From contig CP181398.1 of assembly GCA_047946875.1 (NCBI GenBank), positions 1,064,409 through 1,128,408 on the forward strand: a stretch of 64,000 nucleotides of DNA. The letters are read 5' to 3'. The DNA comes from Candidatus Kerfeldbacteria bacterium (lineage in GTDB: Bacteria > Patescibacteriota > Patescibacteriia > UBA10025 > JAHIVO01). The position numbers and the translations under genes were made by a program. How positions within the stretch are numbered: position 1 is the stretch's first letter; each line of letters opens with the position of its first letter. Under the pieces are notes generated by a model. That model saw only the letters and a list, made by a program, of their open reading frames with translations. It had not been told where the DNA came from and did not search any database. Below are positions 1 to 64,000 of this stretch, in pieces.

Positions 1-378
1 TCTTCCGAATATATACAGGTTTGGAAAACAGAGTGGTGGAACCCAGGCGAAGCCAGTTCAAATCAGAACGGACAACAAGGAGCTTCCGGTAGTTGTTATG
101 TTCCGGGCGTTGGTTGTAAGGATAATACAAAAAATGAATGTGACCCAATAACAACAAGTTTTGGAGCAGGCGATTGGACGCAAGGTCAGGCATGTGACAA
201 TATAACAGGTTGGCTAAATTTTAAAGATAATCACCTTATAGGGACTTCATGTTGCACTACAGGAACTTTGCCATTATATGACTCGTGTGATTTAATGAAT
301 GATAATTATTGCTTAGATTTTCCTGGCTCTGTAGGTAATACAAACCAATGTGGTATCTTAGGTGGCTGCGCATTATAA
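1..378 (+). CDS. 3' fragment (last ~125 codons) of a cysteine-rich, Gly/Thr/Asn-rich secreted-type protein; the ORF enters from upstream of the window
   Basis: Frame 1 is open from base 1 to TAA at 376-378. The translation has 10 Cys (…CYVPGVGCKDNTKNECDP…TSCCTTGTLPLYDSCDLMNDNYCLDFPG…). No family recognised. Confidence 0.3.
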   Translation, partial: SSEYIQVWKTEWWNPGEASSNQNGQQGASGSCYVPGVGCKDNTKNECDPITTSFGAGDWTQGQACDNITGWLNFKDNHLIGTSCCTTGTLPLYDSCDLMNDNYCLDFPGSVGNTNQCGILGGCAL

Positions 379-407
379 TTTCTCAACTAATAGTATATAT
401 AAATAAT

Positions 408-767
408 ATGAAAAAAAAGACATTCCTCATAGCATTAATAATTATTAACGTTGTTATATTTATTGTCCCCACTCTAGTATTTGCTCAAACTTTGCCAAAT
501 CCTATCACAGGCGGCAATGACAAGGTTGACGTTGTTACAATTATGTTAAGAGTGATGCAAATTGCCTTAGCTGTTGTAGATATTTTTGCCTTATTTATGT
601 TTATCTTAGGTGGCTTTGAATTCCTTATCTCTGCTGGTAACCCCGAAAGAGTAAAAAAAGCAAAAGATACTTTAGTTTGGGCGACTGTTGGTATTTTGGT
701 AATTACCTTAAGCTATACTATCCTAAAATATATTTTTGAACAAGTTTCAAAAGGGTTTGGTGCATAA
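408..767 (+). CDS. Small secreted two-helix membrane protein, VirB2/TrbC-like (T4SS-type) pilin candidate; paralog of 848..1201
   Basis: Start MKKKTFLIALIIINVVIFIVPTLVFA looks like a signal peptide. The mature part has two hydrophobic helices separated by the loop GGFEFLISAGNPERVKKAKD, the same architecture and loop as the next gene. The track start at 348 is probably an upstream extension. Confidence 0.5.
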   Translation: MKKKTFLIALIIINVVIFIVPTLVFAQTLPNPITGGNDKVDVVTIMLRVMQIALAVVDIFALFMFILGGFEFLISAGNPERVKKAKDTLVWATVGILVITLSYTILKYIFEQVSKGFGA

Positions 768-778
768 TTGAAAAGAAC

Positions 779-807
779 TTGACAAAATCCTTATTTATGC
801 TTATAAT
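779..807 (+). promoter_or_regulatory. Sigma70-type promoter: TTGACA (779-784), 17-nt spacer, TATAAT (802-807)
   Basis: Exact consensus hexamers read directly. A GGGGGTG ribosome-binding site follows, then the ATG at 848. Confidence 0.55.
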
Positions 808-847
808 TGTCTTATAAAGAACTATCTTATTTTGGAAAGGGGGTGAA

Positions 848-1201
848 ATGAAAATGAAAAAAATTATATTTGGTTTAATGGCTTTTGCTCTACTAGTACC
901 ATTTGCTGTTTCAGCTATTACAGTTGATACTGCTTTAGGAACCTCATTAGAGTTAGGTACTGCTGATTTAGAAGCAACAGTAATTAACATTGTCCAATGG
1001 GCATTAGGTTTCTTAGGTTTAGTAGCTGTTATTATGATTTTGCTCGGTGGTTTCCAATGGATGACTGCTGGTGGTAATGAAGAAAAAGTTGCATCTGCAA
1101 AGAAAATTATCTCTGCTGCTGTAATCGGTTTAATTATTGTATTATTAGCATGGGCTATCGTAATATTTGTTGTATCTCAGACTACTACAGTAACCAACTA
1201 A
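848..1201 (+). CDS. VirB2/TrbC-like pilin candidate (secreted two-helix membrane protein), paralog of 408..767
   Basis: Signal peptide MKMKKIIFGLMAFALLVPFAVSA. Loop GGFQWMTAGGNEEKVASAKK lies between two hydrophobic helices, parallel to the upstream paralog (ILGGFEFLISAGNPERVKKAK). Confidence 0.55.
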   Translation: MKMKKIIFGLMAFALLVPFAVSAITVDTALGTSLELGTADLEATVINIVQWALGFLGLVAVIMILLGGFQWMTAGGNEEKVASAKKIISAAVIGLIIVLLAWAIVIFVVSQTTTVTN

Positions 1202-1235
1202 CACTTAGCTAATATTTGATAATAGAAATATATAT

Positions 1236-1268
1236 CCCCCTCGCAAATGCGAGGGGGGTTTGTTTTAT
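1236..1268 (+). terminator. Rho-independent terminator
   Basis: CCCCCTCGCAAATGCGAGGGGGG forms a GC-rich hairpin, followed by TTTGTTTT. Confidence 0.75.
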
Positions 1269-1322
1269 GCAAAAATCTAAGCTAAAATTAACTTAACTCA
1301 AAATTATACATTTATTATTACT

Positions 1323-3296
1323 ATGAATTTAATTATAGCAGTACAAATCTTTGTTAATAAACACAATAAAAAAATTACCATAGGTTTAGTTATTGGGTAT
1401 ATAATTTTTATTTCCCTTCTCTTAATTGCAAAATATAATGCTTTTGGATTTACCGCTCTTGATTTAGGAATATACAATCAAGTCTTTTTTAATACCACTG
1501 AAGGAAGACTCTTCGAAATGAGCATTCATCCACATTCTTATTTAGGGGATCATTTTGAATTATTTATTTTGGTCTTAATACCTCTCTATAAAATATTTGC
1601 CTCTCCGATAACGTTATTAATATTACAAACTATTTTTATTGGTTTAGCCGCGTGGCCACTATACTTAATAGCAAAACAAAAATTAAGTTCCTCCTGGTCA
1701 TTAATGGTTATTCTAATTTTTTTATTTAATCCATTAATTTTAAATTTACAGTTTTTTGAATTTCATATTTTACCATTTGCAATATTTACACTACTTTTTT
1801 CCTTTTATTTTTATTACAAAAATAAATTCACTCCTTTTTTAATTTTTATTTTAATATCAATTATCATTAGAGAAGATGTTTCTTTAGTTATAATAATGTT
1901 TGGTATACTTGCCTGGATAGACAAAAGAGATTTAAAATGGATTCTTACTCCTATCATAATCGGTGTAAGTTGGTTTATTATGGCTATGCAACTTACGGGC
2001 TATTTTAATCAATCTGGAAATTATAAATTCCTTTCAATGTATGGATGGCTAGGCAATAGTATGTCAGAAATGATAAAAAATATTTTTACTAAACCTTGGA
2101 TTTTATTAAAACAAATTTTTAGCTTCAATAACATATTGTCGGTTGTAGGTATTTTCTTGCCCCTTGCTGCGCTCCCATTATTAAAACCAAAATATTTAAT
2201 TCCATCAATTTTAGTTGGCGGTCAGTTACTACTACTTAGTGCTTCAAGTGCAATTATACTGAAGACTCATTATACTTCCCTACTATTACCTTTTATATTT
2301 ATTTCTCTTATTTTTTCTTTGAAATATTTTATTCAAACGACATCTTCAAGAAATAAATTATTTCAATTTTTTATAGAACAGAGAATATTATTCTTTGCGA
2401 TATTTTTTACAGCCATTATCTACTCCTTCTTAACGATTAGCCCTATAATTCCTGCTATTTCTAGCCTATTTAATGAAGATAAAGCCAATATAAAAGTAGC
2501 AAATGAATTAATAAAACAAGTATCAGCTAGTGAGAGCGTTATTTCAAGTTTTAAATATTTACCTAATCTTTCAGATCGTGTAAATGTATATTCTCTACAT
2601 TATGCCTTTTTTGGTAAAAAACAATTTACCGATATAGATTTTGATATCAATGTTCCAATAGATAAAGCAATAATTGATTTTAACGATTACACAATCTATT
2701 ATCTTCAATCAAAGTATTCATCAAATAAAACAGGGCTATACCCAGATGGCGCGGAAAGAATTAAAAATATTATTGCAGAACATAATCTTAAATTAACTTC
2801 TATTACAGACACTCAAGCTATCTTTACAAAAAATGCCTTAACGGATATCAAGCTTATCAATGAAAATATTTTACCAACAATAAATAATATTAATGAAAAA
2901 ATTAATGATAACTTGACGTTGCTCGCAATCAATAAATCTACAAATATTTTTAGTACTTTGCCACTTAAATTTTTCTGGCAAGTTAATAACAAAATTGAAG
3001 ATAATTATTTTATCCAACTTAGACTCACGAACAAAAATAGGGAAATTGAATATAGCAAAATATATCCAATTGGTTATGGGTTATATCCAACTAGTAGTTG
3101 GAAAAATAATATGGCTACTAACTATTGGTTTAGTCTCCCTGATAATTATTCTCTAGATACTTATCAACTCTCTTTTCAAGTCGTAAATATTATTGATGGT
3201 CGTCTAAATCTAGATGGTCAACGTTCAGCCGTAAAATCTATTTATAAATCAGAAAATATTGGTCCTGAAATTATTGTCGATTATAATAATTTATAA
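1323..3296 (+). CDS. Polytopic membrane protein, DUF2079-like (putative GT-C-type glycosyltransferase)
   Basis: Many TM helices. The N-terminal FTALDLGIYNQ…HPHSYLGDHFELFILVLIPLYKIFASPITLLILQTIF resembles the DUF2079 consensus as I recall it (fdlgifdQ…HfsPil…PlY). A large C-terminal non-membrane domain follows. Confidence 0.55.
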   Translation: MNLIIAVQIFVNKHNKKITIGLVIGYIIFISLLLIAKYNAFGFTALDLGIYNQVFFNTTEGRLFEMSIHPHSYLGDHFELFILVLIPLYKIFASPITLLILQTIFIGLAAWPLYLIAKQKLSSSWSLMVILIFLFNPLILNLQFFEFHILPFAIFTLLFSFYFYYKNKFTPFLIFILISIIIREDVSLVIIMFGILAWIDKRDLKWILTPIIIGVSWFIMAMQLTGYFNQSGNYKFLSMYGWLGNSMSEMIKNIFTKPWILLKQIFSFNNILSVVGIFLPLAALPLLKPKYLIPSILVGGQLLLLSASSAIILKTHYTSLLLPFIFISLIFSLKYFIQTTSSRNKLFQFFIEQRILFFAIFFTAIIYSFLTISPIIPAISSLFNEDKANIKVANELIKQVSASESVISSFKYLPNLSDRVNVYSLHYAFFGKKQFTDIDFDINVPIDKAIIDFNDYTIYYLQSKYSSNKTGLYPDGAERIKNIIAEHNLKLTSITDTQAIFTKNALTDIKLINENILPTINNINEKINDNLTLLAINKSTNIFSTLPLKFFWQVNNKIEDNYFIQLRLTNKNREIEYSKIYPIGYGLYPTSSWKNNMATNYWFSLPDNYSLDTYQLSFQVVNIIDGRLNLDGQRSAVKSIYKSENIGPEIIVDYNNL

Positions 3297-4915
3297 ATAG
3301 TTACTTCTTTATTAGAGTAAACATTATCCAAATAATTCTTAGTACTAGGATCATAAGTGCCTAGTGCTTTTTCTTTCCTACCAAAAAATATATAATCAAT
3401 ATTATTATTTATTAAGAAATCATACTTGAGCTCTGATTCATTATCATCTTCCCAAAACCAATATTGATATTCTTTTTTATTTAGCAAATCAACGGTCTGT
3501 GGGCTATGACCAATCCATACCACTCTACCAGAATGAGCGGGTATAAAACTACCCATATATTTACTAGAAAAAGTTATTTCATCTATAGTTATATTATCTC
3601 TTAACCAATGCATGGCATTCACCTCATCTTGATATATATAGTATGGCAGGTCTTTTGCTTTTGAATATAATGTTATATCCTGTCCAATTATTAAAAAATT
3701 TGTCATTGGTAAAAATAATAATAATATCATTACAAAAGCACTATTCCATAAGCTCCACTTACCTCTTTTAGACCTGATCCAATTAAACACAAATAAAATT
3801 CCTAACATAGCTAGAATTGCAATCGGTATGTGCAAACCTTCAGATAAGCGCCTCTGAAAAGATATTGGAACATATATAGCAATAGCAGAAGTAATAAACC
3901 ATGCAACAACGAAACTTTTTTTGTTATCCATTTTTTTGAAGACAGACCATAAGCCAAATATTAACATTGGTATTAAAAGTCCATATCCAATCAAATACAT
4001 CCATACACTAGGCGATGGAAGTATATTTTGTGACTGCCAAGCCCTAATTACCCAATCAGCCTTATTCATTAGATAAAAATATAATACTACTGGAATTGGA
4101 ATCAAGCATAAAACGGCATAATGTCTTATATAAGACCATGTTATCCCCTTATTTCTTAAGAAAATTATTAATAAATAAACAGCCAAAACACCATAAATTG
4201 TTGGACCATTGAATGGATGAAACCATAACATCAATAAACAGGCAAAGCCAGCCAAAACACTATATAAGTATTTATTCTTTTCAAAAGCTAATAACATAAA
4301 CAAAAATATTACTACTATTAATGTTAGAGAAGCTGTTAAATGTGGGGTATGAAAAAGGGTGGAAAAAGTAATACTTTCTGTTACCCAAATATCGGTTGGG
4401 TGTTCATATATATTACCTGTATCATACAAAAAAGGATTAAAAAAAGATCCTAAACCAGAAGAAAATAATATTATCAACAAAATTAATTTTCTTTTTTTTA
4501 TCTTTTTAAATAAGTATGACAAAAACAAATACATCACTGCCACAAAAATAAAAATTAAGATACTACGAACCACATGTATTGATAATAAATTTGACAAACT
4601 AAATATTTTAGCAACCCAACCAACTGTTAACCATAAAGGATTAGTATATATTCGTAATTGATCTTCCGAGGTATATAAGTTAATAAATATATTTTCGTCC
4701 TGCCTTACCTGCTCGATCATAGATAGAAATACATTAGTATCCCCTGGGGCAAAATGATGCAAACCAGTATAGACCATATCTTCTGGCGTACTAAAATAAC
4801 CATAAAGATATGGCACGGCTGTAATAATTACTAATAACGTTGCAATTCCTATTACCAGCCACCACTCTTTTTTATTTACAGATTTTATTAATTCTATCAT
4901 ACAAATAAGGCACAA
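3281..4915 (-). CDS. Polytopic membrane protein with C-terminal extracytoplasmic domain; GT-C-like glycosyltransferase candidate
   Basis: About 12 predicted hydrophobic helices and a ~150-aa hydrophilic C-terminus. It sits in the glycosylation locus. No specific family recognised. Confidence 0.4.
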   Translation of the reverse strand: MCLICMIELIKSVNKKEWWLVIGIATLLVIITAVPYLYGYFSTPEDMVYTGLHHFAPGDTNVFLSMIEQVRQDENIFINLYTSEDQLRIYTNPLWLTVGWVAKIFSLSNLLSIHVVRSILIFIFVAVMYLFLSYLFKKIKKRKLILLIILFSSGLGSFFNPFLYDTGNIYEHPTDIWVTESITFSTLFHTPHLTASLTLIVVIFLFMLLAFEKNKYLYSVLAGFACLLMLWFHPFNGPTIYGVLAVYLLIIFLRNKGITWSYIRHYAVLCLIPIPVVLYFYLMNKADWVIRAWQSQNILPSPSVWMYLIGYGLLIPMLIFGLWSVFKKMDNKKSFVVAWFITSAIAIYVPISFQRRLSEGLHIPIAILAMLGILFVFNWIRSKRGKWSLWNSAFVMILLLFLPMTNFLIIGQDITLYSKAKDLPYYIYQDEVNAMHWLRDNITIDEITFSSKYMGSFIPAHSGRVVWIGHSPQTVDLLNKKEYQYWFWEDDNESELKYDFLINNNIDYIFFGRKEKALGTYDPSTKNYLDNVYSNKEVTIYKLL

Positions 4916-4986
4916 ATGTGTATTACTATGTTATAATTATATCATATTATTACATTTTTTATGTGGTTAAATGCTATAAGATTCAG

Positions 4987-6486
4987 ATGAGTAAAATTTC
5001 TTCCAAAACCAAACTACTAATTATTATATTTGTTTTTTTGATAATCAAACAAATAATTTTTGTATTTGCTGTGCCAGCATGGAACAATCACGATGAACCT
5101 GCTCATTTTCATTACACTCAATATATTGTGGAAGAAAAAAAACTACCATTAAATGAAATCCCTATAACATCTCGCGGTTTATCATTTTCAGAAGCATATG
5201 CTGAATCAGAAATAATCACTGATTCAACCAGAATTATGAGAGGACCCAATGAACAATTTAGATTCTTAAACCAAAGATTTGATGAACAATACTCAAACTT
5301 CTCAACAATAAAAGAGGCCTTAATAAATAAGTCAGGTAAATATTTATCTATTACCGACAACCGAGATGAATATAATGATATTTATTACAAATTACCGCAA
5401 AATAATAAATTCATAAATTCGGCTGCAATCTACCAACCGCTTTACTATATTCTTGAAGCAATACCATATACAATACTTGGCAATCAAGACATTGTCACAC
5501 GTCTATACGCCATGAGATTATTCTCTAATATTTTTTATATTTTAACATTATTAGTATGCTATCTTATTGCAATGCGTATATCTAGAAACTTTAAATTCTC
5601 GTTAACACTTCTACTATTAATTGGATTGCTTCCAGTTTTTAGTCACTTAGTCGCTGGAGTTACAAATAATACTTTACTAATACTGATTGTTACTCTATTA
5701 ATATATTGGAGTGTAAGAGTATTTCAAAATATATCTACAAAGAATGTTATTTGGCTAGGCATTATTCTCGGACTTGGCATGCTTACAAAACCTGAGTTTA
5801 TAATTTTCGCATTTCCTACAATAATTCCGTTTATATACCACCTAGTTTTTACAAAAAAATGCAACATTAAATTGTTACTAAAATATTTTTTATACATCCT
5901 ATTACTTATTATTGTAATCTCTGGTTGGTGGCATTTATGGGTTTATCTACAGCAAGGAAATATTTTTTTAAGCTATATTACACTAGGAGAATCAGTAAGT
6001 ATTTCTATTGCTCAAATCATACAATTTTTAATTAGTAGGTGGATATATGCCTTCGTTAGCTATGGTTATGCTTTCGGGTTTGCCACAGAAATGATATTAC
6101 CTCTTTATATAATTTTTTGTGGTGTTATATTAAGTGCCTTATCTTTTTTTGGATATATTTATAAAACTTTTTTTACTAAAGATAAGATAAGTTCCGAAAA
6201 AAAAGCTATTGGTATATATCTTATTAGCGGTCTAGTTTTTATTGAACTATTCTTTCTATATTTATTTATTAAAACTTTAATTGCAGTTGGATATGCACGA
6301 TTTCCTATTGATGGTAGATACTACTTGCCACTGGTGTTTAATATATCATTTATTTTTTTACTTGGGATTCACTATCTATTACCAAAAAAAATTATAAATT
6401 TATCATACATAATATTAATAGTTAGTCTGCTAATAATGAACGTAATTTCAATATGGGAAATAATCCTTCTAAAATTTTATTTATAA
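4987..6486 (+). CDS. Polytopic membrane protein, DUF2142-like GT-C glycosyltransferase candidate
   Basis: Motif PAWNNHDEPAHFHYTQY in the first predicted loop resembles the DUF2142 DEpaHf motif and the PMT-family fDEvHf acidic motif. It is hydrophobic along its whole length. The likely start is ATG 4987 (MSKISSK), not the track start at 4918. Confidence 0.5.
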   Translation: MSKISSKTKLLIIIFVFLIIKQIIFVFAVPAWNNHDEPAHFHYTQYIVEEKKLPLNEIPITSRGLSFSEAYAESEIITDSTRIMRGPNEQFRFLNQRFDEQYSNFSTIKEALINKSGKYLSITDNRDEYNDIYYKLPQNNKFINSAAIYQPLYYILEAIPYTILGNQDIVTRLYAMRLFSNIFYILTLLVCYLIAMRISRNFKFSLTLLLLIGLLPVFSHLVAGVTNNTLLILIVTLLIYWSVRVFQNISTKNVIWLGIILGLGMLTKPEFIIFAFPTIIPFIYHLVFTKKCNIKLLLKYFLYILLLIIVISGWWHLWVYLQQGNIFLSYITLGESVSISIAQIIQFLISRWIYAFVSYGYAFGFATEMILPLYIIFCGVILSALSFFGYIYKTFFTKDKISSEKKAIGIYLISGLVFIELFFLYLFIKTLIAVGYARFPIDGRYYLPLVFNISFIFLLGIHYLLPKKIINLSYIILIVSLLIMNVISIWEIILLKFYL

Positions 6487-7178
6487 AATCTAAATCATTC
6501 ATTTTTTTAATAATATCTATATTAATATTAATCTTAATATTGGGATATTTATTTATTATAATAAATAATAATAACTACTTCAGCAAGGAAGGTGTGGTTT
6601 TGGGTAATTATAAAGAAATTGAAGAAATTAAATTTCCACCTAATAGTACTATTGAAATTAAACAAGAAATATATAGTCGCCTTGACAATTTAGGTAAGAT
6701 AATAATTTCTCTTAGAACAAATAAGCTTATCATCTTGGATTTAAAATTAAAAAATAAATCTGATAATCAAATTATTAGACAAAAAAGTATATCAACAAAA
6801 TTAACTAATGGCGGTATAGAAATATTAGAATGGATAATAGACCCAATTTCTAATTCTAACAATAAAGATTATATATTACTTATTAGCACATTATCTAGTT
6901 CTGATTTGATATTTTATACGGTCGAACCCGAAAGATATGATGGTGGCAGTTTAATAATTAATAATAAAATTAATGATGATAGCCGAATAATAGTTGATTG
7001 GGAATATTATACCGCAAATCCTCTACAAATAATTTATCATTATCTTCCATTTTATAAGCCTGAAATATTTAATAATGCAGCAACTTATATTATATTAACT
7101 ATATTATTCTTTACTCTTCAAACATTAATAACATGGGAAATATTAAATATATTTCTTAATAAAAATGATGAGAACTAG
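6453..7178 (+). CDS. Hypothetical membrane-anchored protein
   Basis: N-terminal hydrophobic segment (FIFLIISILILILILGYLFII) and a C-terminal hydrophobic segment. Overlaps the previous ORF. Start uncertain. Confidence 0.35.
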   Translation: MGNNPSKILFIKSKSFIFLIISILILILILGYLFIIINNNNYFSKEGVVLGNYKEIEEIKFPPNSTIEIKQEIYSRLDNLGKIIISLRTNKLIILDLKLKNKSDNQIIRQKSISTKLTNGGIEILEWIIDPISNSNNKDYILLISTLSSSDLIFYTVEPERYDGGSLIINNKINDDSRIIVDWEYYTANPLQIIYHYLPFYKPEIFNNAATYIILTILFFTLQTLITWEILNIFLNKNDEN

Positions 7179-8079
7179 TTCCAAAATACTTCAAAAAATA
7201 GGTCAAATTCTAATATATGTAGTTATATTTATTTTTATTGGGAAAATACTTTCAAATAATTGGTCAGACATTTCAGTATCTTTAAAATCAGCAAATTATT
7301 TATTACTACTATCAGGAATATTTCTAATAGTACTAATTTTATATTTACAAAGTTACATTTGGCATCTTCTACTTAAACAATCAAATAATACTCTAAAATT
7401 TTCTGCTTCATTTATTACCTATTTCAAATCAGTTATTACTAGATACCTTCCGGGTGGTATATGGGTATATTTTGCAAGAACATACCTTACGGGTAAACTA
7501 GGTTTTAAAAAAACCCAAATTATTTTTTTGATTCTTATTGAATCGCTTTTTGTAGTTGCCACTGGATCCATATCAATATTATTATTTCAGCCGCCTTCGG
7601 ATATATATATCATCATTGCAATTTTATCTATCATACTTACAATTACTGGATTTGTTTTTATTTTTTCACCTTCTTTTTTTATTAAGATTTATAAAACTTT
7701 CTACAACAAAATACTATCAATTATTCCCCTAAATAGGCAAACCATAGCTAAAGCAACTTCTCTATATTTTATTTTATGGATATTATCTGGATTATTTTTA
7801 TATATTATTATTAACGCTTTTACTCCACTCGGTGTAGATAACATTCCATCATTAATTGGTATTTATGCAATAAGCTGGGTAGTTGGATTCGTTGTATTTT
7901 TTATGCCCTCAGGGATTGGTGTTAGAGATGTTTTTTTGATTATTTTACTAAGCACTATTGTCAGTGTACCAATCGCCACATTAGTTGCATTGATAGCAAG
8001 AATAGTATTCTTGATAGGTGAGATAATTTGTTTTTTTATAAGCTTAATTATTGAAAAAAAACATCCCTTACCAAATTAG
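7165..8079 (+). CDS. Flippase-like membrane protein (UPF0104 / LPG-synthase-TM-like)
   Basis: About 8 TM helices and the motif YLPGGIWVYFARTYL, which matches the lPggiGe..R signature of this family as I recall it. This family is often found with glycosyltransferases. Confidence 0.5.
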   Translation: MMRTSSKILQKIGQILIYVVIFIFIGKILSNNWSDISVSLKSANYLLLLSGIFLIVLILYLQSYIWHLLLKQSNNTLKFSASFITYFKSVITRYLPGGIWVYFARTYLTGKLGFKKTQIIFLILIESLFVVATGSISILLFQPPSDIYIIIAILSIILTITGFVFIFSPSFFIKIYKTFYNKILSIIPLNRQTIAKATSLYFILWILSGLFLYIIINAFTPLGVDNIPSLIGIYAISWVVGFVVFFMPSGIGVRDVFLIILLSTIVSVPIATLVALIARIVFLIGEIICFFISLIIEKKHPLPN

Positions 8080-8099
8080 GCTAAAAGTTTATTTTTTAG

Positions 8100-8777
8100 C
8101 TATTTTTTTAAAATAAAAATATTTGTAGGAAAAAAGAATTGTATATTTTTTAACAGCCACACTGGCCACCCACTAAATATTTTAACCTGACTGTTGAATT
8201 TATTCGGGTTATTTAATATATATGAACTATATTCTTTAACCTCAAACCTTGTGTTAATACTTTTTTTCAGATTAATATAACATGGTAAATCTATATTCTC
8301 CAGAGGCGCTTCAAATCTAATATATTTACTTAAGTACTTTACTATTAAATAATTAATTTTATTTGGAAAATAATGAACAAATGGAATTTTATAATGAGGT
8401 TCGATAGGGAAAATTCTGTTTGGTGAACCAAAATATGCAATTCCACCATCTTTTAAAAGTCGTTTTATTTCATTTATATGTTTTTCATGATTCCCCGTGT
8501 GTTCAATAACCATATTAGAAATAATAATATCAAATGAAGAATCCTGACATTCTACATCCCCACTAATGATATTGTAAAAGTTTCCATCTTTTTTCAATCT
8601 ATAATCACTAATATCTGCATAACTTACTCGATTGTCATTTGAAAAATAATCCCCGATCAACCCAGATCCAGATCCAAGATCTAATATTCTAAAATTCTTA
8701 ACTGATTTACCTAGATAATCTTTTAGAACTGCTTCAATTTTCTTATATTTTATTTCTCGATTTTTTTCTGAATACAT
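8100..8777 (-). CDS. Class I SAM-dependent methyltransferase
   Basis: Motif I ILDLGSGSGLIGDY. A Methyltransf_11-like post-motif reads MVIEHTGNHEKHINEIKRLLKDGG. Confidence 0.8.
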   Translation of the reverse strand: MYSEKNREIKYKKIEAVLKDYLGKSVKNFRILDLGSGSGLIGDYFSNDNRVSYADISDYRLKKDGNFYNIISGDVECQDSSFDIIISNMVIEHTGNHEKHINEIKRLLKDGGIAYFGSPNRIFPIEPHYKIPFVHYFPNKINYLIVKYLSKYIRFEAPLENIDLPCYINLKKSINTRFEVKEYSSYILNNPNKFNSQVKIFSGWPVWLLKNIQFFFPTNIFILKK

Positions 8778-8786
8778 AAAAAATAA

Positions 8787-9536
8787 TTAAAATTTGTTGT
8801 CAATAAAAATCTTCGTTCGGTTTTCTTTATTAGGAAGTGGAAAATATTGACTTTTAGATTGCTTAGTACTATTTTGTTTACTATCAGATACAAATTTTAT
8901 AATTTCTTCTGAAATAACTTCTATTTTCTTTGATAAATTTATCTCTACACTTATATGAAGAGGTAAAATTGGACCTTTTATTTCAGATTGACTTATAATA
9001 TTACCATTATCGATCTGTTCATCGAGCAAATGTGCAGTTATACCAAATTTTTTATCTTTAAATAATAGCCCCCAAATTATTGGTTCTGGACCGCGATAAG
9101 ATGGTAAAAAAGATGGATGAATATTTATACAAAAATTAAATGAATTAATAAAATCATTACTCACAATTTTTCCAAATCCACATGTAATTACCAGCTCAAT
9201 ACCTGACTCCTTTAATTGATTAATTATATCAATCTCATCTTTTTTATATGACCATTTCAATAATTTTATTCCTTTATTTTTTATTTTTTTCTGAGATATG
9301 CACCAGTTAAATATAATATAAAAAACTTTTTTTATTGTCATCTGCCATATATACCACAAACCATATTCTCTAAAAGTATGAATAAAAAATGATTTCTTCT
9401 TTACTTTATTCGAAATAACTAATGCCTTTAAATCAGTATTAATTAATAAATATTGATACATTTTATTTAAAATAGGACCTGATCCACCCGTTAATAATGC
9501 CACTTTTATTTTCTTGTTATTATTTTTTATTTCCAT
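8787..9536 (-). CDS. Formyltransferase-domain protein (sugar N-formyltransferase or ArnA N-domain-like)
   Basis: IHPSFLPSYRGPEPIIWGLL and GITAHLLDEQIDNGNII correspond to the HPSLLP.yRG and H..D motifs of the formyl-transferase fold. Confidence 0.75.
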   Translation of the reverse strand: MEIKNNNKKIKVALLTGGSGPILNKMYQYLLINTDLKALVISNKVKKKSFFIHTFREYGLWYIWQMTIKKVFYIIFNWCISQKKIKNKGIKLLKWSYKKDEIDIINQLKESGIELVITCGFGKIVSNDFINSFNFCINIHPSFLPSYRGPEPIIWGLLFKDKKFGITAHLLDEQIDNGNIISQSEIKGPILPLHISVEINLSKKIEVISEEIIKFVSDSKQNSTKQSKSQYFPLPNKENRTKIFIDNKF

Positions 9537-10507
9537 CTTAATAATATAAATATTTTATTCCGAACATAATTACCAATATCAAATAATTTCATCATTATTG
9601 GATTCAAAATTATTGTATATGTTTTTTGTAATCTTGTTTCTCCTCCCCATTTTCTTTTATAAAATTCCAATGACTCATTACCAATCGGCGACGACATAAA
9701 ATTAAACTTTTCAATATTATGTATTTTACACCAATCAATAGCACTATTTAATAATAAATCTGACGAACGGAATCGTTGTAATTCCTGAACATAAACACTA
9801 TGCAAATAATATGCTATTTTGTTTTGAATTAATAATACAACAAAACCAGCTGTTTTGTTATTATAAGTAGCTTTGATACATTGAATGTCTTTATTATTTT
9901 TAGATAATTCAATTAATTGTTCAAAATATTTGCTATTATATCTTTCATTCCCTTTATTTCTTTTGATAGTTTTTCGATATAACTCGTATATATTTACCCC
10001 GTCTTTTAACCCAATCGCATTATCAATTTCAACACCGTTCTTTTTAGATTTTCTAATGTCACTTCTTACTGCCTTTGGTAAATTTTCTTGTTTCCACTCC
10101 CATAATTTTTCAATACTTGTTTCATTTGTTAATTCTGACGGAAGATTAATTATTTGTTTATCCATAAATGACGAATTTGTAAAACGAATAGCATGAATTT
10201 TTAATGGTAATTTATTTTCTTGAAGACCATTTATTATCTTTATATCTATTGGTTTACCTTTTATAGTTCCTCCTGTAGGAAATCCTATATACCCAATATG
10301 AAATGGTCCAACACTAAAAACAGAGATTGTAAAGCCATCACTATTCACTTCATCCCATACATAGATTGTTTTAATATCAAAAGATTTCTGTAATAACGCC
10401 TGCCAATCAATATTATGAACAATGCTTTTGTTTAATTTACAACTAGAAATCCAATCATTGCTTGGTTCTAATAAATAAGTAAATCTTGCAGAATCTCCTT
10501 GTGTCAT
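9527..10507 (-). CDS. FemAB-like / BioF2-like GNAT-fold acyl- or aminoacyl-transferase
   Basis: ~326 aa with overall FemAB-family pattern (…KTAGFVVLLIQNKIAYYLHSVYVQE…EFYKRKWGGE). Assignment is by resemblance only. Confidence 0.4.
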   Translation of the reverse strand: MTQGDSARFTYLLEPSNDWISSCKLNKSIVHNIDWQALLQKSFDIKTIYVWDEVNSDGFTISVFSVGPFHIGYIGFPTGGTIKGKPIDIKIINGLQENKLPLKIHAIRFTNSSFMDKQIINLPSELTNETSIEKLWEWKQENLPKAVRSDIRKSKKNGVEIDNAIGLKDGVNIYELYRKTIKRNKGNERYNSKYFEQLIELSKNNKDIQCIKATYNNKTAGFVVLLIQNKIAYYLHSVYVQELQRFRSSDLLLNSAIDWCKIHNIEKFNFMSSPIGNESLEFYKRKWGGETRLQKTYTIILNPIMMKLFDIGNYVRNKIFILLRWK

Positions 10508-10518
10508 AATCCAATAAA

Positions 10519-11679
10519 TTATTTTTGAAATAAATTACATACCTCTTTTACTACCTGTATTACATCTTTTACATCTTTATTTGATAATTTTGCGGATAGT
10601 GGTAAAGATAAAGTTCTATCAGAAATCCACTCTGCATTTGGAAATGCTCCTCGCTTATATCCAAAAGTTTTTTTGTAATATGGATGAAGGTGAACGGCAA
10701 TAAAATGCACCCCTGTGCCAATATTTCTTTTATATAGTTCCTCCACAAATCTATCTCTATCAATAGATAGTTTATTTAACTCCAACATTATTGTATACAA
10801 ATGTCGCGCATGAATGGTTCTCTTTTCTGGATCGGCTGGTGTTATAATTGGCAAATTTTTGAATTCTTTATTGTATTTATTCCATACTTCTTTTCGTCTT
10901 TTTTGATATTTGTTAAATTTTTTTAACTGATGTATTCCTATCGCCGCTTGAATATCCATCATCGTATATTTATATCCGGGATTTACCACTTGATAATGTT
11001 TATATCCTTTATCTGAATATCTTTTCCATGCCCCCTTACTCATCCCATGCAGTGCATAAGTTTGTATTCTATTAATTATGTCTTTATCTTTGGATGCCAC
11101 CATTCCACCTTCTCCAGTTACTAAGTTTTTTGTCACATAAAAACTAAAAACCGTATAGTCTCCGATAGTACCTATCTTTTTACCTTTATATGATGCTCCA
11201 ATAGCATGTGCCGCATCTTCAATAACAACTAGTTTATGCCGCTTTGCAATTTTCATTATTTTATCCATATCGCATGGCCGTCCAGCCATATGTACGGGCA
11301 TTATTGCTTTAGTTTTTCTTGTAATTTTCTTTTCAATTTTACTAACATCAATATTCATAGTATCCCTCTTGACATCAATAAAAACGGGCTTTGCTCCAAC
11401 GTGTAAAATAGTATTAGCAGTTGCAGCAAAAGTCATTGGTGTTGTAATTATTTCATCATCTCTTTTAACCCCCGCCGTAATCAATGAAAGATGTAATCCG
11501 GCAGTACACGAATTTAAAGCTACTACATACCTAGCCCCAATAAATTTTTTAAAATTATTTTCAAACTTTGCTACTTTTGGTCCTGTTGAAATCCATCCAG
11601 AACGTAATGAATCAACGACTTCATTTATTTCATCTTGTCCTATCTTCGGACTGCCAAATATTAAAAAATCTTTTCTCAT
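10519..11679 (-). CDS. DegT/DnrJ/EryC1/StrS-family PLP-dependent sugar aminotransferase (ArnB/PglE-like)
   Basis: …VVALNSCTAGLHLSL…VIEDAAHAIGASYKGKKIGTIGDYTVFSFYVTKNL: Lys in SFYVTK is the PLP-binding position. Full-length family pattern. Confidence 0.9.
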   Translation of the reverse strand: MRKDFLIFGSPKIGQDEINEVVDSLRSGWISTGPKVAKFENNFKKFIGARYVVALNSCTAGLHLSLITAGVKRDDEIITTPMTFAATANTILHVGAKPVFIDVKRDTMNIDVSKIEKKITRKTKAIMPVHMAGRPCDMDKIMKIAKRHKLVVIEDAAHAIGASYKGKKIGTIGDYTVFSFYVTKNLVTGEGGMVASKDKDIINRIQTYALHGMSKGAWKRYSDKGYKHYQVVNPGYKYTMMDIQAAIGIHQLKKFNKYQKRRKEVWNKYNKEFKNLPIITPADPEKRTIHARHLYTIMLELNKLSIDRDRFVEELYKRNIGTGVHFIAVHLHPYYKKTFGYKRGAFPNAEWISDRTLSLPLSAKLSNKDVKDVIQVVKEVCNLFQK

Positions 11680-12827
11680 ATTTTATTATTTATTATTATA
11701 TTTATATCATTTACTAATTTGTTAGCTGCAGTTGGAATATCAAATTTTTGTGCCAATTTTATAGTATTTTCCTTATAAATTGAATATTTGTCTTTTTCTA
11801 AATATGATTTTTGCAACGCATTTGATAAATCACTAACACTATTTGATTTAGTAACAATACCAGCATTATATTCTTTTACCAAATCTCCCATATCCCCAAC
11901 ATCAGTCACAATTAGAGGTGTGTTTTTTTGAACAGCATCAGACATAACTACCGGTATGCTTTCATTAATAGAGGGAATAATTACCCAATCACAATTTTCC
12001 AGATATGTTGCGGCATCTTCTGCCGACGCATAACCTTTAAAAGATATATATTTTTCAAGCTCTAACTCTTTTATTAATTTTATTATATATTGCTCCATTG
12101 TACCAACGCCAAAGATATAAAAATGAACCTTTATATCTTTTGTTGAAGTTATAAATTCAGAAATAGCTTTTATCAAAATATCTACCCCCTTCACTTTTTC
12201 CAGTCTACCAACAAAGGTATAATTTGTTTTATCAGGATTTAATAATATTGAATCATTCTTTTTTGGGAGAACACGACTTGTCGGTAAAAAATCACATTTT
12301 ATTTTTGCTAATTGCTCCACATCCTTTAATAACTGAATCCCATCAGCATAAACTACATCTGCTTTCTGTAATATTTTTTTTGTAATCCCTTTAATAATTG
12401 GGATATTTGAATATATCCAAATATCCGAGCCAAGACACCATACACCATAAGGAATTCCTAACTTTTTTTTCACGATACTTGCAAATTTACCACTTGGAGT
12501 AGCCCAAAGCGCTAAACAAAAATCGATATTATTTTCCTGTACATAATTTAGAATTTCTTTCTTACCACTCCACATTAAACTCACTACTTTAAATAAATCA
12601 AACGGGTTAAAAAAATTATATTTTACCAATGGTTTGCTACCACCCCACCATTCATACCATCGTACATTAATATTTTCATAATCGCTCTTTATCCCTACTC
12701 TATTTGGCGTAAATACAAAAACCTCATGACCCATTTCAATTAATGAAAGCGAATAATAATATGCAAAAGCGGCAACGTAGTCCGACTTATTAATTGGGAA
12801 ACCGTTTGTAATTAAACAAATTCTCAT
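11676..12827 (-). CDS. Glycosyltransferase family 4 (GT-B, Glycos_transf_1)
   Basis: N-terminal MRICLITNGFP…; C-terminal ESIPVVMSDAVQKNTPLIVTDVGDMGDLV retaining motif. Confidence 0.85.
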   Translation of the reverse strand: MRICLITNGFPINKSDYVAAFAYYYSLSLIEMGHEVFVFTPNRVGIKSDYENINVRWYEWWGGSKPLVKYNFFNPFDLFKVVSLMWSGKKEILNYVQENNIDFCLALWATPSGKFASIVKKKLGIPYGVWCLGSDIWIYSNIPIIKGITKKILQKADVVYADGIQLLKDVEQLAKIKCDFLPTSRVLPKKNDSILLNPDKTNYTFVGRLEKVKGVDILIKAISEFITSTKDIKVHFYIFGVGTMEQYIIKLIKELELEKYISFKGYASAEDAATYLENCDWVIIPSINESIPVVMSDAVQKNTPLIVTDVGDMGDLVKEYNAGIVTKSNSVSDLSNALQKSYLEKDKYSIYKENTIKLAQKFDIPTAANKLVNDINIIINNKI

Positions 12828-12850
12828 CTTAATGTTATTTTTCTAAATTA

Positions 12851-13594
12851 TTATTTTTTTCCTACAACAATATATCCTAATGCAAATAGTTTATCTCGAT
12901 CGAATATTTTATCAAGATAATATGCTGGCAAAACAAACAACCATTTGTTAATAAATAGTATTATTTTTTTTAAATATTGTATATGCCATAAAGGTAATAT
13001 TATAATACTCGAAATTTGATGTCCTATAAAACTAAATAACCCTCCCGTTGATTCTAGTAATAATATTTCAAAACCCTCTTTTTCAAGAAGATATTTTAGT
13101 CCATACTGAGTAAAGCGATAATAATCATTTGGTACTTCGTGAAGACGACTCAAATGTGGAACGCTTATTATTATTTTTCCTCCATTTTTTAGTACCCTGC
13201 ACATTTCTGAAATTGCTTTTCGTGGTTCTTTTACATGTTCTAAAACATCAAAATTTAATACTGTATCATATTTATTATCTGGAACTTTTTCCATATTTTG
13301 AATATCCCCTAAATACGTAACTTTTACATCCCTCTCTTCGACATCAAATGTATCATATTGACTTATATTATTTTTAACAATATCTAAATATGGTGCATCA
13401 CCACATCCAACATCAATAACTACTCCCTTCGCATACTTATTAAGAACTGGTACTAATTTTTTATATTGTGATAAAAGAGAAGGAGAAAAATATTTTCTCT
13501 TCTCTATTCCTTTCAATTCTTTGTTAACTAAACGTCTATTTTTTTTAAGTAATTCTTTCATACTAATCCTTCTTCCTTTTCTCTTTCGATTCAT
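12851..13594 (-). CDS. Class I SAM-dependent methyltransferase
   Basis: VIDVGCGDAPY motif I; LNFDVLEHVKEPRKAISEMCRVLKNGGKIIIS. The start may be the internal MKELL (about 13561), which would avoid the overlap. Confidence 0.8.
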   Translation of the reverse strand: MNRKRKGRRISMKELLKKNRRLVNKELKGIEKRKYFSPSLLSQYKKLVPVLNKYAKGVVIDVGCGDAPYLDIVKNNISQYDTFDVEERDVKVTYLGDIQNMEKVPDNKYDTVLNFDVLEHVKEPRKAISEMCRVLKNGGKIIISVPHLSRLHEVPNDYYRFTQYGLKYLLEKEGFEILLLESTGGLFSFIGHQISSIIILPLWHIQYLKKIILFINKWLFVLPAYYLDKIFDRDKLFALGYIVVGKK

Positions 13595-14531
13595 TTTTTT
13601 TCCAAAAATACAACAACCTTTCCTGAGTCAACCTTACTTTATTTATCATATCCGCCAATAGTCCAACTATTAATAACATTAAACCAAAAACATTTAAAAA
13701 CAATCCAACAAAACCTATTGTTTTATATGGAGTTACTAAACCTGTGATCAAAAACCGACCACCAATAAATATATCTAAAATTAATCCTGCTACGAATAAT
13801 AATATTCCGCCCCAGCCAAAAAATTTTAATGGTTTATAATCCAAGGCTGTTCGAAAAATTGTATTAAAGATATTATAGCCATATTTCCATAGACTACTAG
13901 CCATTTTTGAATTGCCAAATTCTCTTTCTCCTCTTACTTCTATAGGCACCTCATGAATAATTAAATCTTTAAATGATAAATTTAAAAACGTTTCGTGTGT
14001 ATAGGTAAACTTACTAAAAAGATTTAAATTTAGTAAAGCTTCTTTAGAATATGCTCTAAATCCACAAGATACATCATAATATTTTTTTCCCGAAATATAA
14101 CTTATCAAATGTGCCACCATCTTATTTCCCCATTTTTTCATGCCTGGCATTTTTGGTATTAATTCTTTATCAATAAATCTAGAAGCAGTTACAAAACTTG
14201 CCTCTTCATTTATTATTGGCATTATCAATTTAACAATATCATGTGGATTAAACTGTCCATCAGCATCTATATTAACCATAATATCGTAATCCCCCTTAAT
14301 AGCCTCTTCAACCCCTTTCTGAAAAATAAAACCCAATCCCATATTATGTTTTAAGCTTATTACTCTTGCTCCAGCCTGTATAGCATAACTCGCAGTATTA
14401 TCTGATGAACCATCATTTAATACTAAAACATCAACCACTGATATATGGTCAATTTTATTTGGAATTTTTTCAATTACCACTTTTATTGATTTTTCCTCAT
14501 TTAATGCTGGTAAAGTTACTAATAGTTTCAT
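13563..14531 (-). CDS. GT2 polyprenyl-phosphate sugar synthase (DPM1/ArnC/GtrB-like) with C-terminal TM anchor
   Basis: LNDGSSDNT and NIDADGQ (DXD) motifs. Two C-terminal hydrophobic helices, as in GtrB/ArnC. Confidence 0.85.
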   Translation of the reverse strand: MKLLVTLPALNEEKSIKVVIEKIPNKIDHISVVDVLVLNDGSSDNTASYAIQAGARVISLKHNMGLGFIFQKGVEEAIKGDYDIMVNIDADGQFNPHDIVKLIMPIINEEASFVTASRFIDKELIPKMPGMKKWGNKMVAHLISYISGKKYYDVSCGFRAYSKEALLNLNLFSKFTYTHETFLNLSFKDLIIHEVPIEVRGEREFGNSKMASSLWKYGYNIFNTIFRTALDYKPLKFFGWGGILLFVAGLILDIFIGGRFLITGLVTPYKTIGFVGLFLNVFGLMLLIVGLLADMINKVRLTQERLLYFWKKNESKEKRKKD

Positions 14532-14550
14532 AAACCAATCAAATCTATTG

Positions 14551-16164
14551 TTATTTATGTAATATATATATCGAATAATTCTCTCCCCCTATTATATCAT
14601 TAAATTGCTCTTTTTTTATATTATCATCAAGATTGTCTATCTTTTGATTTAACTCATGATAATAACGTTCATAATTACCAAGAAATAAAATATCAATTTT
14701 CTTAAGCTTCATAAAATCAAATAATTGATTAATCTCGACGACAAAGGGTACTACATAATGTTCAGCATTTGCGTAATAAGTAATCAAATTATTTGATGAC
14801 ATAATTTTCAGATCACCCCCATAATTATCCTGAATTTGTTGTCCAAATTTTTGGTAATCACTAATCTCTTGTTTCTCCCAAACTAGTATTATCCCTGTTA
14901 TTTGATTATAAAAAGTAGGTAATATCATAAAATTATAAGAGAAAACCGAAAAAATAGCAATTATTATTACTACATACTTCAAATTAATCTTTAAGGGATT
15001 ATAAATTTTATCATTTACATACAAACTAACACTATATATACCCCAAGAAGCTAAAATAATTAACACCGGATATATTGGTAAATAATATCTAATAGGTGGT
15101 TTGGCAAAATAATATAAAAGTAAATATATTGGAACCGCCATTACTAAAAATACTGAAGGTAATAATTTATTAGCCTTTTTACTTCTAAACAATCCTATTA
15201 TAATATATACCAAAACTATAAATAATATTTCCGTTGCGTATTTCAAGTTATAACTAAAGTTTGTAAAAAATAGCTTTACATATACTACCAAACTATCAAA
15301 ATAATTTGACTTGCTTTCACCATTTGATAATTCGTTATTAATTAGATAATCTGTTTCATCTTCATTTAGAGATTGATAAATAATACGCTTTTCATATACC
15401 AAGTCCTCGGCCTCATAATCATATTTATCCATTCCTCTAGAACTATAAGCTTGTTGACCAGTAAAAATTATTAATCCGGTTTGTGAATATAGATATGACA
15501 CATACGGGAACACAATTAATAATACTCCAACGAATATTAATGCAATCCTAATAAAATAATATTTAATTTTTTTTGTTTTTATCATTTCAAATAGCAACCA
15601 TAAAAAAAATAAAAACATAAGTGACAAACCAACTAATCTGATTGAATACGCTAAGCCTATTAACCCACCAATTAAAATAAACCAATACCATTGCCATTTA
15701 TGTTTTATTACCAACCAAAATAATAACAATATTCCAATCAACAAACAGGCAAATAAAGACTCTGTTAAAACTTTGTGTGAAAAAATTATTGCCAATGGAT
15801 CTATTGCAAGTATTATACCTGCGATCATACCTACCTTATGCCCAAACATTTCTCTACTTAATAAATATGAAAATAAAACGATGAGTACACCACTAATTAA
15901 TGAGATCATTTGACCTGTCGTAACTGGATTGTGAACTAAAAAATTAAAAAAAGATATTACTATTGAGTACCCAGGCTGTATTAAATTAGCCATGTTGAAA
16001 GATTCATTTAATGCCAACTCCCCAAAACTAATTTTTTCAGCCAATTTTAAATATAATACAGAATCAGGACTTAAAGGAATATCCGTCACAAAAATAATTC
16101 GGATAGCCAAAGAAAATAATATTAGTCCAATGACCATTAAATTTTCTTTATTTATTTTTATCAT
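14551..16164 (-). CDS. GT-C membrane glycosyltransferase, GT39/GT83-like (PMT/ArnT family)
   Basis: Polytopic. The first loop has SPDSVLYLKLAEK and the N-terminal organisation is PMT_2-like (…GYSIVISFFNF…AIDPLAIIFSHKVLTES). Confidence 0.65.
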   Translation of the reverse strand: MIKINKENLMVIGLILFSLAIRIIFVTDIPLSPDSVLYLKLAEKISFGELALNESFNMANLIQPGYSIVISFFNFLVHNPVTTGQMISLISGVLIVLFSYLLSREMFGHKVGMIAGIILAIDPLAIIFSHKVLTESLFACLLIGILLLFWLVIKHKWQWYWFILIGGLIGLAYSIRLVGLSLMFLFFLWLLFEMIKTKKIKYYFIRIALIFVGVLLIVFPYVSYLYSQTGLIIFTGQQAYSSRGMDKYDYEAEDLVYEKRIIYQSLNEDETDYLINNELSNGESKSNYFDSLVVYVKLFFTNFSYNLKYATEILFIVLVYIIIGLFRSKKANKLLPSVFLVMAVPIYLLLYYFAKPPIRYYLPIYPVLIILASWGIYSVSLYVNDKIYNPLKINLKYVVIIIAIFSVFSYNFMILPTFYNQITGIILVWEKQEISDYQKFGQQIQDNYGGDLKIMSSNNLITYYANAEHYVVPFVVEINQLFDFMKLKKIDILFLGNYERYYHELNQKIDNLDDNIKKEQFNDIIGGENYSIYILHK

Positions 16165-17408
16165 ACTATAGCAACCTTTTCGATTTCTTTTATTTGATTA
16201 TTATTTTGTCTTATTCTTTTTACCAAAATAAATAGTAGCCAGACAAACACCAAACTGCGAACAAATACAACTATATCAAATACATAGTGATCGTAACCAA
16301 AATATCCATATACCAATGGAAAGAACATGAAGTTTAATAAATCATAAACTACTAAGATTATTATTTCTTTTTTGCCAATATTTATTAAGATAAATAACGG
16401 TAAAACCCATATAAACCATTGTGGTGAATAATATGGAGATAGTTGGATATACAACAGCAATACCAATAAAGACCAATTAATAACGTCTGTCTTGGTCTGA
16501 ATAAACTCTTTAAACTTTGTATAACCTGCATATATGATTAATGGCAAGGCTAATTGCATTAAACCAAGTATCTTGGAACCAATCGCCATATACCATTTCC
16601 AAAAACCAATTGAGAAATAATCCCAATTTGCAGAGATAAAAATTGCATAAATTGATCCGTAACCAAAACTCCTACCTGATTGAAAAATATATGGAAATAA
16701 TGCATTCTCAATCCCCGCCCAAATCATTAATATTAATAATACACCAGCTGTTGGCAACACCATTAAATACAACGGCTTGTTTTTGAATACATTGATTATT
16801 TTAATATCCTTCTTAACCAAATAATAAATTAAAAAAACTGGGAATAATACTATGGCATACCCCTTAGCTAAAAATGATAAACCTAATATTACGAAGGCCC
16901 AAGTAAATTTATCTTTTAATAAAAATAATATTGCTAATTGTATTAGCACGGCCGGAAAAATATCAAATCTATTAATTACAAAATATATAAACGAAGGTAG
17001 CATAAACAGCCACAACAAACTACTACTGCGGCCAAGTATTTTTATTAAACGATATGTTAAAAAAATTAGTAGTAATGTAAAAAATAAATTTTGAATAATT
17101 AAAGCATTTTGATACTCTTCTAACGTATCAGCAAAAAAAGCTGGAATTGTTAAATACAACATACCAAGCGCCGGGTATTCTGCTCGAGTATATTCATAGG
17201 GAGTTCCATTATTATAAAAGAAACTAACCCGATCAAAATATACTCCCATCTCATGATCATCCCAAACAAGACTTATTCCGCCCCCCCTAGCTTCCGTAAC
17301 AAATTTAGCCGGTGAGTTCACCATTAACACAAAAACCAAAATAAATAATAATATGAACCCCAAAAAAATTACTAATATCCTATTTTTATTTTCTAAAACT
17401 TTCTCCAT
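16161..17408 (-). CDS. Polytopic membrane protein, DUF2029/GT87-like mannosyltransferase candidate
   Basis: About 10 TM helices. AEYPALGMLYL resembles the fpYpPl motif of DUF2029. Low specificity. Confidence 0.4.
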   Translation of the reverse strand: MEKVLENKNRILVIFLGFILLFILVFVLMVNSPAKFVTEARGGGISLVWDDHEMGVYFDRVSFFYNNGTPYEYTRAEYPALGMLYLTIPAFFADTLEEYQNALIIQNLFFTLLLIFLTYRLIKILGRSSSLLWLFMLPSFIYFVINRFDIFPAVLIQLAILFLLKDKFTWAFVILGLSFLAKGYAIVLFPVFLIYYLVKKDIKIINVFKNKPLYLMVLPTAGVLLILMIWAGIENALFPYIFQSGRSFGYGSIYAIFISANWDYFSIGFWKWYMAIGSKILGLMQLALPLIIYAGYTKFKEFIQTKTDVINWSLLVLLLYIQLSPYYSPQWFIWVLPLFILINIGKKEIIILVVYDLLNFMFFPLVYGYFGYDHYVFDIVVFVRSLVFVWLLFILVKRIRQNNNQIKEIEKVAIV

Positions 17409-17416
17409 AATTATAT

Positions 17417-18997
17417 TTATAAAACTTTATAAATAGACGCCTCATCATCCATATAAACTCGTAAAAACTTATTATACTTTTGGATATTTTGTTCCATCGC
17501 CGTATGATTACTCTCAATAAATATATAATCCGCACCAAAAATATCTTTAATATCTGAATATATATTTTCTTTTTGAACTCCTGTAGTAATCTCTACCATT
17601 TTATGATAAGCCTCTTCATTATACTCATATGTGAAGGTGGGGTCCAAACCAGCAATATAATAATTATATGAATTGTAATAAAACAATATTGGGAATTCAT
17701 CCCAACTTGAATGAAACACAATTTCTCCTGGCTGACTATTTTCCTGCAACCATAATGAAACATTCTTAAATCTATTGATGCTTATTCCACTTTTAAAATC
17801 GTTATGAGTTTGACGGACGTCTTTTACTACTAACATTGGAATAATTATTACAAAATACAAAGCTAAAATAACAAAAATAACCCAATATTTTCTAATAAAA
17901 GATTCAAATTGTCTCCATATATGTAACCATGATATTCTAGCCACAAATTCATTAATAGTAAAAGCGCTAAAAATAATAGTAAATGGAATATAATATTCTA
18001 CATAACGTCTTGACTTTAAAGTAAAAATAAAAAATAATAGATAGATTAAAAACAAGGCTATAGTTTTTTTATTTAGTCTTTTGAATTTATAAACAAACAA
18101 TATAAGTGCAACAACTAAAATAATAGTCATTAAAGCGGTCCCAGAAGTTAAATTAAAAAAATTATAAGGATACCATTCATTACCTACTGGTATTACTGCC
18201 TGCTGATTAATAATCCCTATCTTTACCAGCTGATGCCAATAAAAAACTATATTTTGTGGAAAATATGGATTTATCACTAAACCGGCCAGAATGCCCCCTA
18301 AAGACGCAAAAAACAGCCTTAATTCACGATTGTGCCCTATTACAAAGCCTAAACTACGCTTTTTAGCTCTGAAAAATAAATCTTTAAATATCCCCGCTGC
18401 AGCATAGGCTCCAGCAAATAATAATATCAAAATAAACCCTCCATAAGACCAAACATAAATAAAAGATAAAATAAATAGTGCTAAATACTTATATCTAAAC
18501 AAAAAATATAACCCAATTATTAAAATCAATATTGAAAATACTGGTGCTTTAATCAGATTAATTCTAAAGATAAATGGAGTTGTTATCAATAACAATATTG
18601 TAAACCAAAAGGCAAATTTTACTTTGAACTTACGAAGTAATCCATAAAATAAAAGTACTAACCCAACCGATAATAAAATATTTGCCAATTTTACTCCCAT
18701 GAGTGGATCCATTATTTTTGTAAATGGTATCAAAAATACATGATACAAAAAATGTTGATCAATATATGAATCTTTTAAAATTGTTGTTTGCAACCAGGGA
18801 AATTCTGTAGAAAAACCATGCTCAGGAATTAACATTGCTGCTTTTGCATGATAAAAAGAATCCGGATCAGCTAAAGTTGGAGTTGATTGTAAAAAAATGA
18901 AATATGAAAAACTTATCACTAATAATACGATATATGCGATAATCCACCAATTATTTCTAAAAAAATATGCAACTGTATTTAACTGCTTCATGCTCAT
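17417..18997 (-). CDS. GT-C-like polytopic membrane glycosyltransferase candidate (paralog of 14551..16164 first-loop region)
   Basis: The first extracytoplasmic loop has ADPDSFYHAKAAML, similar to SPDSVLYLKLAEK in the GT39-like gene and to the PMT DEvHf acidic motif. More than 10 TM helices and a C-terminal soluble domain. Confidence 0.45.
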   Translation of the reverse strand: MSMKQLNTVAYFFRNNWWIIAYIVLLVISFSYFIFLQSTPTLADPDSFYHAKAAMLIPEHGFSTEFPWLQTTILKDSYIDQHFLYHVFLIPFTKIMDPLMGVKLANILLSVGLVLLFYGLLRKFKVKFAFWFTILLLITTPFIFRINLIKAPVFSILILIIGLYFLFRYKYLALFILSFIYVWSYGGFILILLFAGAYAAAGIFKDLFFRAKKRSLGFVIGHNRELRLFFASLGGILAGLVINPYFPQNIVFYWHQLVKIGIINQQAVIPVGNEWYPYNFFNLTSGTALMTIILVVALILFVYKFKRLNKKTIALFLIYLLFFIFTLKSRRYVEYYIPFTIIFSAFTINEFVARISWLHIWRQFESFIRKYWVIFVILALYFVIIIPMLVVKDVRQTHNDFKSGISINRFKNVSLWLQENSQPGEIVFHSSWDEFPILFYYNSYNYYIAGLDPTFTYEYNEEAYHKMVEITTGVQKENIYSDIKDIFGADYIFIESNHTAMEQNIQKYNKFLRVYMDDEASIYKVL

Positions 18998-19023
18998 ATT
19001 ATAACATCGTTAGCCAAAAAAAA

Positions 19024-19060
19024 TTAGTCTTCACCAAGCATGGGAGTGAAGACTAATAAT
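19024..19060 (-). terminator. Rho-independent terminator (minus strand) after the SIS gene
   Basis: Perfect 11-bp stem TTAGTCTTCAC/GTGAAGACTAA. On the minus strand it is followed by an 8-T run (the A8 at 19016-19023). Confidence 0.75.
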
Positions 19061-19084
19061 AAAGCTATTATAAACTATTTTAAT

Positions 19085-20155
19085 TTATTTAGCTAGTTGT
19101 TGTTTAAAAAAATCTACCACCGGTATTGGGGATGGATCAATATTATTCAACATAGACATATAAAAATTAACATAACTACCAAACAACAGAGCTTCGAACG
19201 ACTGAGATAGCTTGTCTTTACTACTAACCATATAACCAATATATGGAATTTTACTTTTATCAAGAACTTTCTTGGTGATTGCTACTCTGATAGTAATTTT
19301 TGCTGGATATAGCTTTGATTCCAAAAAAGTAAACACTAAATTACTTTTATTGGTCTTTGGGAAAATTAAACCCTCCATTAAATGGTGGTTCAATTCTGAT
19401 ATTAAAAAATATGCTGAGAAAGTCTTACTATTTTCATTAATCTGATTTGTCATTATATGAACATTCCCCGCTAAATGTTCTGCAGCAATGTTAATTGGCA
19501 ATCGACCATAGAGCTTTATGGCCATTTGCTTTGCTTTATTCTTTTTTGATGGAACCTTCAAGCCAAACTTATTGTGTAGTTTAACAATTAAATTAATTAC
19601 TTTTTTAAAATCATTATCAGTTACTTTTAGCATCCCGCAATTCTTCAATAAAGCAATTTGGCCAACGATAGAATAACCCAATCCCATTCTTGGTTGATTT
19701 GAAGGATTAAATTTAGGATCAAAAATATAAGCTGGAATTTTATATTTTTTTGCTGCCTTAGATAATTTACCACCAGCACAAATAATTAATAATTTTGCTT
19801 TACGTTTTTTAGCTATTGGTAAAGTTGCTAATATTTCTTCCGTAGTACCTGAATAGCTAGATAATATATATAAAGTATTTTTATCAACTGACCCCGGAAC
19901 AAAATAACTATTTGTCACCCTAAATGGAACTTTTAGATCATTACTATACAAAGACTCTATTACATGTCCACCAAGAGCCGATCCACCCATCCCACTAATA
20001 ACTATATTTTTACAAGATTTATAACTATTTGGAATTTTAATTTTATTTGCCTCTTCCCAAGCTTGTTGGCACTGCAATCCAAGAGATTCTATCGATCCAG
20101 CCATACCCTGTTTATCTAACTTAATAATATTTTTTAAATTATCAAGACTACTCAT
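19085..20155 (-). CDS. SIS-domain bifunctional phosphoglucose/phosphomannose isomerase-like protein
   Basis: ISGMGGSALGG and SYSGTTEE motifs, typical of the PGI/PMI SIS family. Confidence 0.65.
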   Translation of the reverse strand: MSSLDNLKNIIKLDKQGMAGSIESLGLQCQQAWEEANKIKIPNSYKSCKNIVISGMGGSALGGHVIESLYSNDLKVPFRVTNSYFVPGSVDKNTLYILSSYSGTTEEILATLPIAKKRKAKLLIICAGGKLSKAAKKYKIPAYIFDPKFNPSNQPRMGLGYSIVGQIALLKNCGMLKVTDNDFKKVINLIVKLHNKFGLKVPSKKNKAKQMAIKLYGRLPINIAAEHLAGNVHIMTNQINENSKTFSAYFLISELNHHLMEGLIFPKTNKSNLVFTFLESKLYPAKITIRVAITKKVLDKSKIPYIGYMVSSKDKLSQSFEALLFGSYVNFYMSMLNNIDPSPIPVVDFFKQQLAK

Positions 20156-20276
20156 AAATTATTCATTTAATTATTAATTAATAGACTAATTATAGTTTAA
20201 TTAAAGGTATATAACAAATTGATTTTTACCCTAAAATATGGTATATTCAACGATATTAAAGTAATAATTTCCAAAT

Positions 20277-21002
20277 ATGTCCGGTCACTCTAAATGGTCA
20301 ACAATTAAAAGAGCGAAAGCAGTTACTGACCAAAGACGCGGGAACTTATTTACCAAACTTTCAAAAAATATTACAATAGCAGCCAAACAGGGTGGTGGCG
20401 ATCAAGACATGAATTTCAAATTACGACTAGCAGTTGATAAGGCAAAAAATTCTAACATGCCCAATGACAACATAGATCGTGCTATAAAACGTGGAATAGG
20501 TGAGCTTAAAGATATTGTTGTAGAAGAAGTAATATATGAAGGATTTGGACCAGACGGAATTGCAATAATCATTGAAGTTGCTACTGATAATAAAAACCGA
20601 TCAGCTAGTGCTATCCGAAGCATCTTTACAAAAAATAATGGAAACCTCGGCAATAGCGGTAGTGTAATGTGGATGTTTGCTCAAAAAGGAATTATTAGAA
20701 TACTAAAAGAAAATATTAAAAATAAAGATGAGTTTGAACTGAACGTGATTGATAATGGGGCTGAAGACATAATCGAGGAAGATGAAGGGTTTGTGATATT
20801 ATCTGAAGTTAATTCTTTTAAAAAAATTAAAGACTACATTGAACAAGCTAATATTGTTTTTGAATCGGCAGATATTGAAATGATACCAAATGACAAAATA
20901 AAAGTTTCTGACGGTAAATTAAAAACGAAACTACAAAAATTATTCGACGAATTAGAAGACAATGAAGATGTAAATAACTTTTATACAAATGCCGACTTCT
21001 AA
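20277..21002 (+). CDS. yebC: YebC/PmpR-family transcriptional regulator
   Basis: MSGHSKWSTIKRAKAVTDQRRGNLFTKLSKNITIAAKQGGGD…, the canonical N-terminus. Confidence 0.9.
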   Translation: MSGHSKWSTIKRAKAVTDQRRGNLFTKLSKNITIAAKQGGGDQDMNFKLRLAVDKAKNSNMPNDNIDRAIKRGIGELKDIVVEEVIYEGFGPDGIAIIIEVATDNKNRSASAIRSIFTKNNGNLGNSGSVMWMFAQKGIIRILKENIKNKDEFELNVIDNGAEDIIEEDEGFVILSEVNSFKKIKDYIEQANIVFESADIEMIPNDKIKVSDGKLKTKLQKLFDELEDNEDVNNFYTNADF

Positions 21003-21480
21003 ACCAAAAATTATATTAGGAATTGATCCTGGCTTTGCTATCACTGGATATGGATTAATAAAATTTCATAAAAAAGAAATATCATTAGTAGCCTGTGGAG
21101 CAATAACTTCTTCTGCCAAAGAGCCACACGGACAAAGATTAAATAAAATCAATAAAGAACTAACGAAAATATTAAAAAAATATAAACCGGACGTCGTAGG
21201 AGTTGAAAAACTTTTTTTCGCTAAAAATACAAAGACAGCTCTTAAGGTTGGGGAAGCGCGTGGAGTAATAATGCAAACAGTCTGGCAACATAATCAATCC
21301 GTCAGAGAATTTACTCCTCTACAAATCAAACAAGCTATCACTGGATATGGTCGTGCTAGCAAAACACAAATCCAAATAATGGTAAAACAGCAACTAAATC
21401 TAAAAACTACACCGAAGCCTGATGACGTTGCTGATGCTTTAGCCATAGCAATCTGCTGTGCCTATACAAAAGAATATTAA
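20989..21480 (+). CDS. ruvC: Holliday junction resolvase RuvC
   Basis: ILGIDPGFAITGYGLI…, with conserved acidic residues along the sequence. Confidence 0.9.
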   Translation: MPTSKPKIILGIDPGFAITGYGLIKFHKKEISLVACGAITSSAKEPHGQRLNKINKELTKILKKYKPDVVGVEKLFFAKNTKTALKVGEARGVIMQTVWQHNQSVREFTPLQIKQAITGYGRASKTQIQIMVKQQLNLKTTPKPDDVADALAIAICCAYTKEY

Positions 21481-21490
21481 ATATAAGTTT

Positions 21491-22963
21491 ATGGCAAAAA
21501 TATTGAAAATCGCCAGCATTGCTTCTGAGGTATCCCCTTATTCAAAAAGTGGTGGTCTTGGTGATGTCACAAAATCATTACCCAAAGCTTTATCCCAACT
21601 TGGTCACAAAGTAAGTATTATCACTCCTTGCTATAGTTTTATCTGCAAAAAACAAAAGAATTTAGAAAATGTAGATAAAAAATTTACTGTAAAATTTAAA
21701 AATAACTCCTACCCAATCATAATAAAAAAACTTACTATAAGTAACAATTTGACCGTATATTTTATTGGGAATGCAAAATTATTTGGGAACAGTAAAAATA
21801 TTTATGGTTACAAAAATGATAATCTTAGATTTTTTATTTTCAATATTGCCGTTTTAAAAATGCTTGAATTATTAAAATTAAAACCAAATATAATCCATTG
21901 TCATGATTGGCAAGCGGGAATGATCCCAAACTTACTTAAATTAGATAAAAAAAGATTCCCTAGTCTAAAAAAATCAGCGACTATTTTTACTATTCACAAT
22001 CTTACCTTCCAAATGTCGGGGGGTTGGTGGAATGTACCAGCTAATAAAAAAGATAATGGGCGTAATAATCCTTTAAAAGATTTTTCTAAAATCAAATATC
22101 TAAATTTTACCAAAAGGGCTATATATAATGCTGACATTATTAATACTGTCAGCGAAAGATATGCAGAAGAAATAACCTCTCCAGAACTTGGGCAAGGTTT
22201 AGATAAATATCTAATACAAAGATCTGGCGACTTATATGGAATAATAAATGGTATTGATTATACAATTCATAATCCAGCCTTTGATAATAATTTAAAGTAT
22301 AAATATGATTGGAATAGTTTACGTCGTAAAAGCAAAAATAAATTAGCCCTTCAACAAGAACTTGGTCTAGAACAAAAAGGAGATATTCCATTAATTGGCA
22401 TGACTAACCGACTAACAGAACAAAAGGGTTTCAAACTTATTATGGAAAATATTGAAATTATTATGAAGCTCCCCATACAATTAGTTATCGTTGGAAGTGG
22501 TTTTCGTGAGTACATATTATTCTTCAAAAAATATGCAAAAAAATATCCCCACAAATTAGCCCTAGTCACTCCTTTTACAGAAATTATGGAATCAAAAATA
22601 TATGCTGGATCTGATATGTTTTTAATGCCTTCCAGATTTGAACCTTGTGGTATCTCCCAATTAAAAAGTTTACGATATGGTTCTGTGCCTATTGTTCATG
22701 AAACTGGGGGACTTTCAGATACAATTAGAAACTATAACCCAAAAACTCGAAAAGGAAATGGCTTTGTATTCAAACAATATGATTCTATTCATTTTATGAT
22801 GGCCCTAGCTCGAGCACTGGAAAATTATAAATTTCCTCAATTTTGGGAACATCTAACCTGGAAAGCAATGCAACAAACGTATTCTTGGGAACTTCCAGCA
22901 AAAAAATATATAAGACTATTTAACATCGCCTTGAAAAAAAAGGCAGAAAGAAAAAAAATATAA
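21491..22963 (+). CDS. glgA: Glycogen/starch synthase (GT5)
   Basis: KSGGLGDV motif at the N-terminus. C-terminal RFEPCGISQ…VHETGGLSDTI. Start at ATG 21491 (MAKILKIAS). Confidence 0.9.
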   Translation: MAKILKIASIASEVSPYSKSGGLGDVTKSLPKALSQLGHKVSIITPCYSFICKKQKNLENVDKKFTVKFKNNSYPIIIKKLTISNNLTVYFIGNAKLFGNSKNIYGYKNDNLRFFIFNIAVLKMLELLKLKPNIIHCHDWQAGMIPNLLKLDKKRFPSLKKSATIFTIHNLTFQMSGGWWNVPANKKDNGRNNPLKDFSKIKYLNFTKRAIYNADIINTVSERYAEEITSPELGQGLDKYLIQRSGDLYGIINGIDYTIHNPAFDNNLKYKYDWNSLRRKSKNKLALQQELGLEQKGDIPLIGMTNRLTEQKGFKLIMENIEIIMKLPIQLVIVGSGFREYILFFKKYAKKYPHKLALVTPFTEIMESKIYAGSDMFLMPSRFEPCGISQLKSLRYGSVPIVHETGGLSDTIRNYNPKTRKGNGFVFKQYDSIHFMMALARALENYKFPQFWEHLTWKAMQQTYSWELPAKKYIRLFNIALKKKAERKKI

Positions 22964-24186
22964 TGTACTGGGCAAATTTTTTTCATATCTACCAACCTCC
23001 TAACTGGTCACCACAAATAATAAAAAAAGTAACTAAAGAAAGCTATCGCCCCATTTTAACAATACTAAAAAAGAGTCCTAAGTTAAAAATAACTTTGAAT
23101 ATTTCTGGCTCTCTTACAGAACAATTAGCTCTACAAGGTTTTAATGACATAATTGATGATATTACAAATCTAGCTAAAAAAAAACAAATCGAATTTACAG
23201 GCAGCGCGCTCTATCATCCTATCCTACCTTTATTACCTACAAAAGAAATTATAAGACAGATTCAATTAAACACAGAAATAAACAAAAAATATTTTGGTAA
23301 AATATATAACCCAAAAGGATTTTTCTCTCCTGAAATGGCTTATAACAAAAAAATAGCTATTGTTATTCAGTCCCTCGGCTATAAATGGATAATCGTTGAT
23401 GAAATTTGTTACAACGGAGTATTAAATGCAAGTCAGCTCAACCAACGCTATCAAATAAAAGGTACTTCAGTAAATATAGTATTTAGAAACAGAGCCATTA
23501 GTGATTATTTTTCTTTTCATGGAAATCCAAAAAAACCACAAGAATTTTGGGATACTGTTGAGAAAGATGGTAGATATAATCCAGCTATCATAACTGCAAT
23601 GGACGGAGAAAATTTAGGTCATCATAGAAAAGGTTGGGATATCTACTGGAAAAAATTAGCTACAGACAAAAAAATACACACCCTTACCATAAATTCTTTG
23701 TTAAAAAAATATAAATCCAAAAAAATTATTACTCCAGTAAATGCTAGTTGGTCATCACAGGATCGAGAATTAAAAAACAAACATCCATATATATTATGGG
23801 ATGATCCGAAAAATCAAATACATTCTCTTCAATGGAATCTTATTCATTACACATCAAAGCTCCTCCATCAAAAAACCAAACACTCAAATTATACAAAAGC
23901 AAGAAAACTTTTTGATAAACGATTAGCCTCTGATCAATTTTGGTGGGCTTCTGCAAAACCATGGTGGAGCCTGAGAATAATTAAGAAAAAAACAAAAGAA
24001 CTTCAAGAAGTTATATTACTTGTAGACAAAAATAATAAAGAAGGAATTAATATTTCAAAGAAAATAATTAAACTTGCTACTAAATGGCAATCAACTAATA
24101 AATTTAAAACAATCGCTGATAAATATTTATTAGATAATCAAAATGATAATACAAGATTCATAGGCGGTAATAAAATTACTAACTAA
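22963..24186 (+). CDS. Glycoside hydrolase family 57 protein (alpha-glucan processing)
   Basis: MYWANFFHIYQPP…GSALYHPILPLLP…AMDGENLGHH: GH57 catalytic-domain pattern. Tandem paralog of the next gene. Confidence 0.7.
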   Translation: MYWANFFHIYQPPNWSPQIIKKVTKESYRPILTILKKSPKLKITLNISGSLTEQLALQGFNDIIDDITNLAKKKQIEFTGSALYHPILPLLPTKEIIRQIQLNTEINKKYFGKIYNPKGFFSPEMAYNKKIAIVIQSLGYKWIIVDEICYNGVLNASQLNQRYQIKGTSVNIVFRNRAISDYFSFHGNPKKPQEFWDTVEKDGRYNPAIITAMDGENLGHHRKGWDIYWKKLATDKKIHTLTINSLLKKYKSKKIITPVNASWSSQDRELKNKHPYILWDDPKNQIHSLQWNLIHYTSKLLHQKTKHSNYTKARKLFDKRLASDQFWWASAKPWWSLRIIKKKTKELQEVILLVDKNNKEGINISKKIIKLATKWQSTNKFKTIADKYLLDNQNDNTRFIGGNKITN

Positions 24187-24197
24187 AATTATAAATT

Positions 24198-25577
24198 ATG
24201 TACTGGGCAAATTTTCTTCATATTTACCAACCACCTACCCAAAAAGAATATTGGGTAAAAAAAATTGCTAACGAAAGTTATCGTAAAATAATTAAGGGCA
24301 TGGAGAAAGATCCAAACAGTAAGGCCACCTTAAATATCAATGCTGTTCTTACTGAGCTATTTGTTAAATTTGATTGCAAGGATGTAATACAAGGAATTAA
24401 AAAATTAGCAGAAAAAGGACAAATTGAGTTAACGGCCAGCGCTAAATACCATCCTTTTCTACCCTTAATGCCAGAGAAAGAAATAATCAGACAAATTGAA
24501 CTCAACACAATCACTAACAAAAAATACTTTGGTGATGCTTTTAATCCTAAAGGTTTTTTTCCACCAGAAATGGCTTATAATCGAAAAGTAGGAGAAATAG
24601 TTGCTAAAGCTGGCTACAAATGGTTAATTCTTGACGAGTTGGCCCACTCAGGGGAAACCAAAACAATCAATTGGTCAAAAACCTACAACTTAGAAGGTTT
24701 TGATGATTTCTATATATTCTTCCGAGAAAGAGAAGCAAGTTTTAGAATCCTATCAGCGGAAATTGGAATGAGTGTTTTTTCTAGTGACATGCTAATTAAA
24801 CTACTTGGTGACCGAGTAGACAAAAATGAATATCTAATTACTGCCATGGATGGTGAAACATTTGGTCATCATCGTCCTGGTTTAGAAGAACTATTATTTG
24901 ACTTATTTAAAACTGACAAATTACAACCGGTACATGTTTCCGACCTGATTGATTTATTCAAAAATAAAGAAAGTGTTGAGCCAAGAGATTCTTCCTGGGC
25001 CTTGATGAAAAAAGATATTGAACAAAATACTCCCTTTTCACGTTGGCAAGATAAAAATAATGAAATTCATAATATGCAATGGGAATTAACTGATCTTGCC
25101 TTAAGAAGCATAAAAAGCACTGATAAAAATACTAAAGATTTTAACAAAGTAAGAGCTGCTCTAGACCAAGCAATCCATTCAGATCAATACTGGTGGGCAT
25201 CTGCTATGCCATGGTGGAGCATTGAAATGATTGAAGCAGGTGCAAGAGATTTACAAAACGTAGTTCTCCAATCTTCATTGCCACAATCAGATAAAGATAG
25301 AGCTGAAGATTTATATAAAAATATTATCTATACTGCTTTTGACTGGCAACGTTCAGGTAAAGTAGATGAGCTGGCAAAATCAGCAGACGAAGACGTTACT
25401 CAACGTATAACCACAGAGATGCCTTTTATTCCCGTAGCTGAATTTAATAAAATGGTTAAGAATCTAGAAAACCAAATGTTAGAAGCAGCCAAGGCAAGAG
25501 AATATGAAAGGGCGGCTCAATTGAGAAATAGGGTTATCGAATTAAATGAAAAAAAAGATCAAATAACAAAAAAATAA
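24198..25577 (+). CDS. GH57 protein fused to a C-terminal UVR (UvrB/UvrC-type) motif
   Basis: N-terminal MYWANFLHIYQPP…AMDGETFGHH. The C-terminal end REYERAAQLRNRVIELNEKK matches the UVR consensus (..E.AA.lRd.i..L). Confidence 0.7.
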   Translation: MYWANFLHIYQPPTQKEYWVKKIANESYRKIIKGMEKDPNSKATLNINAVLTELFVKFDCKDVIQGIKKLAEKGQIELTASAKYHPFLPLMPEKEIIRQIELNTITNKKYFGDAFNPKGFFPPEMAYNRKVGEIVAKAGYKWLILDELAHSGETKTINWSKTYNLEGFDDFYIFFREREASFRILSAEIGMSVFSSDMLIKLLGDRVDKNEYLITAMDGETFGHHRPGLEELLFDLFKTDKLQPVHVSDLIDLFKNKESVEPRDSSWALMKKDIEQNTPFSRWQDKNNEIHNMQWELTDLALRSIKSTDKNTKDFNKVRAALDQAIHSDQYWWASAMPWWSIEMIEAGARDLQNVVLQSSLPQSDKDRAEDLYKNIIYTAFDWQRSGKVDELAKSADEDVTQRITTEMPFIPVAEFNKMVKNLENQMLEAAKAREYERAAQLRNRVIELNEKKDQITKK

Positions 25578-25580
25578 ACT

Positions 25581-26567
25581 ATGTTAGCAAAAAGTAAAGA
25601 TGATGCAAAAAACCACCGAGCTTATGCACGTAAAATAATAAAAGAAATTACCAATGAAAGAAGTTTTGTAACAACAGAGCGTATTAGATTTGGTCCCCGA
25701 TATTTTGTAGCTAAAGGAAATTATCAAAAATACACCTCCTTATTTAAAATCGCTTTATACCCTAAATCATACGATCACTTAACTAATGAAAAATTCTCCC
25801 GTGAAATATTATTTTTAAATATCATTCAGAATTCAAAATTTAAAAATTTAAAAAAATCAATTCCTCATATTTACGACTCAAGTATTAAAACAAGAGCGTG
25901 GTATTTTCGTGAATATCTAACTGGCAAAGTTCAAAATATTAATGGTGGTAATATCAGATTTAAAGATTCATTCTTTACAACCGCTCATCTTAATTGGTTT
26001 ATAAACGCATTTTCAGAACTTCAAAATATTACCCTTAAAGACTTACCATTACAATTTAAAAAACTATTATATCCCCACCAAACACTCGAATACCTTTGGC
26101 GTTTCATTAGTCCGGACTATAAAACTTTGGAAAAATTTATTGGTATCCCTGGGTCAACGAAAGATATTCATAATATATTCTTGAAAAACAGCAAGATATA
26201 CAAAAATGCTCCAAAAGTTTTAGCCCACCAAGAAGTATATTCACCCCATATTATAAACATAAATGGCCAATTAAAAATGATTGATTGGGAAAATATTGGC
26301 TGGGCCACTCCAACTAATGATATAGTTGCTATGTGGATGAGAGCACATAACCATCCAAATTGGCAGAAAAAACTTAAAAAAAGTTTTCAGAATAAATACA
26401 AAAAATATAAACAATTTGATCAACTTTGGGATATTACTGTCTTGGTTCAATCAGTCTATAATGTAATAAGTTACCACCACTACTTTGACAAAAAAGACTT
26501 TGAAGCGCTGGCAATATTCTCAGGTAAGATGGTCAAACAAATTTTAAAAAAATCACAAAACAAATAA
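25581..26567 (+). CDS. Protein-kinase-like (APH/ChoK fold) protein with substituted catalytic motif
   Basis: LAHQEVYSPHIININGQLKMIDWENIGWATPTND aligns to the APH HGDxxxxN…IDWE motif, but reads HQE…H (Asp to Glu, Asn to His). Confidence 0.5.
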   Translation: MLAKSKDDAKNHRAYARKIIKEITNERSFVTTERIRFGPRYFVAKGNYQKYTSLFKIALYPKSYDHLTNEKFSREILFLNIIQNSKFKNLKKSIPHIYDSSIKTRAWYFREYLTGKVQNINGGNIRFKDSFFTTAHLNWFINAFSELQNITLKDLPLQFKKLLYPHQTLEYLWRFISPDYKTLEKFIGIPGSTKDIHNIFLKNSKIYKNAPKVLAHQEVYSPHIININGQLKMIDWENIGWATPTNDIVAMWMRAHNHPNWQKKLKKSFQNKYKKYKQFDQLWDITVLVQSVYNVISYHHYFDKKDFEALAIFSGKMVKQILKKSQNK

Positions 26568-26573
26568 AATAAT

Positions 26574-27458
26574 ATGGAAAAAAATATTGATTTACATTTT
26601 CATTCAGTTTATTCCGAGGGAGATTACACCGTCCCAGAATTATTACAATTAGCCAAAGATAATAATATCCACGTCTTAGCTATGACTGATCATAATGTAA
26701 TAGCCGGTGTAGCCGAGCTAGTTAAACTTGCTCCAGACTATGGAATCAAAGCAATCCCTGGAGTGGAAATATATACACATTTTGAAAATGTCCCGCTACA
26801 TTTGCTCGGGTATAATTTTGATCCTGAAAATAAACAAATCAAAAAAATGATCCACGATCTTCAGACTGACAATGAAAAAAATATTAACAACTCTATCTCA
26901 AATTTACAGCAAGAGGGTTTTGTAATAGATGAAAAAAAATTATTCAAGTCAACCTCTCGTAATTTTGGAGCAATCCATATTCTCAAAGAGATGGAGCTTC
27001 ATCCAGAAAATATTAAAAAATTAGAAAAAGATTTAGGTAATAATTTTGATAATTTTTTTATAAAGATTGAAAAATACTTTGGACAAGGTCGCCCAGGCTA
27101 TATGCCTTTATCCGAGATACCTACTGATCAAGCAATTAAAATTATACAAGCTGGTAGTGGTTTTTCCTCCCTAGCTCATCCTGGACAACAATTAACCTAT
27201 GAACAAGATAATTTAATTTTGAATTTAGTTTCTAAGGGGCTAGATGCTATTGAAGTCCTCTCCCCTTATCACAACTGGCACCAAATAGAACATTACCAAA
27301 AAGTTGCAGATAAAAACAATTTACTAATTACTGGCGGGAGTGATTTTCATGGAGATATAGATTTCAAAAAACAAGAACTTATTCAGAGACAATGGGATTA
27401 TTTCCATGTGCCTTATAAAATTTTTGAACAATTAAATAATAAAATTACTAACTTATAA
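26574..27458 (+). CDS. PHP-domain metal-dependent phosphoesterase
   Basis: DLHFHSVYSEGDYT…LAMTDHNVIAG N-terminal His motifs. C-terminal GGSDFHG. Confidence 0.8.
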   Translation: MEKNIDLHFHSVYSEGDYTVPELLQLAKDNNIHVLAMTDHNVIAGVAELVKLAPDYGIKAIPGVEIYTHFENVPLHLLGYNFDPENKQIKKMIHDLQTDNEKNINNSISNLQQEGFVIDEKKLFKSTSRNFGAIHILKEMELHPENIKKLEKDLGNNFDNFFIKIEKYFGQGRPGYMPLSEIPTDQAIKIIQAGSGFSSLAHPGQQLTYEQDNLILNLVSKGLDAIEVLSPYHNWHQIEHYQKVADKNNLLITGGSDFHGDIDFKKQELIQRQWDYFHVPYKIFEQLNNKITNL

Positions 27459-27463
27459 AAAAT

Positions 27464-28933
27464 ATGAAACCTTTAAAAGTACTTTTGATAGCTTCTGAAC
27501 TTAACCCTATAGCCAAGGTTGGCGGTCTGGCTGACGTGATTGGAGCTTTACCCAAGGCATTGGCTAAATTGGGTGTAGACGTAAGAATCGCTATTCCAAA
27601 ATATGGTGTGATTGACGAAAAAGAATATCCAGTTACAGAACTAGCCAAAAATGTAACAGTTCCTTTTGAAGGTGAGGATAAACTAATGAATATTTTTTCT
27701 ACTCCTCTACCAGATACTAAGGTGCCTGTTTATTTATTAGACAATCTTGAGTACTTAGGACAAAACGGAATTTATTTTGAAACTGATGCATCCTCTAGTG
27801 GTTCAAATAGAGAGGCTGAAAGATATTCATTTTTTGCTCGATCTGTCATGGAAATCTTCGAGCCATTAGATTGGTATCCAGACGTTATTCATTGTCATGA
27901 TTGGCATGTTGGTTTTGTCCCAGTAATATTAAAAATATTAAGCAAAAAAAACAACAAACTTGCTCATATTAAATCACTACTAACTATCCATAATTTAGAA
28001 TATCAAGGACGATATGATGAACAGATGATTTTCAATGCTTTTGGTATTAAAAAATCTGACCATGAAACGTTGTCAGAAAACCAAAATGGACAAATTAATA
28101 GTTTACAACAAGCAATTTTAACTAGTGACCACCTTAATACTGTTAGTCCAAATTATGCTAAAGAAATATTAACCAAAAAATATGGTGCAGGTCTAGAAAG
28201 TACTTTAGATGTAAGAAAAAATGATTTAGAAGGAGTGATTAATGGAATAGATGTGGATAGATTTAATCCTGAAACAGATAAATCTTTAATCGCCAATTAT
28301 TCTGTTGACGACCTATCTGGACAGGCTAAATGTAAAGAAGATTTACAAAAAAAATGTGATCTTAAAGTTGATCCAAAAATTCCTATTTTAGGTATTGTCT
28401 CTCGTCTAGCCGACCAAAAGGGTATAGATCTAATTTATGATATTGCTGATAAAATTGCAAAAGAAGATGTTCAGTTTGTCTGCTTAGGAACTGGCGATCC
28501 AAAACTAGAAGCAATGATGAGTGAAATTGCAAAGAAATATCCTGAGAAATTCTATACCCAAATTGCTTTTGATGCGGCCTTTGCACAATTAATCTATGCT
28601 GGATCTGATATGTTCCTTATGCCATCAAAATTTGAGCCTTGTGGCTTAGGCCAAATGATTTCTATGCGTTATGGTACAGCACCTATTGTTCGATATACTG
28701 GTGGATTAGCAGATACTGTAGAAAACTATGACGCAAAAAATGATACTGGTGATGGTTTTGTATTTAATGACTATGATGCTGATCAATTCTTTGAAGCTAT
28801 AAAAAATTCATTAGATCTTTATCAAGATCAAAAGAAATGGTACAATTTAATCAAACGAATAATGAAGAAAGATTTCTCCTGGACTGCCTCAGCTAATAAA
28901 TACATTGAGCTATATAAAAAAATAATTGATTAA
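27464..28933 (+). CDS. glgA: Glycogen/starch synthase (GT5), second copy
   Basis: KVGGLADV motif; KFEPCGLGQ…RYTGGLADTV. Confidence 0.9.
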   Translation: MKPLKVLLIASELNPIAKVGGLADVIGALPKALAKLGVDVRIAIPKYGVIDEKEYPVTELAKNVTVPFEGEDKLMNIFSTPLPDTKVPVYLLDNLEYLGQNGIYFETDASSSGSNREAERYSFFARSVMEIFEPLDWYPDVIHCHDWHVGFVPVILKILSKKNNKLAHIKSLLTIHNLEYQGRYDEQMIFNAFGIKKSDHETLSENQNGQINSLQQAILTSDHLNTVSPNYAKEILTKKYGAGLESTLDVRKNDLEGVINGIDVDRFNPETDKSLIANYSVDDLSGQAKCKEDLQKKCDLKVDPKIPILGIVSRLADQKGIDLIYDIADKIAKEDVQFVCLGTGDPKLEAMMSEIAKKYPEKFYTQIAFDAAFAQLIYAGSDMFLMPSKFEPCGLGQMISMRYGTAPIVRYTGGLADTVENYDAKNDTGDGFVFNDYDADQFFEAIKNSLDLYQDQKKWYNLIKRIMKKDFSWTASANKYIELYKKIID

Positions 28934-28936
28934 ACA

Positions 28937-29929
28937 ATGCCCGTAAAAAAAACTACAAAAAAAATAGTTAAAAAAACCGTCTACAAAGATGTAAAAATTA
29001 ATCCTGCAAATAGTGAAATAAGAGTAGATGAAATCCATGATCGTTTTGTAATTATTGCTCCCGGTAGATCAAAAAGGCCTCATGATACAGCAAAACATAA
29101 AGAAGTTCCAGTTAAATCTAAAGACTGTCCTTTTTGTAAAGAAGCTAATTTTTTGTCACAACCTCCTCTTCATTTAGTCGGACCTGACAAATGGTGGGAA
29201 ATTAAAGTTATTCGGAATATTTTCCCCTTTCTTTCGCCAGGCAATCCAAAAGCTTATGGACACCAAGAAGTTGTAATAGAAACTCCTCACCACAACAAAG
29301 AGTTGGCGGAATTTGGTGAATCACACATTGTCAGGCTTTTACAAACCTATCAAGCGCGAACAAAAGCATTATCAAAAGATCCTAAGATAAAATATATTCT
29401 TATTTTTAAGAATCATGGTGGTAAGGCTGGTGCTTCACTTGTACATGCCCACTCACAAATTATGGCTGCTGGATTTGTCCCATCTCATATTGTAAATAAA
29501 TTGGGCCGAGCAAGAAAATATTTGATTGAAAAAGGTATTTCTTATTATCAAAAATTAGCTAATCGTGAAGGAAAAGGACCTAGAAAAATATTCGAAGATA
29601 AATATATAACTGCTTTTTGTCCATATGCTTCTTCTTATAATTATGAAGCATGGTTAGTACCAAAAAGAAAAGTTGATAACATATCTATGCTTGAAATTGA
29701 TGAGTTAAAATCGTTAGCTAAGGCTTTGAAAAAAATATTGAAGAAAGTAAATCAACTCGAGCTCCCATACAATTTTTATATGCACCAAACATTGACTGAT
29801 AGACATGAATATTTTTATCTAAGAGTTTGCCCAAGACGAGATACTCATGCTGGTGTAGAGCTTGGATCACGTGTCATTGTAAATACTGTCGCTCCAGAAG
29901 ATGCTGCGAAATTCTATAGAGGAAAATAA
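28937..29929 (+). CDS. GalT-family hexose-1-phosphate nucleotidyltransferase (galactose-1-P uridylyltransferase-like)
   Basis: Zn-knuckle CPFC and active-site HAHSQI (HxHxQ). Confidence 0.75.
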   Translation: MPVKKTTKKIVKKTVYKDVKINPANSEIRVDEIHDRFVIIAPGRSKRPHDTAKHKEVPVKSKDCPFCKEANFLSQPPLHLVGPDKWWEIKVIRNIFPFLSPGNPKAYGHQEVVIETPHHNKELAEFGESHIVRLLQTYQARTKALSKDPKIKYILIFKNHGGKAGASLVHAHSQIMAAGFVPSHIVNKLGRARKYLIEKGISYYQKLANREGKGPRKIFEDKYITAFCPYASSYNYEAWLVPKRKVDNISMLEIDELKSLAKALKKILKKVNQLELPYNFYMHQTLTDRHEYFYLRVCPRRDTHAGVELGSRVIVNTVAPEDAAKFYRGK

Positions 29930-29939
29930 ACTTAAACTA

Positions 29940-29973
29940 AAAAACATCTCCTTATCACGGGAGGTGTTTTTAG
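29940..29973. terminator. Bidirectional rho-independent terminator between convergent genes
   Basis: ACATCTCC-8nt-GGAGGTGT stem (one G-U pair), flanked by A5 and T5. Confidence 0.7.
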
Positions 29974-29987
29974 TTATTTAAAAACTA

Positions 29988-30737
29988 TTACTTATTTTGT
30001 TTATTATAAAGATATGTGCCAACATCAAGACTCCAAAAAGATTTACCTTGCCTCTTTTTTCTTATCCATCTCTTAACTAATAACATCATAATTACTAAAC
30101 TTGAAAATACAATAACCACCCATTGCCAGACAGTCAACCTCTGATTTTCTTGTCCAAATCCTAGTTCCGCAATATTACAAATATTATCTATAAGTGTGGT
30201 ACTTGTATCTCTGTTCGGATGTGCTCTTTGTAAATCTTCCAGTTCCTTTTTCGAAATATCATCTATTAATAATTCAACATTCTGGTCATTACTTATGTCA
30301 ACGGTCACCTGATAGTCTTGATTAACGTAATATAAAATTTTCTCACCTTCAAGATGATTACACTCTTCTTGATTTATCTCTATTAAAACCACTATTTGGT
30401 GTTGGCCAATCTGTACAAATCGACTTGAATCATCTACTATTGCTATAAAATTACCTTGGTCGTCCGTTTGCAATTCCAACGTCTCTCCAATCAAATTATC
30501 CACAAGATAAATAATCTGATCCTTATAAATAGTCTTTCCCTGAATAGAGATTGCGTGTTGATCTGAATAAGCTGTTATAATTGTAATTTCGGGAGCTTGC
30601 GGTGGCGCAACTGTAACCGAAACATTCACACTATCGCTCACTGCCAGGCAAATTGTAGGAACAATAAGTATAATAAGTGCTACAAGAACTAGTTCGTGTT
30701 TAACGATATAGTAAAGCAGGGGAAATATTTTTTTCAT
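29988..30737 (-). CDS. Hypothetical surface protein with signal peptide and C-terminal TM helix plus basic tail
   Basis: N-terminal hydrophobic segment. C-terminal …TVWQWVVIVFSSLVIMMLLVKRWIRKKRQ resembles a sortase-substrate membrane anchor, but no LPXTG is seen. Confidence 0.45.
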   Translation of the reverse strand: MKKIFPLLYYIVKHELVLVALIILIVPTICLAVSDSVNVSVTVAPPQAPEITIITAYSDQHAISIQGKTIYKDQIIYLVDNLIGETLELQTDDQGNFIAIVDDSSRFVQIGQHQIVVLIEINQEECNHLEGEKILYYVNQDYQVTVDISNDQNVELLIDDISKKELEDLQRAHPNRDTSTTLIDNICNIAELGFGQENQRLTVWQWVVIVFSSLVIMMLLVKRWIRKKRQGKSFWSLDVGTYLYNKQNK

Positions 30738-30887
30738 AGTTTTTATTTTTTTAACCTTTACTTACATATATATTATACAGTAAATGCAGGATTATTCAAA
30801 AATTTTATCTCTCCTAATAACTCCTCCATATACCCAAAACCTCAATGATTTTGAGATTAGTTCAAATAAGTTTACAGTAGCCATCCG

Positions 30888-30930
30888 AAAAAAAATAAAG
30901 TCTCCGTTTTAAAAAACAGAGACTTTTTAG
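30888..30930. terminator. Bidirectional hairpin terminator downstream of the OMP-like gene
   Basis: AAAGTCTC…GAGACTTT stem, flanked by A8 and T5. Confidence 0.55.
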
Positions 30931-30944
30931 TTTGAAAGAACTTG

Positions 30945-31571
30945 CTACAGCAGAGAAATGCCAAGATTAAATGTAAAGCCATTATTACTGTCGGTTCTAA
31001 ATGGTCCACCAGAGTAAGAATTCATTATATGTTGTAAAGAGAATCCTATAAAAACCATTCCTGAGCCTGTTTTAATGCCAAACTCTGCACTCAATAAGAA
31101 ATAGCTTTGTTTCAGACGTGCTAATGAACCATCCTGAATATTCGTATTCATCTTCACACCAGATAAATCATAAACACCGGTTATCTTCCCTCTCCAATGG
31201 ACAAATGATAATTGCCTACTTCGAGAGTAAAGCTTGGACCAAGGTGTGGCCACAAAAGTACCTACACCTAGTTTTGATTTTTCTTCCTGATAGCTTCCAG
31301 CTGATGCATTCGCATAATGAGTATAAACTAGCGCAAAGTTGAAAAACCTTGCCAACTTATAGCTTGTCGTAACTCCAAAAGCACCGGAGAGCTTGATGTC
31401 GGTTGATGGCACATGAACAGTCTGTCCACCTGGCAGATACACAGACACTTCGAGAGGATTCAAATGACCTCGCTTGCGTTGAGCTTCGGCCGGTATAGCA
31501 AACATCCCTATTGGTAATAATATTATTACCAAAAACTTTAGCATTGTTGAACGGAAAATACAGCTCTCCAT
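30945..31571 (-). CDS. Outer-membrane-type beta-barrel protein candidate (OmpW/OmpX-like small porin fold)
   Basis: Signal peptide …MLKFLVIILLPIGMFAIPAEA. Repeated amphipathic alternating-hydrophobic strands (VSVYLPG, FALVYTHY, LGVGTFVATPW, LSFVHWRG, SYFLLSAEFGIK, GFTFNLGISLL). Strong AAGGAGG ribosome-binding site. GC is visibly higher than its neighbours. Confidence 0.45.
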   Translation of the reverse strand: MESCIFRSTMLKFLVIILLPIGMFAIPAEAQRKRGHLNPLEVSVYLPGGQTVHVPSTDIKLSGAFGVTTSYKLARFFNFALVYTHYANASAGSYQEEKSKLGVGTFVATPWSKLYSRSRQLSFVHWRGKITGVYDLSGVKMNTNIQDGSLARLKQSYFLLSAEFGIKTGSGMVFIGFSLQHIMNSYSGGPFRTDSNNGFTFNLGISLL

Positions 31572-31793
31572 TTTTTCCTCCTTGGAAAAATAATGGTATT
31601 AATTAGTCCCCTAACTAACACCTTTTTAAATTAATAAGTATTCGTCCTATGAATATTTTTTCAAATAACAATTTTAATTGCTAACAATAACACATATATA
31701 GTATTTGTCAATAGTCATAAAGGTGGTAATTGCATAATAAAAAACCGGATCTTCTTTTGGAAGTCCGGCTATAATTTTTGATAAACTTTTGAA

Positions 31794-32021
31794 TTAGTTT
31801 ATCTGTTCAACTTGCTCTTGAGATGACTCAATATTATTTAAGTCTTTATTGTAATCCGAGACGGCAAAGGCGGCTATGCCCACGATTACAAGAACTATCA
31901 CTAAGATAAATATGATTTTTACTCCCTTACCCAGAGCGCCTGTCAATTCAGTATCGTTAGTACGCTTGTGGTAAGTTTGATTTCCCTGCCGTTGCTTGAT
32001 TTTCCTTATTTTCTTACTCAT
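31794..32021 (-). CDS. Small single-pass membrane protein
   Basis: Start at ATG 32019-32021 (MSKKIRK…) behind an AGGGAG ribosome-binding site. One TM helix (IIFILVIVLVIVGIAAFAV). Confidence 0.4.
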   Translation of the reverse strand: MSKKIRKIKQRQGNQTYHKRTNDTELTGALGKGVKIIFILVIVLVIVGIAAFAVSDYNKDLNNIESSQEQVEQIN

Positions 32022-32152
32022 TAGAAATCTCCCTGAAATCAAATGTTTACCTTATGTTAACATATAAATATATATCAAATTATTCTTTTTGTCAAGAGTA
32101 GTATTCATTTGATCATTTGCTAAGATTCGCGTAAAATAAATCATGTAACCAT

Positions 32153-32449
32153 ATGATAAAAACTAAGTTAGGAAAATGGTCTGTTGGTTTAATGGGTTCG
32201 TTTATTCTTTGGATGATGATATTAATTATTTTAATTATTACTGGCCAAAAAGGTGGTGATACTTTTTTTAGTAACCCTCTCTTATCAATCTCGGCTGTAA
32301 TCGCTGCTCTATCAGGATTTATATCATTAATAGTAGGTCTCGTTGCAATAATAAAACATAAAGAAAAAGCTGCGTTAGTATACATATCTACCTTCCTTAG
32401 TTTATTGATTACCATATACATATTTGCTGAAATAATTTTTCCACATTAA
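32153..32449 (+). CDS. Small three-helix membrane protein
   Basis: Three hydrophobic segments. No ribosome-binding site. Confidence 0.4.
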   Translation: MIKTKLGKWSVGLMGSFILWMMILIILIITGQKGGDTFFSNPLLSISAVIAALSGFISLIVGLVAIIKHKEKAALVYISTFLSLLITIYIFAEIIFPH

Positions 32450-32475
32450 TATAATTTAGTAATAATTAAAAACAT

Positions 32476-34131
32476 ATGAAAAAACTAGCCTTCGTTTTAG
32501 GAATATCCATAGCCATTTTTGTCAGCGCAAACTTTGCTGAAGCTATTCAAATTATTGATGATGCTCTGCAAGTTAACTCATTAAGAGTTGGTCAACAAGG
32601 GGTTGGTGGTGTTACCTACTTTAATGGCACCATCATTAATGAAACAACTACTGATGGGGTGGGTAATCCTGTAGCTTTTGGAGATGATGTTAGAATAGAT
32701 GGAAGACTGTTTCGTGGAGCAACAGCTGGTACTGGAGATACACAACCATTCATTATTAATGATAATCTTGAAGTTGTTGGATCATTAACTGTAGGATCAA
32801 CTAACATACTTTCCAGTTTAAGCTCTCTTGGAACGACTGATGCCAACTTACAATCTCAGATTACCACTTTAGAAACAACGGACTCTAGTTTGCAATCTCA
32901 GATCTCTGCCAAAGGAGTTGGTGATATGTTGAAGTCAACCTACGATATTGCTGGAAACAGCAAGATAGATGCTGGGAAACTAGATTCTGGTATTGCTGCT
33001 ACATTGATCAGTAGTGGTGGCGTAAATAACACAATTTTTAATTATTTAGCTAGTCTTAATTTAGATAATACCGGCAATATTCATTTAACAGCTCTTGGTA
33101 TTGACGCTGGGGCATTAGTTACAGGAGCAGATAACACACTTTTTGGCTATCAGGCTGGAGATGCAATTACTTCGGGAATCAATAATACAGCATTTGGCTA
33201 CAACACACTTAGTGCTATATCTACAAATGCCAATAATACCGCAATTGGCAGTAACGCACTTGCTGTTAGCACTGCAACTAATAATACAGCAATTGGATAT
33301 GATGCTTTAGCAGCTAATACAATAGGTAATTCAAATACTGCAGTAGGAAGTAAAGCATTAGACGCAAATACTGAAGGTGAATTTAACACAGCAATCGGCT
33401 ATAGTGCTCTTACTGCAAATATATTAGCCAGTTCAAACACCGCTATCGGATATAATGCCATGGCAGCGCACAATGGCGCTGGTGCTATGAATGTTGCTAT
33501 TGGTAGAAATGCCTTAGATGCTAGCACAGGTGGAACTTGGAATGTAGCTGTTGGTTATGAGACTCTTACTACTGGCACGGGTAATGACTCGAGCGTTGCC
33601 GTTGGTTATCAGGCTTTAAGAGTAGCGCTTGGTGATAACAATGTTGCCGTTGGTTATCAGGCTGGGAACGGAATAACATCTGGGAATAATAATATTCTGA
33701 TTGGATATGATATTGATGCGGCTTCTCCTGGAGCAAGTAGTTATTATTTAAATATTGGTGATATCCTAACAGGAAGTCTTGACCCTACTGCACCTGGGCT
33801 CAGCATAGATAGTGGATTTGCATTAACACCATCGACAGATCAAACAAGAGAGGCTACATCTACTATTACAATTGATAATGGTATTGTTAGAGTAGTAAGC
33901 GATGGGGGAGGAATTGTTTTAGGAAGTACTGCAATTGAAGATGGAGCTGCAGATGGACAAATTGTAATTATTCAAGGCACTCACGACACCAATACAGTTC
34001 AAATACCAAATGCCGCTAATACTGCTCTCGTGGGTGATGCTGCAATTACTTTAGGTAAGGGAGATAATATACAATTAATGTGGGATAGTGGCGACAGCTT
34101 ATGGTATGAGATAAGTCGCGCCGATCATTAA
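32476..34131 (+). CDS. Secreted repeat protein with YadA-head/Hep_Hag-like beta-helix repeats (adhesin or fibre-like)
   Basis: Signal peptide MKKLAFVLGISIAIFVSANFA. Duplicated TTDxxLQSQI segment. More than 12 repeats of N(T/N)A(I/V)GY.AL.A (NTAFGYNTL, NTAIGSNAL, NTAIGYDAL, NTAVGSKAL, NTAIGYSAL, NTAIGYNAM, NVAIGRNAL, NVAVGYETL, SVAVGYQAL, NVAVGYQAG…), resembling the YadA head SVAIG repeat. Confidence 0.55.
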   Translation: MKKLAFVLGISIAIFVSANFAEAIQIIDDALQVNSLRVGQQGVGGVTYFNGTIINETTTDGVGNPVAFGDDVRIDGRLFRGATAGTGDTQPFIINDNLEVVGSLTVGSTNILSSLSSLGTTDANLQSQITTLETTDSSLQSQISAKGVGDMLKSTYDIAGNSKIDAGKLDSGIAATLISSGGVNNTIFNYLASLNLDNTGNIHLTALGIDAGALVTGADNTLFGYQAGDAITSGINNTAFGYNTLSAISTNANNTAIGSNALAVSTATNNTAIGYDALAANTIGNSNTAVGSKALDANTEGEFNTAIGYSALTANILASSNTAIGYNAMAAHNGAGAMNVAIGRNALDASTGGTWNVAVGYETLTTGTGNDSSVAVGYQALRVALGDNNVAVGYQAGNGITSGNNNILIGYDIDAASPGASSYYLNIGDILTGSLDPTAPGLSIDSGFALTPSTDQTREATSTITIDNGIVRVVSDGGGIVLGSTAIEDGAADGQIVIIQGTHDTNTVQIPNAANTALVGDAAITLGKGDNIQLMWDSGDSLWYEISRADH

Positions 34132-34171
34132 TCGAATTTATAGTATTTCAAATTAATTAATTTGGTATAAA

Positions 34172-34210
34172 AATAAAGCCTTGTAAATTATTACGGGGCT
34201 TTTTATTTTT
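34172..34210 (+). terminator. Rho-independent terminator
   Basis: AAAGCCTTGTAA-ATTA-TTACGGGGCTTT gives a 12-bp stem with two G-U pairs, followed by TTTTTATTTTT. Confidence 0.7.
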
Positions 34211-34290
34211 AATTAGAAAGATTAAATCATTTATCACTTTAAACTTTAACAAAAATGGATTCTTTATCAATTAATTGATACAATAAAATT

Positions 34291-34941
34291 ATGAAAATAG
34301 CTATACCAATTATAATTATTATTTTAATTCTATCCGTAGTTGGATATTTTATATTTCAAATCATGCAAGACGATCCACAGTATGACTTTACTCAGGTTTA
34401 TATAACAAACGTTAATTCAAATATTAATACCGCTCCTCAAATAGAAGAACCTATATTTATTGAACCAATAGCAGAATTCCAAGAGCGTATTACCAAAAAA
34501 CCATTTGGTATTTATATTACCCCAGATACCTCCCCTATCCAACCAGAAAAATTTAGTGGTTATCATACTGCTGTCGATGTTGAATATCCATATACCATTA
34601 GTGATGTGCCGGTCATAGCTATCTCTGACGGAGAAGTTGTGGCATCTAAAACCGTCTCAGGTTATGGTGGTGTTGTGATAATAAAACATACAATCAATGA
34701 TAACGAAGAAATTTTATCAATATACGGACACTTGAATGACGATCGCTCGGTTGATAAAAATAAGTATGTAAAACAAGGAGATGTTATTGGATATTTAGGT
34801 AAAGACAAAACTAAAGAAACCGACTTCGAAAGAAGACATCTACATTTTGGGATTATCAAAGGCGATAAAATTAATTATCATGGATACGTAGATGACGAAA
34901 ATGAACTTGAAAATTGGTATGATCCTATATTATTTTATTAA
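34291..34941 (+). CDS. M23-family (LytM-type) metallopeptidase, membrane anchored
   Basis: HTAVD, ISDGEVV, GYGGVVIIKH…YGHL, HLHFGI motifs. N-terminal TM helix. Confidence 0.85.
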   Translation: MKIAIPIIIIILILSVVGYFIFQIMQDDPQYDFTQVYITNVNSNINTAPQIEEPIFIEPIAEFQERITKKPFGIYITPDTSPIQPEKFSGYHTAVDVEYPYTISDVPVIAISDGEVVASKTVSGYGGVVIIKHTINDNEEILSIYGHLNDDRSVDKNKYVKQGDVIGYLGKDKTKETDFERRHLHFGIIKGDKINYHGYVDDENELENWYDPILFY

Positions 34942-34946
34942 ATTAT

Positions 34947-35576
34947 ATGAAACAAAAACAAATCAAACATATAGTTTTTGACTGGTCTGGAGTAATCGCA
35001 GATACTTTTGATAATTGGTTTATCGCCTCAACAAAGATATTTGAACACTTTGGTCATAAAAAACTATCTATCAAAGAATCACGAGAAAATTTTACCCAGC
35101 CATATATGGTTTTTTATAATAAGTACATGCCAAAGTTAGGATTAAAAGAACAACAAAAAGTTTACGAGAAAATCATTACCAAGCTGCCACCTGCAAATAT
35201 TTTCCCTGGAATGAGAAGTGAAATATTAAAATTTAAAAAAGCCGGTGTAGAATTATCCATCCTCAGCGGTGATAGACACCAAACTCTTTTTTTAGAAATG
35301 AAGAAGTATAAACTTAAAAATATATTTAACCAAATAGAATACAATATTCACGATAAAACAAAAACTATTAAAAAAGTTATAAGCAAAAGTGATTATAATC
35401 CAAAAGAAACTGTTTTTATCGGCGACACAACTCATGAAATCGAAGCTGGGAAAAAAGTGGGCTGCCAAACGTGTTCCGTAACTTGGGGATTTATGACAAA
35501 AAGAAGATTATCAAAAACTAAACCTACATATATTGTAAGTAAGCCAAGCTTATTATTTAAAACATTAATACATTAA
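34947..35576 (+). CDS. HAD-superfamily hydrolase (motif I variant DWSGV)
   Basis: IVFDWSGVIAD (motif I, second Asp replaced by Ser), SGD (motif II/III region), FIGDTTHEIEAGKKVG (motif IV). Confidence 0.75.
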   Translation: MKQKQIKHIVFDWSGVIADTFDNWFIASTKIFEHFGHKKLSIKESRENFTQPYMVFYNKYMPKLGLKEQQKVYEKIITKLPPANIFPGMRSEILKFKKAGVELSILSGDRHQTLFLEMKKYKLKNIFNQIEYNIHDKTKTIKKVISKSDYNPKETVFIGDTTHEIEAGKKVGCQTCSVTWGFMTKRRLSKTKPTYIVSKPSLLFKTLIH

Positions 35577-35579
35577 ACA

Positions 35580-35858
35580 ATGCCCGAAATAAAAATACTA
35601 AAAACCATGGAAAGCGACCATGGTTGGGAATGTACTGTCCAAATAAATGATGATGATAGTTCAACCGAACATTTGGTCACCATCCCCCTTACAACCTACT
35701 CTAGATTAACTGGCGAGCAATATCCAGTAGAACAGCTAGTTATAAAATCTTTTGAGTTTTTATTGAACAAAGAATCAAAAGAATCTATCTTAAGTGAATT
35801 CACCCTTGATATTATCGGTGATTATTTCCCAAGTTGGGAACAAGAAATAGTAAAATAA
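35580..35858 (+). CDS. Hypothetical small cytoplasmic protein
   Basis: ORF only. It is followed by the hairpin GACCCA…TGGGTC at 35868-35893. Confidence 0.4.
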   Translation: MPEIKILKTMESDHGWECTVQINDDDSSTEHLVTIPLTTYSRLTGEQYPVEQLVIKSFEFLLNKESKESILSEFTLDIIGDYFPSWEQEIVK

Positions 35859-35950
35859 AAAAGACCCATTTATTTTACTCGCTGGGTCATATTTACGAGT
35901 CCTGACCTCCATCAGAATTTTTTTTAAGGCTTGTTAGACCTAAGCTTTTT

Positions 35951-36196
35951 TCACTTTCTTTCAGTAATATATTCAAAACACATCCCTATAAATAGAAATA
36001 TGGCAACCATAGAACCAACACTTCCATTGGCCATTAAGATATTGCCAATTGTTGGTTTCATCATTGAATGCTCCAACATTACCATTGCAAAAAATGGAAA
36101 AGTGAATAAACATATCAAGGTAACAATAAAACCACTGCCCAATGAAAAGCCGATTGCTTTCAAGTAACCAAAGCTTCGTTTTACATTACTGTTCAT
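35951..36196 (-). CDS. Hypothetical small membrane protein (alternative to the overlapping + ORF 35931..36167)
   Basis: Two hydrophobic segments. Both strands are open here, and the choice of strand is weak. Confidence 0.3.
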   Translation of the reverse strand: MNSNVKRSFGYLKAIGFSLGSGFIVTLICLFTFPFFAMVMLEHSMMKPTIGNILMANGSVGSMVAIFLFIGMCFEYITERK

Positions 36197-36338
36197 TTTT
36201 TTCCCTTGGTTTTGATTTATTTTTCAAATTTCTTTTTAACCAATTATAATATCACCAAACTATCCATTTGTCAACCCTAAACAACAAATTAGAATATACA
36301 AAAAACTAACACCAACTTCTATATTATAGGTATTTATT

Positions 36339-37532
36339 TTATTTAACTATTTTTACAAACTTTCTTTTTCCAACTTGGAGCACCATACCATCAAGAACTC
36401 TTACTTTTTCTTTCCAGTCTGTTATTTGCATGCCATCAAACTTTACTGCCCCCTGTTCTATCATTCTTCTTGCATCACTTTTAGAATTTACTAACCCACT
36501 TTCAGCAACTACATCTAATAGGGTATAATTATCTTCTTTACCTATTTTATATTCAGGCATACTGTCTGGATTTTCTTTTTCCTTAAACATTTTATTAAAT
36601 TCATCCTCTGCTTTATCTGCCTCTTTTTCACTATAGTATATAGTTACTAGTTCTCGAGCTAATTTAACTTTATAATCACGTGGATTATCTCCTTTTTTCA
36701 TTCCTTTTGTAAAACTTTCGATATCTTTAAGGCTTACATCTGTTAAAAGCGTAAAATATTTAATTATCAAATCGTCGGGGATAGACATCGTCTTCCCAAA
36801 CATATCTTTTGCAGTATCATCAAGATCTATTGTATTACCAATACTCTTGCTCATCTTTTCTTTACCATCCGTCCCCTCAAGTAGTTGAGAAGTCATTATA
36901 TCTTGTGGTGCTTGATTATAGCTTGGCTGAATCTCTCTAGCTGCTAACATATTAAATGTTTGATCGGTACCACCCAACTCTACATCTGACCTCAAAGCAA
37001 CAGAATCATATCCTTGTAATATTGGGTACAAAAGCTCGTGTATCCAAAGTGGTTTTTTTTGTTGAATCCTTTTTTTGAACATGTCTCTCTCTAATATTTG
37101 ATTTACCGTAAATAAAGAGGCTAGCTCAAAAAGTTCTGCGAAGTCCATATTATTATGCCACTCTGAATTCTGTTTAAATTCTACTTTCGATAAATCTAAA
37201 ACTTTTCCTACTTGTTTTTTGTAGGACTTCATATTCTTCTTAATTTCTTCTGTGGTTATTGGTTTACGTGCCGACATCTTTCCTGAAGGATCGCCAATCT
37301 TTGCTGTAAAATCACCAATCAAGAATATAACCTGGTGGCCAAGCTCCATAAACTGTTTTAATTTTCTCAAGACTACGGTATGTCCTAAATGAAGCTTTGG
37401 AGCAGTCGCATCAACACCTAATTTTATCCTTAATTTCTTACCTGATTCAAGCTTGTTAGTTAAGCTTTTATTTACTATAACCTGATCAACGCCTCGTTTT
37501 AATAATTCTTCTATTTTTTCTATTTTATTCAT
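36339..37532 (-). CDS. tyrS: Tyrosyl-tRNA synthetase
   Basis: HIGH-type KLHLGH and KMSKS motifs. C-terminal S4-like domain. Confidence 0.95.
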   Translation of the reverse strand: MNKIEKIEELLKRGVDQVIVNKSLTNKLESGKKLRIKLGVDATAPKLHLGHTVVLRKLKQFMELGHQVIFLIGDFTAKIGDPSGKMSARKPITTEEIKKNMKSYKKQVGKVLDLSKVEFKQNSEWHNNMDFAELFELASLFTVNQILERDMFKKRIQQKKPLWIHELLYPILQGYDSVALRSDVELGGTDQTFNMLAAREIQPSYNQAPQDIMTSQLLEGTDGKEKMSKSIGNTIDLDDTAKDMFGKTMSIPDDLIIKYFTLLTDVSLKDIESFTKGMKKGDNPRDYKVKLARELVTIYYSEKEADKAEDEFNKMFKEKENPDSMPEYKIGKEDNYTLLDVVAESGLVNSKSDARRMIEQGAVKFDGMQITDWKEKVRVLDGMVLQVGKRKFVKIVK

Positions 37533-37602
37533 ATTATTTACCCTTATTCCTTTAAAGTATACCTTATTTTTGTTATACTATAAAGGTTATTAATAACATT
37601 TT

Positions 37603-38502
37603 ATGCTAAAATATATTTTAGGAATAGATATCGGAGGAACTAAAATACAAACTGGATTAGTAAATACTAATCTAAAAGTTATTCAGGGTAAACAATCAGT
37701 AATGAAAAGAAATACAAAGAGTCAGGCACTTAATAGTATTTTTAACTCTATCGAAGATTATAACCCAAAAGATATTAAAGCGATCGGCATCTCAATAACC
37801 GGCCTTGTAGACAGCAAAAAAGGCATTGCTATAAAAAGCCCCAATCTTCCAAAGGGATTTTTCAACGTGCCTTTAACTAAACTAATAAGTAAAAAATTTA
37901 AAAAACCTACTTTTATTGAAAATGATGGCAATTGCATTGCTTTGGCTGAAGCAATAGTAGGCGAAGGTAAAAATAATAAAATTGTTTTTAGTTTAACATT
38001 AGGGACTGGTATTGGCAGTGGTCTCATAATTAATAAAAAACTATACACCGGATCTAAAAACATATTCGAATTTGGTCATACTTTTATTTCTAATGAAAAA
38101 CAAAAATGTAATTGTGGACAATATGGGCATTTTGAATCTTTTGTAACTGGTGACGGAATTCAAAGAACATACAAAAAACTAACCAATAAGAACAAAACTT
38201 CTTATGAAATAATAAAAGAAGCAAAACTAAACAAGTCTAGTGCTAAAAAAGCGGTCGTTCTTACTAGTCACTATCTAACATTAGGTCTTGCAAATATAAT
38301 CAATTCTTATAATCCTGATATTATTGTTCTTGGTGGGGGGTTAGCTAAATTAAACGTACTTACCAAGCCAGCCATAAAAAATATTTATTCTCACCTATCA
38401 TCGCCTGAATATAAAAAAACCAAAGTTAAAGTATCAAAACTAGGTTACGATGCAGGCGTACTTGGCGCAGCTCTACTAACAAGGTATACTAGAAAAAAGT
38501 AA
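37603..38502 (+). CDS. ROK-family sugar kinase (glucokinase-like)
   Basis: ILGIDIGGTKIQ. Zn motif CNCGQYGHFE. Confidence 0.85.
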   Translation: MLKYILGIDIGGTKIQTGLVNTNLKVIQGKQSVMKRNTKSQALNSIFNSIEDYNPKDIKAIGISITGLVDSKKGIAIKSPNLPKGFFNVPLTKLISKKFKKPTFIENDGNCIALAEAIVGEGKNNKIVFSLTLGTGIGSGLIINKKLYTGSKNIFEFGHTFISNEKQKCNCGQYGHFESFVTGDGIQRTYKKLTNKNKTSYEIIKEAKLNKSSAKKAVVLTSHYLTLGLANIINSYNPDIIVLGGGLAKLNVLTKPAIKNIYSHLSSPEYKKTKVKVSKLGYDAGVLGAALLTRYTRKK

Positions 38503-38506
38503 TTAT

Positions 38507-41143
38507 ATGCCTATCCCACACCTAAAAGAACCAAATTTTAGAGTAAAAAAAATTGGTGCGAGAGTAAGCCAATTTAATAGAAGAAACCGAAAAAAAAATA
38601 AACCAAGAGAAAAACTCGGTAAACTTCAATGGCTTAAATCTAACTGGTTATTAGTATTAATCATTCTTGCTTTTACATTTGTTATTTTAATAATTAGTGC
38701 TTTTGCGTGGTATTCACGTGACCTTCCTGATCCCGATAAAATAATGGCAAGAACAATAGCTGAAAGCACTAAAATATATGCTAATGATGGAACTTCTTTA
38801 TTATATGAAATACATGGAGACGAAAAACGCACCTTAGTAGAAATTGAAGATATTCCTGACATTATGAAACAAGCAACTATAGCAATTGAAGACCATGATT
38901 TTTATGAACATGGTGGCTTTTCATTGGCTGGTATTATTAAAGCAACTTGTCATGAGGTTTTTGGTAATCTTGGTGGACTATGCCCACAACGTGGTGGCTC
39001 TACTATCACTCAACAGTTTGTAAAAAATGCGATATTAACTAACGAAAGATCTTATACAAGAAAGATAAAAGAACTTGTACTTTCTTATCAGTTAGAAAAA
39101 CAATTTGAAAAAGACCAAATACTACAACTATATTTCAATGAAATTCCTTTTGGTTCTACTTTATATGGAGTAGAATCTGCTTCTCAATCTTTCCTAGGTA
39201 AACCGATACAAGATATTACTTTATCTGAGGCAGCTTTTCTAGCATCTATCCCAAATAGACCAACTTACTATTCTCCTTATGGTAATAATACAGAAGCTCT
39301 CTCTAACCGTCTTCACACCGTATTAAACGAAATGGTTAAACTTGGATTTGTAACAGAAGAAGAAGCGGAGGAAGCAAGAAATGATAATATATTAGCTAGA
39401 CTCAAACCAAAGTATGAAAATATCACGGCCCCACATTTCGTTTTTTATGTACGTGAACAGCTCAGTGAAAAATATGGAGAGAAAGTAATTGAGCAGGGTG
39501 GCTTACGAGTTACCACTACTATTGATATTGAAAAACAAACAATCGCCGAAGAAGTACTTGAAACCCAGGCAGAAAAAAATAAAATTAATTATAATGCTAA
39601 TAATGCTGCTCTTGTTTCTATCGATACAAAGACTGGTCAAATATTAGCCATGGTAGGGTCAAAAGATTATTTTAATGAGGAGATAGACGGCAATGTTAAC
39701 GTAACTCTTAGACCCAGACAACCAGGATCTTCTTTTAAACCTTTAGTATATTTAACCGCCTTTAATCAAGGTTTTACACCAGAAACCATCCTATTTGACC
39801 TCGTTACCAAATTTAAAACAGGTGCTGCCGACTATGAACCAAAAAACTATGATTTAGGAGAACGTGGCCCAGTCTCCATGAGAGAGTCCTTAGCTGGTTC
39901 TCTAAACGTAACCGCTGTAAAGACATTGTATTTAGCTGGAATTGAAAATGTTCTTGATGCCGCAGATAGTTTTGGTTACTCAACCCTTGGAGACAGAAGT
40001 AGGTTTGGATTATCTCTAGTTTTGGGTGGTGGTGAAGTAACTCTTTTAGACCACACTTCGGCTTTTGCTACTTTTGCAAGAGAAGGTGTATATCACCCAG
40101 TTGTATCTATCTTAAAAATTGAAGACCATAATGGAAAAGTGTTGGAAGAATATGAAGCACGAGAAGATCAAGTTTTTAACAAAGAAAATGTTCGTACACT
40201 TAACAGCATTCTCTCGGATGATGGAGCTCGTGCCTATGTATTTGGTACCGGTAGTGTTTTAACTCTTCCAGGACGCCCTGTAGCAGCGAAAACAGGAACT
40301 ACTAACGACTACCGTGATGCTTGGACTATTGGTTACACCCCTTCAATTGCTACTGGGGTCTGGGTAGGTAATAATGATAATTCAGAAATGAGACGGGGTG
40401 CTGCAGGATCTGTTGTTGCTGCACCAATTTGGCACAACTATATGAAACAAGTAGTTACAGGTCCAGTTGAAACTTTTCAAACAGCACCTGCCAACACAAC
40501 TACTAAAGATATCTTACAAGGGAACATAGAAGGGGAAACCGCTCTTCAAGTAGACAGTATTACTGGAAAACTTATTCCTGAAGAATGTAAAGACACTTAT
40601 CCAGAACTATTTATTGAAGAAAAAATATTTAGAATTATTCACAATATTTTACACTATGTAGATAAAAGTAATCCCGATGGTCCTGTTCCAGCCGATCCTA
40701 CCATTGATCCACAATACGAAAGATGGGAAGAACCTGTAAGACGTTGGGCAACAGAAAATGACTACCTAGAAACTAAACCAGAGCTAGGAGATTGTGCATT
40801 ACGTGCAGTAGAAAATCAACCTACTATTAAAATTACCTCACCAACAAAAAATGACACCGTAAGCACAAACTCTCTTGCATTAACTGTTAGTGCAAGCGCC
40901 TCAACCACCTCTACAAGCGCTCTAGAAAGAGTTGATTACTATATTGATGATGTGCTAATAGGAACTTCTAAAAAGGCTCCTTTCAGCCTTTCCCATACTA
41001 TTAGTGATACAACTTTTGAAAATGGTTTTCACGACTTAAAGGTTATTGTCTATGATAAATTAGAAAATTTTTCTTCTGAGACAGTTATCTTTAATTATTT
41101 AGTTGGACAACCAACAACAAATTCAAATACTAATTCTTTATAA
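38507..41143 (+). CDS. mrcA: Class A penicillin-binding protein (GT51 transglycosylase plus transpeptidase) with extra C-terminal domain
   Basis: EDHDFYEHGG and GGSTITQQ (GT51). SGSSFKP, SLN and KTGTT (transpeptidase). N-terminal TM helix. Confidence 0.9.
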   Translation: MPIPHLKEPNFRVKKIGARVSQFNRRNRKKNKPREKLGKLQWLKSNWLLVLIILAFTFVILIISAFAWYSRDLPDPDKIMARTIAESTKIYANDGTSLLYEIHGDEKRTLVEIEDIPDIMKQATIAIEDHDFYEHGGFSLAGIIKATCHEVFGNLGGLCPQRGGSTITQQFVKNAILTNERSYTRKIKELVLSYQLEKQFEKDQILQLYFNEIPFGSTLYGVESASQSFLGKPIQDITLSEAAFLASIPNRPTYYSPYGNNTEALSNRLHTVLNEMVKLGFVTEEEAEEARNDNILARLKPKYENITAPHFVFYVREQLSEKYGEKVIEQGGLRVTTTIDIEKQTIAEEVLETQAEKNKINYNANNAALVSIDTKTGQILAMVGSKDYFNEEIDGNVNVTLRPRQPGSSFKPLVYLTAFNQGFTPETILFDLVTKFKTGAADYEPKNYDLGERGPVSMRESLAGSLNVTAVKTLYLAGIENVLDAADSFGYSTLGDRSRFGLSLVLGGGEVTLLDHTSAFATFAREGVYHPVVSILKIEDHNGKVLEEYEAREDQVFNKENVRTLNSILSDDGARAYVFGTGSVLTLPGRPVAAKTGTTNDYRDAWTIGYTPSIATGVWVGNNDNSEMRRGAAGSVVAAPIWHNYMKQVVTGPVETFQTAPANTTTKDILQGNIEGETALQVDSITGKLIPEECKDTYPELFIEEKIFRIIHNILHYVDKSNPDGPVPADPTIDPQYERWEEPVRRWATENDYLETKPELGDCALRAVENQPTIKITSPTKNDTVSTNSLALTVSASASTTSTSALERVDYYIDDVLIGTSKKAPFSLSHTISDTTFENGFHDLKVIVYDKLENFSSETVIFNYLVGQPTTNSNTNSL

Positions 41144-41199
41144 CTTATCAAATAAAAAATATCCCGGATAATCGAGGATACTTTTTTTATTATTTCTAA

Positions 41200-41228
41200 T
41201 TGACAAACATATCCCTCTATACTAATAT
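41200..41228 (+). promoter_or_regulatory. Sigma70-type promoter TTGACA-17-TAATAT upstream of 41279 gene
   Basis: Read directly. Followed by the ribosome-binding site AAGGAGG and a TTG start. Confidence 0.45.
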
Positions 41229-41278
41229 AATATGGACAATATTATAAGTAACTAAATGCTAAATGCAAGGAGGTAGTA

Positions 41279-42067
41279 TTGAGTAAATTATCGTTCATTA
41301 CAGTAAAAGACACTAGTTCTCTGTCAACAGACGGAATACTTCACTTATTTATGGAGTCTTGTCCAAACGGGTATGAGACCTGGAAAAAGTTTCGAGACGA
41401 AGCAATGAGTCTTGTGGCAAGTGCAAACAAAATTCAAAGCGTGATATTCGATATTTCCGGAATTGAAATCCCAGACAAAGAATGGTTTTTTATCAGCGGA
41501 GCTCTTCATTCCATACGAATGAGTATCATGTCCAAAAAATACAATTTTGCACTTCTCTCTGGTGAAGAACACAGAAAAAACCGTAAGCTATATCAGATTT
41601 TATATCACACCCTCTATGCTCAAGACAGCATGAAGGAAGCGCAAGAATTCTTGGGCAAAGCACACATGCAGAATCCTGGTACTTACGAGTACACTATTAA
41701 GTCCATGGCGGGTTACGCTGAGATAAGGTTTGTAGTTAGCCAAATATACCCGATTGTATTCCCTATGAAATCCCTCAAGCGAGATATCAATGCTCTGATT
41801 AGCGATAATATTGTTAATATCGTCATCTGTAGCAATTTCGATCTCTATGGTGAATCGTCACGTAGTGAAATGAGGGGACATATGATCGCTTGGGTCTTCA
41901 ACGAACTTCTTGAAGTTCTCAATGTAAAACTCCCTAAAGGAGTTACTATCAGATTTGCTGATCCGACACTCAATACAGCTAGGTTAGCGGCTAAACAAGA
42001 CTGGCCCATTGATGATGAAGCTGATAGCTCAAAAAAGAAATTTCTCAAACCATGGGGGAAAAAGTAA
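41279..42067 (+). CDS. Hypothetical protein (two internally similar halves); island gene
   Basis: TTG start 5 nt after AAGGAGG. GC by eye about 40% against about 30% in the flanks. The halves share the pattern VIFDISGIEIPDKEWFFISGALHSI / IVICSNFDLYGESSRSEMRGHMIAWVFNEL. Confidence 0.55.
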   Translation: MSKLSFITVKDTSSLSTDGILHLFMESCPNGYETWKKFRDEAMSLVASANKIQSVIFDISGIEIPDKEWFFISGALHSIRMSIMSKKYNFALLSGEEHRKNRKLYQILYHTLYAQDSMKEAQEFLGKAHMQNPGTYEYTIKSMAGYAEIRFVVSQIYPIVFPMKSLKRDINALISDNIVNIVICSNFDLYGESSRSEMRGHMIAWVFNELLEVLNVKLPKGVTIRFADPTLNTARLAAKQDWPIDDEADSSKKKFLKPWGKK

Positions 42068-42141
42068 CCAACATAGTGGTTAGTGTAAAGAGGCGTTTAT
42101 AATGTCTCTTTTTTTATTTAAGAAATAATTCAGCTGATAAG

Positions 42142-42170
42142 TTGACAATATATGATTTGTATGATAAATT
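42142..42170 (+). promoter_or_regulatory. Sigma70-like promoter TTGACA-17-TAAATT upstream of 42216 gene
   Basis: Read directly. A third copy of the same hexamer pair lies at 42750-42778 with no ORF downstream. Confidence 0.4.
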
Positions 42171-42215
42171 AATACGTTCAATAATAAAGCAATATTATAA
42201 AAAGTGGAGGAAATA

Positions 42216-42608
42216 ATGGCTGAAACTATTGAGCAACGCTGCTCTATACCAAAATGGCACTGGTTCAATGTCATGAAAGATCTGGAAACACAAGGGAAAC
42301 TCCCCGGTGTAACTATTGACCCTCTTTCTGTGAAAGAGAATGGCTGTGCAGGAGAAACAGCTAAGGGCACCAGATTTTATTTTTCTTGGATCAAAGACAC
42401 TTTTCTGTTACTAAGTATGGTACCAGAAGAGTTAGAACTAATAGAGGCTTTCGCCGCTATCGTTGAATACCGCCCTTTTTGCAGGTATACTACCAATTCA
42501 GAAGATGGTACCGAGATGATCACCTTCGAATGGGATAAAAAAGACTCGCAAGGAAGATTTGTGGAGCTACAGAAAGAAAGAAAAGAGAATCTCCAGCCTG
42601 TTGAATAA
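42216..42608 (+). CDS. Hypothetical 130-aa protein; island gene
   Basis: ATG 5 nt after GGAGG (the track start at 42204 is an upstream GTG). No family recognised. Confidence 0.5.
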   Translation: MAETIEQRCSIPKWHWFNVMKDLETQGKLPGVTIDPLSVKENGCAGETAKGTRFYFSWIKDTFLLLSMVPEELELIEAFAAIVEYRPFCRYTTNSEDGTEMITFEWDKKDSQGRFVELQKERKENLQPVE

Positions 42609-42844
42609 AAAGTATCCTGATATTTGAGAATACGACTATATATAACAGTCAGCTCTGTTAACAACTGTTGACATTCTCCTCCCTAAGACCCGAGCAAGTC
42701 TCTAAACTGCTCATTTTTTATTTCAAAAATTCGTAATAATATTTGTAGATTGACAATAAAGCCATTATTAACTAAATTGAATAAACTTTTAAATTGTACA
42801 AAAAAAATACCCTGCTCAATTGAGGATATTTTTTTATATTATAT

Positions 42845-43945
42845 TTATTGTTTAATCGGCATGATTATATAAACGTAGTCTTTTTTATTTTTTGGTCTTA
42901 ATAAACCAGGATTTGTATTTGTATTAATTTCTAATATACACTCTTCATCTTCAATATTTTGTAAACCTTCTAATAAAAAACGATAGTTAAAAATAATATT
43001 ATTTTCTATACCTTCTAATTTAACTTCTTGTTTCGCTTCACTTTCTCCAATTTGCATATTATTTGCAGAAATTGTAATTTCACTATTTTCAATTAAAAAT
43101 TGTATTAGTATGTCATTACTCCCTGTTTTGCAAAACAAACTAGCCCTTTTAACTGTTTTAATTAAATCACCTGTATTAACTATTGCCAAGGTTTTATGTT
43201 CTTTTGGGATAATTTGTTTATAGTCTGGATATTTTCCTTCTATCAAACGAGATGATAGTTTTGCACCAGCAATAGAAAATACTACTTGATTATCATTTAT
43301 CTTAATTTGTAACATTTCATCTTCATCTCCAATTATTCTTACTAACTCTTGAATTGTTTTAATTGGGACAATAAAATTCTGTTCTTTAACTTCTTTATTT
43401 AAGGATATTTCTTTTTCGGCTAACCTATAACTATCAGTGGCGGCAAGAACTAAAGAATTGTTAATAAAATTAAAAAATACTCCATTTATTTCAGGTCTTG
43501 TCTCGTCAAAAGAAACAGCAAAAAAGACTGAATTTAGGGCATTTTTTAAGATTTTTCCGTCTATTTCAATATTTTCTTCTGATTCAACTTGTGGTATTAA
43601 TGGAAATTCTGATGCTTCCATACCCTTCATTGAAGTTTTTGAATTACTACTTTTTATTTTTAAATTTTGTTCTTCAAGCTCTATTTCAATATTTTCTTTT
43701 GGTAATAAATTAATATAATCACTTAAAGTTTTTGCTTGGACAGTAAAAGATCCTTCTCTTTCTACTTTTCCTCTCACCTGACAAATAATCCCCATCTCTA
43801 AATTTGTGGTCATTAATTTTAAAATTCCATTTTCTGTTTTTAATAAAACATTACTAAGAATTGGTAAAGAAATATTTTTACTTGCAATATGACTTACTAG
43901 TTGTAATCCTTTAGATAAGTTTTCTTGTGTACAAGTTATCTTCAT
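42845..43945 (-). CDS. dnaN: DNA polymerase III beta sliding clamp
   Basis: MKITCTQENLSKGLQLVSHIASKNISLPILSNVLL… Three-domain length. Lies downstream of dnaA. Confidence 0.9.
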   Translation of the reverse strand: MKITCTQENLSKGLQLVSHIASKNISLPILSNVLLKTENGILKLMTTNLEMGIICQVRGKVEREGSFTVQAKTLSDYINLLPKENIEIELEEQNLKIKSSNSKTSMKGMEASEFPLIPQVESEENIEIDGKILKNALNSVFFAVSFDETRPEINGVFFNFINNSLVLAATDSYRLAEKEISLNKEVKEQNFIVPIKTIQELVRIIGDEDEMLQIKINDNQVVFSIAGAKLSSRLIEGKYPDYKQIIPKEHKTLAIVNTGDLIKTVKRASLFCKTGSNDILIQFLIENSEITISANNMQIGESEAKQEVKLEGIENNIIFNYRFLLEGLQNIEDEECILEINTNTNPGLLRPKNKKDYVYIIMPIKQ

Positions 43946-44198
43946 ATATTTATTATATTAAGTTTTTATATATAAATAGTATTAGTAATAATAGAGTGGA
44001 AAAGTTAATAACTTTTTTTATTTAGAAAGAAAGGTTAGAGAAAAGTTATTTTTTTAAAGTTTTTTTCTGTTAATATTTTGAGAGTTATAAGTGGATAGAT
44101 GGGGGAAACTTTTTATGTTTTTTTTAACTTGATTTAACTTGATGAGTTTTTAAACATTTAGATAACAGATTGTTAATAATATATCCACAGTAAAAAAA
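43946..44198. promoter_or_regulatory. dnaA-dnaN spacer with DnaA-box-like motifs (possible second oriC segment)
   Basis: ATATCCACA at 44181-44189, AAGTGGATA (reverse complement TATCCACTT) about 44091-44099, TTATC cores. AT-rich. Confidence 0.35.
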
Positions 44199-45575
44199 TT
44201 ATTTATTGTATAGACGTTGTCTGATTAGATTAATATCTTGTCTAATTTTTTCATCTTTATCTAAACATTTTTTTATTTTTTCATAAGCATGCATAGCGGT
44301 TGTATGGTCACGTCCACCTAATTCTTGTCCAATTGTTGGGTAAGAACATTTAATCTCTTCTCTTAATAAAAACATTGCTATCTGTCTAGGAATAACGAGT
44401 TCTTTTTTACGACTACTACCTAGTAAATCATCTTTTGGTTTATCAAAAAAAGAAGCAACCATATTAATAATTTGTTTTGTTGTAATTGCGCTGTCACGAT
44501 GTTTGTAGCTGGATACACTGCTAAGAATATTTTTAACAGATTCAACGCTAGGAGCTGTATTGTTAAGCTGATGAAAGGCAATTATTCTATTTAAAGCCCC
44601 TTCTAGTTCACGAACATTACTTTGTATATTATTAGCAATAACAGCAATTATATCAGCATTAAGCTGGTGGTCTTTCTCTTTACATTTTGCGTTTAATATT
44701 GCAATTCTTGTCTCATAGTCAGGTAAATTAACGTCTGCAATCATTCCCCACTCAAAACGAGAAATAAGCCTATTTTCAAGTGCAGGAATTGCTTTTGGCG
44801 GACGATCAGAACTAATTACTATTTGTTTATTTTGTTGATGTAGGGCATTAAAAGTATGAAAAAACTCTTCTTGTGTTCCCTCTTTTCCTGCCAAGAATTG
44901 AATATCATCAATAAGTAATAAATCGGCAGTCCGGTAGGTGTTTTTAAATTGTTCGGTACTACCCTGACTAATGGATTTAATAAAATCATTAGTGAATTTT
45001 TCGCATGTTACAAAAATTACTTTTTTGTCAGGGCTCTTTTCTGTTATACTGTGGGCAATTGCTTGTAGTAGGTGAGTTTTTCCTAGTCCAGATCCTCCAT
45101 ATATAAATAATGGATTATAAACCTCTCCAGGGCGCTCTGCTACGGCTAGACAGGCGGCGTGAGCAAGTTCATTTCCCTTACCTACAATAAAACTTTTAAA
45201 AGTATTTGAATTATTAAAACCCGAGCCGTTTTTTACAGCATTAGTAGAAGAATTAGTGTTAGAAGAATCTAAAACAACTTCAGTTTTTGTAACCGGGGTT
45301 TTTGATTCTTCTTTTTGTTTGTTTGAATTAGTTTCTACTTGGTATGTAGCTTCGGATATTTTATTATTAGTTGCATTTTGTAGCGATTGTAATATCTCTT
45401 TATGATATTTATTTTCTAACCAGGTTTTTGTAAAAGCATTTGGTACACCAATAACAATTTTATTATTTTCAAGTGATGAAATAAAAGTATTTTTAAACCA
45501 TGTGGTGAAATTTGCCTTACTTAGAGAGAGCTCTAATTCACCCAAGGCGGCTTGCCAGAGTTGTTCTTTATTCAT
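44199..45575 (-). CDS. dnaA: Chromosomal replication initiator DnaA
   Basis: GGSGLGKTHLLQAIAH (Walker A), LLIDDIQFL, C-terminal DNA-binding …GRDHTTAMHAYEKI. Confidence 0.95.
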   Translation of the reverse strand: MNKEQLWQAALGELELSLSKANFTTWFKNTFISSLENNKIVIGVPNAFTKTWLENKYHKEILQSLQNATNNKISEATYQVETNSNKQKEESKTPVTKTEVVLDSSNTNSSTNAVKNGSGFNNSNTFKSFIVGKGNELAHAACLAVAERPGEVYNPLFIYGGSGLGKTHLLQAIAHSITEKSPDKKVIFVTCEKFTNDFIKSISQGSTEQFKNTYRTADLLLIDDIQFLAGKEGTQEEFFHTFNALHQQNKQIVISSDRPPKAIPALENRLISRFEWGMIADVNLPDYETRIAILNAKCKEKDHQLNADIIAVIANNIQSNVRELEGALNRIIAFHQLNNTAPSVESVKNILSSVSSYKHRDSAITTKQIINMVASFFDKPKDDLLGSSRKKELVIPRQIAMFLLREEIKCSYPTIGQELGGRDHTTAMHAYEKIKKCLDKDEKIRQDINLIRQRLYNK

Positions 45576-45708
45576 ATGAATAATAAATTGTTATTAACGA
45601 AATTTTGAGTACAAAGTATATATTACCATATTAACTATAATTAAAATATATAGAATACTTGATAATATGTGTATAAATTGTTAATATCATGTGGGTATAA
45701 TTTATAGA

Positions 45709-45737
45709 TTGACCCAGTGTTTTATTATTGATATAAT
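45709..45737 (+). promoter_or_regulatory. Sigma70-type promoter TTGACC-17-TATAAT for rpmH, inside the rpmH-dnaA spacer (putative oriC region 45576..45764)
   Basis: Read directly. The spacer also holds box-like TGTGTATAA and TGTGGGTAT. Confidence 0.5.
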
Positions 45738-45764
45738 GCATTGTAATTAAGTAAACTTTTATAT

Positions 45765-45902
45765 ATGCCAAAAAGAACCTATCAACCAAAAACAAAGCAA
45801 CGAAAAACAAAACACGGTTTTAGAAAGAAAATGCAGTCTAAAAGTGGGCAAAAAACTATTGCCAGAAGAAGAGCAAAAGGAAGAAAGAAATTAGCTTCAT
45901 AA
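45765..45902 (+). CDS. rpmH: 50S ribosomal protein L34 (not in the supplied ORF track)
   Basis: [45 protein letters not shown], classic L34. 45 codons. Confidence 0.9.
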
Positions 45903-45908
45903 TATTTT

Positions 45909-46253
45909 ATGTTGCCCAAAGAAAGGCGTATTGTTAAGCTGTCTGAGTGGAATAAACTACATAAGCGTGGTATTGGAGCTCATTCTGCTGAAATAGTATT
46001 GAAATATATTAAAAATAATACCAAAATTACTCGCTTTGGTTTTATTGTAAGCACTAAGATTAGCAAAAAAGCAGTAGATAGAAATTTGATTAAAAGAAGA
46101 ATGCGAGACGTGATAGAAAAGAAATTATCAAATATTAAAGAAGGTTACGATGTTATCTTAATTGCTAAAGTGAAGATAAAAAGTAATAATTATTCCGAAA
46201 TTGAACAAATGATTAATCAACTTTTAAGAAAAGAAAGGTTGTTAACCAGATAA
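45909..46253 (+). CDS. rnpA: RNase P protein component
   Basis: …RFGFIVSTKISKKAVDRNLIKRRMRD…, the conserved RNR motif. Position after rpmH. Confidence 0.85.
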   Translation: MLPKERRIVKLSEWNKLHKRGIGAHSAEIVLKYIKNNTKITRFGFIVSTKISKKAVDRNLIKRRMRDVIEKKLSNIKEGYDVILIAKVKIKSNNYSEIEQMINQLLRKERLLTR

Positions 46254-46511
46254 ATGTTTAAAATAATTAGAAAATTAATAATACAAGTAGTTTTAAAGCT
46301 TATAAAGTTCTATCAAAAGACCTTATCGCCAGATCATGGATTTTTCTCTTATAAGTACCCATATGGCTATTGTCGGTTTCGGCCAACATGCTCAAATTAT
46401 ACTTATCAAGCAATAGAAAAATACGGTTTATTGAAAGGCGGATGGATGGGAATGAAAAGAATAATTCGTTGTAATCCATTAAATCAAGGGGGAGAAGACC
46501 CAGTAAAATAA
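46254..46511 (+). CDS. yidD: Membrane protein insertion efficiency factor YidD
   Basis: …[19 protein letters not shown]…. Confidence 0.85.
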
Positions 46512-46518
46512 TAAAAAT

Positions 46519-47322
46519 ATGATTGTAGATATATATAATTTAGTACTATTTGAACCACTTTTTAATGCTTTGGTTTTTATTTATAATTATATCCCAAATT
46601 TGGGAGTAGCAATTATTATATTGACCTTGATTATCAAGTTTATTTTGTATATCCCCTCTCGATCATCTATAACTTCTCAAAAAAAACTACAAGAAACTCA
46701 GCCAAAATTAAAAGCTATACAAGATAAATACAAAAATAATAAAGAAGAGCTTGGTCGGCAGTTGATGAAATTTTATAAAGATAATAAAGTAAATCCTTTT
46801 TCTTCTTGTTTGCCATTATTGCTTCAACTTCCTATATTAATTGCCCTATATAGGGTATTTTTAGCTGTTGCTCAAACAGACCCTAGTACTTTTATTTTAG
46901 TTGATGAACAAATACAGCATTTATATGAACCAATGAGGGAAATATTTAGTTCAAAAGCTATAAATCCATTCTTCTTTGGTGAATTTGCACTTGCTGATTT
47001 GTCCAAAACAGGAAATTTTGTTCTAGCTGCAATGGCTGGGGCTGCTCAATTTTGGCAGTCAAAGATGTTGATGAGTAAAAAACCACCACAAGTCCCTGGA
47101 GCTAAAGATGAAAGTATGATGGCAGGTATGAATAAGCAAATGACTTACTTTATGCCACTAATTACAGTATTTTTTGCATATCAATTTCCTGCAGGATTAG
47201 CCTTGTATTGGTTTATTTCCACATTGTTTTCAGCACTACAACAACTCTATTTATTTAGGAAAGATAAAAAACCAGAAGTAGAAGTAATATCTAATGATAC
47301 TAAAAAAACAGGACATAATTAA
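46519..47322 (+). CDS. yidC: YidC/Oxa1-family membrane insertase (short form)
   Basis: 5-TM core. …GLALYWFISTLFSALQQ. Synteny. Confidence 0.85.
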   Translation: MIVDIYNLVLFEPLFNALVFIYNYIPNLGVAIIILTLIIKFILYIPSRSSITSQKKLQETQPKLKAIQDKYKNNKEELGRQLMKFYKDNKVNPFSSCLPLLLQLPILIALYRVFLAVAQTDPSTFILVDEQIQHLYEPMREIFSSKAINPFFFGEFALADLSKTGNFVLAAMAGAAQFWQSKMLMSKKPPQVPGAKDESMMAGMNKQMTYFMPLITVFFAYQFPAGLALYWFISTLFSALQQLYLFRKDKKPEVEVISNDTKKTGHN

Positions 47323-47572
47323 TCTCCCTGTCTATACAGAATCGAGTCAACATCTTGGTAAGATAGTTGATTTTGAATTTGAAAGTGATACACAAACAAT
47401 ATTAAGTTATTACATAAGAAGTGGACATAGTATTAAAGAATTATTATCTGCCGAATTAATAATAAACCGAGAACAGGTAATACTGATTACAAATGAAAAA
47501 ATGATAGTTGAAGATAATATCCTGGTCGAAAAAGAGAAAAAAAATATCCAAAAACAAGCCATAGTAGCATAG
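47294..47572 (+). CDS. PRC-barrel-like small protein (YlmC/YmxH-like) candidate
   Basis: HLGKIVDFEFESDTQTILSYYIRSG…EQVILITNEKMIV pattern. Start uncertain. Overlaps the yidC end. Confidence 0.35.
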   Translation: MILKKQDIINLPVYTESSQHLGKIVDFEFESDTQTILSYYIRSGHSIKELLSAELIINREQVILITNEKMIVEDNILVEKEKKNIQKQAIVA

Positions 47573-47605
47573 TTGTGATAATATGGGTTAATAAATAACT
47601 TATAG

Positions 47606-48031
47606 TTAAGTTATTTTTATTTTTCGAATATTTTTATCAATAAAAGTAAAGTTAATAAATTTTTGTTTGTATGATTTAAGAAAATGTTTTAATTTATCTG
47701 CCCATTCAATAACTACAATCGTATCTCCCCTACTAAGATATTCTTCAAGACCAATTTCAATAATTTCTTCTGGTCGTTTAAGTCTATATGCATCAACGTG
47801 ACAAAAATACTTAATCTTTTTATCTTTTATTTTGTATATTTTCATCAAAATAAAGCTAGGACTATTTATAGTTGTTTTAAGTCCCAATCCTTTGGCAAAA
47901 CCTTTAGTAAAGTGAGTTTTTCCACTCCCTAAGTCTCCAATAAGAGAATAGATATCTCCCGTTGAAGCTTTTTTTGCTAATTTTAGCCCTAAATTTGATG
48001 TTTCTGTTGGTGATTTACTTATTATCATCAT
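47606..48031 (-). CDS. tsaE: tRNA t6A37 biosynthesis ATPase TsaE (YjeE)
   Basis: P-loop GDLGSGKTHFTKGF. About 140 aa. Confidence 0.85.
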   Translation of the reverse strand: MMIISKSPTETSNLGLKLAKKASTGDIYSLIGDLGSGKTHFTKGFAKGLGLKTTINSPSFILMKIYKIKDKKIKYFCHVDAYRLKRPEEIIEIGLEEYLSRGDTIVVIEWADKLKHFLKSYKQKFINFTFIDKNIRKIKIT

Positions 48032-48127
48032 AACGATAGTTTACCTAATAATTTGTATAATGCCAAACTTGACACTATAGTATGCCTGAAGTATAATAAA
48101 TAATTCCAATTTTTTAAATTTATATAA

Positions 48128-49267
48128 ATGGAAAGAACACCTACACAACAAGCAATAGATTTGTTTGGCAAAAGTAACAATATTGTAATAGTTTTGCCTA
48201 ACAATCCAACGACTGATGCCGTATCATCAGGATTGGGTCTTTTTTTAACCCTTGAAAAAATGGGGAAAAAAGTAAAAGTTGTTTGTAGTGAATTTGATTT
48301 ACCACCCCAACATAATTTTTTACCAAAAAGTAAAGAAATTCATTCAGATCTAACGGCATTAAGGAAATTCATCATTACATTAGACGTATCAAGAACAAAA
48401 GTGCAAGAATTAAGCTATGATATAAGCAATAATAAAAAATTAGATATTTTTATTACACCTAAAGATGGTTTTTTTGAAGCAAGAGATGTGACGACCTCAG
48501 CATCTTCCTATGAGTATGATGCTATTATAGTCATTGATACACCCACGTTAGAAGGAGTTGGAAAAATATATGATAATAATACTGAATTTTTTTATAACAC
48601 CCCAATAATTAATATTGATCATAATCCTGCAAACGAACATTTTGGCGAAATAAATGTAATAGATTTGGTAGCTACTTCAACATCCGAAATAATTTTTGAA
48701 CTTATTAAACAATTAGATCCAGCGCTGGATGAATATGTTGCTACAAGTTTATTAACTGGTATTATTTCAAAAACTAAAAGCTTCCAAAGTACTACCGTTA
48801 CTCCAAGGTCTTTAGCTATAAGTAGTCACCTTATTGAAAATGGTGCAAGACGGGATGATATTATTAAGAATTTATATCGAACAAAATCAATAAACACTTT
48901 AAAATTATGGGGAAGAGCTTTGGCAAGACTTAAGACAGATTTAAATGGAAGAATTGTTTGGTCATTACTAAATAAGCAAGATTTTGATAAATCAAATTCA
49001 AAAGAAGAAAATTTAGAAGGGGTAATTGATGAATTAATAATTAATACACCAGATGCAGAGATAGTTGTAATATTTTATGAATATAATAATAATATTAAAG
49101 TAATAGTAAACACTTTAAAATCGATCAATGGTTTTAATTTATTTAAGAAATTTAATCCAACAGGAACAAAGAATTTTACAAAATTTTCAATTAACAACAA
49201 AGAGCTATTGGATGTTGAGAAGATAGTTCTGACTGTAGTGAAGGATTTTTTAACACAACAAGTCTAA
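48128..49267 (+). CDS. DHH-family phosphoesterase-like protein (NrnA-like; motif III reads DHN)
   Basis: N-terminal …TDAVSSGLGLFLTLEKMGKKVKVV and INIDHNPANEHFG. The motifs are degenerate, so it is possibly a divergent enzyme. Confidence 0.5.
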   Translation: MERTPTQQAIDLFGKSNNIVIVLPNNPTTDAVSSGLGLFLTLEKMGKKVKVVCSEFDLPPQHNFLPKSKEIHSDLTALRKFIITLDVSRTKVQELSYDISNNKKLDIFITPKDGFFEARDVTTSASSYEYDAIIVIDTPTLEGVGKIYDNNTEFFYNTPIINIDHNPANEHFGEINVIDLVATSTSEIIFELIKQLDPALDEYVATSLLTGIISKTKSFQSTTVTPRSLAISSHLIENGARRDDIIKNLYRTKSINTLKLWGRALARLKTDLNGRIVWSLLNKQDFDKSNSKEENLEGVIDELIINTPDAEIVVIFYEYNNNIKVIVNTLKSINGFNLFKKFNPTGTKNFTKFSINNKELLDVEKIVLTVVKDFLTQQV

Positions 49268-49330
49268 ATATAGTATAATGTTTTTTGGTCTATATTTACC
49301 TATATAGGTCTTTCTGGTATAATATTAATC

Positions 49331-51130
49331 ATGGATGATAATTTAATTTCAAAAAATGATAGTAGTATTGATGATTTGATTAGTCAGTCACAAGCTTCGA
49401 ATAAAAAAATATCAATAACTTCGGATGAAGTTTCGGATAAACTAGATACTAAAATTAAAGAAATTGCTTCAAAGAAAATTGAACAAGCTGCCCGAAATGA
49501 GGCAGCTGAACTTGGGTTTGACCATATTGCGTTGAAGGGTTTTCCAATAATTCCCGAAGCATTAATATCAATTGAAGAAGTTGAAGCAAAAAGTTTAAAA
49601 GCTGTATGTTTTTTCAAAACAGATACAGAGTTTAGAGTTGGCGCGGTAGATCCAACAGATTTACAAATTGAAAAACTCAAAGAACGTTTAACAGAAGAAT
49701 TTAGATCTAACGGTAAAATTTATAAAATATCTCAACAAAGTCTTGATGCGGCATTAGAGCTTTATAAAACAATGCCTAAACCTAGAAAATATATAGCTGG
49801 GATAGAAATTTCTGCTGAAGAATTTAATAAATATAAAGGTAGTATTAAGTCTTTTAAAGATATTGCTGAAAAAGTACAACATGTAACCGCCACTGAGGTT
49901 TTAACAGTGTTATTATCTGGAGCTATTCAAGTAAATAGTTCGGATGTTCATATAGAAGCAGAACAAGATGATATAAAAGTTCGTTATCGTATTGATGGAG
50001 TTTTATATGATGTTGCTACTTTACCAAAAAAAGAATGGTCAAAAATTATTAGTAGAGTTAAATTGGTAGCAAAACTTAAAATTAATATAAATGATATACC
50101 ACAAGATGGTAGATTTACAATTTATCTGAAAGATGAGTATGTTGATGTTCGTGTGTCTACGGTTCCAAGTGCTTATGGCGAGAGTGTTGTTATGCGTCTT
50201 TTGATGTCATCAGCGGTTGGATTAGATCTTGAAAATATCGGTTTAGTTGGTCTTGCTTATGATATTATGAAACAAGAAATGACTAAACCAAATGGTATGA
50301 TATTAACTACTGGACCGACTGGTTCTGGTAAATCTAGTACTCTTTATGCAATTTTAAAGAAAATAAATAATCCAGAAAGTAAAATAATTACACTGGAAAA
50401 TCCAATTGAATATAGGTTAGAAGGGATAACGCAAAGTCAAGTAGAAAGTGATGGGGGTGGTGATGGAGAACAATCAGATTTAAAAAAGTTATTAACTGGC
50501 GGAGGCGGTAGAAAACATTTTACCTACGCAAGTGGGTTAAGAGCGGTTTTACGTCAAGATCCTGATATTGTTATGGTTGGAGAAATTCGTGACCATGAGA
50601 CAGCTGAGATAGCTACACAAGCAGCTTTAACTGGACACTTAATGCTTTCTACATTACACACTAATAGTGCTGCTGGAGCTATCCCTCGTTTGATATCAAT
50701 GGAAATAAAACCATTTTTATTAGCACCATCTCTCAATGTGATTATTGGTCAAAGGCTTGTTAGAAAAATATGTCAGGATTGTAAAGAGAAATATGTACCA
50801 GAACCAGAAGATTTAAAAAAAGTAAAAGAGGTTATTCTTTCTTTAGCTGAAGATAAAAGAAAAGATATTGATACAGATAATTTAGAATTTTATCGGGGCA
50901 AAGGATGTGAGGCATGTAGTAGTTTAGGATTTAAGGGTCGAATTGGAGTATTCGAAATATTAACGATGAATAAAGAAATTGAAGAATTGATTTTGACAGG
51001 CAAAGTGTCGGAATATCAAATTGAGGAAATTGCAAAAAGAAGTGGAATGATAACTATGCTTCAAGACGGGATGTTGAAAGCAATCAAAGGAATAACCACC
51101 CCAGAAGAAGTAATAAAAGGAATTGGGTAA
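49331..51130 (+). CDS. pilB: Type II/IV secretion-system ATPase (PilB/GspE family)
   Basis: Walker A LTTGPTGSGKSS, Asp box RQDPDIVMVGEIRD, His box. C-terminal tetra-Cys CQDC…CEAC. N-terminal T2SSE_N-like domain. A Gly-rich insert ESDGGGDGEQSDLKKLLTGGGGRKH precedes the Asp box. Confidence 0.9.
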   Translation: MDDNLISKNDSSIDDLISQSQASNKKISITSDEVSDKLDTKIKEIASKKIEQAARNEAAELGFDHIALKGFPIIPEALISIEEVEAKSLKAVCFFKTDTEFRVGAVDPTDLQIEKLKERLTEEFRSNGKIYKISQQSLDAALELYKTMPKPRKYIAGIEISAEEFNKYKGSIKSFKDIAEKVQHVTATEVLTVLLSGAIQVNSSDVHIEAEQDDIKVRYRIDGVLYDVATLPKKEWSKIISRVKLVAKLKININDIPQDGRFTIYLKDEYVDVRVSTVPSAYGESVVMRLLMSSAVGLDLENIGLVGLAYDIMKQEMTKPNGMILTTGPTGSGKSSTLYAILKKINNPESKIITLENPIEYRLEGITQSQVESDGGGDGEQSDLKKLLTGGGGRKHFTYASGLRAVLRQDPDIVMVGEIRDHETAEIATQAALTGHLMLSTLHTNSAAGAIPRLISMEIKPFLLAPSLNVIIGQRLVRKICQDCKEKYVPEPEDLKKVKEVILSLAEDKRKDIDTDNLEFYRGKGCEACSSLGFKGRIGVFEILTMNKEIEELILTGKVSEYQIEEIAKRSGMITMLQDGMLKAIKGITTPEEVIKGIG

Positions 51131-51134
51131 TAAA

Positions 51135-51172
51135 AAAATAGATTATAATTAATTATTAATCTATTTTTTGTG
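51135..51172. terminator. AT-rich bidirectional hairpin between convergent pilB and valS
   Basis: AATAGATTA-11nt-TAATCTATT, flanked by A7 and T6. Confidence 0.45.
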
Positions 51173-53695
51173 TTATATTAGTTTTTTTAATTTTTCCTGT
51201 TGTTCTTTGAGTTTTTCTCTTTCTTTTTCAATAATATTATTTGGTGCATGGGCAACAAAATTTTTATTAGAAAGTTTATTTTCAATTGTTTGGATATATT
51301 TTGATATATTTTGGATTTCTTTGTTTATTACAGACTCGTCTTGTTCATAGTTAATATAATAATCAAGGCCAGGTAGAGTTCCTGTTGTGTCTGTACTTTT
51401 TTTATTTATAATGGATTTAATTTTACTTAATTTTTGTATAATAACTAGATTTTTATCTATGGTTTTAGATTTTTTACCCCAATAAAATACATTAAGTTTA
51501 GTTTTTGGGGAGATATTATTTTCTGCTAAAAAATTTCTTAGATTAGTGATAAATTTTTTAGTAAATTCAAATTCTGTTTCTGCTGAATTATTTATTAAAG
51601 TTTTGTCTTGTTGTGGCCAGTCTTGGATAATTAACATTTGTTCTTTTTTTGTACCAATCCAACGTGACCATATCTCTTCAGTAATAAAAGGAATAAAAGG
51701 ATGGGATAATTTTAGAATATTTTCTAATACATAATATAAAAGTGGGATATTTTTTTCTTCTTTTGAAATTTCTATATACCAATCAGCAAAGTCAGACCAC
51801 AAAAAATCATAAATTTTTGTACCTGCTTCAGAAAATTTCATATCTTCTAAATTTGTTGTTGTTTCTTTAATTAACCACTGAAGTTTACTTAGAATCCATT
51901 GATCAGAAATGGATACAGGTTTAACTTTTGTCTTTTTAGGGTATGGATTGGTGAATATGTATCTTGAAACATTCCAAAGTTTATTAATATAATTTCGGAA
52001 ACCCGCAATTTTTTCTTCAAAAATTCTAAAGTCTTGACCCACAGAAGTACCTAATGTTAAGGACAATCTGATAGCATCAGTCCCGTATTTTTTAGTCATT
52101 GGGATCGGATCAATACCAGTACCTTTTGATTTAGACATTTTTTTACCATCTTTGTCTAAAACAAGTCCGTGTAGGTATACTTTTTCGAATGGAATTTCTT
52201 TTGTAAAATATAAGCTCATCATTACCATCCTAGCAATCCAAAAAAATAGAATATCCCAACCAGTCTCCATTACCGAAGTTGGGTGAAAAGTTTTTAAATC
52301 TTTAGTTTTTTTAGGCCATCCTAATGTAGAAAAAGTCCAAAGGCCAGAAGAGAACCAAGTATCTAATGTATCAGTATCTTGTACCCAGCCTTTGCCGGAC
52401 GGTTTTGTAACGGAAGCTTTTACTTTATCACCATTATACCAGATTGGTATTGGGTGTCCCCACCATAATTGGCGAGAAATACACCAATCTTTAATATTTT
52501 CCATCCAGTAAAAATATACTTTCTCTTCACGTTTTGGATATATTTTTATCTTTCCATTTTTAACAACCTCAATTGCCTTTTTTGCTAGTGGTTTTGTTTT
52601 GATAAACCATTGTTTTGATATCAGGGGTTCGATTGGTGCTTTACACCTTTCACAACGAGAAACATTGTGTTCGTATATTTTAGTTTTGATTAATAACCCC
52701 TCTGCTTCTAATAATTCTAAAATATCATGTCTAGCTTGTTGGACACTAAGACCATAAAAAACTCCAGCCTCTTTAGTCATTTTGTTGTCTTGTCCAATTA
52801 CATTAATAATTTTAAGTTTATGTTTTTCTCCTAATTCATAATCGAAATGATCATGAGCAGGAGTAACTTTAACAGCGCCAGTTCCGAATTTCATATCTAC
52901 TTGTTTGTCTGTGATAATAGGAATTTCACGATTTGTGATAGGTAAAATTATCTTTTGGCCGAGGTATTTTTTGTATCTCTTGTCGTCTGGATTTACGGCT
53001 ACAGCAGTATCCCCCAACATAGTTTCTGGCCTAGTAGTTGCAACAGTTATATATTTTGTACTACCCGCTAATGGATAGCGCAAATACCAAAGTTTACCAG
53101 TAGTAGCCTGATGTATTACTTCTAAGTCTGAGAGGGCAGATGAACATCTAGGACACCAATTAATAATTCTATCACCATGGTATATCAGTCCGTCGTTATA
53201 CATTTTGATAAAGGCAGTTTGGACAGCGACAGTCATTGTTTCGTCCATTGTGAAATGTTCGCGTGACCAATCACATGAAGTGCCAAGTTGTCTTATTTGT
53301 TTAGTAATACGACTACCATATTGTTTTTTCCAAGCCCATACTTTTTTTACAAACTTATCTCTTCCTAACGTATGACGATCAAGACCACTTTTTTTAATTA
53401 GTTTTTCTACCATTACTTGCGTACCGATACCAGCATGATCAGTGCCAGGAATATATAAAACTTTTTCTCCTTGCATACGATGATATCGAGCCATAATATC
53501 TTCCATGGTCATTCCGGTTGCATGCCCTAAGTGGAGTTCTCCTGTAACGTTTGGTGGGGGCATAGCAATACTAAAAGATTTGGTTCTTTTACCTGGTAGA
53601 TTATCTGGATTAAAATACCCTGATTTTTCCCATTTGGAATAAATTTGTGATTCAACGTTATTTGGTTGGTATGCTTTGGATAATTCTTCGGTCAT
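51173..53695 (-). CDS. valS: Valyl-tRNA synthetase
   Basis: PNVTGELHLGHA (HIGH) and KMSKSKG. C-terminal coiled coil. Confidence 0.95.
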   Translation of the reverse strand: MTEELSKAYQPNNVESQIYSKWEKSGYFNPDNLPGKRTKSFSIAMPPPNVTGELHLGHATGMTMEDIMARYHRMQGEKVLYIPGTDHAGIGTQVMVEKLIKKSGLDRHTLGRDKFVKKVWAWKKQYGSRITKQIRQLGTSCDWSREHFTMDETMTVAVQTAFIKMYNDGLIYHGDRIINWCPRCSSALSDLEVIHQATTGKLWYLRYPLAGSTKYITVATTRPETMLGDTAVAVNPDDKRYKKYLGQKIILPITNREIPIITDKQVDMKFGTGAVKVTPAHDHFDYELGEKHKLKIINVIGQDNKMTKEAGVFYGLSVQQARHDILELLEAEGLLIKTKIYEHNVSRCERCKAPIEPLISKQWFIKTKPLAKKAIEVVKNGKIKIYPKREEKVYFYWMENIKDWCISRQLWWGHPIPIWYNGDKVKASVTKPSGKGWVQDTDTLDTWFSSGLWTFSTLGWPKKTKDLKTFHPTSVMETGWDILFFWIARMVMMSLYFTKEIPFEKVYLHGLVLDKDGKKMSKSKGTGIDPIPMTKKYGTDAIRLSLTLGTSVGQDFRIFEEKIAGFRNYINKLWNVSRYIFTNPYPKKTKVKPVSISDQWILSKLQWLIKETTTNLEDMKFSEAGTKIYDFLWSDFADWYIEISKEEKNIPLLYYVLENILKLSHPFIPFITEEIWSRWIGTKKEQMLIIQDWPQQDKTLINNSAETEFEFTKKFITNLRNFLAENNISPKTKLNVFYWGKKSKTIDKNLVIIQKLSKIKSIINKKSTDTTGTLPGLDYYINYEQDESVINKEIQNISKYIQTIENKLSNKNFVAHAPNNIIEKEREKLKEQQEKLKKLI

Positions 53696-53783
53696 AAAAA
53701 TATAGTTGACTAAATCTCAAAAAAGAGTTAATTTGCAGTAATATTGTACCATTTGTTCATTTATATTAGAAGAGAGGAAAAGA

Positions 53784-54224
53784 ATGATAAAAGAGTTTAA
53801 AGATAGTTTTGCACAAAATCAACCTATCTCATGGCCTTTGTATATATTTTTTGGCTATATATTATTGCCTATGGCTTGTTCTCTGAGTTTAATGTTAATG
53901 TTGCGACTATTCGGCAACATGCGATTTAATCAGTTTAGTTGGGATATGGTATTATGTAGCGTAATAGGATCAACTATAGGTATATGTATTTCATCAATTA
54001 TTTTGCTAGATAAAAGAAGAAAAGCAAATAAAGAGACGATTATATCTATATTGAGTGATTTGAATATTGAATGTAGCAAGAAATACAAATTTTGGTTTGA
54101 ATGTCCTGCCTGTGGTAAGGTTTGGGATCCTGATATTGCCCCGGCAAATAATTTATGCCCAATAGATTTTATTCCTTTAAAAAAGATTGACCCAGTAGAA
54201 AGGGATCAGTTCGAAGATTTATAA
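53784..54224 (+). CDS. Hypothetical membrane protein with C-terminal Cys pair (ECPACG…CP)
   Basis: Two TM segments. No family recognised. Confidence 0.4.
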   Translation: MIKEFKDSFAQNQPISWPLYIFFGYILLPMACSLSLMLMLRLFGNMRFNQFSWDMVLCSVIGSTIGICISSIILLDKRRKANKETIISILSDLNIECSKKYKFWFECPACGKVWDPDIAPANNLCPIDFIPLKKIDPVERDQFEDL

Positions 54225-54246
54225 GTCTTGTTACAATATGTAATAG

Positions 54247-54498
54247 GGCTTTTTATTTTACTAATTCCCAATTTGGATCAGCATCGAGTTTTTTCCAATC
54301 AGAAAAATCTTTTTGTTTTGCATGGTGATATCCAGCGATGGCAATCATCGTGGCATTATCAGTACAAAGCTTGAGAGGAGGATAGTGATACTTAGTATTA
54401 GGGAGTTCTTTGGTGACAGCTTGTCCTAGTTGTTCTCGTAGAGGTTTGTTTGCCGCTACACCACCAGCCAGGAGGACTGTTTTAATTTTAAGTTTTTT
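54247..54498 (-). pseudogene. Orphan duplicate of the 3' end (last ~75 codons plus stop) of tsaD; left arm of a perfect ~250-bp direct repeat
   Basis: 54251-54497 is base-for-base identical to 55768-56014 as far as I can read. That stretch is the C-terminus of tsaD, …PLKLCTDNATMIAIAGYHHAKQKDFSDWKKLDADPNWELVK*. Confidence 0.8.
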
Positions 54499-54690
54499 TT
54501 CTGTTTTGCGATGTCTGAAATTTTTCTTTGACTATTTTTTTGTATTCATAAATTATAGTATACTGAAAAAATACACTAAGAACATGTTATTGAGGTTTTA
54601 TTGGATTTTAAGTATATGGTAGACTTAATAATATTAACGCAAATATATTTAGTATAAAATATATATTTATTGCAAAGTAAAAGAAAAAGT

Positions 54691-55713
54691 ATGAACGATT
54701 TATCAAAAATAAATATTGATTATAAAACTACCCGCAATACTTCAAATAAGCCAATATTTCATACGGCGTCTTTAGATGATACTCTAACAAAATTTTCGTA
54801 TGAAGCTAAATTATTAAAAAATGGTCAAAACGAACTAGATGATTTTATTAAAAATGGGGGGCTTGAAAATTTCAAAAGAATATTTATTATTATTAAAAAA
54901 ATTCTTAAATTATCACCTTTAAGATTAGGTGTATATTTAGTTAATAGACATGCTTTAAAAAATGTATATATAGACGCTTTAAAATTAATCCAAGAAGTAT
55001 TAGAAGTATTAAGTATTAAATTACAAAATAATAAAATTAGGATAGTAAATAATTCTTGGAATTATCGGGAGGTAAAGAAAATGATTAGTTTTGGAGAATA
55101 TGTTGCATGGTATCTCCAGGCACTTGATAATATGTATACAATAGAGATGTTATCAAGTTATTATTATTCAATAGTTGGTAAGAATAGTAATGTTACTTCA
55201 AGATTTTTTAATTTATTTTTTCGATTTCCTGAAAAGATAATTAGAAAATTGTTTGGTATGAGTTATATAGCACATAGATCAGAATCACGATTTGAAAAAA
55301 AATTTAGACTGGTAACAGGAAGAGCTAATAAATTATTATTTAAATCATTATCTAATAGAATAAATGAAGAAGAAATATTACTAAATTTTAAGAAGCATGT
55401 TCAAAGATTAAAAGTTAAAAATGAGATTATTCAATTTACTTTGGAAAAACCATGGAGAGCTAGAAGAATGCTATCAAGGGGATTTGCAATAATTTCTGTT
55501 TCTATTGCTTTGGTACAACAATTTATATATAAAGGAGATTTTATTGTTTTAATGGAAATATTATTTTCAGGATTGGCAATTGTGTTAGTGATAAATTGGG
55601 TACCATATTTTATTAAAGTGGGGGTTGATAAGTTTGCCTATAAAAATCTCAAGTCAATAAATCATTCGAGAAAAAAAATTGAATTATATTTTACTATTAA
55701 AAAGAAATTCTAA
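54691..55713 (+). CDS. Hypothetical AT-rich protein with C-terminal two-helix membrane module; cargo of the insert between the tsaD repeats
   Basis: ATG 54691 (MNDLSKINIDYK). About 250 aa of soluble, Lys/Asn-rich N-domain. C-terminal GFAIISVSIALVQQFIY and FIVLMEILFSGLAIVLVINWVPYFI helices. No homolog recognised. Confidence 0.55.
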   Translation: MNDLSKINIDYKTTRNTSNKPIFHTASLDDTLTKFSYEAKLLKNGQNELDDFIKNGGLENFKRIFIIIKKILKLSPLRLGVYLVNRHALKNVYIDALKLIQEVLEVLSIKLQNNKIRIVNNSWNYREVKKMISFGEYVAWYLQALDNMYTIEMLSSYYYSIVGKNSNVTSRFFNLFFRFPEKIIRKLFGMSYIAHRSESRFEKKFRLVTGRANKLLFKSLSNRINEEEILLNFKKHVQRLKVKNEIIQFTLEKPWRARRMLSRGFAIISVSIALVQQFIYKGDFIVLMEILFSGLAIVLVINWVPYFIKVGVDKFAYKNLKSINHSRKKIELYFTIKKKF

Positions 55714-55760
55714 AAACAAACCAAAACATTCGTTTTCCCTTCCGTTATGGTATATAAAGG

Positions 55761-56014
55761 GGGCGTTTTTATTTTACTAATTCCCAATTTGGATCAGCAT
55801 CGAGTTTTTTCCAATCAGAAAAATCTTTTTGTTTTGCATGGTGATATCCAGCGATGGCAATCATCGTGGCATTATCAGTACAAAGCTTGAGAGGAGGATA
55901 GTGATACTTAGTATTAGGGAGTTCTTTGGTGACAGCTTGTCCTAGTTGTTCTCGTAGAGGTTTGTTTGCCGCTACACCACCAGCCAGGAGGACTGTTTTA
56001 ATTTTAAGTTTTTT
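55761..56014. repeat. Right arm of the ~250-bp direct repeat (within intact tsaD 3' end)
   Basis: See the 54247..54498 feature. Identity starts at the tsaD stop codon region and ends about 82 codons upstream of the stop. Confidence 0.8.
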
Positions 56015-56791
56015 AGCAGCTTTGATAGTTTTTTTGACTAAGACGTCGACGGCAGCTTGTTGAAAGCTAGCAGCTATATTATCGACGGGGACGTTTTTAT
56101 TGTTAAATTGTTTTTTAACAAGATAAAGAACGGAGGTTTTCAGACCAGAAAAGCTAAAATCAAAATTATTTTGGTTTATCATTGGGCGCGGAAATTTATA
56201 ACTATAGGGATCACCCTTTTTAGCTATTTTTTGAATCATTGGACCGCCCGGATAGCCAAGTTCTAATAATTTTGCTACTTTATCAAAAGCTTCTCCAACC
56301 GCATCATCACGAGTTTGACCGATTAACTTATAATTATTATGTTTCTTTATTTCAATTAATTCTGTGTGACCTCCAGAGACAACTAAGCAAAGTGCTGGTA
56401 ATCTTAAATTTGGATTTTCATACCAATTAGCATAGATATGTCCTTCCATATGATTTAATCCTACAATTTTTTTGTTCCAGGTAACACTTAATGTTTTTGC
56501 AGTCTGTACTCCAACTCGAAGTGAGGTAATTAACCCAGGCCCTTTAGTTACCGTAATATTAGAAATATCTTTTGGTGTTATTTTTGCTTTTGTAAGAGCA
56601 GTTTCTAAGACGGGAATAATATTAACTACATGTTCTCTTGCGGCTACTTCTGGAACTACTCCGCCATATTTTTTATGAGTTTTGATCTGTGATGCTACAA
56701 CGTGTGACAGAATTTCAAAACGACCAGCCGTGGCCTTGACCACACTGATAGCTGTTTCATCACAAGAAGATTCAATTCCTAGAATTATCAT
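55769..56791 (-). CDS. tsaD: tRNA N6-adenosine threonylcarbamoyltransferase TsaD (Kae1/Gcp family)
   Basis: MIILGIESSCDETAISVV…. The metal-binding HxEGH region reads NHMEGHIY. Confidence 0.9.
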   Translation of the reverse strand: MIILGIESSCDETAISVVKATAGRFEILSHVVASQIKTHKKYGGVVPEVAAREHVVNIIPVLETALTKAKITPKDISNITVTKGPGLITSLRVGVQTAKTLSVTWNKKIVGLNHMEGHIYANWYENPNLRLPALCLVVSGGHTELIEIKKHNNYKLIGQTRDDAVGEAFDKVAKLLELGYPGGPMIQKIAKKGDPYSYKFPRPMINQNNFDFSFSGLKTSVLYLVKKQFNNKNVPVDNIAASFQQAAVDVLVKKTIKAAKKLKIKTVLLAGGVAANKPLREQLGQAVTKELPNTKYHYPPLKLCTDNATMIAIAGYHHAKQKDFSDWKKLDADPNWELVK

Positions 56792-56880
56792 ATTATTATT
56801 GTAACATAAAAGGGGCTTTTTTTATTTACTATTGACTCTCACCTATTAGCTTAATTCTACTCGTTCAAATCCTTTAGCTC

Positions 56881-56908
56881 AAAAAAGCTTATATATAGTT
56901 ATAAGCTT
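56881..56908 (-). terminator. Hairpin terminator downstream of tRNA-Glu (minus strand)
   Basis: AGCTTATA-loop-TATAAGCT, then T6 on the minus strand. Confidence 0.5.
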
Positions 56909-56929
56909 ATTTAGGTAATAAAAATGGAT

Positions 56930-57006
56930 TGGTAGCGCCAAGGGGATTCGAACCCCTGTTACCACATTGAAAGCGTGGTGTCCTGACCAAGCTAGACGAT
57001 GGCGCC
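56930..57006 (-). tRNA. tRNA-Glu (anticodon UUC), CCA encoded
   Basis: The reverse complement GGCGCCATCGTCTAGCTTGGTCAGGACACCACGCTTTCAATGTGGTAACAGGGGTTCGAATCCCCTTGGCGCTACCA folds as a cloverleaf. Anticodon loop CTTTCAA, T-loop TTCGAAT. Near-colinear with E. coli tRNA-Glu. Confidence 0.9.
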
Positions 57007-57017
57007 TTATATATTTA
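56994..57017. repeat. Left direct repeat AGACGATGGCGCCTTAT(atattta), covering the 5' end of the tRNA-Glu gene
   Basis: The 17-bp perfect core is repeated at 57313-57329, and about 20 of 21 bp match including the flank. Confidence 0.6.
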
Positions 57018-57312
57018 TTTACTCAATTAAGTTGTTTTAGTTGTTTACGAAGTAGCCCTGATTTTTTAATTTGTTGTTCCCTTTTACGAGTATCTGTTTT
57101 ATTCAAGAATTTTTCAATTTTAACTAATTTATAAGGTATATATGATTTTGATGAACTTACATTGCCATTATTATGCTCTTTGATTCTTCGATTAACATTA
57201 TTAGTACTCCCTATGTATAATCTACTATTTTTTATGCTTTTAAGAATATATACGTAATACATAATTATATTATTATCAAGCTTCCGGCATAGCCGGATCA
57301 GGCTCTGCCTGA
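57018..57312 (-). mobile_element. Mini-insertion carrying a GIY-YIG nuclease gene, bounded by ~20-bp direct repeats
   Basis: About 300 bp between the repeats. It contains only the 79-aa GIY-YIG ORF plus two short GC hairpins (CCGGC-ATA-GCCGG, TCAGGC-TCT-GCCTGA) in its 5' leader. Confidence 0.5.
57023..57262 (-). CDS. Small GIY-YIG-domain nuclease (UPF0213/YhbQ-like)
   Basis: YVYILKSIKNSRLYIGSTNNVNRRIKEHNNG matches GIY…YIG…R…E.H.G and is colinear with E. coli YhbQ ([30 protein letters not shown]). Confidence 0.8.
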   Translation of the reverse strand: MYYVYILKSIKNSRLYIGSTNNVNRRIKEHNNGNVSSSKSYIPYKLVKIEKFLNKTDTRKREQQIKKSGLLRKQLKQLN

Positions 57313-57336
57313 AGACGATGGCGCCTTATGTATATT
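57313..57336. repeat. Right direct repeat AGACGATGGCGCCTTAT(gtatatt)
   Basis: Partner of 56994..57017. Confidence 0.6.
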
Positions 57337-57375
57337 CTATGGGTTTAAAAAAATATTAACTTAAATTACATGATT

Positions 57376-57420
57376 AGTCAACCCCGCCCTGCTTAATGGG
57401 AGTGAGGTTAGCAGGCGGGG
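57376..57420. other. Isolated GC-rich stem-loop flanked by TCAACC direct repeats in the AT-rich hsp20 upstream region
   Basis: CCCCGCCCTGCT-16nt-AGCAGGCGGGG (11 bp, one bulge). GTCAACC lies immediately on both sides. Confidence 0.4.
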
Positions 57421-57491
57421 TCAACCATATTGTTTAAAAGCTATATTTATACTATAATAATTATACAAATAAATTTTATAAAAATATAATC

Positions 57492-57941
57492 ATGAGTAAA
57501 CAAATATCAACAAAAAATTCAAAAACAATCAGCAATAACTCAACAATAGACAAAGAAATTGATTTAAATAATCCTCAAAATGAGGAATGGATGGATGATG
57601 ATGATTTTTCTGGTCAGTTGGCAGTAGACGTTTATCAGACAAAAGATGACATAATAATTAAATCTACTATTGCTGGGGTAAGGACAGAAGATATTGATAT
57701 TGCAATTAATAATGATATGATCACTATTCGTGGGAAAAGAGAAAAAGAACACGAAATTATTGAAGATAATTATTTCTATCGGGAATGTTATTGGGGAGGT
57801 TTTTCCAGATCAATAATTCTTCCGGTGGATGTGAAATCTGACAAAGTAAAGGCAAATATGAAAAATGGTGTTCTTACAATATCTTTGCCTAAGGCAGATA
57901 AAGTTAACAAAGTGACTGTAGTCAAGGTTAAAGAGGAATAA
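57492..57941 (+). CDS. Hsp20/alpha-crystallin small heat-shock protein
   Basis: Alpha-crystallin domain …LAVDVYQTKDDIIIKSTIAGV…GVLTISLPKA. Confidence 0.9.
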   Translation: MSKQISTKNSKTISNNSTIDKEIDLNNPQNEEWMDDDDFSGQLAVDVYQTKDDIIIKSTIAGVRTEDIDIAINNDMITIRGKREKEHEIIEDNYFYRECYWGGFSRSIILPVDVKSDKVKANMKNGVLTISLPKADKVNKVTVVKVKEE

Positions 57942-57946
57942 TAAAT

Positions 57947-58180
57947 ATGTTTGAAGACGGGATGAGCTATGATCTCAACGTTACTATAAAAAAGTTTGAG
58001 GGGATTTTTGCATTGATTGAAACAGAAGATAATCAATTATTAAAATGGCCAATCAAAAATCTTCCCGACGATGTTAAAGAAGGCGCAAGTTTACGATTGG
58101 CAGTCTCTACTGAAAAAACTGATGAGGAGTCAAGAGAAAAATTAGCAAGAACAGTATTAAATAGTATTTTAGCAGGTTAA
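57947..58180 (+). CDS. Hypothetical small protein, co-oriented with the VanW gene
   Basis: ORF only. Confidence 0.4.
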   Translation: MFEDGMSYDLNVTIKKFEGIFALIETEDNQLLKWPIKNLPDDVKEGASLRLAVSTEKTDEESREKLARTVLNSILAG

Positions 58181-58184
58181 ATAA

Positions 58185-60050
58185 ATGTTTGGAAATAAAA
58201 AATCTGAAAAAAAATCTGAAAAAAAAGCAGATTCAGTTTGGAATAAAAAGTTGATAATTACTAATCAGGCTCCAGCTTGGGTTATAATCTTATTATTTTT
58301 TTTAATATTAGCTGGATTAGCTATTATAAGTTTTGTATTTTTATTTGATAGTAAATATCAAGAGAAGGTATATCCAGGTACTACTGTAGCCGGGATTAAT
58401 GCCGGTGGATTTACTTATGAACAGTTGAGAGAAAAACTGGAAGTTGCGACAAACGATGTACGTGATCAAGGACTAAATTTTATATATGATGGTCAGCAAT
58501 TTACAATAAAATCTAGTGTTGGTGATTTGGCAAATCCAGAATTGAGTACAGAATTGTTTTCATATGATATTGAGAAGACAATTACAGAATTAATTAAAAT
58601 AAATAACAGAAGAAGCGAGGCAGAGAAAATTTATTATTGGTTGACTGGTTGGGAGGTTACTCCGATTATAACAATAGATCAAGAAAAGTTGGTTGAAGTA
58701 TTATCAGAGGAATTATCACAGTATGAACAACCGGCTGTGGAAGCTGCTTTAAGAATAAGTGAGGATTATGAATTAACAATAAGCTCTGAAAAAGGTGGAC
58801 AAGCATTTAATTATGAAAAGATAATTACCGAGGTGTATGGGAGCTTAATGAATTTATTGGAAGCTCCTGTTGTTGTAATATTAGAAAATGACCAACCAGA
58901 AATTACTAAAACAGACGCTGAAGCAGCTCTAGGATTAGTTAATCAAGCTCTGTCTTCTACCCCATACACATTAGTTTACGATGAGATGTCTTGGGAGGTA
59001 GATAAAGCACTACTCCGAGAGTGGCTACAGTTTGCTATAGCTGATGGTGAGGTTAGTATTGGTTTACACAAAGAAAAGTTAACAGAATATTTAGAGGCAG
59101 TAGCTAATGAAATTGATGTAGAAGTAAAAGAAGCAAAATTTCAAATGGAGAATGGTAAAGTTTTAGAATTCCAACCATCACAAAACGGAAGAGTGATGCA
59201 GGTAGATGATAGTGCGGAATTATTTAATCAAAAAATTAGACAAATAGGAGTAAGTCAAATTGATTTAATAGTTTTAGAAGAAGAACCATCTACTAAAACA
59301 AGCGAACTTAATGATATGGGAATTGTAGAGTTAATCGGAGAAGGAAGATCAAATTTCTCAGGTAGTCCTGCTAATCGTCGTCACAATATAGCAATAGGTG
59401 CAGATTCTGTAAACGGTACTTTGATAGCACCAGGTGAGACTTTTTCTCTTGTAAAAACCTTAGGAAATATTGATAAGGCAGGAGGATATTTACCAGAATT
59501 AGTAATTAAGGGTAATCAAACAATTCCAGAATATGGTGGCGGGCTATGTCAGGTTGGCACAACTACCTTTCGATCAGTATTAAATGCTGGACTTAATATT
59601 ACAGAACGAAAAAATCATTCTTATAGAGTTTCTTATTATGAGCCGGCAGGGACAGATGCGACGATTTACGATCCAGCCCCTGATTTTAAATTTGTTAATG
59701 ACACAGAAAATCATGTTCTTTTTAATACAGAAATTGACGGTAGTGAATTGATATTTAGAATTTATGGAACAAAAGATGGTCGTAAGGTAGAACAGACTTA
59801 TCCAAGGATATATAATATCGTAAAGCCGGGTCCAACTAAGCTGATCGAAACTACGGACTTGGCACCAGGTGTAAAGAAGTGTACAGAAAGTGCTCACGCT
59901 GGGGCCGATGCAGAGTTTACACACAGTATTACTTATGCTTCAGGTGAAACAAAAGTAGATGTTTATCGTAGTCATTACAAGCCATGGCAAGCAGTTTGTT
60001 TGATCGGGGTCGAGGAAAAAGTTGAAGAACCAGAAACTACAGAAGAATAA
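58185..60050 (+). CDS. VanW-family protein with N-terminal TM helix and putative peptidoglycan-binding domain
   Basis: PEYGGGLCQVGTTTFRSVLNAGL…HSYRVSYYEPAGTDATIY…FKFVNDT matches the VanW core (GGG.CQ.S.T…H…G.DAt…f.Ndt). Confidence 0.75.
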   Translation: MFGNKKSEKKSEKKADSVWNKKLIITNQAPAWVIILLFFLILAGLAIISFVFLFDSKYQEKVYPGTTVAGINAGGFTYEQLREKLEVATNDVRDQGLNFIYDGQQFTIKSSVGDLANPELSTELFSYDIEKTITELIKINNRRSEAEKIYYWLTGWEVTPIITIDQEKLVEVLSEELSQYEQPAVEAALRISEDYELTISSEKGGQAFNYEKIITEVYGSLMNLLEAPVVVILENDQPEITKTDAEAALGLVNQALSSTPYTLVYDEMSWEVDKALLREWLQFAIADGEVSIGLHKEKLTEYLEAVANEIDVEVKEAKFQMENGKVLEFQPSQNGRVMQVDDSAELFNQKIRQIGVSQIDLIVLEEEPSTKTSELNDMGIVELIGEGRSNFSGSPANRRHNIAIGADSVNGTLIAPGETFSLVKTLGNIDKAGGYLPELVIKGNQTIPEYGGGLCQVGTTTFRSVLNAGLNITERKNHSYRVSYYEPAGTDATIYDPAPDFKFVNDTENHVLFNTEIDGSELIFRIYGTKDGRKVEQTYPRIYNIVKPGPTKLIETTDLAPGVKKCTESAHAGADAEFTHSITYASGETKVDVYRSHYKPWQAVCLIGVEEKVEEPETTEE

Positions 60051-60059
60051 TTTTTTTCA

Positions 60060-60105
60060 AAAAGAAAACCCGAGTCACATCCTATGTGAATCGGGTTATT
60101 ATTTG
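60060..60105. terminator. Bidirectional hairpin between convergent VanW and 60184..60807
   Basis: AACCCGAGTCACAT-CCT-ATGTGAATCGGGTT (14 bp, one mismatch). A-rich before it and T-rich after. Confidence 0.6.
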
Positions 60106-60183
60106 ATTGTATATTTATGTAGTAGGTACATGATTCCCTCCAATCGATTTGATTATTGAAGGGAGAAGACGAGGGGGGTACAA

Positions 60184-60807
60184 CTATGAACCGTTTGCAG
60201 TTTTGTCACTCCCGCTTTCATTAAATATGTTACTCCACCAAGGCTCTTCTTCTGTCGAGATTGGTCGTTCTTTGAGTTTTGTAAAAAGTCTCTGATCAAG
60301 TCCGGTGATCGCTACGGTTACAATCTGACCAGATTCCAAACTAGTAGCATCGTTAATTTGCCAGGGATCCCAGTGGGTTGTTTTGGTATGTTCCCATTTG
60401 TTTATAATCATGGGATCTTCCATAACACTAGTTGGGGTTAGGGAGATATTGTATCCTCCTAAAATTGGATCGAGATCTCCAGTAATTTGGTAATCACCGG
60501 ATGATAGGACATGTGTTCCTTGGTCTGAAGTATCAGCAATATCACCTTCTTGATAATTGCCAGTAATATTCATACCAAAACTGAAGAAAAACAGCATGAG
60601 GAATGGTGCTATTGTTCTAACTGGCTTGCCGAGGTACTTATGTGCACCAAATTTGCGAATCGAAAATGCAAGGGCAATACTAAGCAGCATTACTATTACA
60701 AAGAGGATTGTTAGTGGGACACTAGTACTTGTGAAAAGGCTCATAAATGGGTCATAGAGAATTGTTTTGACACCATCTGCAAACCATTTCAATAGATATT
60801 CAAGCAT
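60184..60807 (-). CDS. Hypothetical membrane protein (two N-terminal TM helices plus ~130-aa extracytoplasmic domain); island gene
   Basis: Ribosome-binding site AAGGAGAT 6 nt before the ATG. GC by eye above 40%. Confidence 0.5.
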   Translation of the reverse strand: MLEYLLKWFADGVKTILYDPFMSLFTSTSVPLTILFVIVMLLSIALAFSIRKFGAHKYLGKPVRTIAPFLMLFFFSFGMNITGNYQEGDIADTSDQGTHVLSSGDYQITGDLDPILGGYNISLTPTSVMEDPMIINKWEHTKTTHWDPWQINDATSLESGQIVTVAITGLDQRLFTKLKERPISTEEEPWWSNIFNESGSDKTANGS

Positions 60808-60858
60808 AATTATCTCCTTGAAACTTATTAAATTACTTCCTTGTCTTGTTTTGGATTG

Positions 60859-61041
60859 TTAATCCAAACTATCTGGCGGTAAAGATGATCGTCCGCAATC
60901 ACCACCGATATCATCACGCTGATGATCTTCGAGGCGATAATTTGCTGCCTCATTGTCATCTCTGTATCCAGCATCACCTGGGTTGGTAGCCTTAATGACT
61001 TTGATGTTGAATCCGTTACAGACTGGACAATGTCCTGTCAT
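60859..61041 (-). CDS. 60-aa Cys-containing (CPVC) acidic small protein, first gene of a two-gene operon
   Basis: MTGHCPVCNGFNIKV…. Ribosome-binding site AAGGAGGT 5 nt before the ATG. Confidence 0.45.
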   Translation of the reverse strand: MTGHCPVCNGFNIKVIKATNPGDAGYRDDNEAANYRLEDHQRDDIGGDCGRSSLPPDSLD

Positions 61042-61395
61042 TGTTATACCTCCTTAGTGTATTTTAATATGTTAATGATACTATCTATATATACAAACAA
61101 CCGGCAACCAATTAATATAAGTTAATGCTCACTAATCTGCAGTCAAGAAGGTTGTTATAAGGGAAAATTAAGAATAAATCCCCAATAATCCTTAAATCAA
61201 ACTCCATGCTTGTCGTGACTGCAGGTTAGTAAACACCACTTGTTTAACTAATAAGCTTCCGGCTGTAAATAAACGAAAAATGTGATATTTAAAGGTCTAA
61301 AATTAATAACAGTCAATATTAACACAAGCTTTTCATCTTGTCAAGGGCGGTTTTAAATGATAAGATCTTAGTATTAATAATATAATTAAATATTT

Positions 61396-62424
61396 ATGAT
61401 GACTATAAAACAAATATTTGACCTTGCCATTAATCTTGGCATAAAGAATGATCTGAGAGGGGCGGATATTGTACAAAAAAGATTAAAGAGAGAAAATGAT
61501 TTATATAAAAAGTTGTCAGAAAAAGAAAAAAAAGATTTTGATAAAGAAAAATTAGTAAATCCTTTTTCTGATTCAAGGTTGTTTACAGAAAATCCAAGTA
61601 AGCCGGTTAGACGCATTTTAACTGGTATTGATATTGGCACAGAGGAATTATTATTGGCTAAAGAGTTGGGTAAAGAAAAATCAATTGATTTAGTTTTGGC
61701 ACATCACCCTATCGGACCAGCTTTAGCTGGATTACATGAGGTTATGCATTTGCAAGCAGAAGTGATGGCACAATATGGAGTACCAATAAATGTTGCCGAA
61801 AGTCTTACCAAAGTAAGAATCGAAGAAGTTGGTAGATCAGTCTCTAGTTCTAACCATAATCGTGTTTTAGATGCAGCTAAACTGCTTGGTTTTGATATGA
61901 TGTGTACTCATACTGCTGCAGATAATATGGTAGCTACTTTTATTTTGAAGTTAGTTAAAAAGAATGAGAAAAATATTGAGCGAGTAGGTGATCTGATGGA
62001 TTTATTAAGGAAAATTCCTGAGTATCAACAAGCAACTAAATTAAAAGCAGGCCCAACTTTGTTCGCAGGTTCTGAAGATAATTTTGCTGGTAAGGTAGCA
62101 GTAACAGAAGTAACTGGTGGTACGGAAGGATCAAAACATATGTATGAGAAGTTAGCTCAAGCTGGAGTCGGTACAATTATTGGGATGCACCTTCATGAGG
62201 AGCATAAGAAAGAAGCTGAAAAACATCATCTCAATGTTGTTATCGCTGGACATATGTCATCTGATTCAATCGGAATGAATTTATTGTTGGATGAGTTTGA
62301 AAAAAGAGGTGTAGAGATAGTTCCTTGTTCTGGTTTGATTAGAGTAAAAAGATTTAAAAAAATACGTAAGCCGGTTGCAAAAAAAGAAGTCAAAAAACTT
62401 AAACCAAAAAAGAAGAAAAAATAA
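61396..62424 (+). CDS. Nif3/YqfO-family dinuclear-metal-centre protein with Lys-rich C-terminal tail
   Basis: …SIDLVLAHHPIGP… and …VVIAGHMSSDSIGMNLL…. Tail KKEVKKLKPKKKKK. Confidence 0.55.
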   Translation: MMTIKQIFDLAINLGIKNDLRGADIVQKRLKRENDLYKKLSEKEKKDFDKEKLVNPFSDSRLFTENPSKPVRRILTGIDIGTEELLLAKELGKEKSIDLVLAHHPIGPALAGLHEVMHLQAEVMAQYGVPINVAESLTKVRIEEVGRSVSSSNHNRVLDAAKLLGFDMMCTHTAADNMVATFILKLVKKNEKNIERVGDLMDLLRKIPEYQQATKLKAGPTLFAGSEDNFAGKVAVTEVTGGTEGSKHMYEKLAQAGVGTIIGMHLHEEHKKEAEKHHLNVVIAGHMSSDSIGMNLLLDEFEKRGVEIVPCSGLIRVKRFKKIRKPVAKKEVKKLKPKKKKK

Positions 62425-62440
62425 ACTACAATATAAATAA

Positions 62441-63460
62441 ATGACAGATCGAGTATTAAATAGTGAAGAGAAGGATGAGGATAGAGTTTTTGACAATACT
62501 TTAAGACCAAAAGGCATTAAGGAATTTATTGGACAGGATAAAGTAAAAGATAATCTTAATATTTTTATTGCAGCGGCAAAACAACGCAGTGAACCATTGG
62601 ATCACGTATTGTTACATGGACCACCAGGAATCGGCAAAACAACTTTGGCGCATATTGTTGGTGGAGAAATGGGATCAAGTGTTCGCGTTACATCTGGACC
62701 AGCTATAGAGAAGGCTGGTGATTTGGGAGCTATCCTTACTAATTTAGAAGATGGGGATATTTTATTTATTGATGAAATACATAGATTAAACAGAGTTATA
62801 GAGGAAGTACTTTATTCTGCTATGGAAGATTACGTTTTAGATATCGTTGTTGGTAAGGGACCTTCGGCCAGGACCTTAAGACTAGATTTACCAAAATTTA
62901 CTTTAGTTGGTGCTACGACCAAGGTTCATTTATTGTCTCCCCCTCTTCGTGATAGGTTTGGTAATGTTTTTAGATTGGACTTTTATAATGTAGATGATAT
63001 TGAGAAAATTATTAGTCGTTCAGCAGATATTTTAAACGTTGATATTCATCAAGAAGCTTTGCCAGAAATTGCCAAACGTTCTAGAAGAACCCCTAGGGTA
63101 GCAAATAGATTGTTAAAAAGAGTAAGAGATTATGCTCAGGTAAAAGCTGATGGAGCAATCATACCTAAGGTTGCTGTTGATGCTTTATCATCTTTAGATA
63201 TTGATCATTCTGGTTTGGATGAGATAGATCGTAAAATATTAACTACAATTATTGATAAATTTGGTGGTGGCCCCGTTGGCCTTAATACTATTGCAGCAGT
63301 TATTGCTGAAGATCAATCTACTATGGAAGATGTTTACGAACCATATTTGATGCAGTTAGGCTTATTAGCTCGTACTTCACGTGGTCGGGTAGTTACTGCT
63401 GATGGGTATAAACATATTGGTAGAGATATACCAGATGATTTACAGCAGAAATTAGTGTAA
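62441..63460 (+). CDS. ruvB: Holliday junction branch-migration helicase RuvB
   Basis: [19 protein letters not shown]…[25 protein letters not shown], sensor and arginine finger regions. Full length. Confidence 0.95.
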
Positions 63461-63562
63461 AAATAATTTAATAGTTGTTTCTTGCTCTATTGCGCCTTTT
63501 AGGCTAAGATAGTTTATTAGTGATCTTTGAAAATAATCTAACAATGAATAAAGAGGTGTATA

Positions 63563-64000
63563 ATGGTCATATTATTAAGGATGTTTAAGTGGCCATATGA
63601 ATCGGTCGCAAAAAAATTGCCTAGTTTTTTAACCAGGATATTAATGCTGGATAAACTAACATGGCTTTCACCAGATACCTGGTGTTATATAAGAGTTTTT
63701 TTAGCGTTAGTTATAATACTGGCCATAAAAGAACAGGTTAACCTATATATTATAGTGAGTTTGTATTGGGTGGCTGTCTTCACAGATTTTATTGATGGAG
63801 CCCATGCACGTGCAACAAACCAAGTTTCTGAGTTTGGTGCAAAGCTGGATCCTATTGCTGATAAATTTTTTATTGGCATTATCTTGCTATTTTATGGCAT
63901 GGACCTAATCGGTGGACAAATCGTAGCAATGTTTTTATTGGTTGAGGGGATGTTATTGTTTACATCTATTTTTCTTAAACCATTTTTAAAACAAAGGTAT
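63563..64000 (+). CDS. CDP-alcohol phosphatidyltransferase (PgsA-like), 5' partial; runs off the window end
   Basis: DFIDGAHARATNQVSEFGAKLDPIADK matches D(x2)DG(x2)AR…G(x3)D(x3)D. ATG 63563 after AAAGAGGTG. The frame is open to base 64000. Confidence 0.7.
   Translation, partial: MVILLRMFKWPYESVAKKLPSFLTRILMLDKLTWLSPDTWCYIRVFLALVIILAIKEQVNLYIIVSLYWVAVFTDFIDGAHARATNQVSEFGAKLDPIADKFFIGIILLFYGMDLIGGQIVAMFLLVEGMLLFTSIFLKPFLKQRY

Follow-up and report, generated by a model that had tools for sequence, protein, structure and literature searches.

The 1.7-kb segment (positions 41144–42844) between the genes for PBP1A, a class A penicillin-binding protein, and dnaN, encoding the DNA polymerase III beta clamp, in a Candidatus Kerfeldbacteria (CPR) MAG raises the question of whether its two open reading frames, ORF1 and ORF2, are resident or acquired, and whether they work together. 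Positions refer to the window, which is the whole 64,000-nucleotide stretch of DNA that was analyzed. The initial annotation had described the segment as a foreign cassette wedged between the PBP gene and dnaN, and had suspected a toxin–antitoxin, defense or selfish module. The first of these claims was borne out, given the short spacer at this site in the closest relatives found and the outlying composition and codon usage of the segment, while the second fared poorly. At a probability of about 0.7, the segment is a small horizontally acquired islet, inserted into a short terminator spacer between PBP1A and dnaN and made up of two monocistronic units.

Insertion between PBP1A and dnaN

Both flanking genes were native and intact. 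PBP1A (38507–41143, + strand), with the Pfam domains Transgly, Transpeptidase and Big_7, aligned over residues 1–877 with the orthologue of the related locus L008, including an intact C-terminus, and had a GC3 of 0.20 and no Shine–Dalgarno (SD) site. On the other side, dnaN (42845–43945, − strand; tblastn) had a GC3 of 0.14. The wider neighborhood consisted of housekeeping genes (TyrRS, ROK, PBP1A, dnaN, dnaA, rnpA, YidC, TsaE, and ValRS), and clustering of DnaA boxes near the cassette, scored with the E. coli consensus, did not exceed chance.

Of the relatives found, L008 and L009 were the closest, and in them PBP1A and dnaN were adjacent and convergent with a stop-to-stop distance of only 55–88 bp, indicating that the segment is an insertion. 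The gene order TyrRS / ROK-PBP1A followed by the oppositely oriented dnaN-dnaA was kept in both. These relatives are distant, with dnaN identities of 65 and 58%, and a search of metagenomes for closer ones returned none above 51–60% dnaN identity. Neither relative had a homolog of either gene, and homologs of ORF1 and ORF2 were likewise absent from all 63 dnaN loci examined, of which 59 held full-length dnaN by tblastn and four, on truncated contigs, held part of it. Where more distant relatives had a wider gap between dnaN and PBP1A, it was filled by conserved native genes and not by variable cargo, so that the site is no general hotspot. The insertion left both convergent genes intact.

Composition and Ribosome-Binding Sites

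The higher GC content attributed to both ORFs was confirmed. GC content was 0.394 for ORF1 and 0.417 for ORF2, compared to 0.311 for the window, and GC3 was 0.40 and 0.39, respectively, compared to 0.14–0.27 (about 0.21) for native genes. Judged by the likelihood of their synonymous codons, both ORF1 (z = −5.5) and ORF2 (z = −4.0) ranked among the top four outliers of the 54 genes. The two ORFs themselves were as first described. ORF1 (41279–42067, + strand) encodes 262 aa from a TTG start, with an AGGAGG motif (41268–41273) 5 nt upstream, and ORF2 (42216–42608, + strand) encodes 130 aa from an ATG start, with a GGAGG motif (42206–42210) 5 nt upstream. A conserved MAETI N-terminus among its homologs confirmed the start of ORF2. 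The NCBI calls of 238 aa for ORF1 and 92 aa for ORF2 are probably too short.

Native genes in the window lacked SD sites, as the initial annotation had noted, the exceptions being two other small islets that also combined an SD site with raised GC3, making three such islets in 64 kb. In this context, about half of Parcubacteria 16S rRNAs are reported to have no detected anti-SD motif (PMC9297842). Since native genes are SD-less, GGAGG together with raised GC3 cleanly flags recent imports, and could serve as a cheap inventory of gene flow into SD-less CPR lineages. No convincing flanking repeats were found at the other two islets, and there is thus no common insertion signature.

Promoters, Terminators and Border Hairpins

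All three −35 elements reported earlier, each with a 17-nt spacer to TAATAT or TAAATT, were found on the + strand with a perfect TTGACA. P1 (41200–41228; TTGACA-17-TAATAT) precedes ORF1, P2 (42142–42170; TTGACA-17-TAAATT, with a TG before the −10) precedes ORF2, and P3 (42750–42778; TTGACA-17-TAAATT) has no ORF downstream. The pattern TTGACA-N17-TAnnnT occurred eight times in the 64 kb compared to 1.6 expected, and three of the eight lay in the segment; a looser sigma-70 scan gave no enrichment in the region (60 found, 54.5 expected). Because the promoters of the host itself are likewise of the TTGACA-17-TAnnnT type, those of the segment are uninformative on its origin.

These promoters, predicted by consensus scan, and the terminators, predicted by RNA folding, would delimit the same layout twice: a promoter of the TTGACA-17-TAnnnT type, then GGAGG, then the ORF, and at its end an intrinsic terminator. 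The geneless third promoter comes after these. The putative terminator of ORF1, T1 (42087–42118, + strand), consists of an 11-bp stem and a subsequent T-run (−10 to −11 kcal/mol, z = −2.7). The 3′ UTR of ORF2 (42626–42723, + strand; −21.3 kcal/mol, z = −2.7) contains a long hairpin (42626–42678) and then the candidate terminator T2 (stem 42692–42712 plus a T-run), whose tail resembles that of T1 (86% identity over 21 nt). Each gene would thereby be transcribed on its own.

The segment is bordered by two hairpins, each set between an A-tract and a T-tract. C1 (41154–41187; −10.6 kcal/mol, z = −2.4) is likely the PBP1A terminator, of the bidirectional type. C3 (42802–42835), by RNA folding, was more stable on the − strand (−10.8 kcal/mol, z = −3.3) than on the + strand (−7.8 kcal/mol), and is likely the dnaN terminator for this reason. 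C1 and C3 formed a 34-nt direct repeat with 79% identity and were reciprocal best matches across the window, where the pattern AAAATAYCC-N8-16-GGATAYTTTT occurred only in these two (0 expected). A weak third copy, C2 (42607–42633), begins at the ORF2 stop codon; its best non-self match in the window was C1, with a score of 30 compared to 25 for the next best. The pattern TAYCCYG-N5-10-GAGRATA, a motif defined post hoc, was present only at 41160, 42613, and 42808. All three hairpins are imperfect palindromes. C1 and C3 may represent a duplicated ancestral terminator once shared by PBP1A and dnaN. Their likeness consists mostly of A and T runs plus blocks of 5–7 nt, and the loop cores are dissimilar, so that two separate terminators may have become alike by convergence.

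The third promoter was indeed followed by no gene, only by the terminator-like palindrome first reported there, which corresponds to C3. The stretch from the terminator tail to P3 aligned loosely with the T1–P2 stretch (score 55, compared to 39.8 ± 6.6 for shuffles). Most simply, P3 would be the cut-off 5′ end of the next transcription unit of the donor, or a decayed third unit.

ORF2 and Its Family

Neither protein belonged to a recognized family, in agreement with the initial annotation, and neither matched a housekeeping family. Pfam, NCBIfam, and PADLOC gave 0 matches for both proteins up to E = 10, PHROGs gave nothing significant, and sequence searches of the PDB, by profile or by single sequence, returned nothing.

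By homology, ORF2 is assigned to an unannotated family of ∼116 clusters that occurs in CPR bacteria, in DPANN archaea and in a jumbo phage, the latter represented by a 230-kb phage contig. Members are small, soluble alpha+beta proteins of ∼130 aa. Scanning the full set of 25 A1 members against Pfam gave noise only. The structure model of ORF2 was confident and had no good match to any solved structure; a comparison of its fold with GHKL kinases gave no match. Positions invariant across the family are mostly hydrophobic or aromatic, so that a non-enzymatic role in binding, or as an adaptor, is the most likely one for ORF2.

ORF2 homologs were solitary in 11 distinct other genomic contexts, with unrelated neighbors and never an ORF1-like partner. 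Most of the homolog loci read had their own TTGACA promoter, SD site and terminator. In most of the 11 loci the GC3 of the homolog was in line with that of its host, and the clearest outliers deviated in both directions (L001, +2.8; L037, +5.2; L040, −2.9), which argues for repeated transfer and not for codon selection. One could imagine a new family with an unseen fold, a self-sufficient unit moving among CPR bacteria, DPANN archaea and jumbo phages, that acts in symbiont–host–virus conflict or attachment (e.g., as an anti-defense or immunity factor), with SD-bearing, GC3-rich mini-islets being "chromosomal morons"; we regard this as speculative and unlikely. The family could merit a Pfam entry, and experimental work on it could bear on what ultra-small symbionts exchange.

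ORF1

No relatives of ORF1 were found among 5.8 billion proteins, an exhaustive phmmer search of 1.84 billion representatives recovered only ORF1 itself, and no homolog was present in viral contigs. Sequence comparison would make ORF1 a lineage-restricted ORFan. The earlier suggestion that it consists of two tandem copies of one domain held in part: the halves were not similar in sequence (BLASTP E = 12), and the predicted secondary structure repeated a beta-beta-alpha-beta-alpha-beta-alpha unit. A low-confidence model (pLDDT 56.6) resembled a tandem alpha/beta STAS domain, and ORF1 may have a tandem STAS-like fold.

STAS domains and anti-sigma-factor antagonists (SpoIIAA, RsbV, RsbS, and the SLC26 C-terminal domain) differ from ORF1 in that ORF1 had no match to Pfam STAS even at E = 10. 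At the position where the antagonists carry the phospho-serine motif DSSG, ORF1 reads DKEW, as judged by eye. The lack of this phosphorylatable serine would make a binding scaffold more likely than a partner-switching switch. Near ORF1, whose neighbors are PBP1A and ORF2, there was neither a gene for an anti-sigma kinase nor one for a PP2C phosphatase.

Alternative Explanations

The unusual codons and SD sites could instead mark highly expressed resident genes that were lost in the relatives. Promoters of the host consensus type, a location beside the origin, where gene dosage would be high, and the strong promoters and SD sites accompanying most ORF2 homologs in other genomes are all consistent with this. 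However, the segment is missing from both closest relatives found, ORF2 homologs elsewhere either have the GC3 of their host or deviate both ways, with no consistent selection of GC-rich codons, ORF1 has no relative anywhere, and ORF2 has a patchy, cross-domain distribution; a native origin is quite unlikely. Within an acquired islet, the two genes might nonetheless form the toxin–antitoxin, defense or otherwise selfish module suspected at the outset. The searches that left both proteins without a significant family match argue against it, as do the terminator and second promoter that part ORF1 from ORF2, predicting two monocistronic units and no operon. Equally, the solitary state of ORF2 homologs in every context examined, and the lack of ORF1 relatives, leave no conserved pairing. 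Nor were recombinase, integrase, transposase, or phage domains present within ∼10 kb, where 10 neighboring proteins were scanned. What speaks for such a module is the compact, self-promoted segment of foreign composition with its two small genes, the jumbo phage relative of ORF2, and a resolvase fragment or Y1 transposase near some ORF2 homolog loci, yet on balance it is very unlikely. ORF1 and ORF2 would be independent units and not a functional pair.

P3 and the C3 hairpin could also constitute a functional gene for a small RNA, or could regulate the 3′ end of dnaN in antisense. P3 matches the consensus as well as P1 and P2 do (10/12), a hairpin and T-run lie ∼25 nt past it, and the weaker folding of this hairpin on the + strand makes read-through into dnaN antisense conceivable. 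The predicted transcript of ∼50 nt, however, would be almost nothing but an A/U-rich terminator hairpin, the junction at P3 loosely resembles that between T1 and P2, as fits a truncated transcription unit, and Rfam had no match in 41144–42844, whether the limit was E = 1 or the gathering score. At gathering thresholds the sole Rfam match in the whole window was a tRNA elsewhere, and a scan of 40000–46000 at E ≤ 1 gave one sub-threshold AsdA-like match (45051–45101) outside the cassette. A small RNA at this position is accordingly unlikely, and a remnant of a truncated or decayed unit within the acquired islet remains the preferred reading of P3.

Comparison With Known Systems

As it stands, the segment is of an ordinary kind, a small islet with hypothetical genes that was acquired horizontally. 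Type II toxin–antitoxin operons likewise consist of two small, adjacent, same-strand genes on foreign DNA, but ORF1 and ORF2 are predicted not to be co-transcribed, match no known family and have no conserved pairing. With other horizontally transferred islets and ORFans the segment shares atypical GC3 and codons, hypothetical proteins, a patchy distribution and insertion into an intergenic spacer. It differs from them in that the foreign genes are also marked by SD sites among SD-less native genes, and in that one family, that of ORF2, reaches across CPR bacteria, DPANN archaea and a jumbo phage.

The closest likeness is to phage morons, a concept of Juhala and Hendrix for autonomous promoter–gene–terminator units located between genes that lie side by side in related genomes (PMC4378225). 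Morons comprise one gene and reside in phages or prophages, whereas the segment has two units plus an orphan promoter and lies in a CPR chromosome beside dnaN, with phage genes absent within ∼10 kb. In both cases relatives have the two flanking genes directly next to each other, the insert differs from its neighbors in nucleotide composition, and a recombinase or a recognizable insertion signature is lacking; every gene comes with a promoter and an intrinsic (factor-independent) terminator of its own, in the segment by prediction. By this analogy, the segment may best be described as a chromosomal, moron-like islet.

Genomic Context and Composition of the Segment

The window had a GC content of 31.1%, that of a low-GC Candidatus Kerfeldbacteria MAG (CPR/Patescibacteria). 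Local gene order was TyrRS (36339–37532, minus strand), ROK kinase (37603–38502, plus), PBP1A (38507–41143, plus; Transgly, Transpeptidase and Big_7), a 1.7-kb segment, dnaN (42845–43945, minus) and dnaA (44199–45575, minus), with rnpA, yidD and yidC beyond dnaA. The dnaN–dnaA spacer (43946–44198) was very AT-rich (GC about 0.20) with a sharp change of GC-skew sign at the same place, and is likely oriC; DnaA boxes of the E. coli type, searched with the E. coli consensus, were not enriched there. AsdA is an antisense RNA of dnaA mRNA, and a sub-threshold Rfam match to it within dnaA on the opposite strand (45051–45101, plus; 25.9 bits, where the gathering score is 52; E 0.039) is probably due to chance.

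The two genes of the segment, ORF1 (262 aa) and ORF2 (130 aa), matched exactly the NCBI proteins ACNFW9_05335 and ACNFW9_05340. Their GC3 values were 0.40 and 0.39, compared to 0.14–0.27 for native genes, and by synonymous-codon likelihood ORF1 was the strongest outlier among 54 genes (z −5.5) and ORF2 the fourth (z −4.0).

A DnaN scan of 185,579 species genomes yielded 28 loci, the closest being L008 (65% identity) and L009 (58%). In both of these relatives dnaA and dnaN converge on PBP1A and the ROK kinase, with TyrRS in the same order, and the convergent stops of dnaN and PBP1A are only 55–88 bp apart, with one hairpin of their own between them. Across 63 dnaN loci, genomic and metagenomic, there was no homolog of ORF1 or ORF2, and the metagenome collection contained no closer relative than L008 and L009 for the dnaN locus. 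More distant relatives with a dnaN–PBP1A gap of 3–6 kb carried conserved native genes inside it and no variable cargo. Taken together, the empty site in L008 and L009, seen at the level of gene order, and the foreign composition support a gain of the segment in the lineage of the window. The initial annotation, which had described a cassette of foreign composition wedged between the PBP gene and dnaN, was borne out in both respects: the segment was indeed inserted, and there is good support for a foreign origin.

Anatomy of the Segment

The segment consists of two predicted monocistronic units and a stump. Unit 1 comprises a promoter-like site P1 (41200–41228), a Shine–Dalgarno (SD) site, ORF1 and a predicted terminator T1 (42087–42118; 11-bp stem and T-run), while unit 2 comprises P2 (42142–42170), an SD site, ORF2, a structured 3′ UTR and T2 (42692–42723). 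The stump is P3 (42750–42778), with no ORF downstream. The three promoter-like copies noticed initially were recovered as perfect TTGACA hexamers on the plus strand at 41200, 42142 and 42750, each with TAATAT or TAAATT 17 nt on. The pattern TTGACA-N17-TAnnnT occurred eight times in the 64 kb, against 1.6 expected, always in intergenic DNA, and three of the eight sites were within the segment. Since the other five lay upstream of two more islets and of three native genes, the promoter type is the host's own and not a foreign one. Outside the segment, an 81-aa membrane protein gene (35951–36196, minus) lay behind a perfect TTGACA-17-TATTAT promoter (36274–36246), within a 760-bp stretch devoid of any ORF of at least 100 aa.

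ORF1 (41279–42067) starts with TTG and ORF2 (42216–42608) with ATG, the latter start being set by an MAETI N-terminus conserved among homologs; the deposited annotation (238 and 92 aa) is probably too short. Near-perfect ribosome-binding sites were found as had been claimed, AGGAGG for ORF1 and GGAGG for ORF2, each 5 nt before the start, and the native genes of the window indeed have A/T-rich leaders without an SD motif.

The borders are formed by two A-tract/hairpin/T-tract elements, C1 (41154–41187), just past the PBP1A stop, and C3 (42802–42835), just before the dnaN stop. They are direct repeats with 79% identity across 34 nt and were reciprocal best matches window-wide (score 41–43 against a background of 15 ± 3.5), and only they matched AAAATAYCC-N8-16-GGATAYTTTT. 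Most of their likeness comes from the A and T runs and from short blocks beside them, the loops being unlike. A weaker third copy, C2, starts at the ORF2 stop. On the minus strand C3 folds better (−10.8 kcal/mol, z −3.3), in line with a role as the dnaN terminator.

The ORF2 Family

Homologs of ORF2 formed 25 clusters with 43–67% identity in a first search and 116 clusters in a profile search. Members are about 120–145 aa long, all annotated as hypothetical and none with a Pfam domain; they occur in Patescibacteria (Staskawiczbacteria, Microgenomates and others), in DPANN archaea (Woesearchaeota, Nanoarchaeota) and in one KSB1 bin. The core (residues 41–120) was also matched (hhalign probability 99%, E 4e-18) by a homologous protein from a 230-kb phage contig, and the neighboring genes there matched PHROGs strongly. 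This 126-aa homolog (L077, an IMG/VR contig, 7896–8276) lacks the conserved N-terminal Cys and Trp and lies among small phage ORFs, a phosphoesterase and an NMN adenylyltransferase-like gene.

The homologs were solitary, with unrelated neighbors, in eleven distinct genomic contexts (e.g., after GroEL, in a Sua5/SHMT gap, beside S15/PNPase, near EF-P/DnaB), and most CPR loci read had their own TTGACA promoter, SD site and terminator. GC3 equaled that of the host in most of the eleven loci, with three strong outliers (+2.8, +5.2 and −2.9 sd), and deviation in both directions speaks for recurrent transfer and against selection for GC-rich codons. In one Microgenomates genome, a 62-aa resolvase-like fragment lay about 170 bp upstream of the homolog (L002, 5639–5827; L004, 1415–1603), and the upstream neighbors of the ORF2–methyltransferase–DnaB block differed between assemblies, a hint of rearrangement or mobility on a local scale.

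Family-wide invariant positions were mostly hydrophobic or aromatic, conserved polar residues were few (E3, T4, D22, Y91, T103, E105, R114), and the two cysteines of ORF2 were not universal, so that a small binding or structural protein would fit better than an enzyme.

The ORF1 Protein

ORF1 retrieved only itself, both from 5.8 billion proteins by word-indexed search and from 1.84 billion representatives by exhaustive phmmer, and neither viral contigs nor any of the loci compared contained a homolog. A single-sequence AlphaFold model of low confidence (pLDDT 56.6) predicted two consecutive β-β-α-β-α-β-α units, which gives moderate support to a tandem STAS-like architecture. The suggested two tandem copies of one domain are only partly borne out: the predicted secondary structure repeats, but the halves have no similarity at the sequence level. 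A classical partner-switching role is not supported, because DKEW occupies the position of the canonical DSSG phospho-site and neither a kinase nor a phosphatase partner is encoded close by.

Further Islets and the SD Signal

Two further islets in the window shared the signature of a TTGACA promoter, GGAGG or AGGAG sites, GC3 of 0.33–0.42 and terminators, each with two ORFs without family matches (none in Pfam). The second (about 30880–32140, minus) has a promoter at 32095–32067 (TTGACA-17-TATATT), a 75-aa membrane protein gene (31794–32021; GGGAG SD) followed by a terminator, a further TTGACA promoter-like site and a gene for a 208-aa protein with a signal-peptide-like N-terminus (30945–31571; AGGAGG SD, GC3 0.34, codon z −5.2), also followed by a terminator. 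The third (about 60060–61340, minus) has a promoter at 61344–61316 (TTGACA-17-TAATAT) with a leader of about 270 nt, genes for a 60-aa Cys-rich protein (60859–61041; AGGAGG SD) and a 207-aa membrane protein (60184–60807; AGGAG SD, GC3 0.34, codon z −4.5), and then a strong terminator. Neither islet had flanking repeats, and neither shared sequence with the cassette. Elsewhere, two spurious ORFs (54410–54622 and 55926–56063, plus) had an identical 28-residue N-terminal translation (VTACPSCSRRGLFAATPPARRTVLILSF), implying a relatively GC-rich segment of about 90 nt that recurs at a distance of roughly 1.5 kb and to which tRNA and Rfam searches gave no match.

The SD-less native genes fit the detection of an anti-SD motif in only about 48% of Parcubacteria 16S rRNAs (PMC9297842). 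If that report applies here, the SD sites of the islets may be non-functional remnants from donors that used SD. Of chief interest are the ORF2 family, unannotated and shared by CPR, DPANN and phage, and the combination of SD and GC3, which marks imported genes in a genome otherwise lacking SD sites.

Nature of the Cassette

A toxin–antitoxin, defence or selfish module, proposed in the initial annotation, is not supported. Neither protein had a match in Pfam, NCBIfam or PADLOC, nor a significant one in PHROGs, in keeping with the earlier failure to recognize a family; between the genes lie a predicted terminator and the promoter-like site P2, their pairing is not conserved, and mobility and phage genes are absent from the surrounding 10 kb or so.

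P3 precedes only a terminator-like palindrome, as noted initially, the C3 hairpin being about 25 nt on, and the stretch from the T2 tail to P3 loosely parallels that from the T1 tail to P2. This layout is most simply explained if the import broke off within a third transcription unit, or if a third gene degenerated. The small RNA suggested earlier, which would here be some 50 nt long and terminate at C3, is less likely, as is antisense read-through into dnaN, and such a transcript has no Rfam support.

The nearest known parallel is offered by phage morons, promoter–gene–terminator units of deviant composition, inserted by a mechanism as yet unknown (PMC4378225). The segment shares three of their four defining features, namely this unit structure, deviant composition and a position between genes adjacent in relatives, but morons reside in phage genomes and the segment does not. 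It is therefore described not as a moron, but as a chromosomal, moron-like islet.

Follow-up and report, generated by a model that had tools for sequence, protein, structure and literature searches.

The locus considered here raises the question of how a single orphan gene could come to lie at the 3′ end of the essential gene tsaD, together with a second copy of that gene end, in the absence of any accompanying integrase. The window (the whole 64-kb stretch of DNA that was analysed, taken from a 1,309,938-bp contig of a Candidatus Kerfeldbacteria MAG) contains a direct repeat, R, whose two copies are 249 bp long, have no mismatches and are offset by 1516 bp, as found both by self-comparison and by self-BLAST. 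According to self-BLAST, R is the sole long repeat within the window, and 0.01 matches were expected by chance for a 22-nt sub-pattern of it. The preliminary description, made from the letters alone, had placed a perfect repeat of ~250 bp at 54251–54497/55768–56014, and self-alignment showed these limits to be right within 1–2 nt, with arms identical over 249 bp and sharp edges (Table 1). The assignment of the repeat to the 3′ end of tsaD, with its stop codon, was also borne out; at the same time, the proposed length of ~75 codons has to be corrected to 81 (codons 260–340), followed by the stop and 3 nt beyond it. The left copy was indeed an orphan fragment: an in-frame stop lies 8–12 codons upstream of the repeat, whose translation begins KKLKIKT, and neither a start codon yielding at least 50 aa nor an ORF of at least 50 aa was found in this copy. 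No third remnant of the tsaD end was detected in the 64-kb window.

The limits of R are sharp, since the sequence beyond them carries no significant residual homology (p = 0.14–0.47 for the outer flank, and only an 18-nt T-rich match at the inner flank); an older, longer duplication was rejected on the same ground. Both limits abut T runs, as only 2.4% of positions do, and the joints of R carry at most 2–4 nt of ambiguity. The outer limit falls just past the tsaD stop codon; with respect to the terminator of the convergent 146-aa gene, it separates the stem from the U tract. The GC content is 24.4% for the interval between the two copies, 38% for R and 31% for the window.

Table 1. Coordinates of the features discussed (positions in the window; empty cells, not given)
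Feature	Position	Strand	Description
Neighbour gene, 146 aa	53784..54224	+	Membrane/zinc-ribbon-like; native, convergent with tsaD; directly abuts tsaD in L001 and L167
Terminator stem of the 146-aa gene	54223-54251		Hairpin, dG -12.7, z -5.4; stem ends where R begins, U tract inside R
Left R copy	54250..54498	-	Orphan, not translated; repeats the final 246 nt of tsaD + 3 nt; adjoins the native downstream flank
Insert X	54499..55765	+	1,267 bp; 24.4% GC; missing from the empty-site allele L001
Promoter-like site TTGACT-17-AATTAT	54528..54556	+	Inside X, upstream of the cargo ORF; consensus scan only
Cargo ORF, 340 aa, lysine-rich	54691..55713	+	Sole ORF in X; orphan
Right R copy	55766..56014	-	Functional tsaD 3′ end: 81 codons + stop + 3 nt; within the intact 340-aa TsaD ORF
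tsaD, intact	55769..56791	-	Pfam PF00814, E=1.3e-98 over full length; same protein encoded on the empty-site contig L001
tRNA-Glu	56930-57006	-	Rfam
GIY-YIG gene, 79 aa	57023-57262		Pfam; 5′ of tRNA-Glu; 1.3 kb from the tsaD insert
RuvB	62441-63460		Part of the homologous-recombination machinery

The segment between the two copies, X, corresponded to the AT-rich, single-ORF interval of ~1.26 kb that had been described, and it is a foreign-looking segment with one orphan gene. The protein encoded by this ORF had no match in Pfam, PHROGs or PADLOC, none by tblastn against plasmid and phage collections, and no relative in viral contigs; among 5.8 billion clusters it matched nothing except itself, and a full HMMER search of 1.84 billion representative proteins also returned only the query. 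A single-sequence AF2 model was all-helical and of low confidence (pLDDT 43), and the hydropathy profile contained one strongly hydrophobic, membrane-type segment close to the C-terminus (about residues 283–305), from which we would guess that the product is a membrane-anchored accessory protein. The number of promoter-like sites in the region was not above the shuffle expectation, and no significant hairpin terminator was found downstream of X (z 0.25).

In agreement with the preliminary description, no integrase was found in X, whose one ORF had no match in Pfam, PHROG or PADLOC, and no recombinase domain was found among the genes called up to ~8 kb from X in each direction or in 27 further ORFs of the window. 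The genes within this distance encode TsaE, a DHH protein, a PilB-type ATPase, ValRS, HSP20, DUF3006, VanW, NIF3 and RuvB; recA is absent from the 64-kb window. An Rfam scan of positions 53000–58000 gave tRNA-Glu only. Several familiar arrangements were considered and rejected for this structure. For a transposon or insertion sequence, X has no transposase (Pfam) and no terminal inverted repeats, and the duplication is 249 bp, not short. Target-primed reverse transcription, for which the T-run limit would be the fixed one and the second nick variable, was rejected because X carries no reverse transcriptase and neither joint carries an A tail. A DGR template/variable repeat pair was rejected on the identity of the arms and the lack of a reverse transcriptase.

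Evidence on the history of X came from an exact-sequence lookup of TsaD, which led to L001, a 4,433-bp JGI metagenome contig (sample 3300083231) in which the 146-aa gene comes straight after tsaD and valS lies next. In BLAST comparison with the window, L001 was 100% identical in both flanks, with 0 differences over the 4.4 kb outside the insert, and the two alignments overlapped in a single copy of R, so that this contig presents the empty site that the preliminary description had proposed to look for, A-R-B (A and B being the flanks). The X protein is recorded only from NCBI sources and has no JGI record, and so the insert appears to be truly absent from the JGI sample rather than collapsed by the assembler. 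In the nearest relative, L167 (TsaD 91%, about 84% nucleotide identity), tsaD is directly convergent with a homologue of the 146-aa gene, and neither the insert nor a second tsaD end was found there; because this relative is empty, the empty arrangement is taken as ancestral and the insert as a gain in this strain. The R arms differ at 0 of 249 bp, as against a divergence of ~16% between the same segment and L167, which means that the duplication is either very young or being homogenised. The insert is thus a genuine, recent and polymorphic gain, and both alleles occur in one strain; the proposal of an insertion next to or into the 3′ end of an essential gene was supported by the empty site at 100% flank identity.

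These results also bear on the idea that the duplication is ancient and fixed and that gene conversion has kept its arms identical. The perfect identity of the arms would suit it, and it is contradicted by the empty site in the same strain and in the closest relative and by the lack of this arrangement in any other relative. We regard it as scarcely credible; the empty L001 and L167 exclude a fixed ancestral feature, and comparison of the region downstream of tsaD in relatives has settled this point in favour of the preliminary description.

Note that X has its own record in other assemblies. The 1,361-bp contig SWBY01010222.1 (L002) corresponds exactly to positions 54452–55812 of the window, i.e., to X with 47 nt of R at each end, and the sister assembly SWBX contains two long contigs, 100% identical to the window, that end at 54296 and 55968, each stopping 47 nt into R from its own flank. 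The graphs of these independent short-read assemblies thus fork at each limit of R, and the junctions R|X and X|R are both present in them. The SWBX/SWBY data are compatible with the integrated form and equally with a free 1,516-bp circle accompanying an empty chromosome, and the integrated form itself is carried by the 1,309,938-bp contig of the window, which contains no Ns. Accordingly, one has to consider assembly mis-threading, in which X and R would form a free 1.5-kb circle or tandem multimer, the chromosome would always be A-R-B, and the loop would have been threaded into the 1.31-Mb contig. Short-read graphs cannot separate these states, the breaks in SWBX/SWBY with 47-nt overlaps and the X unitig are what a circle would give, and an A-R-B contig does exist. 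Against this, the gap-free window comes from a contig whose length suggests that long reads or curated closure spanned the 1.8 kb in question, X has no recognisable replication protein, and a circle sharing 249 bp with the chromosome would integrate readily, in which case the biology would be nearly the same. Mis-threading is therefore considered quite unlikely.

The reading that we prefer, with a probability of roughly one half, is that the window carries a recent, strain-level insertion-duplication allele, A-R-X-R-B, which arose independently of any recombinase of its own, next to the ancestral and still circulating A-R-B. Formally, A-R-X-R-B is what results if A-R-B and a 1,516-bp circle consisting of R and X undergo a single reciprocal crossover inside R. 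Such a hypothetical circle would integrate into the chromosomal R by a single crossover; tsaD would stay whole and the displaced copy would be an inert orphan because R includes the stop codon. This is the replacement-3′-end logic that had been put forward from the sequence, and the locus conforms to it: tsaD is intact, its end is duplicated, and the orphan end lies at the native flank. In the reverse direction, recombination between the two R copies would delete X and leave an empty site and a circle, from which X could be re-inserted by host homologous recombination. RecA-type recombination acts efficiently on two perfect 249-bp repeats separated by 1.3 kb, and for this reason the host could lose the insert, in keeping with the empty allele that was observed; the earlier suggestion that the repeats would permit excision by homologous recombination is well founded in this respect. 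The whole allele might, moreover, spread from cell to cell via ordinary recombination of its flanks after DNA uptake. Homologous recombination would thus be the agent by which X is lost or gained, and the PilB-type ATPase and RuvB encoded in the window may be linked to such a route of DNA uptake and recombination. An element-encoded recombinase is not needed for what is seen, and none is present.

This structure matches Campbell-type insertion-duplication, as known from integrating suicide plasmids, on every feature that could be tested. The order target fragment–insert–target fragment with identical repeats is the same, as is the probable reversibility by homologous recombination without a dedicated recombinase, and the target gene is likewise kept if the fragment holds its end; identical repeats of 249 bp, a unit of 1,516 bp and both states at otherwise identical sequence were all found here. 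The differences are that in the present case we are dealing with a natural allele in an uncultured CPR bacterium, that the circle is hypothetical, and that the insert carries neither replicon nor marker.

CPR/Patescibacteria genomes are small and have few recognisable mobile elements and many lineage-specific orphan genes. Here an orphan gene has been caught during gain or loss: the two alleles have flanks that are 100% identical, and the gene is accompanied by no mobility gene. The locus is a tractable natural case for studying the entry of orphan genes into reduced genomes, for which homologous recombination after DNA uptake, a helper recombinase and break repair are the candidate routes, and it bears on the tolerance of insertions beside essential genes.

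As regards the second of these routes, the locus may be compared with the elements that insert into the 3′ ends of genes and supply a replacement end, e.g., phage 21 and e14 in icd (about 165 nt), ICESt1/CIME at fda, SCCmec at rlmH, and the guaA and tRNA islands. The tsaD locus shares with them the direct repeat of a gene 3′ end, the repeat limit at the gene end, the intact gene, the orphan end by the native flank and the empty site in relatives. It differs from them in that it lacks an integrase and a defined core, that its cargo is a single orphan gene and that no related element could be found, and in the length of its repeat, which shows zero differences from the host gene. The gene-end direct repeats and the empty site expected of a site-specific element were found, and an adjacent tyrosine or serine recombinase was not. 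As regards the claim of site-specific insertion, a real insertion at the 3′ end of an essential gene has been established; the action of a recombinase has not, as R contains no att-like core, there is no cognate integrase, and no other copy of the X element was detected in the clusters, viral contigs, plasmids, phages or HMMER representatives. CIMEs and other integrase-less remnants mobilised in trans are also small att-flanked segments without recombination genes, and the difference here is that no integrase-bearing partner was found in the ORFs scanned, which all lie in the 64-kb window of the 1.31-Mb genome.

A second tsaD-end copy was sought at ~170 tsaD loci in GTDB genomes, in JGI metagenomes and in closer relatives, and was found at only one locus besides the window, L005 (CAZJUO010000008.1, TsaD 66%). 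In L005 a segment made up of the last eight tsaD codons, the stop and five As is found again 937 bp downstream. The repeat is 31 nt long and reads GCAGATCCGAACTGGGAATTGGTATAAAAAA in tsaD itself and GCTGATCCGAATTGGGAATTGGTATAAAAAA in the downstream copy; its last 19 nt are identical, and the other 12 nt hold two differences, both synonymous. The interval of 937 bp contains two small ORFs with strong ribosome-binding sites, convergent with tsaD; the one ORF of this cargo that was searched proved to be an orphan with no family match, and no integrase was found near the duplication in three ORFs of 13 kb. The two duplications thus concern the same gene and the same end, agree in an outer limit that falls shortly after the stop codon and A run, and enclose small orphan-gene inserts convergent with tsaD with no integrase nearby. 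They differ in cargo and in the repeat, which in L005 is short, with its two synonymous differences, and att-like, and in the window is 249 nt long and perfect.

The surroundings of tsaD are of interest in the same connection. The backbone HSP20-DUF3006 ... tsaD-valS-pilB-DHH is conserved among the relatives, and both flanks of tsaD are variable. In L004, L006, L008, L009, L083, L169 and L171, valS directly follows tsaD; between the two genes, one to three small, mostly convergent genes with no assigned function are present in L077/L085, L007, L089/L172, L168, L005 and the window. Within this family, genes have repeatedly been gained in the tsaD-valS interval.

On this basis, X could be a trans-mobilised, integrase-less site-specific element of the CIME or satellite type, for which the tsaD 3′ end would serve as attB, X plus R would be cargo plus attP, and the recombinase would be encoded elsewhere in the genome or by a helper element. 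The 31-nt repeat of L005 with its 19-nt core, placed around 937 bp with two orphan genes, has the look of classical attL/attR sites; the repeat ends just past the stop codon and A run in both genomes; and there is a hot spot for the gain of small genes downstream of tsaD. A loose precedent only comes from Macrococcus, for which prophages lying between tsaD and an ABC-transporter gene have been listed (PMC6008420); that site is different, being intergenic and in a distant phylum. At the same time, no integrase was found in X, in the tested ORFs of the window or in the L005 ORFs examined; no viral contig carried the conserved tsaD end, sought as degenerate sequence coding for ADPNWELV, or a relative of X; and X and the L005 cargo are singletons, giving no sign of a propagating element family. 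Duplication of any kind was seen at just 2 of the ~20 loci with TsaD of at least 60% identity. Finally, perfect identity to the strain's own gene over 249 bp is far above any att core and unexpected for an incoming element; homologous (Campbell-type) recombination or a single duplication-insertion event would account for it more simply than an incoming attP. A host-derived R is favoured because 249 of 249 positions match the host gene, in contrast to the L005 copy, which differs at 2 of 12 as expected of an incoming attP. Mobilisation in trans is thus possible, if rather doubtful. Two of the observations listed above count against the preferred recombinase-independent allele: the position of the outer limit just past the stop codon both in the window and in the independent duplication of L005, and the repeated gain of genes in the tsaD-valS interval in this family. 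The gene-end limits, together with the abutment on T runs, hint at a non-random, possibly enzyme-directed process.

The third route, break repair, would start from a double-strand break or stalled fork at the end of tsaD, at which foreign DNA was captured and 249 bp were re-synthesised in a one-off illegitimate event. The abutment of both R limits on T runs, the joint ambiguity of at most 2–4 nt and the uniqueness of the cargo are in line with this scenario, and so is a second single-gene insertion with duplication of a gene end that was noted only 1.3 kb away. There, the GIY-YIG gene at tRNA-Glu is flanked by a 21-nt direct repeat (56994–57014/57313–57333) with 20 of 21 positions matching. 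The proximal copy comprises the first 13 nt of tRNA-Glu and 8 nt upstream, i.e., a replacement 5′ end, and the distal copy, which is an orphan, follows the original promoter of the tRNA; in L166 and L167 the GIY-YIG segment of ~319 nt is absent and the promoter and tRNA are uninterrupted. A nuclease, for instance the GIY-YIG protein encoded nearby, may have caused the break, and the allele would have spread later by flank homology. However, there is no direct evidence of any nuclease site, and the 79-aa GIY-YIG protein consists of the catalytic domain only and is also present in the empty-site allele. To our knowledge, a duplication of 249 bp is unusual for break repair in bacteria. Capture during break repair is, on balance, unlikely.

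A broader interpretation, which we regard as improbable enough to be offered only as a speculation, is that in Kerfeldbacteria-like Patescibacteria a common, undescribed, non-integrase mechanism might attach single orphan genes to the ends of essential genes and build a replacement end. It would cover the tsaD 3′ end (249 nt in the window, 31 nt in L005) and the tRNA-Glu 5′ end (21–37 nt, with GIY-YIG), one limit of the duplication being fixed at the gene end and the other variable. If the tsaD and tRNA-Glu patterns do share a mechanism, this would be a new route of gene gain; otherwise, the tsaD insert would be an ordinary unstable indel. GIY-YIG genes immediately upstream of tRNA-Glu were also found in L004 (81% aa identity), L077 (52%) and L090, and because such cases occur both in the window and in relatives, the insertion of a single gene with rebuilding of an essential gene's end is a recurrent event in this lineage. 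In L077, a 37-nt orphan 5′ half of the tRNA lies upstream of the GIY-YIG gene.

The tRNA-Glu gene upstream of tsaD has been invaded by a gene for a small GIY-YIG protein of 79 aa, with the insertion point located after nt 13 of the tRNA (window 56930-57333). A replacement tRNA-Glu 5' end was brought with the GIY-YIG gene, giving a 21-nt direct repeat with 20/21 identical positions, and the original tRNA-Glu promoter now precedes the orphan tRNA 5' fragment. This insert of ~319 nt is absent from the relatives L166 and L167 (91% TsaD identity for the latter), in which promoter and tRNA-Glu are uninterrupted.

GIY-YIG genes also adjoin tRNA-Glu in three further loci, L004, L077 and L090. The first 37 nt of tRNA-Glu in L077 form an orphan copy upstream of an 85-aa GIY-YIG gene, and after this copy come 28 nt of GC-rich, hairpin-like sequence, then 12 further tRNA-like bases; the intact tRNA-Glu lies after the GIY-YIG gene.

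Comparison of the tsaD flanks in L003-L009, L077, L083-L089 and L166-L173 revealed a conserved backbone, HSP20-DUF3006 ... tsaD-valS-pilB-DHH, with two variable intervals: the one upstream of tsaD (GIY-YIG/tRNA-Glu, GT87, HD_4) and the tsaD-valS interval, which holds 0-3 small unknown genes. A tsaD-end duplication was found in L005 (CAZJUO010000008.1, 66% TsaD), where it spans 31 nt with an identical 19-nt core and two differences, both synonymous. The two copies, each followed by its own hairpin, enclose 937 bp, within which lie two small orphan ORFs that are convergent with tsaD and have strong Shine-Dalgarno sequences.

Coordinates of features in the window and in two compared tsaD loci
Feature	Position	Strand	Sequence
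Gene with paralogous segment (GH57)	22963-24186		window
Gene with paralogous segment	24198-25577		window
Gene with paralogous segment	27464-28933		window
DNA polymerase III beta subunit (DnaN)	42845-43945	-	window
458-aa ORF adjoining DnaN	44199-45575		window
tRNA-Glu	56930-57006	-	window
GIY-YIG gene, 79 aa	57023-57262	-	window
21-nt direct repeat at tRNA-Glu/GIY-YIG	56994-57014 and 57313-57333		window
tsaD-end duplication and enclosed segment	6991-7960		L005
tRNA-Glu/GIY-YIG region	2755-3175		L077

Other arrangements were observed directly upstream of tsaD in L169 (74% TsaD), namely a diversity-generating-retroelement-like pair of bAvd and RVT_1 genes with a 68-aa ORF alongside (3329-4908 in all). 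Upstream of tsaD in L003, a 70% relative, there are a perfect 135-nt inverted repeat (739-873 / 3045-3179, 2.2 kb apart) and, at 3178-3638, perfect direct repeats of 65-76 nt spaced by ~213-243 bp.

Elsewhere in the window, DnaN is ~10 kb from the 1,267-bp insert between the tsaD-end copies; if the adjoining 458-aa ORF is dnaA, the insert locus would lie near the replication origin. Diverged paralogous segments occur at 22597-28777 among neighbouring genes (~73% nucleotide identity across ~190 bp), and the first two of these genes in the table share a similar start region.

Follow-up and report, generated by a model that had tools for sequence, protein, structure and literature searches.

How does a single gene come to lie between two copies of the 3' end of tsaD in a genome of Candidatus Kerfeldbacteria, and what might its protein do there? 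The gene, here called ORF340, is annotated by NCBI as a hypothetical protein in its 340-aa form (XOU94253.1/ACNFW9_05410) on a 1.31-Mb contig of a Candidatus Kerfeldbacteria metagenome-assembled genome (MAG). An earlier sequence-only reading had described it as the cargo of an insert and, speculatively, as an effector of the kind found in abortive infection and other conflict systems. We analysed the 64-kb stretch of DNA that holds the gene, which is referred to as the window throughout, and compared it with independent assemblies, with the corresponding loci of relatives, and with protein, structure, phage and metagenome collections. The explanation that we favour as a whole is that ORF340 is an orphan membrane-hairpin gene, the sole cargo of a repeat-bounded unit that is exchanged by homology; for this reading taken together, our confidence and our doubt are about equal. 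The features on which it is built are collected in Table 1.

Table 1. Features of the tsaD insert and of ORF340, in window coordinates.
Feature	Coordinates	Strand	Remarks
orf146, TM + zinc-ribbon protein	53784..54224	+	native tsaD neighbour in the empty allele
Left repeat copy, displaced tsaD 3' fragment	54246..54498	-	253/254 identity to 55761-56014
Unique segment B, 1262 nt, about 24% GC	54499..55760	.	no inverted ends
Layout of segment B			192 nt upstream region, ORF340, 47 nt downstream
ORF340, orphan CDS, 340 aa, 40.2 kDa, pI 10.1	54691..55713	+	predicted all-helical
C-terminal hydrophobic hairpin, residues 264-306	55480..55608	+	Kyte-Doolittle and Hessa-scale scans
Basic C-terminal tail, residues 307-340	55609..55710	+	sequence, pI 10.2
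Right repeat copy, 3' end of intact tsaD	55761..56014	-	
Intact tsaD, 340 aa	55769..56791	-	Pfam TsaD, E = 1.3e-98

ORF340 begins with an ATG at 54691 and ends with a stop codon at 55711-55713; an in-frame TTG at 54670 is an alternative start that would yield 347 aa. The reading frame is free of stops for 351 codons; when the insert was shuffled 2000 times, the stop-free run averaged 64 codons and never exceeded 152. GC content declines across the codon positions (GC1 > GC2 > GC3, 0.31/0.26/0.16), and the synonymous codons are host-like, ORF340 being among the most host-like genes of the window in this respect. Because the stop-free run lies far beyond the shuffles, and because of the codon-position trend and the host-like codons, ORF340 is a genuine gene, or was genuine until very recently. 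It was previously considered the only gene in the insert, and this holds: the other ORFs confined to 54499-55760 are all of 32 aa or less, while ORFs of 33 and 25 aa begin in the last 82 nt of the unique segment and extend into the right repeat. The gene had also been described as more AT-rich than its neighbours. It is, with a GC content of 24.2% against 36.3% for tsaD, 32.1% for valS and 31.5% for orf146, and the deviation is a modest one, at -1.7 SD relative to the genes of the window, three others of which have 22-26% GC. As a sign of foreign origin the composition of ORF340 is weak, codon usage and GC both falling inside the host range. A scan around the insert revealed no promoter-like or terminator-like sites above the shuffled expectation, and no significant hairpin lies 3' of ORF340. 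A Shine-Dalgarno sequence is missing at ORF340, as at most genes of the window, and is uninformative.

The tsaD repeat reported earlier around the insert is real: 54246-54498 and 55761-56014 are identical at 253 of 254 positions, 249 nt of them in a perfect run, and form the sole long near-perfect repeat pair in the 64-kb window. The repeat covers the final 81 codons of tsaD and its stop codon, and runs on for another 8 nt. Its left copy is headless, without the upstream part of tsaD, and its in-frame translation ends ...KKLKIKTVLLAGG...DPNWELVK*. The tsaD protein itself is unchanged by the insert. At the outer edge of the repeat, the 13-bp terminator hairpin of orf146 (54223-54251, z = -3.4) overlaps the left copy. 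Past the repeat borders similarity is not significant, either in the inner flank (p = 0.02) or in the outer flank (p = 0.76), so that there is no sign of a foreign tsaD end carried in by an element.

We also searched for the machinery by which such an insert could be moved. No inverted repeats were found at the insert ends, no integrase or recombinase domain in the insert or its immediate neighbours, no matching transposase family, and nothing beyond trivial tandem repeats or iterons within the insert; Rfam returned only tRNA-Glu for 53600-57500. An insertion sequence or transposon was rejected, there being neither transposase nor terminal inverted repeats, and the duplication measuring 254 nt instead of a short stretch. 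The template and variable repeats of a diversity-generating retroelement (DGR) were rejected as well, in view of the identical copies and the lack of a reverse transcriptase.

The arrangement has a counterpart without the insert. Exact-protein look-ups of tsaD and orf146 led to a JGI contig of 4433 nt (3300083231, Ga0675942_0037281; L082/L084), in which window positions 57736-55761 run straight into 54498-51788; the repeat is present once, and both flanks are 100% identical to the window. What it lacks is exactly segment B plus one repeat copy (1262 + 254 = 1516 nt). On this contig, which is of the same species, tsaD joins the next gene directly and encodes the identical protein. Because exactly segment B and one repeat are absent between identical flanks, ORF340 is the sole cargo of a 1516-nt presence/absence polymorphism in one Candidatus Kerfeldbacteria population, and this polymorphism is very recent. 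The pair of filled and empty alleles is a new result that goes beyond the sequence-only reading. In principle, the JGI contig could be the product of a collapsed repeat. The database records argue that it is a real empty allele, because ORF340 is on record from NCBI sources only, and tsaD and orf146 are on record from JGI as well. An exact-DNA scan for the repeat core gave 0 matches in a collection of metagenome and viral contigs that excludes the JGI sample of the empty allele.

Support for the filled allele comes from a 1361-nt contig (L001) of an independent short-read NCBI assembly, which consists of segment B at 100% identity, extended on either side by 47 nt of the repeat. The 31-kb contig that carries L083, likewise from an independent short-read NCBI assembly, breaks off 47 nt into the repeat. 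The placement of the insert in the chromosome rests on one 1.31-Mb assembly, and the 1361-nt contig fits a free 1516-nt circle equally well. Together with the existence of an empty-site contig, this agrees with an assembly artefact, in which a free 1.5-kb circle or a variant from another strain was threaded into the chromosome via the shared 254 nt. However, such a circle would still need a perfect copy of the 3' end of the host tsaD, which implies integration and excision in the past. ORF340, moreover, has no features of a replication initiator, with no HUH motif and no match to a Rep family; a rolling-circle Rep was rejected. The flank contig with L083 stops just inside the repeat, which is what two coexisting paths in the sample would produce. 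We consider the artefact decidedly unlikely.

The relatives of this genome indicate what the locus may have looked like before. In the closest genomes, tsaD is 61-70% identical. In five loci (L003, L005, L007, L008 and L010), valS is the next gene after tsaD, 17-123 nt away. In six others (L002, L004, L006, L076, L009 and L011) 0.3-4.4 kb of unrelated, mostly orphan ORFs lie between tsaD and valS, and in L076 a homologue of orf146 occupies the equivalent position. L004 has a direct repeat of its own, 31 nt of the tsaD 3' end including the stop codon, in two copies that agree at 29 of 31 positions, both differences being synonymous; these lie 937 nt apart, around a different insert of 0.9 kb. 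Among the 80 relatives surveyed, L004 is the only one with a duplication of the tsaD 3' end. The tsaD-valS junction thus appears to be a recurrent insertion spot in the clade. Since no relative has the insert and the adjacency of tsaD and valS seems to be ancestral, ORF340 was probably gained recently in one lineage. The surroundings are otherwise core housekeeping DNA about 10 kb from dnaA, with rnpA, yidC, tsaE, a DHH protein, pilB, valS, tsaD, tRNA-Glu and a small GIY-YIG gene, and further hsp20, DUF3006, a VanW-domain protein, NIF3 and ruvB.

As to the mechanism, we propose that the 1516-nt unit would come and go by recombination inside the 254-nt repeat. Entry would be a Campbell-type integration of a circle, exit would be a loop-out by host homologous recombination, and within the species the unit may spread by ordinary homologous (allelic) replacement after DNA uptake. 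Cultivated Patescibacteria have been shown to be naturally competent and to carry out homologous recombination (PMC10633639). Had a foreign element introduced a diverged tsaD end of its own, the two copies would differ, and their perfect identity speaks against such an origin.

The main rival to homology-driven exchange is a decayed or trans-mobilised integrative element, which we regard as possible but rather unlikely. The insert would then be a remnant or satellite of a site-specific element targeting the tsaD 3' end, similar to e14 and phage 21 at icd, where the element supplies the 3' end of the gene and leaves a 163-bp icd' fragment (PMC6379469, PMC13626634). An ancestor that bore an integrase would have supplied the tsaD 3' end and later been reduced to 1.3 kb, with ORF340 as leftover cargo; in a variant of this idea, a non-autonomous unit would be moved by an integrase acting in trans. 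It is in keeping with such an origin that the duplicated 3' end spans the stop codon plus 8 nt and leaves the host gene intact, as e14 does with its icd' fragment (PMC6379469, PMC13626634). The 31-nt tsaD 3' repeat around another insert in L004 suggests recurrent use of the site, and the tsaD-valS gap is variable among relatives. Yet neither the insert nor its immediate neighbours have an integrase or recombinase domain, and the insert departs from the e14 type in this, since the only ORF of more than 33 aa has no recombinase match. The copies are identical over 249 nt, not diverged as in e14 and icd, the similarity does not extend significantly beyond the repeat on either side, and the present indel unit is exactly the repeat plus segment B.

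A more ambitious version of the homology-driven reading may be formulated. The 1516-nt unit would be an integrase-free minimal mobile cassette, composed of one orphan gene and a 254-nt homing arm copied from the tsaD 3' end. Jointly with this, its traffic would be due to host homologous recombination only, tsaD would stay intact, the unit would spread in a CPR population with natural competence, and ORF340 would found a new membrane-acting family that pays for its upkeep, for example by the exclusion of phages or foreign DNA. We find this joint reading quite unlikely, and return here to the plainer exchange by homology, whose cargo remains to be described.

The ORF340 protein is basic, with 59 K+R against 28 D+E. 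It had been called rich in Lys and Asn, and its contents of K (11.5%) and N (7.9%) are indeed considerable, although they are ordinary for this genome, within one SD of the window proteins (K 9.4 +/- 3.4%, N 6.0 +/- 2.1%). The architecture was proposed to be a soluble head followed by two closely spaced transmembrane (TM) helices at the extreme C-terminus. This outline roughly holds: what is predicted is a helical, cytoplasmic head of about 255 aa with a TM hairpin near the C-terminus, and both hydrophobic segments resemble TM helices in the prediction, one of them marginally so. TM2 is clear (residues 284-304, Kyte-Doolittle 2.47, summed Hessa-scale dG about -1.6 to +0.15); it may also be drawn as about 284-306, and it contains E289 and N302. 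TM1 is marginal (residues 264-280, Kyte-Doolittle 1.5, dG about +3.8). The close spacing stands, the turn between the two being YKG(D), 3-4 residues in the local reading F-I-Y-K-G-D-F. On the other hand, the helices are not at the extreme C-terminus, as a basic tail of 31-34 residues follows them, with 9 K, 1 R, 1 D and 1 E in its last 32 residues.

TM1 is preceded by a net charge of +5 and TM2 followed by one of about +8 in the tail of 31-34 residues, and the turn has a charge of 0. On the positive-inside rule, these values predict that the hairpin is N-in/C-in and that the tail is cytoplasmic. Polar residues occur in both TM helices (S269, S271, Q276, Q277, E289 and N302), and one guess, as yet unproven, is that they would suit an oligomer. 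An amphipathic helix is located at residues 167-188. ORF340 has no internal repeats, and a motif search for HUH, GMN and integrase box-like patterns came back empty. AlphaFold single-sequence predictions made the full protein all helix with a pLDDT of 43.6, and residues 25-256 reached a pLDDT of 51.5; we regard both models as unusable.

ORF340 is a strict singleton and a lineage-restricted orphan. A word-indexed HMMER search of 5.8 billion clusters at 90% identity and an exhaustive phmmer search of 1.84 billion representatives both recovered only ORF340 itself. Against Pfam, with E up to 10, the full-length protein had no match, and the N-terminal 255 aa and the C-terminal 140 aa gave nothing credible and no CorA. 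PADLOC (E up to 1) returned 0 families, PHROGs nothing credible (best E = 0.13), and NCBIfam nothing credible. Among PDB sequences (phmmer, E up to 10) the only matches had an E of 1 or more, without CorA. No relative was detected in IMG/VR and JGI metagenome contigs by back-translated pattern scans and tblastn, nothing significant in phage and plasmid records by tblastn, and no relative by tblastn in 0.83 Mb of relatives' loci (80 loci) or in the rest of the window. The earlier judgement that the protein has no recognisable family is therefore confirmed for Pfam, PADLOC, PHROGs, NCBIfam and PDB, none of which offered a benign family either. The fold search that had been suggested was carried out with Foldseek against the PDB, on a poor model of pLDDT 44, and found no significant match, the best E being 0.26.

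What ORF340 might do can be narrowed to some extent. Judging from its predicted topology, it would act within the membrane or on the cytoplasmic side. It could not serve as an adhesin on the cell surface or mask a receptor there, since only the turn of 3-4 residues could be exposed outside. A class II holin was rejected: such holins are proteins of under about 150 aa with two TM helices in N-in/C-in orientation, encoded beside the endolysin in a lysis cassette, and ORF340 has 340 aa with a 255-aa head, no nearby lysis genes and no PHROGs match below E = 0.1. The strain-variable location is the one fact that leans to an accessory or conflict role, and such a location is equally expected of any gene derived from a mobile element. 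ORF340 may accordingly be pictured as an accessory membrane protein of mobile-element origin that serves in phage or foreign-DNA exclusion or in abortive infection, a suggestion to which we attach a low probability. Exclusion of phages or of incoming DNA ranks first among the functional classes considered for it, and is at best a doubtful assignment.

The more specific proposal, and the one closest to the sequence-only reading, is that ORF340 is a stand-alone effector of abortive infection or defence, whose head senses infection and whose two-helix tail depolarises or permeabilises the membrane. The head plus TM-hairpin architecture is present, polar residues lie within both TM helices, and the gene is strain-variable. 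A cytoplasmic head with two TM helices at the C-terminus is known from defence, for instance in the CRISPR-associated CorA, a membrane effector that is activated by SAM-AMP (PMC10600005). But PADLOC gave no match with E up to 1, and the Pfam search, SLATT included, gave 0 families. The insert holds no sensor or partner gene, and no defence genes are nearby: PADLOC found no defence system among the neighbours, its matches there being generic AAA and GIY-YIG overlaps (DnaA, RuvB and the small GIY-YIG gene). A singleton family offers no guilt by association, and the survey of homologue neighbourhoods for links to defence had no homologue to work on. We therefore hold a stand-alone effector to be unlikely.

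The CorA family deserves to be considered in its own right. ORF340 could be a very divergent oligomeric cation channel of the CorA/MIT type, a superfamily with a pentameric funnel fold. The cytoplasmic domain would form the funnel and the polar TM1 would line the pore, followed by the hydrophobic TM2 and the basic tail. Both proteins have about 340 aa, with a cytoplasmic N-terminal domain of about 250-290 residues ahead of two TM helices and a short basic tail at the C-terminus, so that size and domain order match. The CorA-type topology, N-in/C-in with a large cytoplasmic domain, is also what is predicted for ORF340, TM1 being marginal, and its TM1 is the more polar and its TM2 the more hydrophobic helix, as in CorA. 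Chains of CorA and Mrs2 recur among the top Foldseek matches (ranks 1, 3, 4, 5, 8, 19, 21, 24 and 31). Nevertheless, none of these matches is significant: on a model of pLDDT 44, no E value is below 0.26, no TM-score exceeds 0.24, and the rmsd is 20-29 A. The Pfam CorA family (PF01544) was unmatched with E up to 10, as were the CorA sequences in the PDB. The hallmark of CorA is a GMN motif, rarely GVN or GIN, at the outer end of TM1. None of the three occurs in ORF340, whose turn between TM1 and TM2 is only YKGD. ORF340 differs from the CRISPR type III-associated CorA also in its surroundings, with no CRISPR or signalling enzyme near it. A CorA-like channel seems very unlikely to us, and the resemblance would be one of architecture only, an analogy.

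Mobile elements and the movement of accessory genes are poorly known in CPR/Patescibacteria, and the tsaD locus provides a clean case from nature: within one population, the 3' end of an essential gene is found with and without a single orphan gene, which is gained or lost there with no visible recombinase. If the exchange is driven by homology, tiny cassettes can circulate in reduced, competent genomes. If ORF340 proved to be a membrane effector or a channel, it would define a new family; its singleton status leaves it without predictive value at present.

Several known systems resemble the locus in part. Morons and superinfection-exclusion ORFans are likewise single, strain-variable genes of lower GC than their neighbours, which encode membrane-anchored proteins without a family. 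Unlike them, ORF340 has no prophage context and no phage homologue, and it would be almost wholly cytoplasmic. For the repeat structure, Campbell integration and loop-out are the nearest in form, sharing the order homology-insert-homology, the sharp repeat borders without transposon or integrase signatures, and an empty allele that equals the loss of one repeat and the insert. Most known cases of Campbell-type integration involve engineered suicide plasmids, or plasmids and episomes that integrate. The present unit is unlike these cases in being a natural single-gene unit of 1.5 kb without an observed circular form, and we know of no described class of natural 1.5-kb single-gene units with a 254-nt arm from an essential gene. 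In e14 and phage 21 at icd in Escherichia coli, as here, the insert lies between direct repeats of a housekeeping gene's 3' end, the gene is intact, and a displaced 3' pseudo-fragment (icd'/icdC) lies on the far side; excision there restores a single copy (PMC6379469, PMC13626634), and the counterpart here is the exact conspecific empty site. The repeat measures 254 nt here against 163 bp for icd', and e14 spans 15 kb, encodes an integrase and an excisionase of its own and has a diverged copy of icd, whereas the tsaD insert has 1.26 kb, one gene that is not a recombinase, and identical copies. The architecture of the tsaD insert is thus a variant of the known duplication of a gene's 3' end by integrating DNA, and the finding is a neat but modest one.

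In a related Patescibacteria genome (L004), whose tsaD is 66% identical, the 3' end of the gene, stop codon included, is duplicated as a 31-nt direct repeat. The two copies agree at 29 of 31 positions, both differences being synonymous, and they enclose an insert of about 0.9 kb (repeat copies and insert together, 6991-7958). Two short ORFs of 94 and 71 aa, both orphans, lie in this insert, in which no integrase was found. The gap between tsaD and valS is tight in five relatives, at 17-123 nt, and in others (L002, L004, L076, L006, L009 and L011) the same junction holds unrelated cargo of 0.3-4.4 kb. The cargo in L002 includes an MBL-fold protein, for which a match to Anti-Pycsar Apyc1 stayed below the 50-bit cut-off (E = 2.7e-5, 24 bits).

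Coordinates of features around tsaD and valS in the window and in loci from relatives
Feature	Sequence	Position	Strand
tsaD-valS cargo region	L002	7017-11405	
tsaD-valS cargo region	L004	7017-9676	
tsaD-valS cargo region	L076	7017-7957	
ValRS with in-frame insertion	L076	7957-10860	
ValRS with in-frame insertion	L006	7325-10225	
orf146 and terminator hairpin	window	53784-54251	
Stand-alone GIY-YIG gene, 79 aa	window	57023-57262	-
tRNA-Glu	window	56930-57006	-

As a separate observation, ValRS of L076 and L006 contains about 130 extra residues, inserted in frame past residue ~428 and including Cys-rich stretches; these proteins measure 967 aa, vs 840 aa for the window ValRS, which is without the insertion.

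Across the insert from tsaD, orf146, the native neighbour of that gene in the empty allele, encodes two N-terminal hydrophobic helices followed by a C-terminal CxxC...C zinc-ribbon-like segment. No family was assigned to it, and in L076 the equivalent position is occupied by a homologue. The terminator of orf146, a 13-bp hairpin at 54223-54251 (z = -3.4), reaches into the tsaD repeat at its outer edge. In the NCBI locus tags, orf146 (ACNFW9_05400) is followed directly by the 340-aa cargo gene (ACNFW9_05410); from this gap, the skipped tag 05405 probably belongs to the displaced tsaD fragment (54246-54498), which the NCBI annotation would then list as a pseudogene. Because dnaA, rnpA and yidC (44199-47322) are located ~10 kb away, the insert locus lies near the probable replication origin.

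Within the window, direct repeats of 21 nt, at 56994-57014 and 57313-57333 and 20/21 identical, lie on either side of the GIY-YIG gene; the first copy comprises 8 nt upstream of tRNA-Glu together with tRNA-Glu nucleotides 1-13. Both the gene and its bracketing repeat are also found on L082, the conspecific contig with the empty site. This arrangement looks like another small insertion beside tsaD, i.e., a second one.

Follow-up and report, generated by a model that had tools for sequence, protein, structure and literature searches.

The tRNA-Glu(UUC) locus in the 64-kb stretch of DNA analysed here (the window) is probably occupied by a small selfish, recombination-dependent nuclease cassette, which would be embedded in an essential tRNA gene's transcription unit and colonise tRNA genes by partial duplication. 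The order on the minus strand is promoter, tRNA-Glu nt 1-13, two hairpins, tRNA-Glu nt 14-19, a 14-nt linker, the ORF of a GIY-YIG nuclease, a 16-nt spacer and the complete tRNA-Glu (Table 1). No description of this architecture was found in a search of the published literature that left most subscription journals outside.

Arrangement of the tRNA-Glu locus

Table 1. Features of the tRNA-Glu locus, listed in the direction of the minus strand (positions are those of the window).
Feature	Position	Strand	Basis or remark
Predicted sigma-70-type promoter, TTGACT-N17-TAATAT	57353-57381	minus	promoter scan
Flank upstream of the pseudo-copy, repeating the flank of the intact tRNA (ATACATAA vs ATATATAA)	57326-57333	minus	repeat family D1
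Long arm, duplicate of tRNA-Glu nt 1-13 that forms the 5' part of the pseudo-tRNA	57313-57325	minus	repeat family D1, duplication comparison
Hairpin pair, adjacent, 6-bp stems and 3-nt loops (TCAGGCAGAGCCTGA, TCCGGCTATGCCGGA), between pseudo-tRNA nt 13 and 14	57283-57312	minus	
Hairpin TCAGGC-AGA-GCCTGA	57298-57312	minus	sequence
Hairpin TCCGGC-TAT-GCCGGA	57283-57297	minus	sequence
Short arm AGCTTG, tRNA nt 14-19, continuing the pseudo-tRNA past the hairpins	57277-57282	minus	identical to 56988-56993
Linker, AT-rich, 14 nt, before the ATG	57263-57276	minus	not conserved among related elements (leaders of window, L001 and L003)
GIY-YIG ORF, 79 aa, UPF0213/Slx1-like, catalytic domain alone	57023-57262	minus	Pfam PF01541, E=1.2e-16
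Spacer, 16 nt, ORF stop codon to tRNA nt 1	57007-57022	minus	sequence and repeat family D1
tRNA-Glu(UUC), intact, encoded CCA	56930-57006	minus	ARAGORN; Rfam tRNA 61.6 bits, E=8.8e-13, full-length

The 17-nt core AGACGATGGCGCCTTAT occurs exactly twice in the window (56994-57010 and 57313-57329), with 302 nt separating the two copies, and the pair lengthens to 21 nt with one mismatch (56994-57014 and 57313-57333), all of which reproduces the repeat described in a first-pass annotation of this DNA. With up to three mismatches allowed, the mean number of matches expected from shuffled sequence was 0.05, and none of 100 shuffles gave two or more. A search of the window for further copies found the repeat only at these two places and the hairpin pair, the sole double-hairpin motif in the 64 kb, only once. 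Given the position and strand of the tRNA-Glu, the repeat spans tRNA nt 1-13, one nucleotide more than the 12 nt first proposed, and 4-8 nt of upstream flank. This flank (57007-57014) matches the one upstream of the pseudo-copy at 7 of 8 nt, a match that sits in AT-rich sequence and is of only modest significance (about 0.003-0.01 by our estimate). The intact tRNA-Glu, 3' of the cassette, is the functional copy.

The upstream repeat consists of tRNA-Glu nt 1-19, broken between nt 13 and nt 14 by the 30-nt hairpin pair. Since the AGCTTG that follows the hairpins equals tRNA nt 14-19, the duplicated segment comprises 27 nt (56988-57014) and the hairpin pair lies inside its upstream copy. A split-duplication test of the window returned a left match of 17 nt, an insert of 30 nt and a right match of 6 nt, with no matches in the control region. 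The two GC hairpins that had been noted in the leader are present and fold as predicted, the pair reaching -17.2 kcal/mol as RNA (z -3.8) and a z of -4.5 to -4.9 as DNA on either strand. An Rfam E-value scan of 56700-57600 returned the tRNA as its sole match, placing the leader and hairpins in no known RNA family. A role of the hairpins as terminators was rejected, the intrinsic-terminator scan being empty and the hairpins having no T-run.

The predicted promoter stands about 20 nt upstream of the pseudo-copy. Alignment A4 places the homologous promoter directly before the tRNA in an empty site (L096) and before the pseudo-copy in two occupied loci (L091 and L001), and TTGACT-N17-TAATAT is read as the putative native tRNA-Glu promoter. 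As this promoter lies upstream of the pseudo-copy, everything from the pseudo-copy and hairpins through the ORF to the intact tRNA is read as a single unit under its control. The repeat itself is not a promoter element common to tRNA genes, a possibility raised in the first-pass annotation, the real promoter being separate and further upstream. An internal tRNA promoter within the cassette was considered and rejected, with only a weak 9/12 match present, inside the ORF.

The GIY-YIG protein and its known relatives

The 79-aa GIY-YIG ORF is, as previously noted, the sole ORF between the two repeat copies, with its stop codon 16 nt from tRNA nt 1. The protein belongs to the GIY-YIG superfamily (PF01541), whose hallmarks are the GIY and YIG motifs, a catalytic Arg, a His/Tyr and a metal-binding Glu in an alpha/beta fold of some 70-90 aa, and, within it, to the UPF0213/Slx1-like branch. 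Residues Y5, Y16, G18, R26, H30 and E62 are invariant over 40 homologues, and profile matches in the PDB comprise the UPF0213 protein BH0048 (1zg2, 3e-18), SLX1 (1e-8) and I-TevI (1.7e-3). The AF2 model (pLDDT 91.8) has its best fold matches in BH0048 and Slx1, with a TMq of about 0.7 and an rmsd of 2-3 Å for Slx1 and a TMq of 0.5 for I-TevI. The GIY-YIG domain fills the whole protein, leaving no DNA-binding or other extra domain, and the score against the group I intron endonuclease family TIGR01453 (23 bits) falls below the cut-off of 56. Judged by dN/dS values of 0.07-0.19 against the related loci L001 and L003, the ORF is under purifying selection.

In sequence and fold the nearest matches are Slx1, YhbQ and YazA, which have the same catalytic residues. 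To our knowledge neither mobility nor flanking tRNA fragments split by hairpins have been described for YhbQ and YazA, and no such description was found in the literature searched. Both are members of the Slx1 family, in which Slx1 proper is defined by a PHD/RING-type zinc finger at the C-terminus and by partnership with Slx4 (PMC7017083). Unlike Slx1 proper, the 79-aa protein has neither. A library-wide search for UPF0213/YhbQ-like mini GIY-YIG proteins yielded 5,449 cluster representatives. Gene callers give some homologues (P0005, P0033 and P0046) N-terminal extensions, of which that of P0033 resembles translated tRNA sequence.

Searches of PHROGs and PADLOC gave weak partial matches only, supporting neither a phage homing-endonuclease family nor a defence system. 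A tblastn search of phage GenBank entries with the GIY-YIG protein gave no match, and the 14 homologues in IMG/VR are distant and never tRNA-adjacent. With no close homologues in these phage and viral searches, a viral origin or vehicle is not supported.

Occurrence among relatives and in other bacteria

Among relatives, the conserved hsp20/tRNA-Glu locus is occupied in six cases and reduced to ORF-less remnants in at least three (L100, L101 and L123), the sister loci of one of which (L126 and L132, sisters of L123) are empty. The comparison of tRNA-Glu loci across relatives proposed in the first-pass annotation shows the insertion to be absent from about 15 related loci, which are compact (73-253 nt), free of GC hairpins and include the closest empty site found (L096). 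A search for an empty allele in the same strain, using the exact Hsp20, TsaD and GIY-YIG proteins, found every contig occupied and no polymorphism within the population. Other GIY-YIG lineages have entered this tRNA, their hairpins lying at nt 12, 13, 25 or 35; the pseudo-copy of L090 has up to three hairpin insertions, and the ORF of L103 is a pseudogene with a stop at codon 2.

Close relatives share the architecture of the window: the syntenic locus L001/L002 encodes an ORF 81% identical to that of the window, and L003/L004, at another locus beside tRNA-Glu(CUC), one that is 77% identical, both with a near-identical hairpin pair. Compared with L001 and L003, 29-30 of the 30 nt of the hairpin pair are identical, whereas the synonymous sites of the adjacent ORF differ at 43-65%, near saturation. 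In L001, tRNA position 7 is changed from A to T relative to the window in both copies, a 3' tRNA-Glu fragment is also present downstream, and the short arm is degenerate, with only AGC followed by TT where the tRNA has CT. The short arm of L007 matches at 4 nt only. Locus-specific flank repeats occur in the window (4-8 nt), in L003 (6-9 nt) and in L091 (about 6 nt), and the short arm of L003 matches its own locus; these flanks and the L003 arm do not follow simply from the import of a donor's DNA and hint at in-situ duplication.

In a set of 22 hairpin pairs picked by hairpin scan, double changes occur at 11 of the 12 base pairs and wobble pairs in 2 of 264 cells, and this near absence of wobble argues that pairing acts at the DNA level. 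Hairpin type is inherited together with the protein clade, and over 640 kb GC-rich double hairpins are nearly confined to GIY-YIG leaders or tRNA-adjacent scars. The insert need not form one long palindrome, as the 30-nt insert of L019 does and that of the window does not.

A genome-wide homologue scan of unrelated genomes, made with a query alignment of 11 sequences, gave 80 loci. A same-strand tRNA lies within 150 nt of the GIY-YIG homologue in 41 of these and an opposite-strand tRNA in one, against a background of 0.09 tRNA per kb, which bears out the expectation that small GIY-YIG genes cluster near tRNA genes and adds that they do so nearly always on the same strand. Most loci with a downstream tRNA have the tRNA 5' part duplicated upstream of the ORF (11-42 nt exact, compared with 7 nt or less in most control regions), and about 17 loci carry hairpin-split duplications, of which control regions are nearly free. 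Among homologous elements the duplicated segment is anything between about 12 nt and more than 70 nt long; hairpins interrupt it in every case, and its outer edge usually falls at or within a few nucleotides of the tRNA end. Tandem arrays are found at L062, L023 and L025, and lineages with a single hairpin at L038, L069 and L031. Two loci with proteins 70% identical and near-identical protein and hairpin lineages carry their hairpins at nt 13 (L052) and nt 35 (L084). Programs that find tRNAs can overlook the split copies.

Mirror-image elements at the 3' end of tRNA genes are represented by L154, L025 and L057, the first of which was returned by an exact-protein look-up of P0037, and by remnants at L086, L152 and L072. 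The hairpin leader had been described as partially mimicking a tRNA 5' half. Hairpins do interrupt a tRNA 5' copy in the window, but in the mirror elements they are found 3' of the ORF and in every case within the tRNA fragment that is redundant. For the same reason a general role of the hairpins as a 5'-UTR element of translation or stability was rejected. About half of the homologues are not tRNA-adjacent and have a different leader motif, which suggests that the protein family may also have non-selfish roles. P0019 was considered as a case of recent copying to multiple sites and rejected, all its copies lying in one upstream context of a different, tRNA-free class.

Proposed mechanism and alternative explanations

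In the proposed selfish cassette, the nuclease gene and the duplicated tRNA 5' part lie between the promoter and the tRNA body, with a truncated, hairpin-disrupted pseudo-copy on the promoter side and an intact tRNA rebuilt downstream. The captured tRNA promoter would transcribe the whole unit as one RNA, from which RNase P, cutting at tRNA nt 1, would part the mRNA from the tRNA. With a single transcript from the tRNA promoter, any silencing of the ORF would cost the host its tRNA-Glu. Spread would occur by homologous recombination, with the tRNA sequence flanking the ORF acting as portable homology, either through a Campbell-type single crossover or through two crossovers within the tRNA repeats, and the tRNA would remain intact only where the hairpin ends up in the redundant copy. 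This confinement of the hairpin would explain why one arm always reaches the tRNA end, as well as the mirror 3' version, the tandem arrays and the solo-hairpin scars. The most likely substrate of the nuclease is the hairpin, its cruciform form or a junction that includes it, where a recombinogenic break would be made; recognition of the tRNA gene by its sequence is unlikely. Several observations count against the cassette. Its long arm of only 13 nt (17-21 nt with flank) would be short for RecA-type recombination unless flanking synteny helps, and the model gives no reason why 4-17 nt of short arm are retained in every case between hairpin and ORF. The locus-specific flank repeats, the occupation of every contig of the same strain and the many homologues away from tRNAs also speak against it.

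It could instead be proposed that the ORF is a resident, non-mobile UPF0213-type gene with a cellular role, co-transcribed with tRNAs, whose tRNA-like, hairpin-bearing leader serves in regulation or processing (for example mimicry autoregulation or mRNA stabilisation). This theory agrees with the occurrence of UPF0213/YhbQ/YazA proteins as widespread single genes in bacteria, with the strong purifying selection on the ORF, with same-strand tRNA linkage, as co-transcription would require, and with the many homologues away from tRNAs. It is made unlikely by the patchy presence at one conserved locus among relatives, by the entry of different lineages into the same tRNA at different positions, by the ORF-less remnants, pseudogene and tandem arrays, and by the scarcity of wobble, which argues for pairing of DNA; at 3'-type loci, moreover, the hairpin fragment lies downstream of the ORF and so cannot be a 5' leader regulator.

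A more specific mechanism, junction-programmed nicking, is improbable. The pseudo-tRNA strand, as DNA or RNA, would anneal to the strand of an uninterrupted tRNA gene, with hairpins and arms forming a four-way junction, and an Slx1-like nuclease would cut the continuous empty strand and bias repair towards copying the insertion, with no need for sequence recognition. The Slx1-like fold without a DNA-binding domain, the usual presence of two hairpins with target-derived sequence on both sides, the strictly Watson-Crick and covarying stems, the near-identical lineages at different tRNA positions (L052 and L084) and the coexistence of the nuclease with an intact tRNA gene are all consistent with such a junction. 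It is opposed by the degenerate short arm of L001 and the 4-nt arm of L007, by the single hairpins of L038, L069 and L031, by the absence of a biochemical precedent in bacteria and by the lethality to be expected if the hairpin alone were copied into a working tRNA. The corresponding claim that the hairpin-split pseudo-tRNA is a programmable targeting module, whose nicked junction would carry the cassette into tRNA genes by biased gene conversion, is equally doubtful.

The first-pass annotation had read the locus as a homing-type insertion at the tRNA-Glu 5' end with a target duplication of about 20 bp, which is taken here to mean a mini-transposon or homing element inserted at a staggered cut, with the hairpins as mere leader structure. 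A GIY-YIG-associated insertion and a real direct repeat stand from this reading, which is otherwise highly improbable. It is favoured by the 17-21 nt direct repeat flanking the ORF, by the short locus-specific flank repeats in the window, L003 and L091 and by the existence of empty sites. A simple staggered-cut duplication does not account for an upstream copy that runs on past the hairpins (nt 14-19) and so contains them, nor does a fixed staggered cut resemble a duplication of such variable length with one edge at or near the tRNA end. Neither a transposase nor terminal inverted repeats are present, and classical homing, initiated by a double-strand break, makes no target-site duplication. 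For GIY-YIG homing enzymes, mostly 2-nt overhangs are reported (PMC2330249). Homing is also at odds with the lack of a DNA-binding domain and with the intact tRNA rebuilt beside the nuclease gene, where any site wholly within the tRNA would persist, a mismatch with classical homing-endonuclease logic.

It is hardly credible that the repeats are relics, either of a tandem tRNA-Glu duplication that has decayed or of the att site of an integrative element since lost, and that the GIY-YIG gene is a passenger unrelated to them. In favour of a relic, insertion by an integrase into a tRNA gene typically leaves direct repeats made from parts of the tRNA, and L001 has its 3' tRNA-Glu fragment. Against it, dozens of genomes without close kinship, and different tRNA species, show precisely the same order of arm, hairpin pair, short arm and ORF; hairpins and ORF are inherited together; and only 302 nt, with no integrase seen, separate the repeats.

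The selfish cassette shares individual traits with several known systems. SegB and I-TevI each possess a DNA-binding domain at the C-terminus and cleave a defined site in alleles that lack them. We know of no hairpin-split partial gene duplication in these systems, and none was found for them in the literature. The cassette resembles T4 SegB and I-TevI as a GIY-YIG gene among or beside tRNA genes, as an optional selfish insertion and in its presumed spread by break-induced recombination; SegB is reported to promote the preferred inheritance of the T4 tRNA region (PMC2330249). It differs in its 79-aa protein of catalytic domain alone, nearer to UPF0213/Slx1, in the rebuilt tRNA and in having no close phage homologues. 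Of the features of homing endonucleases, it shows presence/absence polymorphism at a conserved target gene, with occupied, remnant and empty loci, but no nuclease joined to a sequence-specific DNA-binding module.

As in tyrosine-integrase islands and prophages, insertion into the tRNA is compensated by a duplicated segment and direct repeats of tRNA sequence flank the insert, and the 3'-type loci L154 and L025 resemble the attL/attR pair of tRNA-targeting integrative elements. Unlike in those islands, the insert is about 300 nt long, the 5' end is duplicated in the window, the promoter appears captured and a hairpin pair sits in the redundant copy; no integrase was found within or beside the 302-nt insert, which despite its repeats is therefore not assigned to the tRNA-targeting integrative elements. 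With attC integron cassettes, IS200/IS605 and REP/RAYT elements the cassette has in common a short promoterless ORF with an imperfect hairpin palindrome and covarying stems, as well as tandem arrays downstream of a captured promoter. It differs from them in having no IntI, nor any integrase-like ORF, next to the locus, in the absence of an HUH/Y1 transposase and in hairpins that are neither at both ends nor dispersed in the genome (one copy in 64 kb). Nor is it a DNA transposon or IS, having the GIY-YIG gene as its sole ORF, palindromes on one side only and no duplication of fixed length. Within the same phylum, mobile insertions are reported in tRNA genes, in some cases at position 35/36 (PMC13011429), and the cassette resembles these in its proposed mobility, its tRNA-gene location and its phylum. 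A group I intron in a tRNA is a self-splicing ribozyme that breaks up the mature tRNA sequence, and the cassette is not of this kind. The Rfam scan of 56700-57600 found no intron family, and the working tRNA is full-length and uninterrupted with no ribozyme, indicating that the problem of residing in a tRNA gene is solved by duplication and not by splicing.

If true, the selfish-cassette explanation would add a third route by which a selfish element can live inside an essential conserved gene without host death, the known routes being splicing (introns and inteins) and the duplication of att sequences by integrases. Here some 300 nt with a nuclease as the sole gene would achieve this by duplicating part of a tRNA gene and taking over its promoter. 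The module of hairpins and arms provides a testable hypothesis for the way in which a nuclease that selects by structure might be directed to one particular gene. Should the targeting-module reading hold, it would represent a nucleic-acid-guided, structure-read selfish nuclease system without a sequence-specific protein, and would define a new class of mobile element, with a nuclease as its only protein, that occurs in thousands of lineages of bacteria. The selfish cassette itself would account for many of the stray tRNA fragments and GC palindromes in the genomes of Patescibacteria and other bacteria, and would give a biological context to the large uncharacterised family of UPF0213/YhbQ-like mini GIY-YIG proteins.

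Anatomy and promoter of the tRNA-Glu cassette

The 17-mer AGACGATGGCGCCTTAT occurs as two exact copies (56994-57010 and 57313-57329), extends to 21 nt when one mismatch is allowed, and has no third copy in the window even with three mismatches allowed, the mean in shuffled sequence being 0.05 matches. It comprises tRNA nucleotides 1-13 and 4-8 nt of upstream flank. The stop codon of the intervening ORF lies 16 nt from tRNA nt 1, and the hairpin pair folds strongly as RNA and also as DNA on either strand. Just past the hairpins, AGCTTG (57277-57282), identical to 56988-56993, corresponds to tRNA nt 14-19, and the upstream repeat is therefore a copy of tRNA nt 1-19 with flank (the pseudo-copy), split by a 30-nt hairpin pair inserted between nt 13 and 14. 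The first-pass annotation had described a GIY-YIG mini-element at the 5' end of tRNA-Glu, with a target duplication of about 20 bp and hairpins in the leader. Copy search, GIY-YIG domain match and folding confirmed the repeat, ORF and hairpins. Support for the interpretation is partial, with the identity of AGCTTG placing the hairpins inside the duplication rather than beside it.

Features of the tRNA-Glu locus (window coordinates)
Feature	Position	Strand	Remarks
tRNA-Glu(UUC)	56930-57006	minus	sole tRNA gene of the window; Rfam tRNA, 61.6 bits
GIY-YIG ORF, 79 aa	57262->57023	minus	single ORF between the repeat copies; domain E=1.2e-16
Hairpin pair	57283-57312	minus	adjacent, 6-bp stems, 3-nt loops; found nowhere else in the window
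Promoter TTGACT-N17-TAATAT	57381-57353	minus	promoter scan
Imperfect hairpin	57382-57427	minus	39-nt, GC-rich; directly upstream of the -35 hexamer

In alignments with related loci, the same promoter immediately precedes the intact tRNA in cassette-free L096, the closest relative found (Hsp20 88% identical), and precedes the pseudo-copy in the window and in occupied loci L091 and L001, so the cassette separates the tRNA gene from its native promoter. Scans found no terminator at the window locus and no convincing internal promoter in the cassette; a natural inference would be co-transcription of the ORF with tRNA-Glu, RNase P cutting at tRNA nt 1. The imperfect hairpin (CCCCGCCTGCT...AGCAGGGCGGGG; RNA z -2.6, DNA z -3.3) is flanked by direct GGTTGAC repeats, the second of which includes the promoter's TTGAC. 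It is missing at the homologous position of L096, L091 and L001, and therefore resembles a small palindrome inserted independently, with duplication of 6-7 nt.

Gain, decay and constraint among relatives

As the divergent hsp20/tRNA-Glu arrangement is conserved, Hsp20 was used as bait for related loci, and 27 of the 67 metagenomic loci fetched retain it. About 15 of these 27, L096 among them, are empty, compact sites with an intergenic region of 73-253 nt devoid of GC hairpins, and six carry a GIY-YIG ORF that is just 40-52% identical to that of the window. There are at least three ORF-less remnants (L100, L101 and L123), and L126 and L132, the sister loci of L123, are empty. In L103 (minus strand, about 2181-2190) the second codon of the ORF is a stop (ATG TAA TAC), while the hairpin pair and pseudo-copy are intact; it is a decaying copy. 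Other lineages carry the hairpin pair at pseudo-tRNA nt 12 (L087, L103) or within the anticodon loop at nt 35 (L091, L092). A single pseudo-copy can contain two hairpin insertions (L093) or three (L090), and the pseudo-copy can diverge from the neighbouring tRNA (L090 and L092, likewise L084, L066 and L055). Such gain, loss, decay and re-invasion at one tRNA-Glu locus is the pattern produced by a mobile selfish element.

The exact GIY-YIG protein was found in a Candidatus Kerfeldbacteria genome (Patescibacteria). The window layout recurs in L001/L002 (ORF 81% identical, syntenic locus) and L003/L004 (77% identical, unrelated locus adjoining tRNA-Glu(CUC)), in which 29-30 of the 30 nt of the hairpin pair are identical. 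The ORF dN/dS in these comparisons is 0.07-0.19, and this low ratio, together with near-identical hairpins despite 43-65% difference at synonymous sites, indicates that protein and hairpins are both constrained; the linker ahead of the ATG shows no such conservation in this group. Position 7 of the L001 tRNA is changed from A to T relative to the window in both copies, and the bases after the L003 hairpins, AGCCCGGCCTA, follow that locus's own tRNA, AGTCCGGCCTA.

L001 (4330-4490) has a second copy of the tRNA 3' end, AAATCCCGTAGGCGCTACCA, which comes after a structured, GC-rich filler and lies about 150 nt beyond the intact tRNA-Glu on its downstream side. We take it as probably a remnant of the 3' type whose T-loop holds a larger insert; invasion of this one tRNA-Glu thus seems to have come from both ends.

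Recurrence of the architecture across genomes

A scan of one genome per species gave more than 548 homologous loci, and among the best 80 of these, 41 have a same-strand tRNA within 150 nt (29 downstream, 18 upstream) and an opposite-strand tRNA occurs in only one; the far-flank background is 0.09 tRNA per kb. Loci with a tRNA after the ORF usually have a second copy of that tRNA's 5' part ahead of the ORF; exact matches are 11-42 nt long, compared with 7 nt or less in most control regions. A strict split test, requiring 8 nt left and 6 nt right of the insert to be contiguous downstream, picked out about 17 loci with evident GC hairpins as inserts and gave almost no matches in control regions. 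Insertion points vary by lineage (nt 8, 12-13, 15-16, 21, 23-25, 35 and T-loop), and the tRNAs hit include Ser, Cys, Gly, Pro, Leu, Thr and Glu.

A mirror-image 3' form has the order intact tRNA, ORF, short arm, hairpin, and tRNA 3' part to its end, as in L154, L057 and L025 (three tandem units), and leaves ORF-less remnants in L086, L152 and L072. Throughout, the ORF lies between the intact tRNA and a partial duplicate, which always holds the hairpin; on the side of the ORF this duplicate has a short arm of 4-17 nt (nt 14-19 in the window), and on the other side a long arm (nt 1-13 in the window) that reaches the tRNA end, sometimes passing it by a few nucleotides.

Two loci show further rearrangement. 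L152 (2281-2420) has an intact tRNA-Glu without encoded CCA, followed by a hairpin-split 3' fragment ending ...GGGGGTACCA, which suggests that the gene originally ended in this fragment and acquired its working 3' part with the insert. L019 (2232-2364) has the tRNA-Ser 5' part three times: a hairpin-split copy, an 18-nt fragment directly after the ORF and, past 63 nt and a repeated native leader, the intact tRNA-Ser. The layout resembles that of an out-of-register insertion and points to a unit that ends, on its 3' side, in a fragment of the tRNA 5' part.

In 640 kb of fetched sequence, perfect double hairpins rich in GC occur almost nowhere but at these positions. Among 22 hairpin pairs, compensatory double changes occur at 11 of 12 base pairs and wobble pairs in 2 of 264 cells; as the set was picked by a hairpin scan, full pairing is by construction, and it is the stem variety and lack of G-T pairs that are informative. 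From these we lean towards pairing being relevant on both DNA strands. Hairpin type tracks protein clade, but L052 (nt 13) and L084 (nt 35), whose proteins are 70% identical, carry near-identical hairpins at different positions.

A second GIY-YIG class has no nearby tRNA (L010-L012, L014, L017, L018, L020, L021, L024, L027, L034, L035, L049, L050, L054, L064, L075 and L080). The leader of this class, ahead of the ORF at about 2001, has a conserved motif, (TGTGGATAA)CCCC(G/C)ACACCTTTT, in many cases with CTTCAGATCATATAAT after it; the motif is in part similar to a DnaA box, and certain copies, as in L075, form long palindromes. In L155-L160, where one exact 81-aa GIY-YIG protein is encoded on 11 contigs, inverted repeats TTTACCCAGCACCACTTTCCC ... 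GGGAAAGTGGTGCTGGGTTTA span about 110 nt end to end downstream of the ORF, and divergence of the contigs past them suggests a recombination or assembly breakpoint. The homologous proteins P0005, P0033 and P0046, and many family-search matches, have N-terminal extensions of 25-70 residues. That of P0033 resembles a translated tRNA gene (e.g. ...GFESLSF...), and the start that gene callers assign to such ORFs may fall within the tRNA or pseudo-tRNA that precedes them.

The nuclease, proposed mechanism and standing

A PDB profile search matched the protein to UPF0213 BH0048 (3e-18) and EF2693, then Slx1 (1e-8 to 2e-6), with I-TevI at just 1.7e-3. The confidently predicted model (pLDDT 91.8) superposes best on BH0048 and on Slx1 nuclease domains (TMq ~0.7, rmsd 2-3 A), giving a modelled fold that is Slx1-like; Slx1, YhbQ and YazA belong to a single family of nucleases that are structure-selective (PMC7017083). 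The 79-aa protein has no DNA-binding module. Its family is large, comprising 5,449 cluster representatives (E<=1e-3), and homologues are rare in viral contigs, none of the viral ones being near a tRNA.

Anatomy, promoter position, insertion polymorphism, decay products, tandem arrays, the 5' and 3' forms, the constraint on ORF and hairpins and the Slx1-like fold are established by the analysis; the mechanism that follows is inferred. The observed geometry would follow if a unit carrying a hairpin-split tRNA fragment recombined within the tRNA sequence; either one crossover of the Campbell type or two exchanges could do this. A crossover in the long arm would rebuild the whole tRNA and leave the hairpin in the redundant copy, whereas one in the short arm would place the hairpin in the working tRNA and should be lethal. 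This dependence on the arm would explain why one arm always lies at the tRNA end, the existence of both mirror forms and of tandem arrays, and an outer edge of the duplication that is usually at the tRNA boundary. Deletion between short-arm repeats would yield hairpins on their own, and hence both the pseudo-copies with several hairpins and the remnants that have no ORF. The recombination model accounts neither for the constant short arm nor for the sufficiency of a 13-nt arm for recombination. It also leaves unexplained why the window, L003 and L091 have flank repeats of 4-9 nt specific to each locus, a hint that the duplication was made in situ.

The intact tRNA adjoins the nuclease gene and related lineages are inserted at different positions, so we think that the nuclease target is not the tRNA sequence; a likelier substrate is the hairpin, or a cruciform or junction containing it. 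That the split pseudo-tRNA programmes a structure-selective nuclease via a four-way junction is improbable.

The cassette does not qualify as a transposon or a group I intron. Integrase-borne islands likewise rebuild the tRNA on entry, but the cassette has no integrase and falls outside that class. By analogy, its working mode is most like that of a free-standing homing-endonuclease gene, T4 SegB being one such GIY-YIG enzyme within a tRNA cluster (PMC2330249); the cassette protein differs in having no DNA-binding domain and is not a member of that class either. A GIY-YIG gene accompanied by a tRNA pseudo-copy split by hairpins was not found described in the literature searched, which left out most subscription journals and so gives absence of evidence only. 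We rate the cassette as a kind of selfish nuclease gene, a kind itself already known, and the window locus is one member of a widespread tRNA-associated nuclease-cassette architecture.
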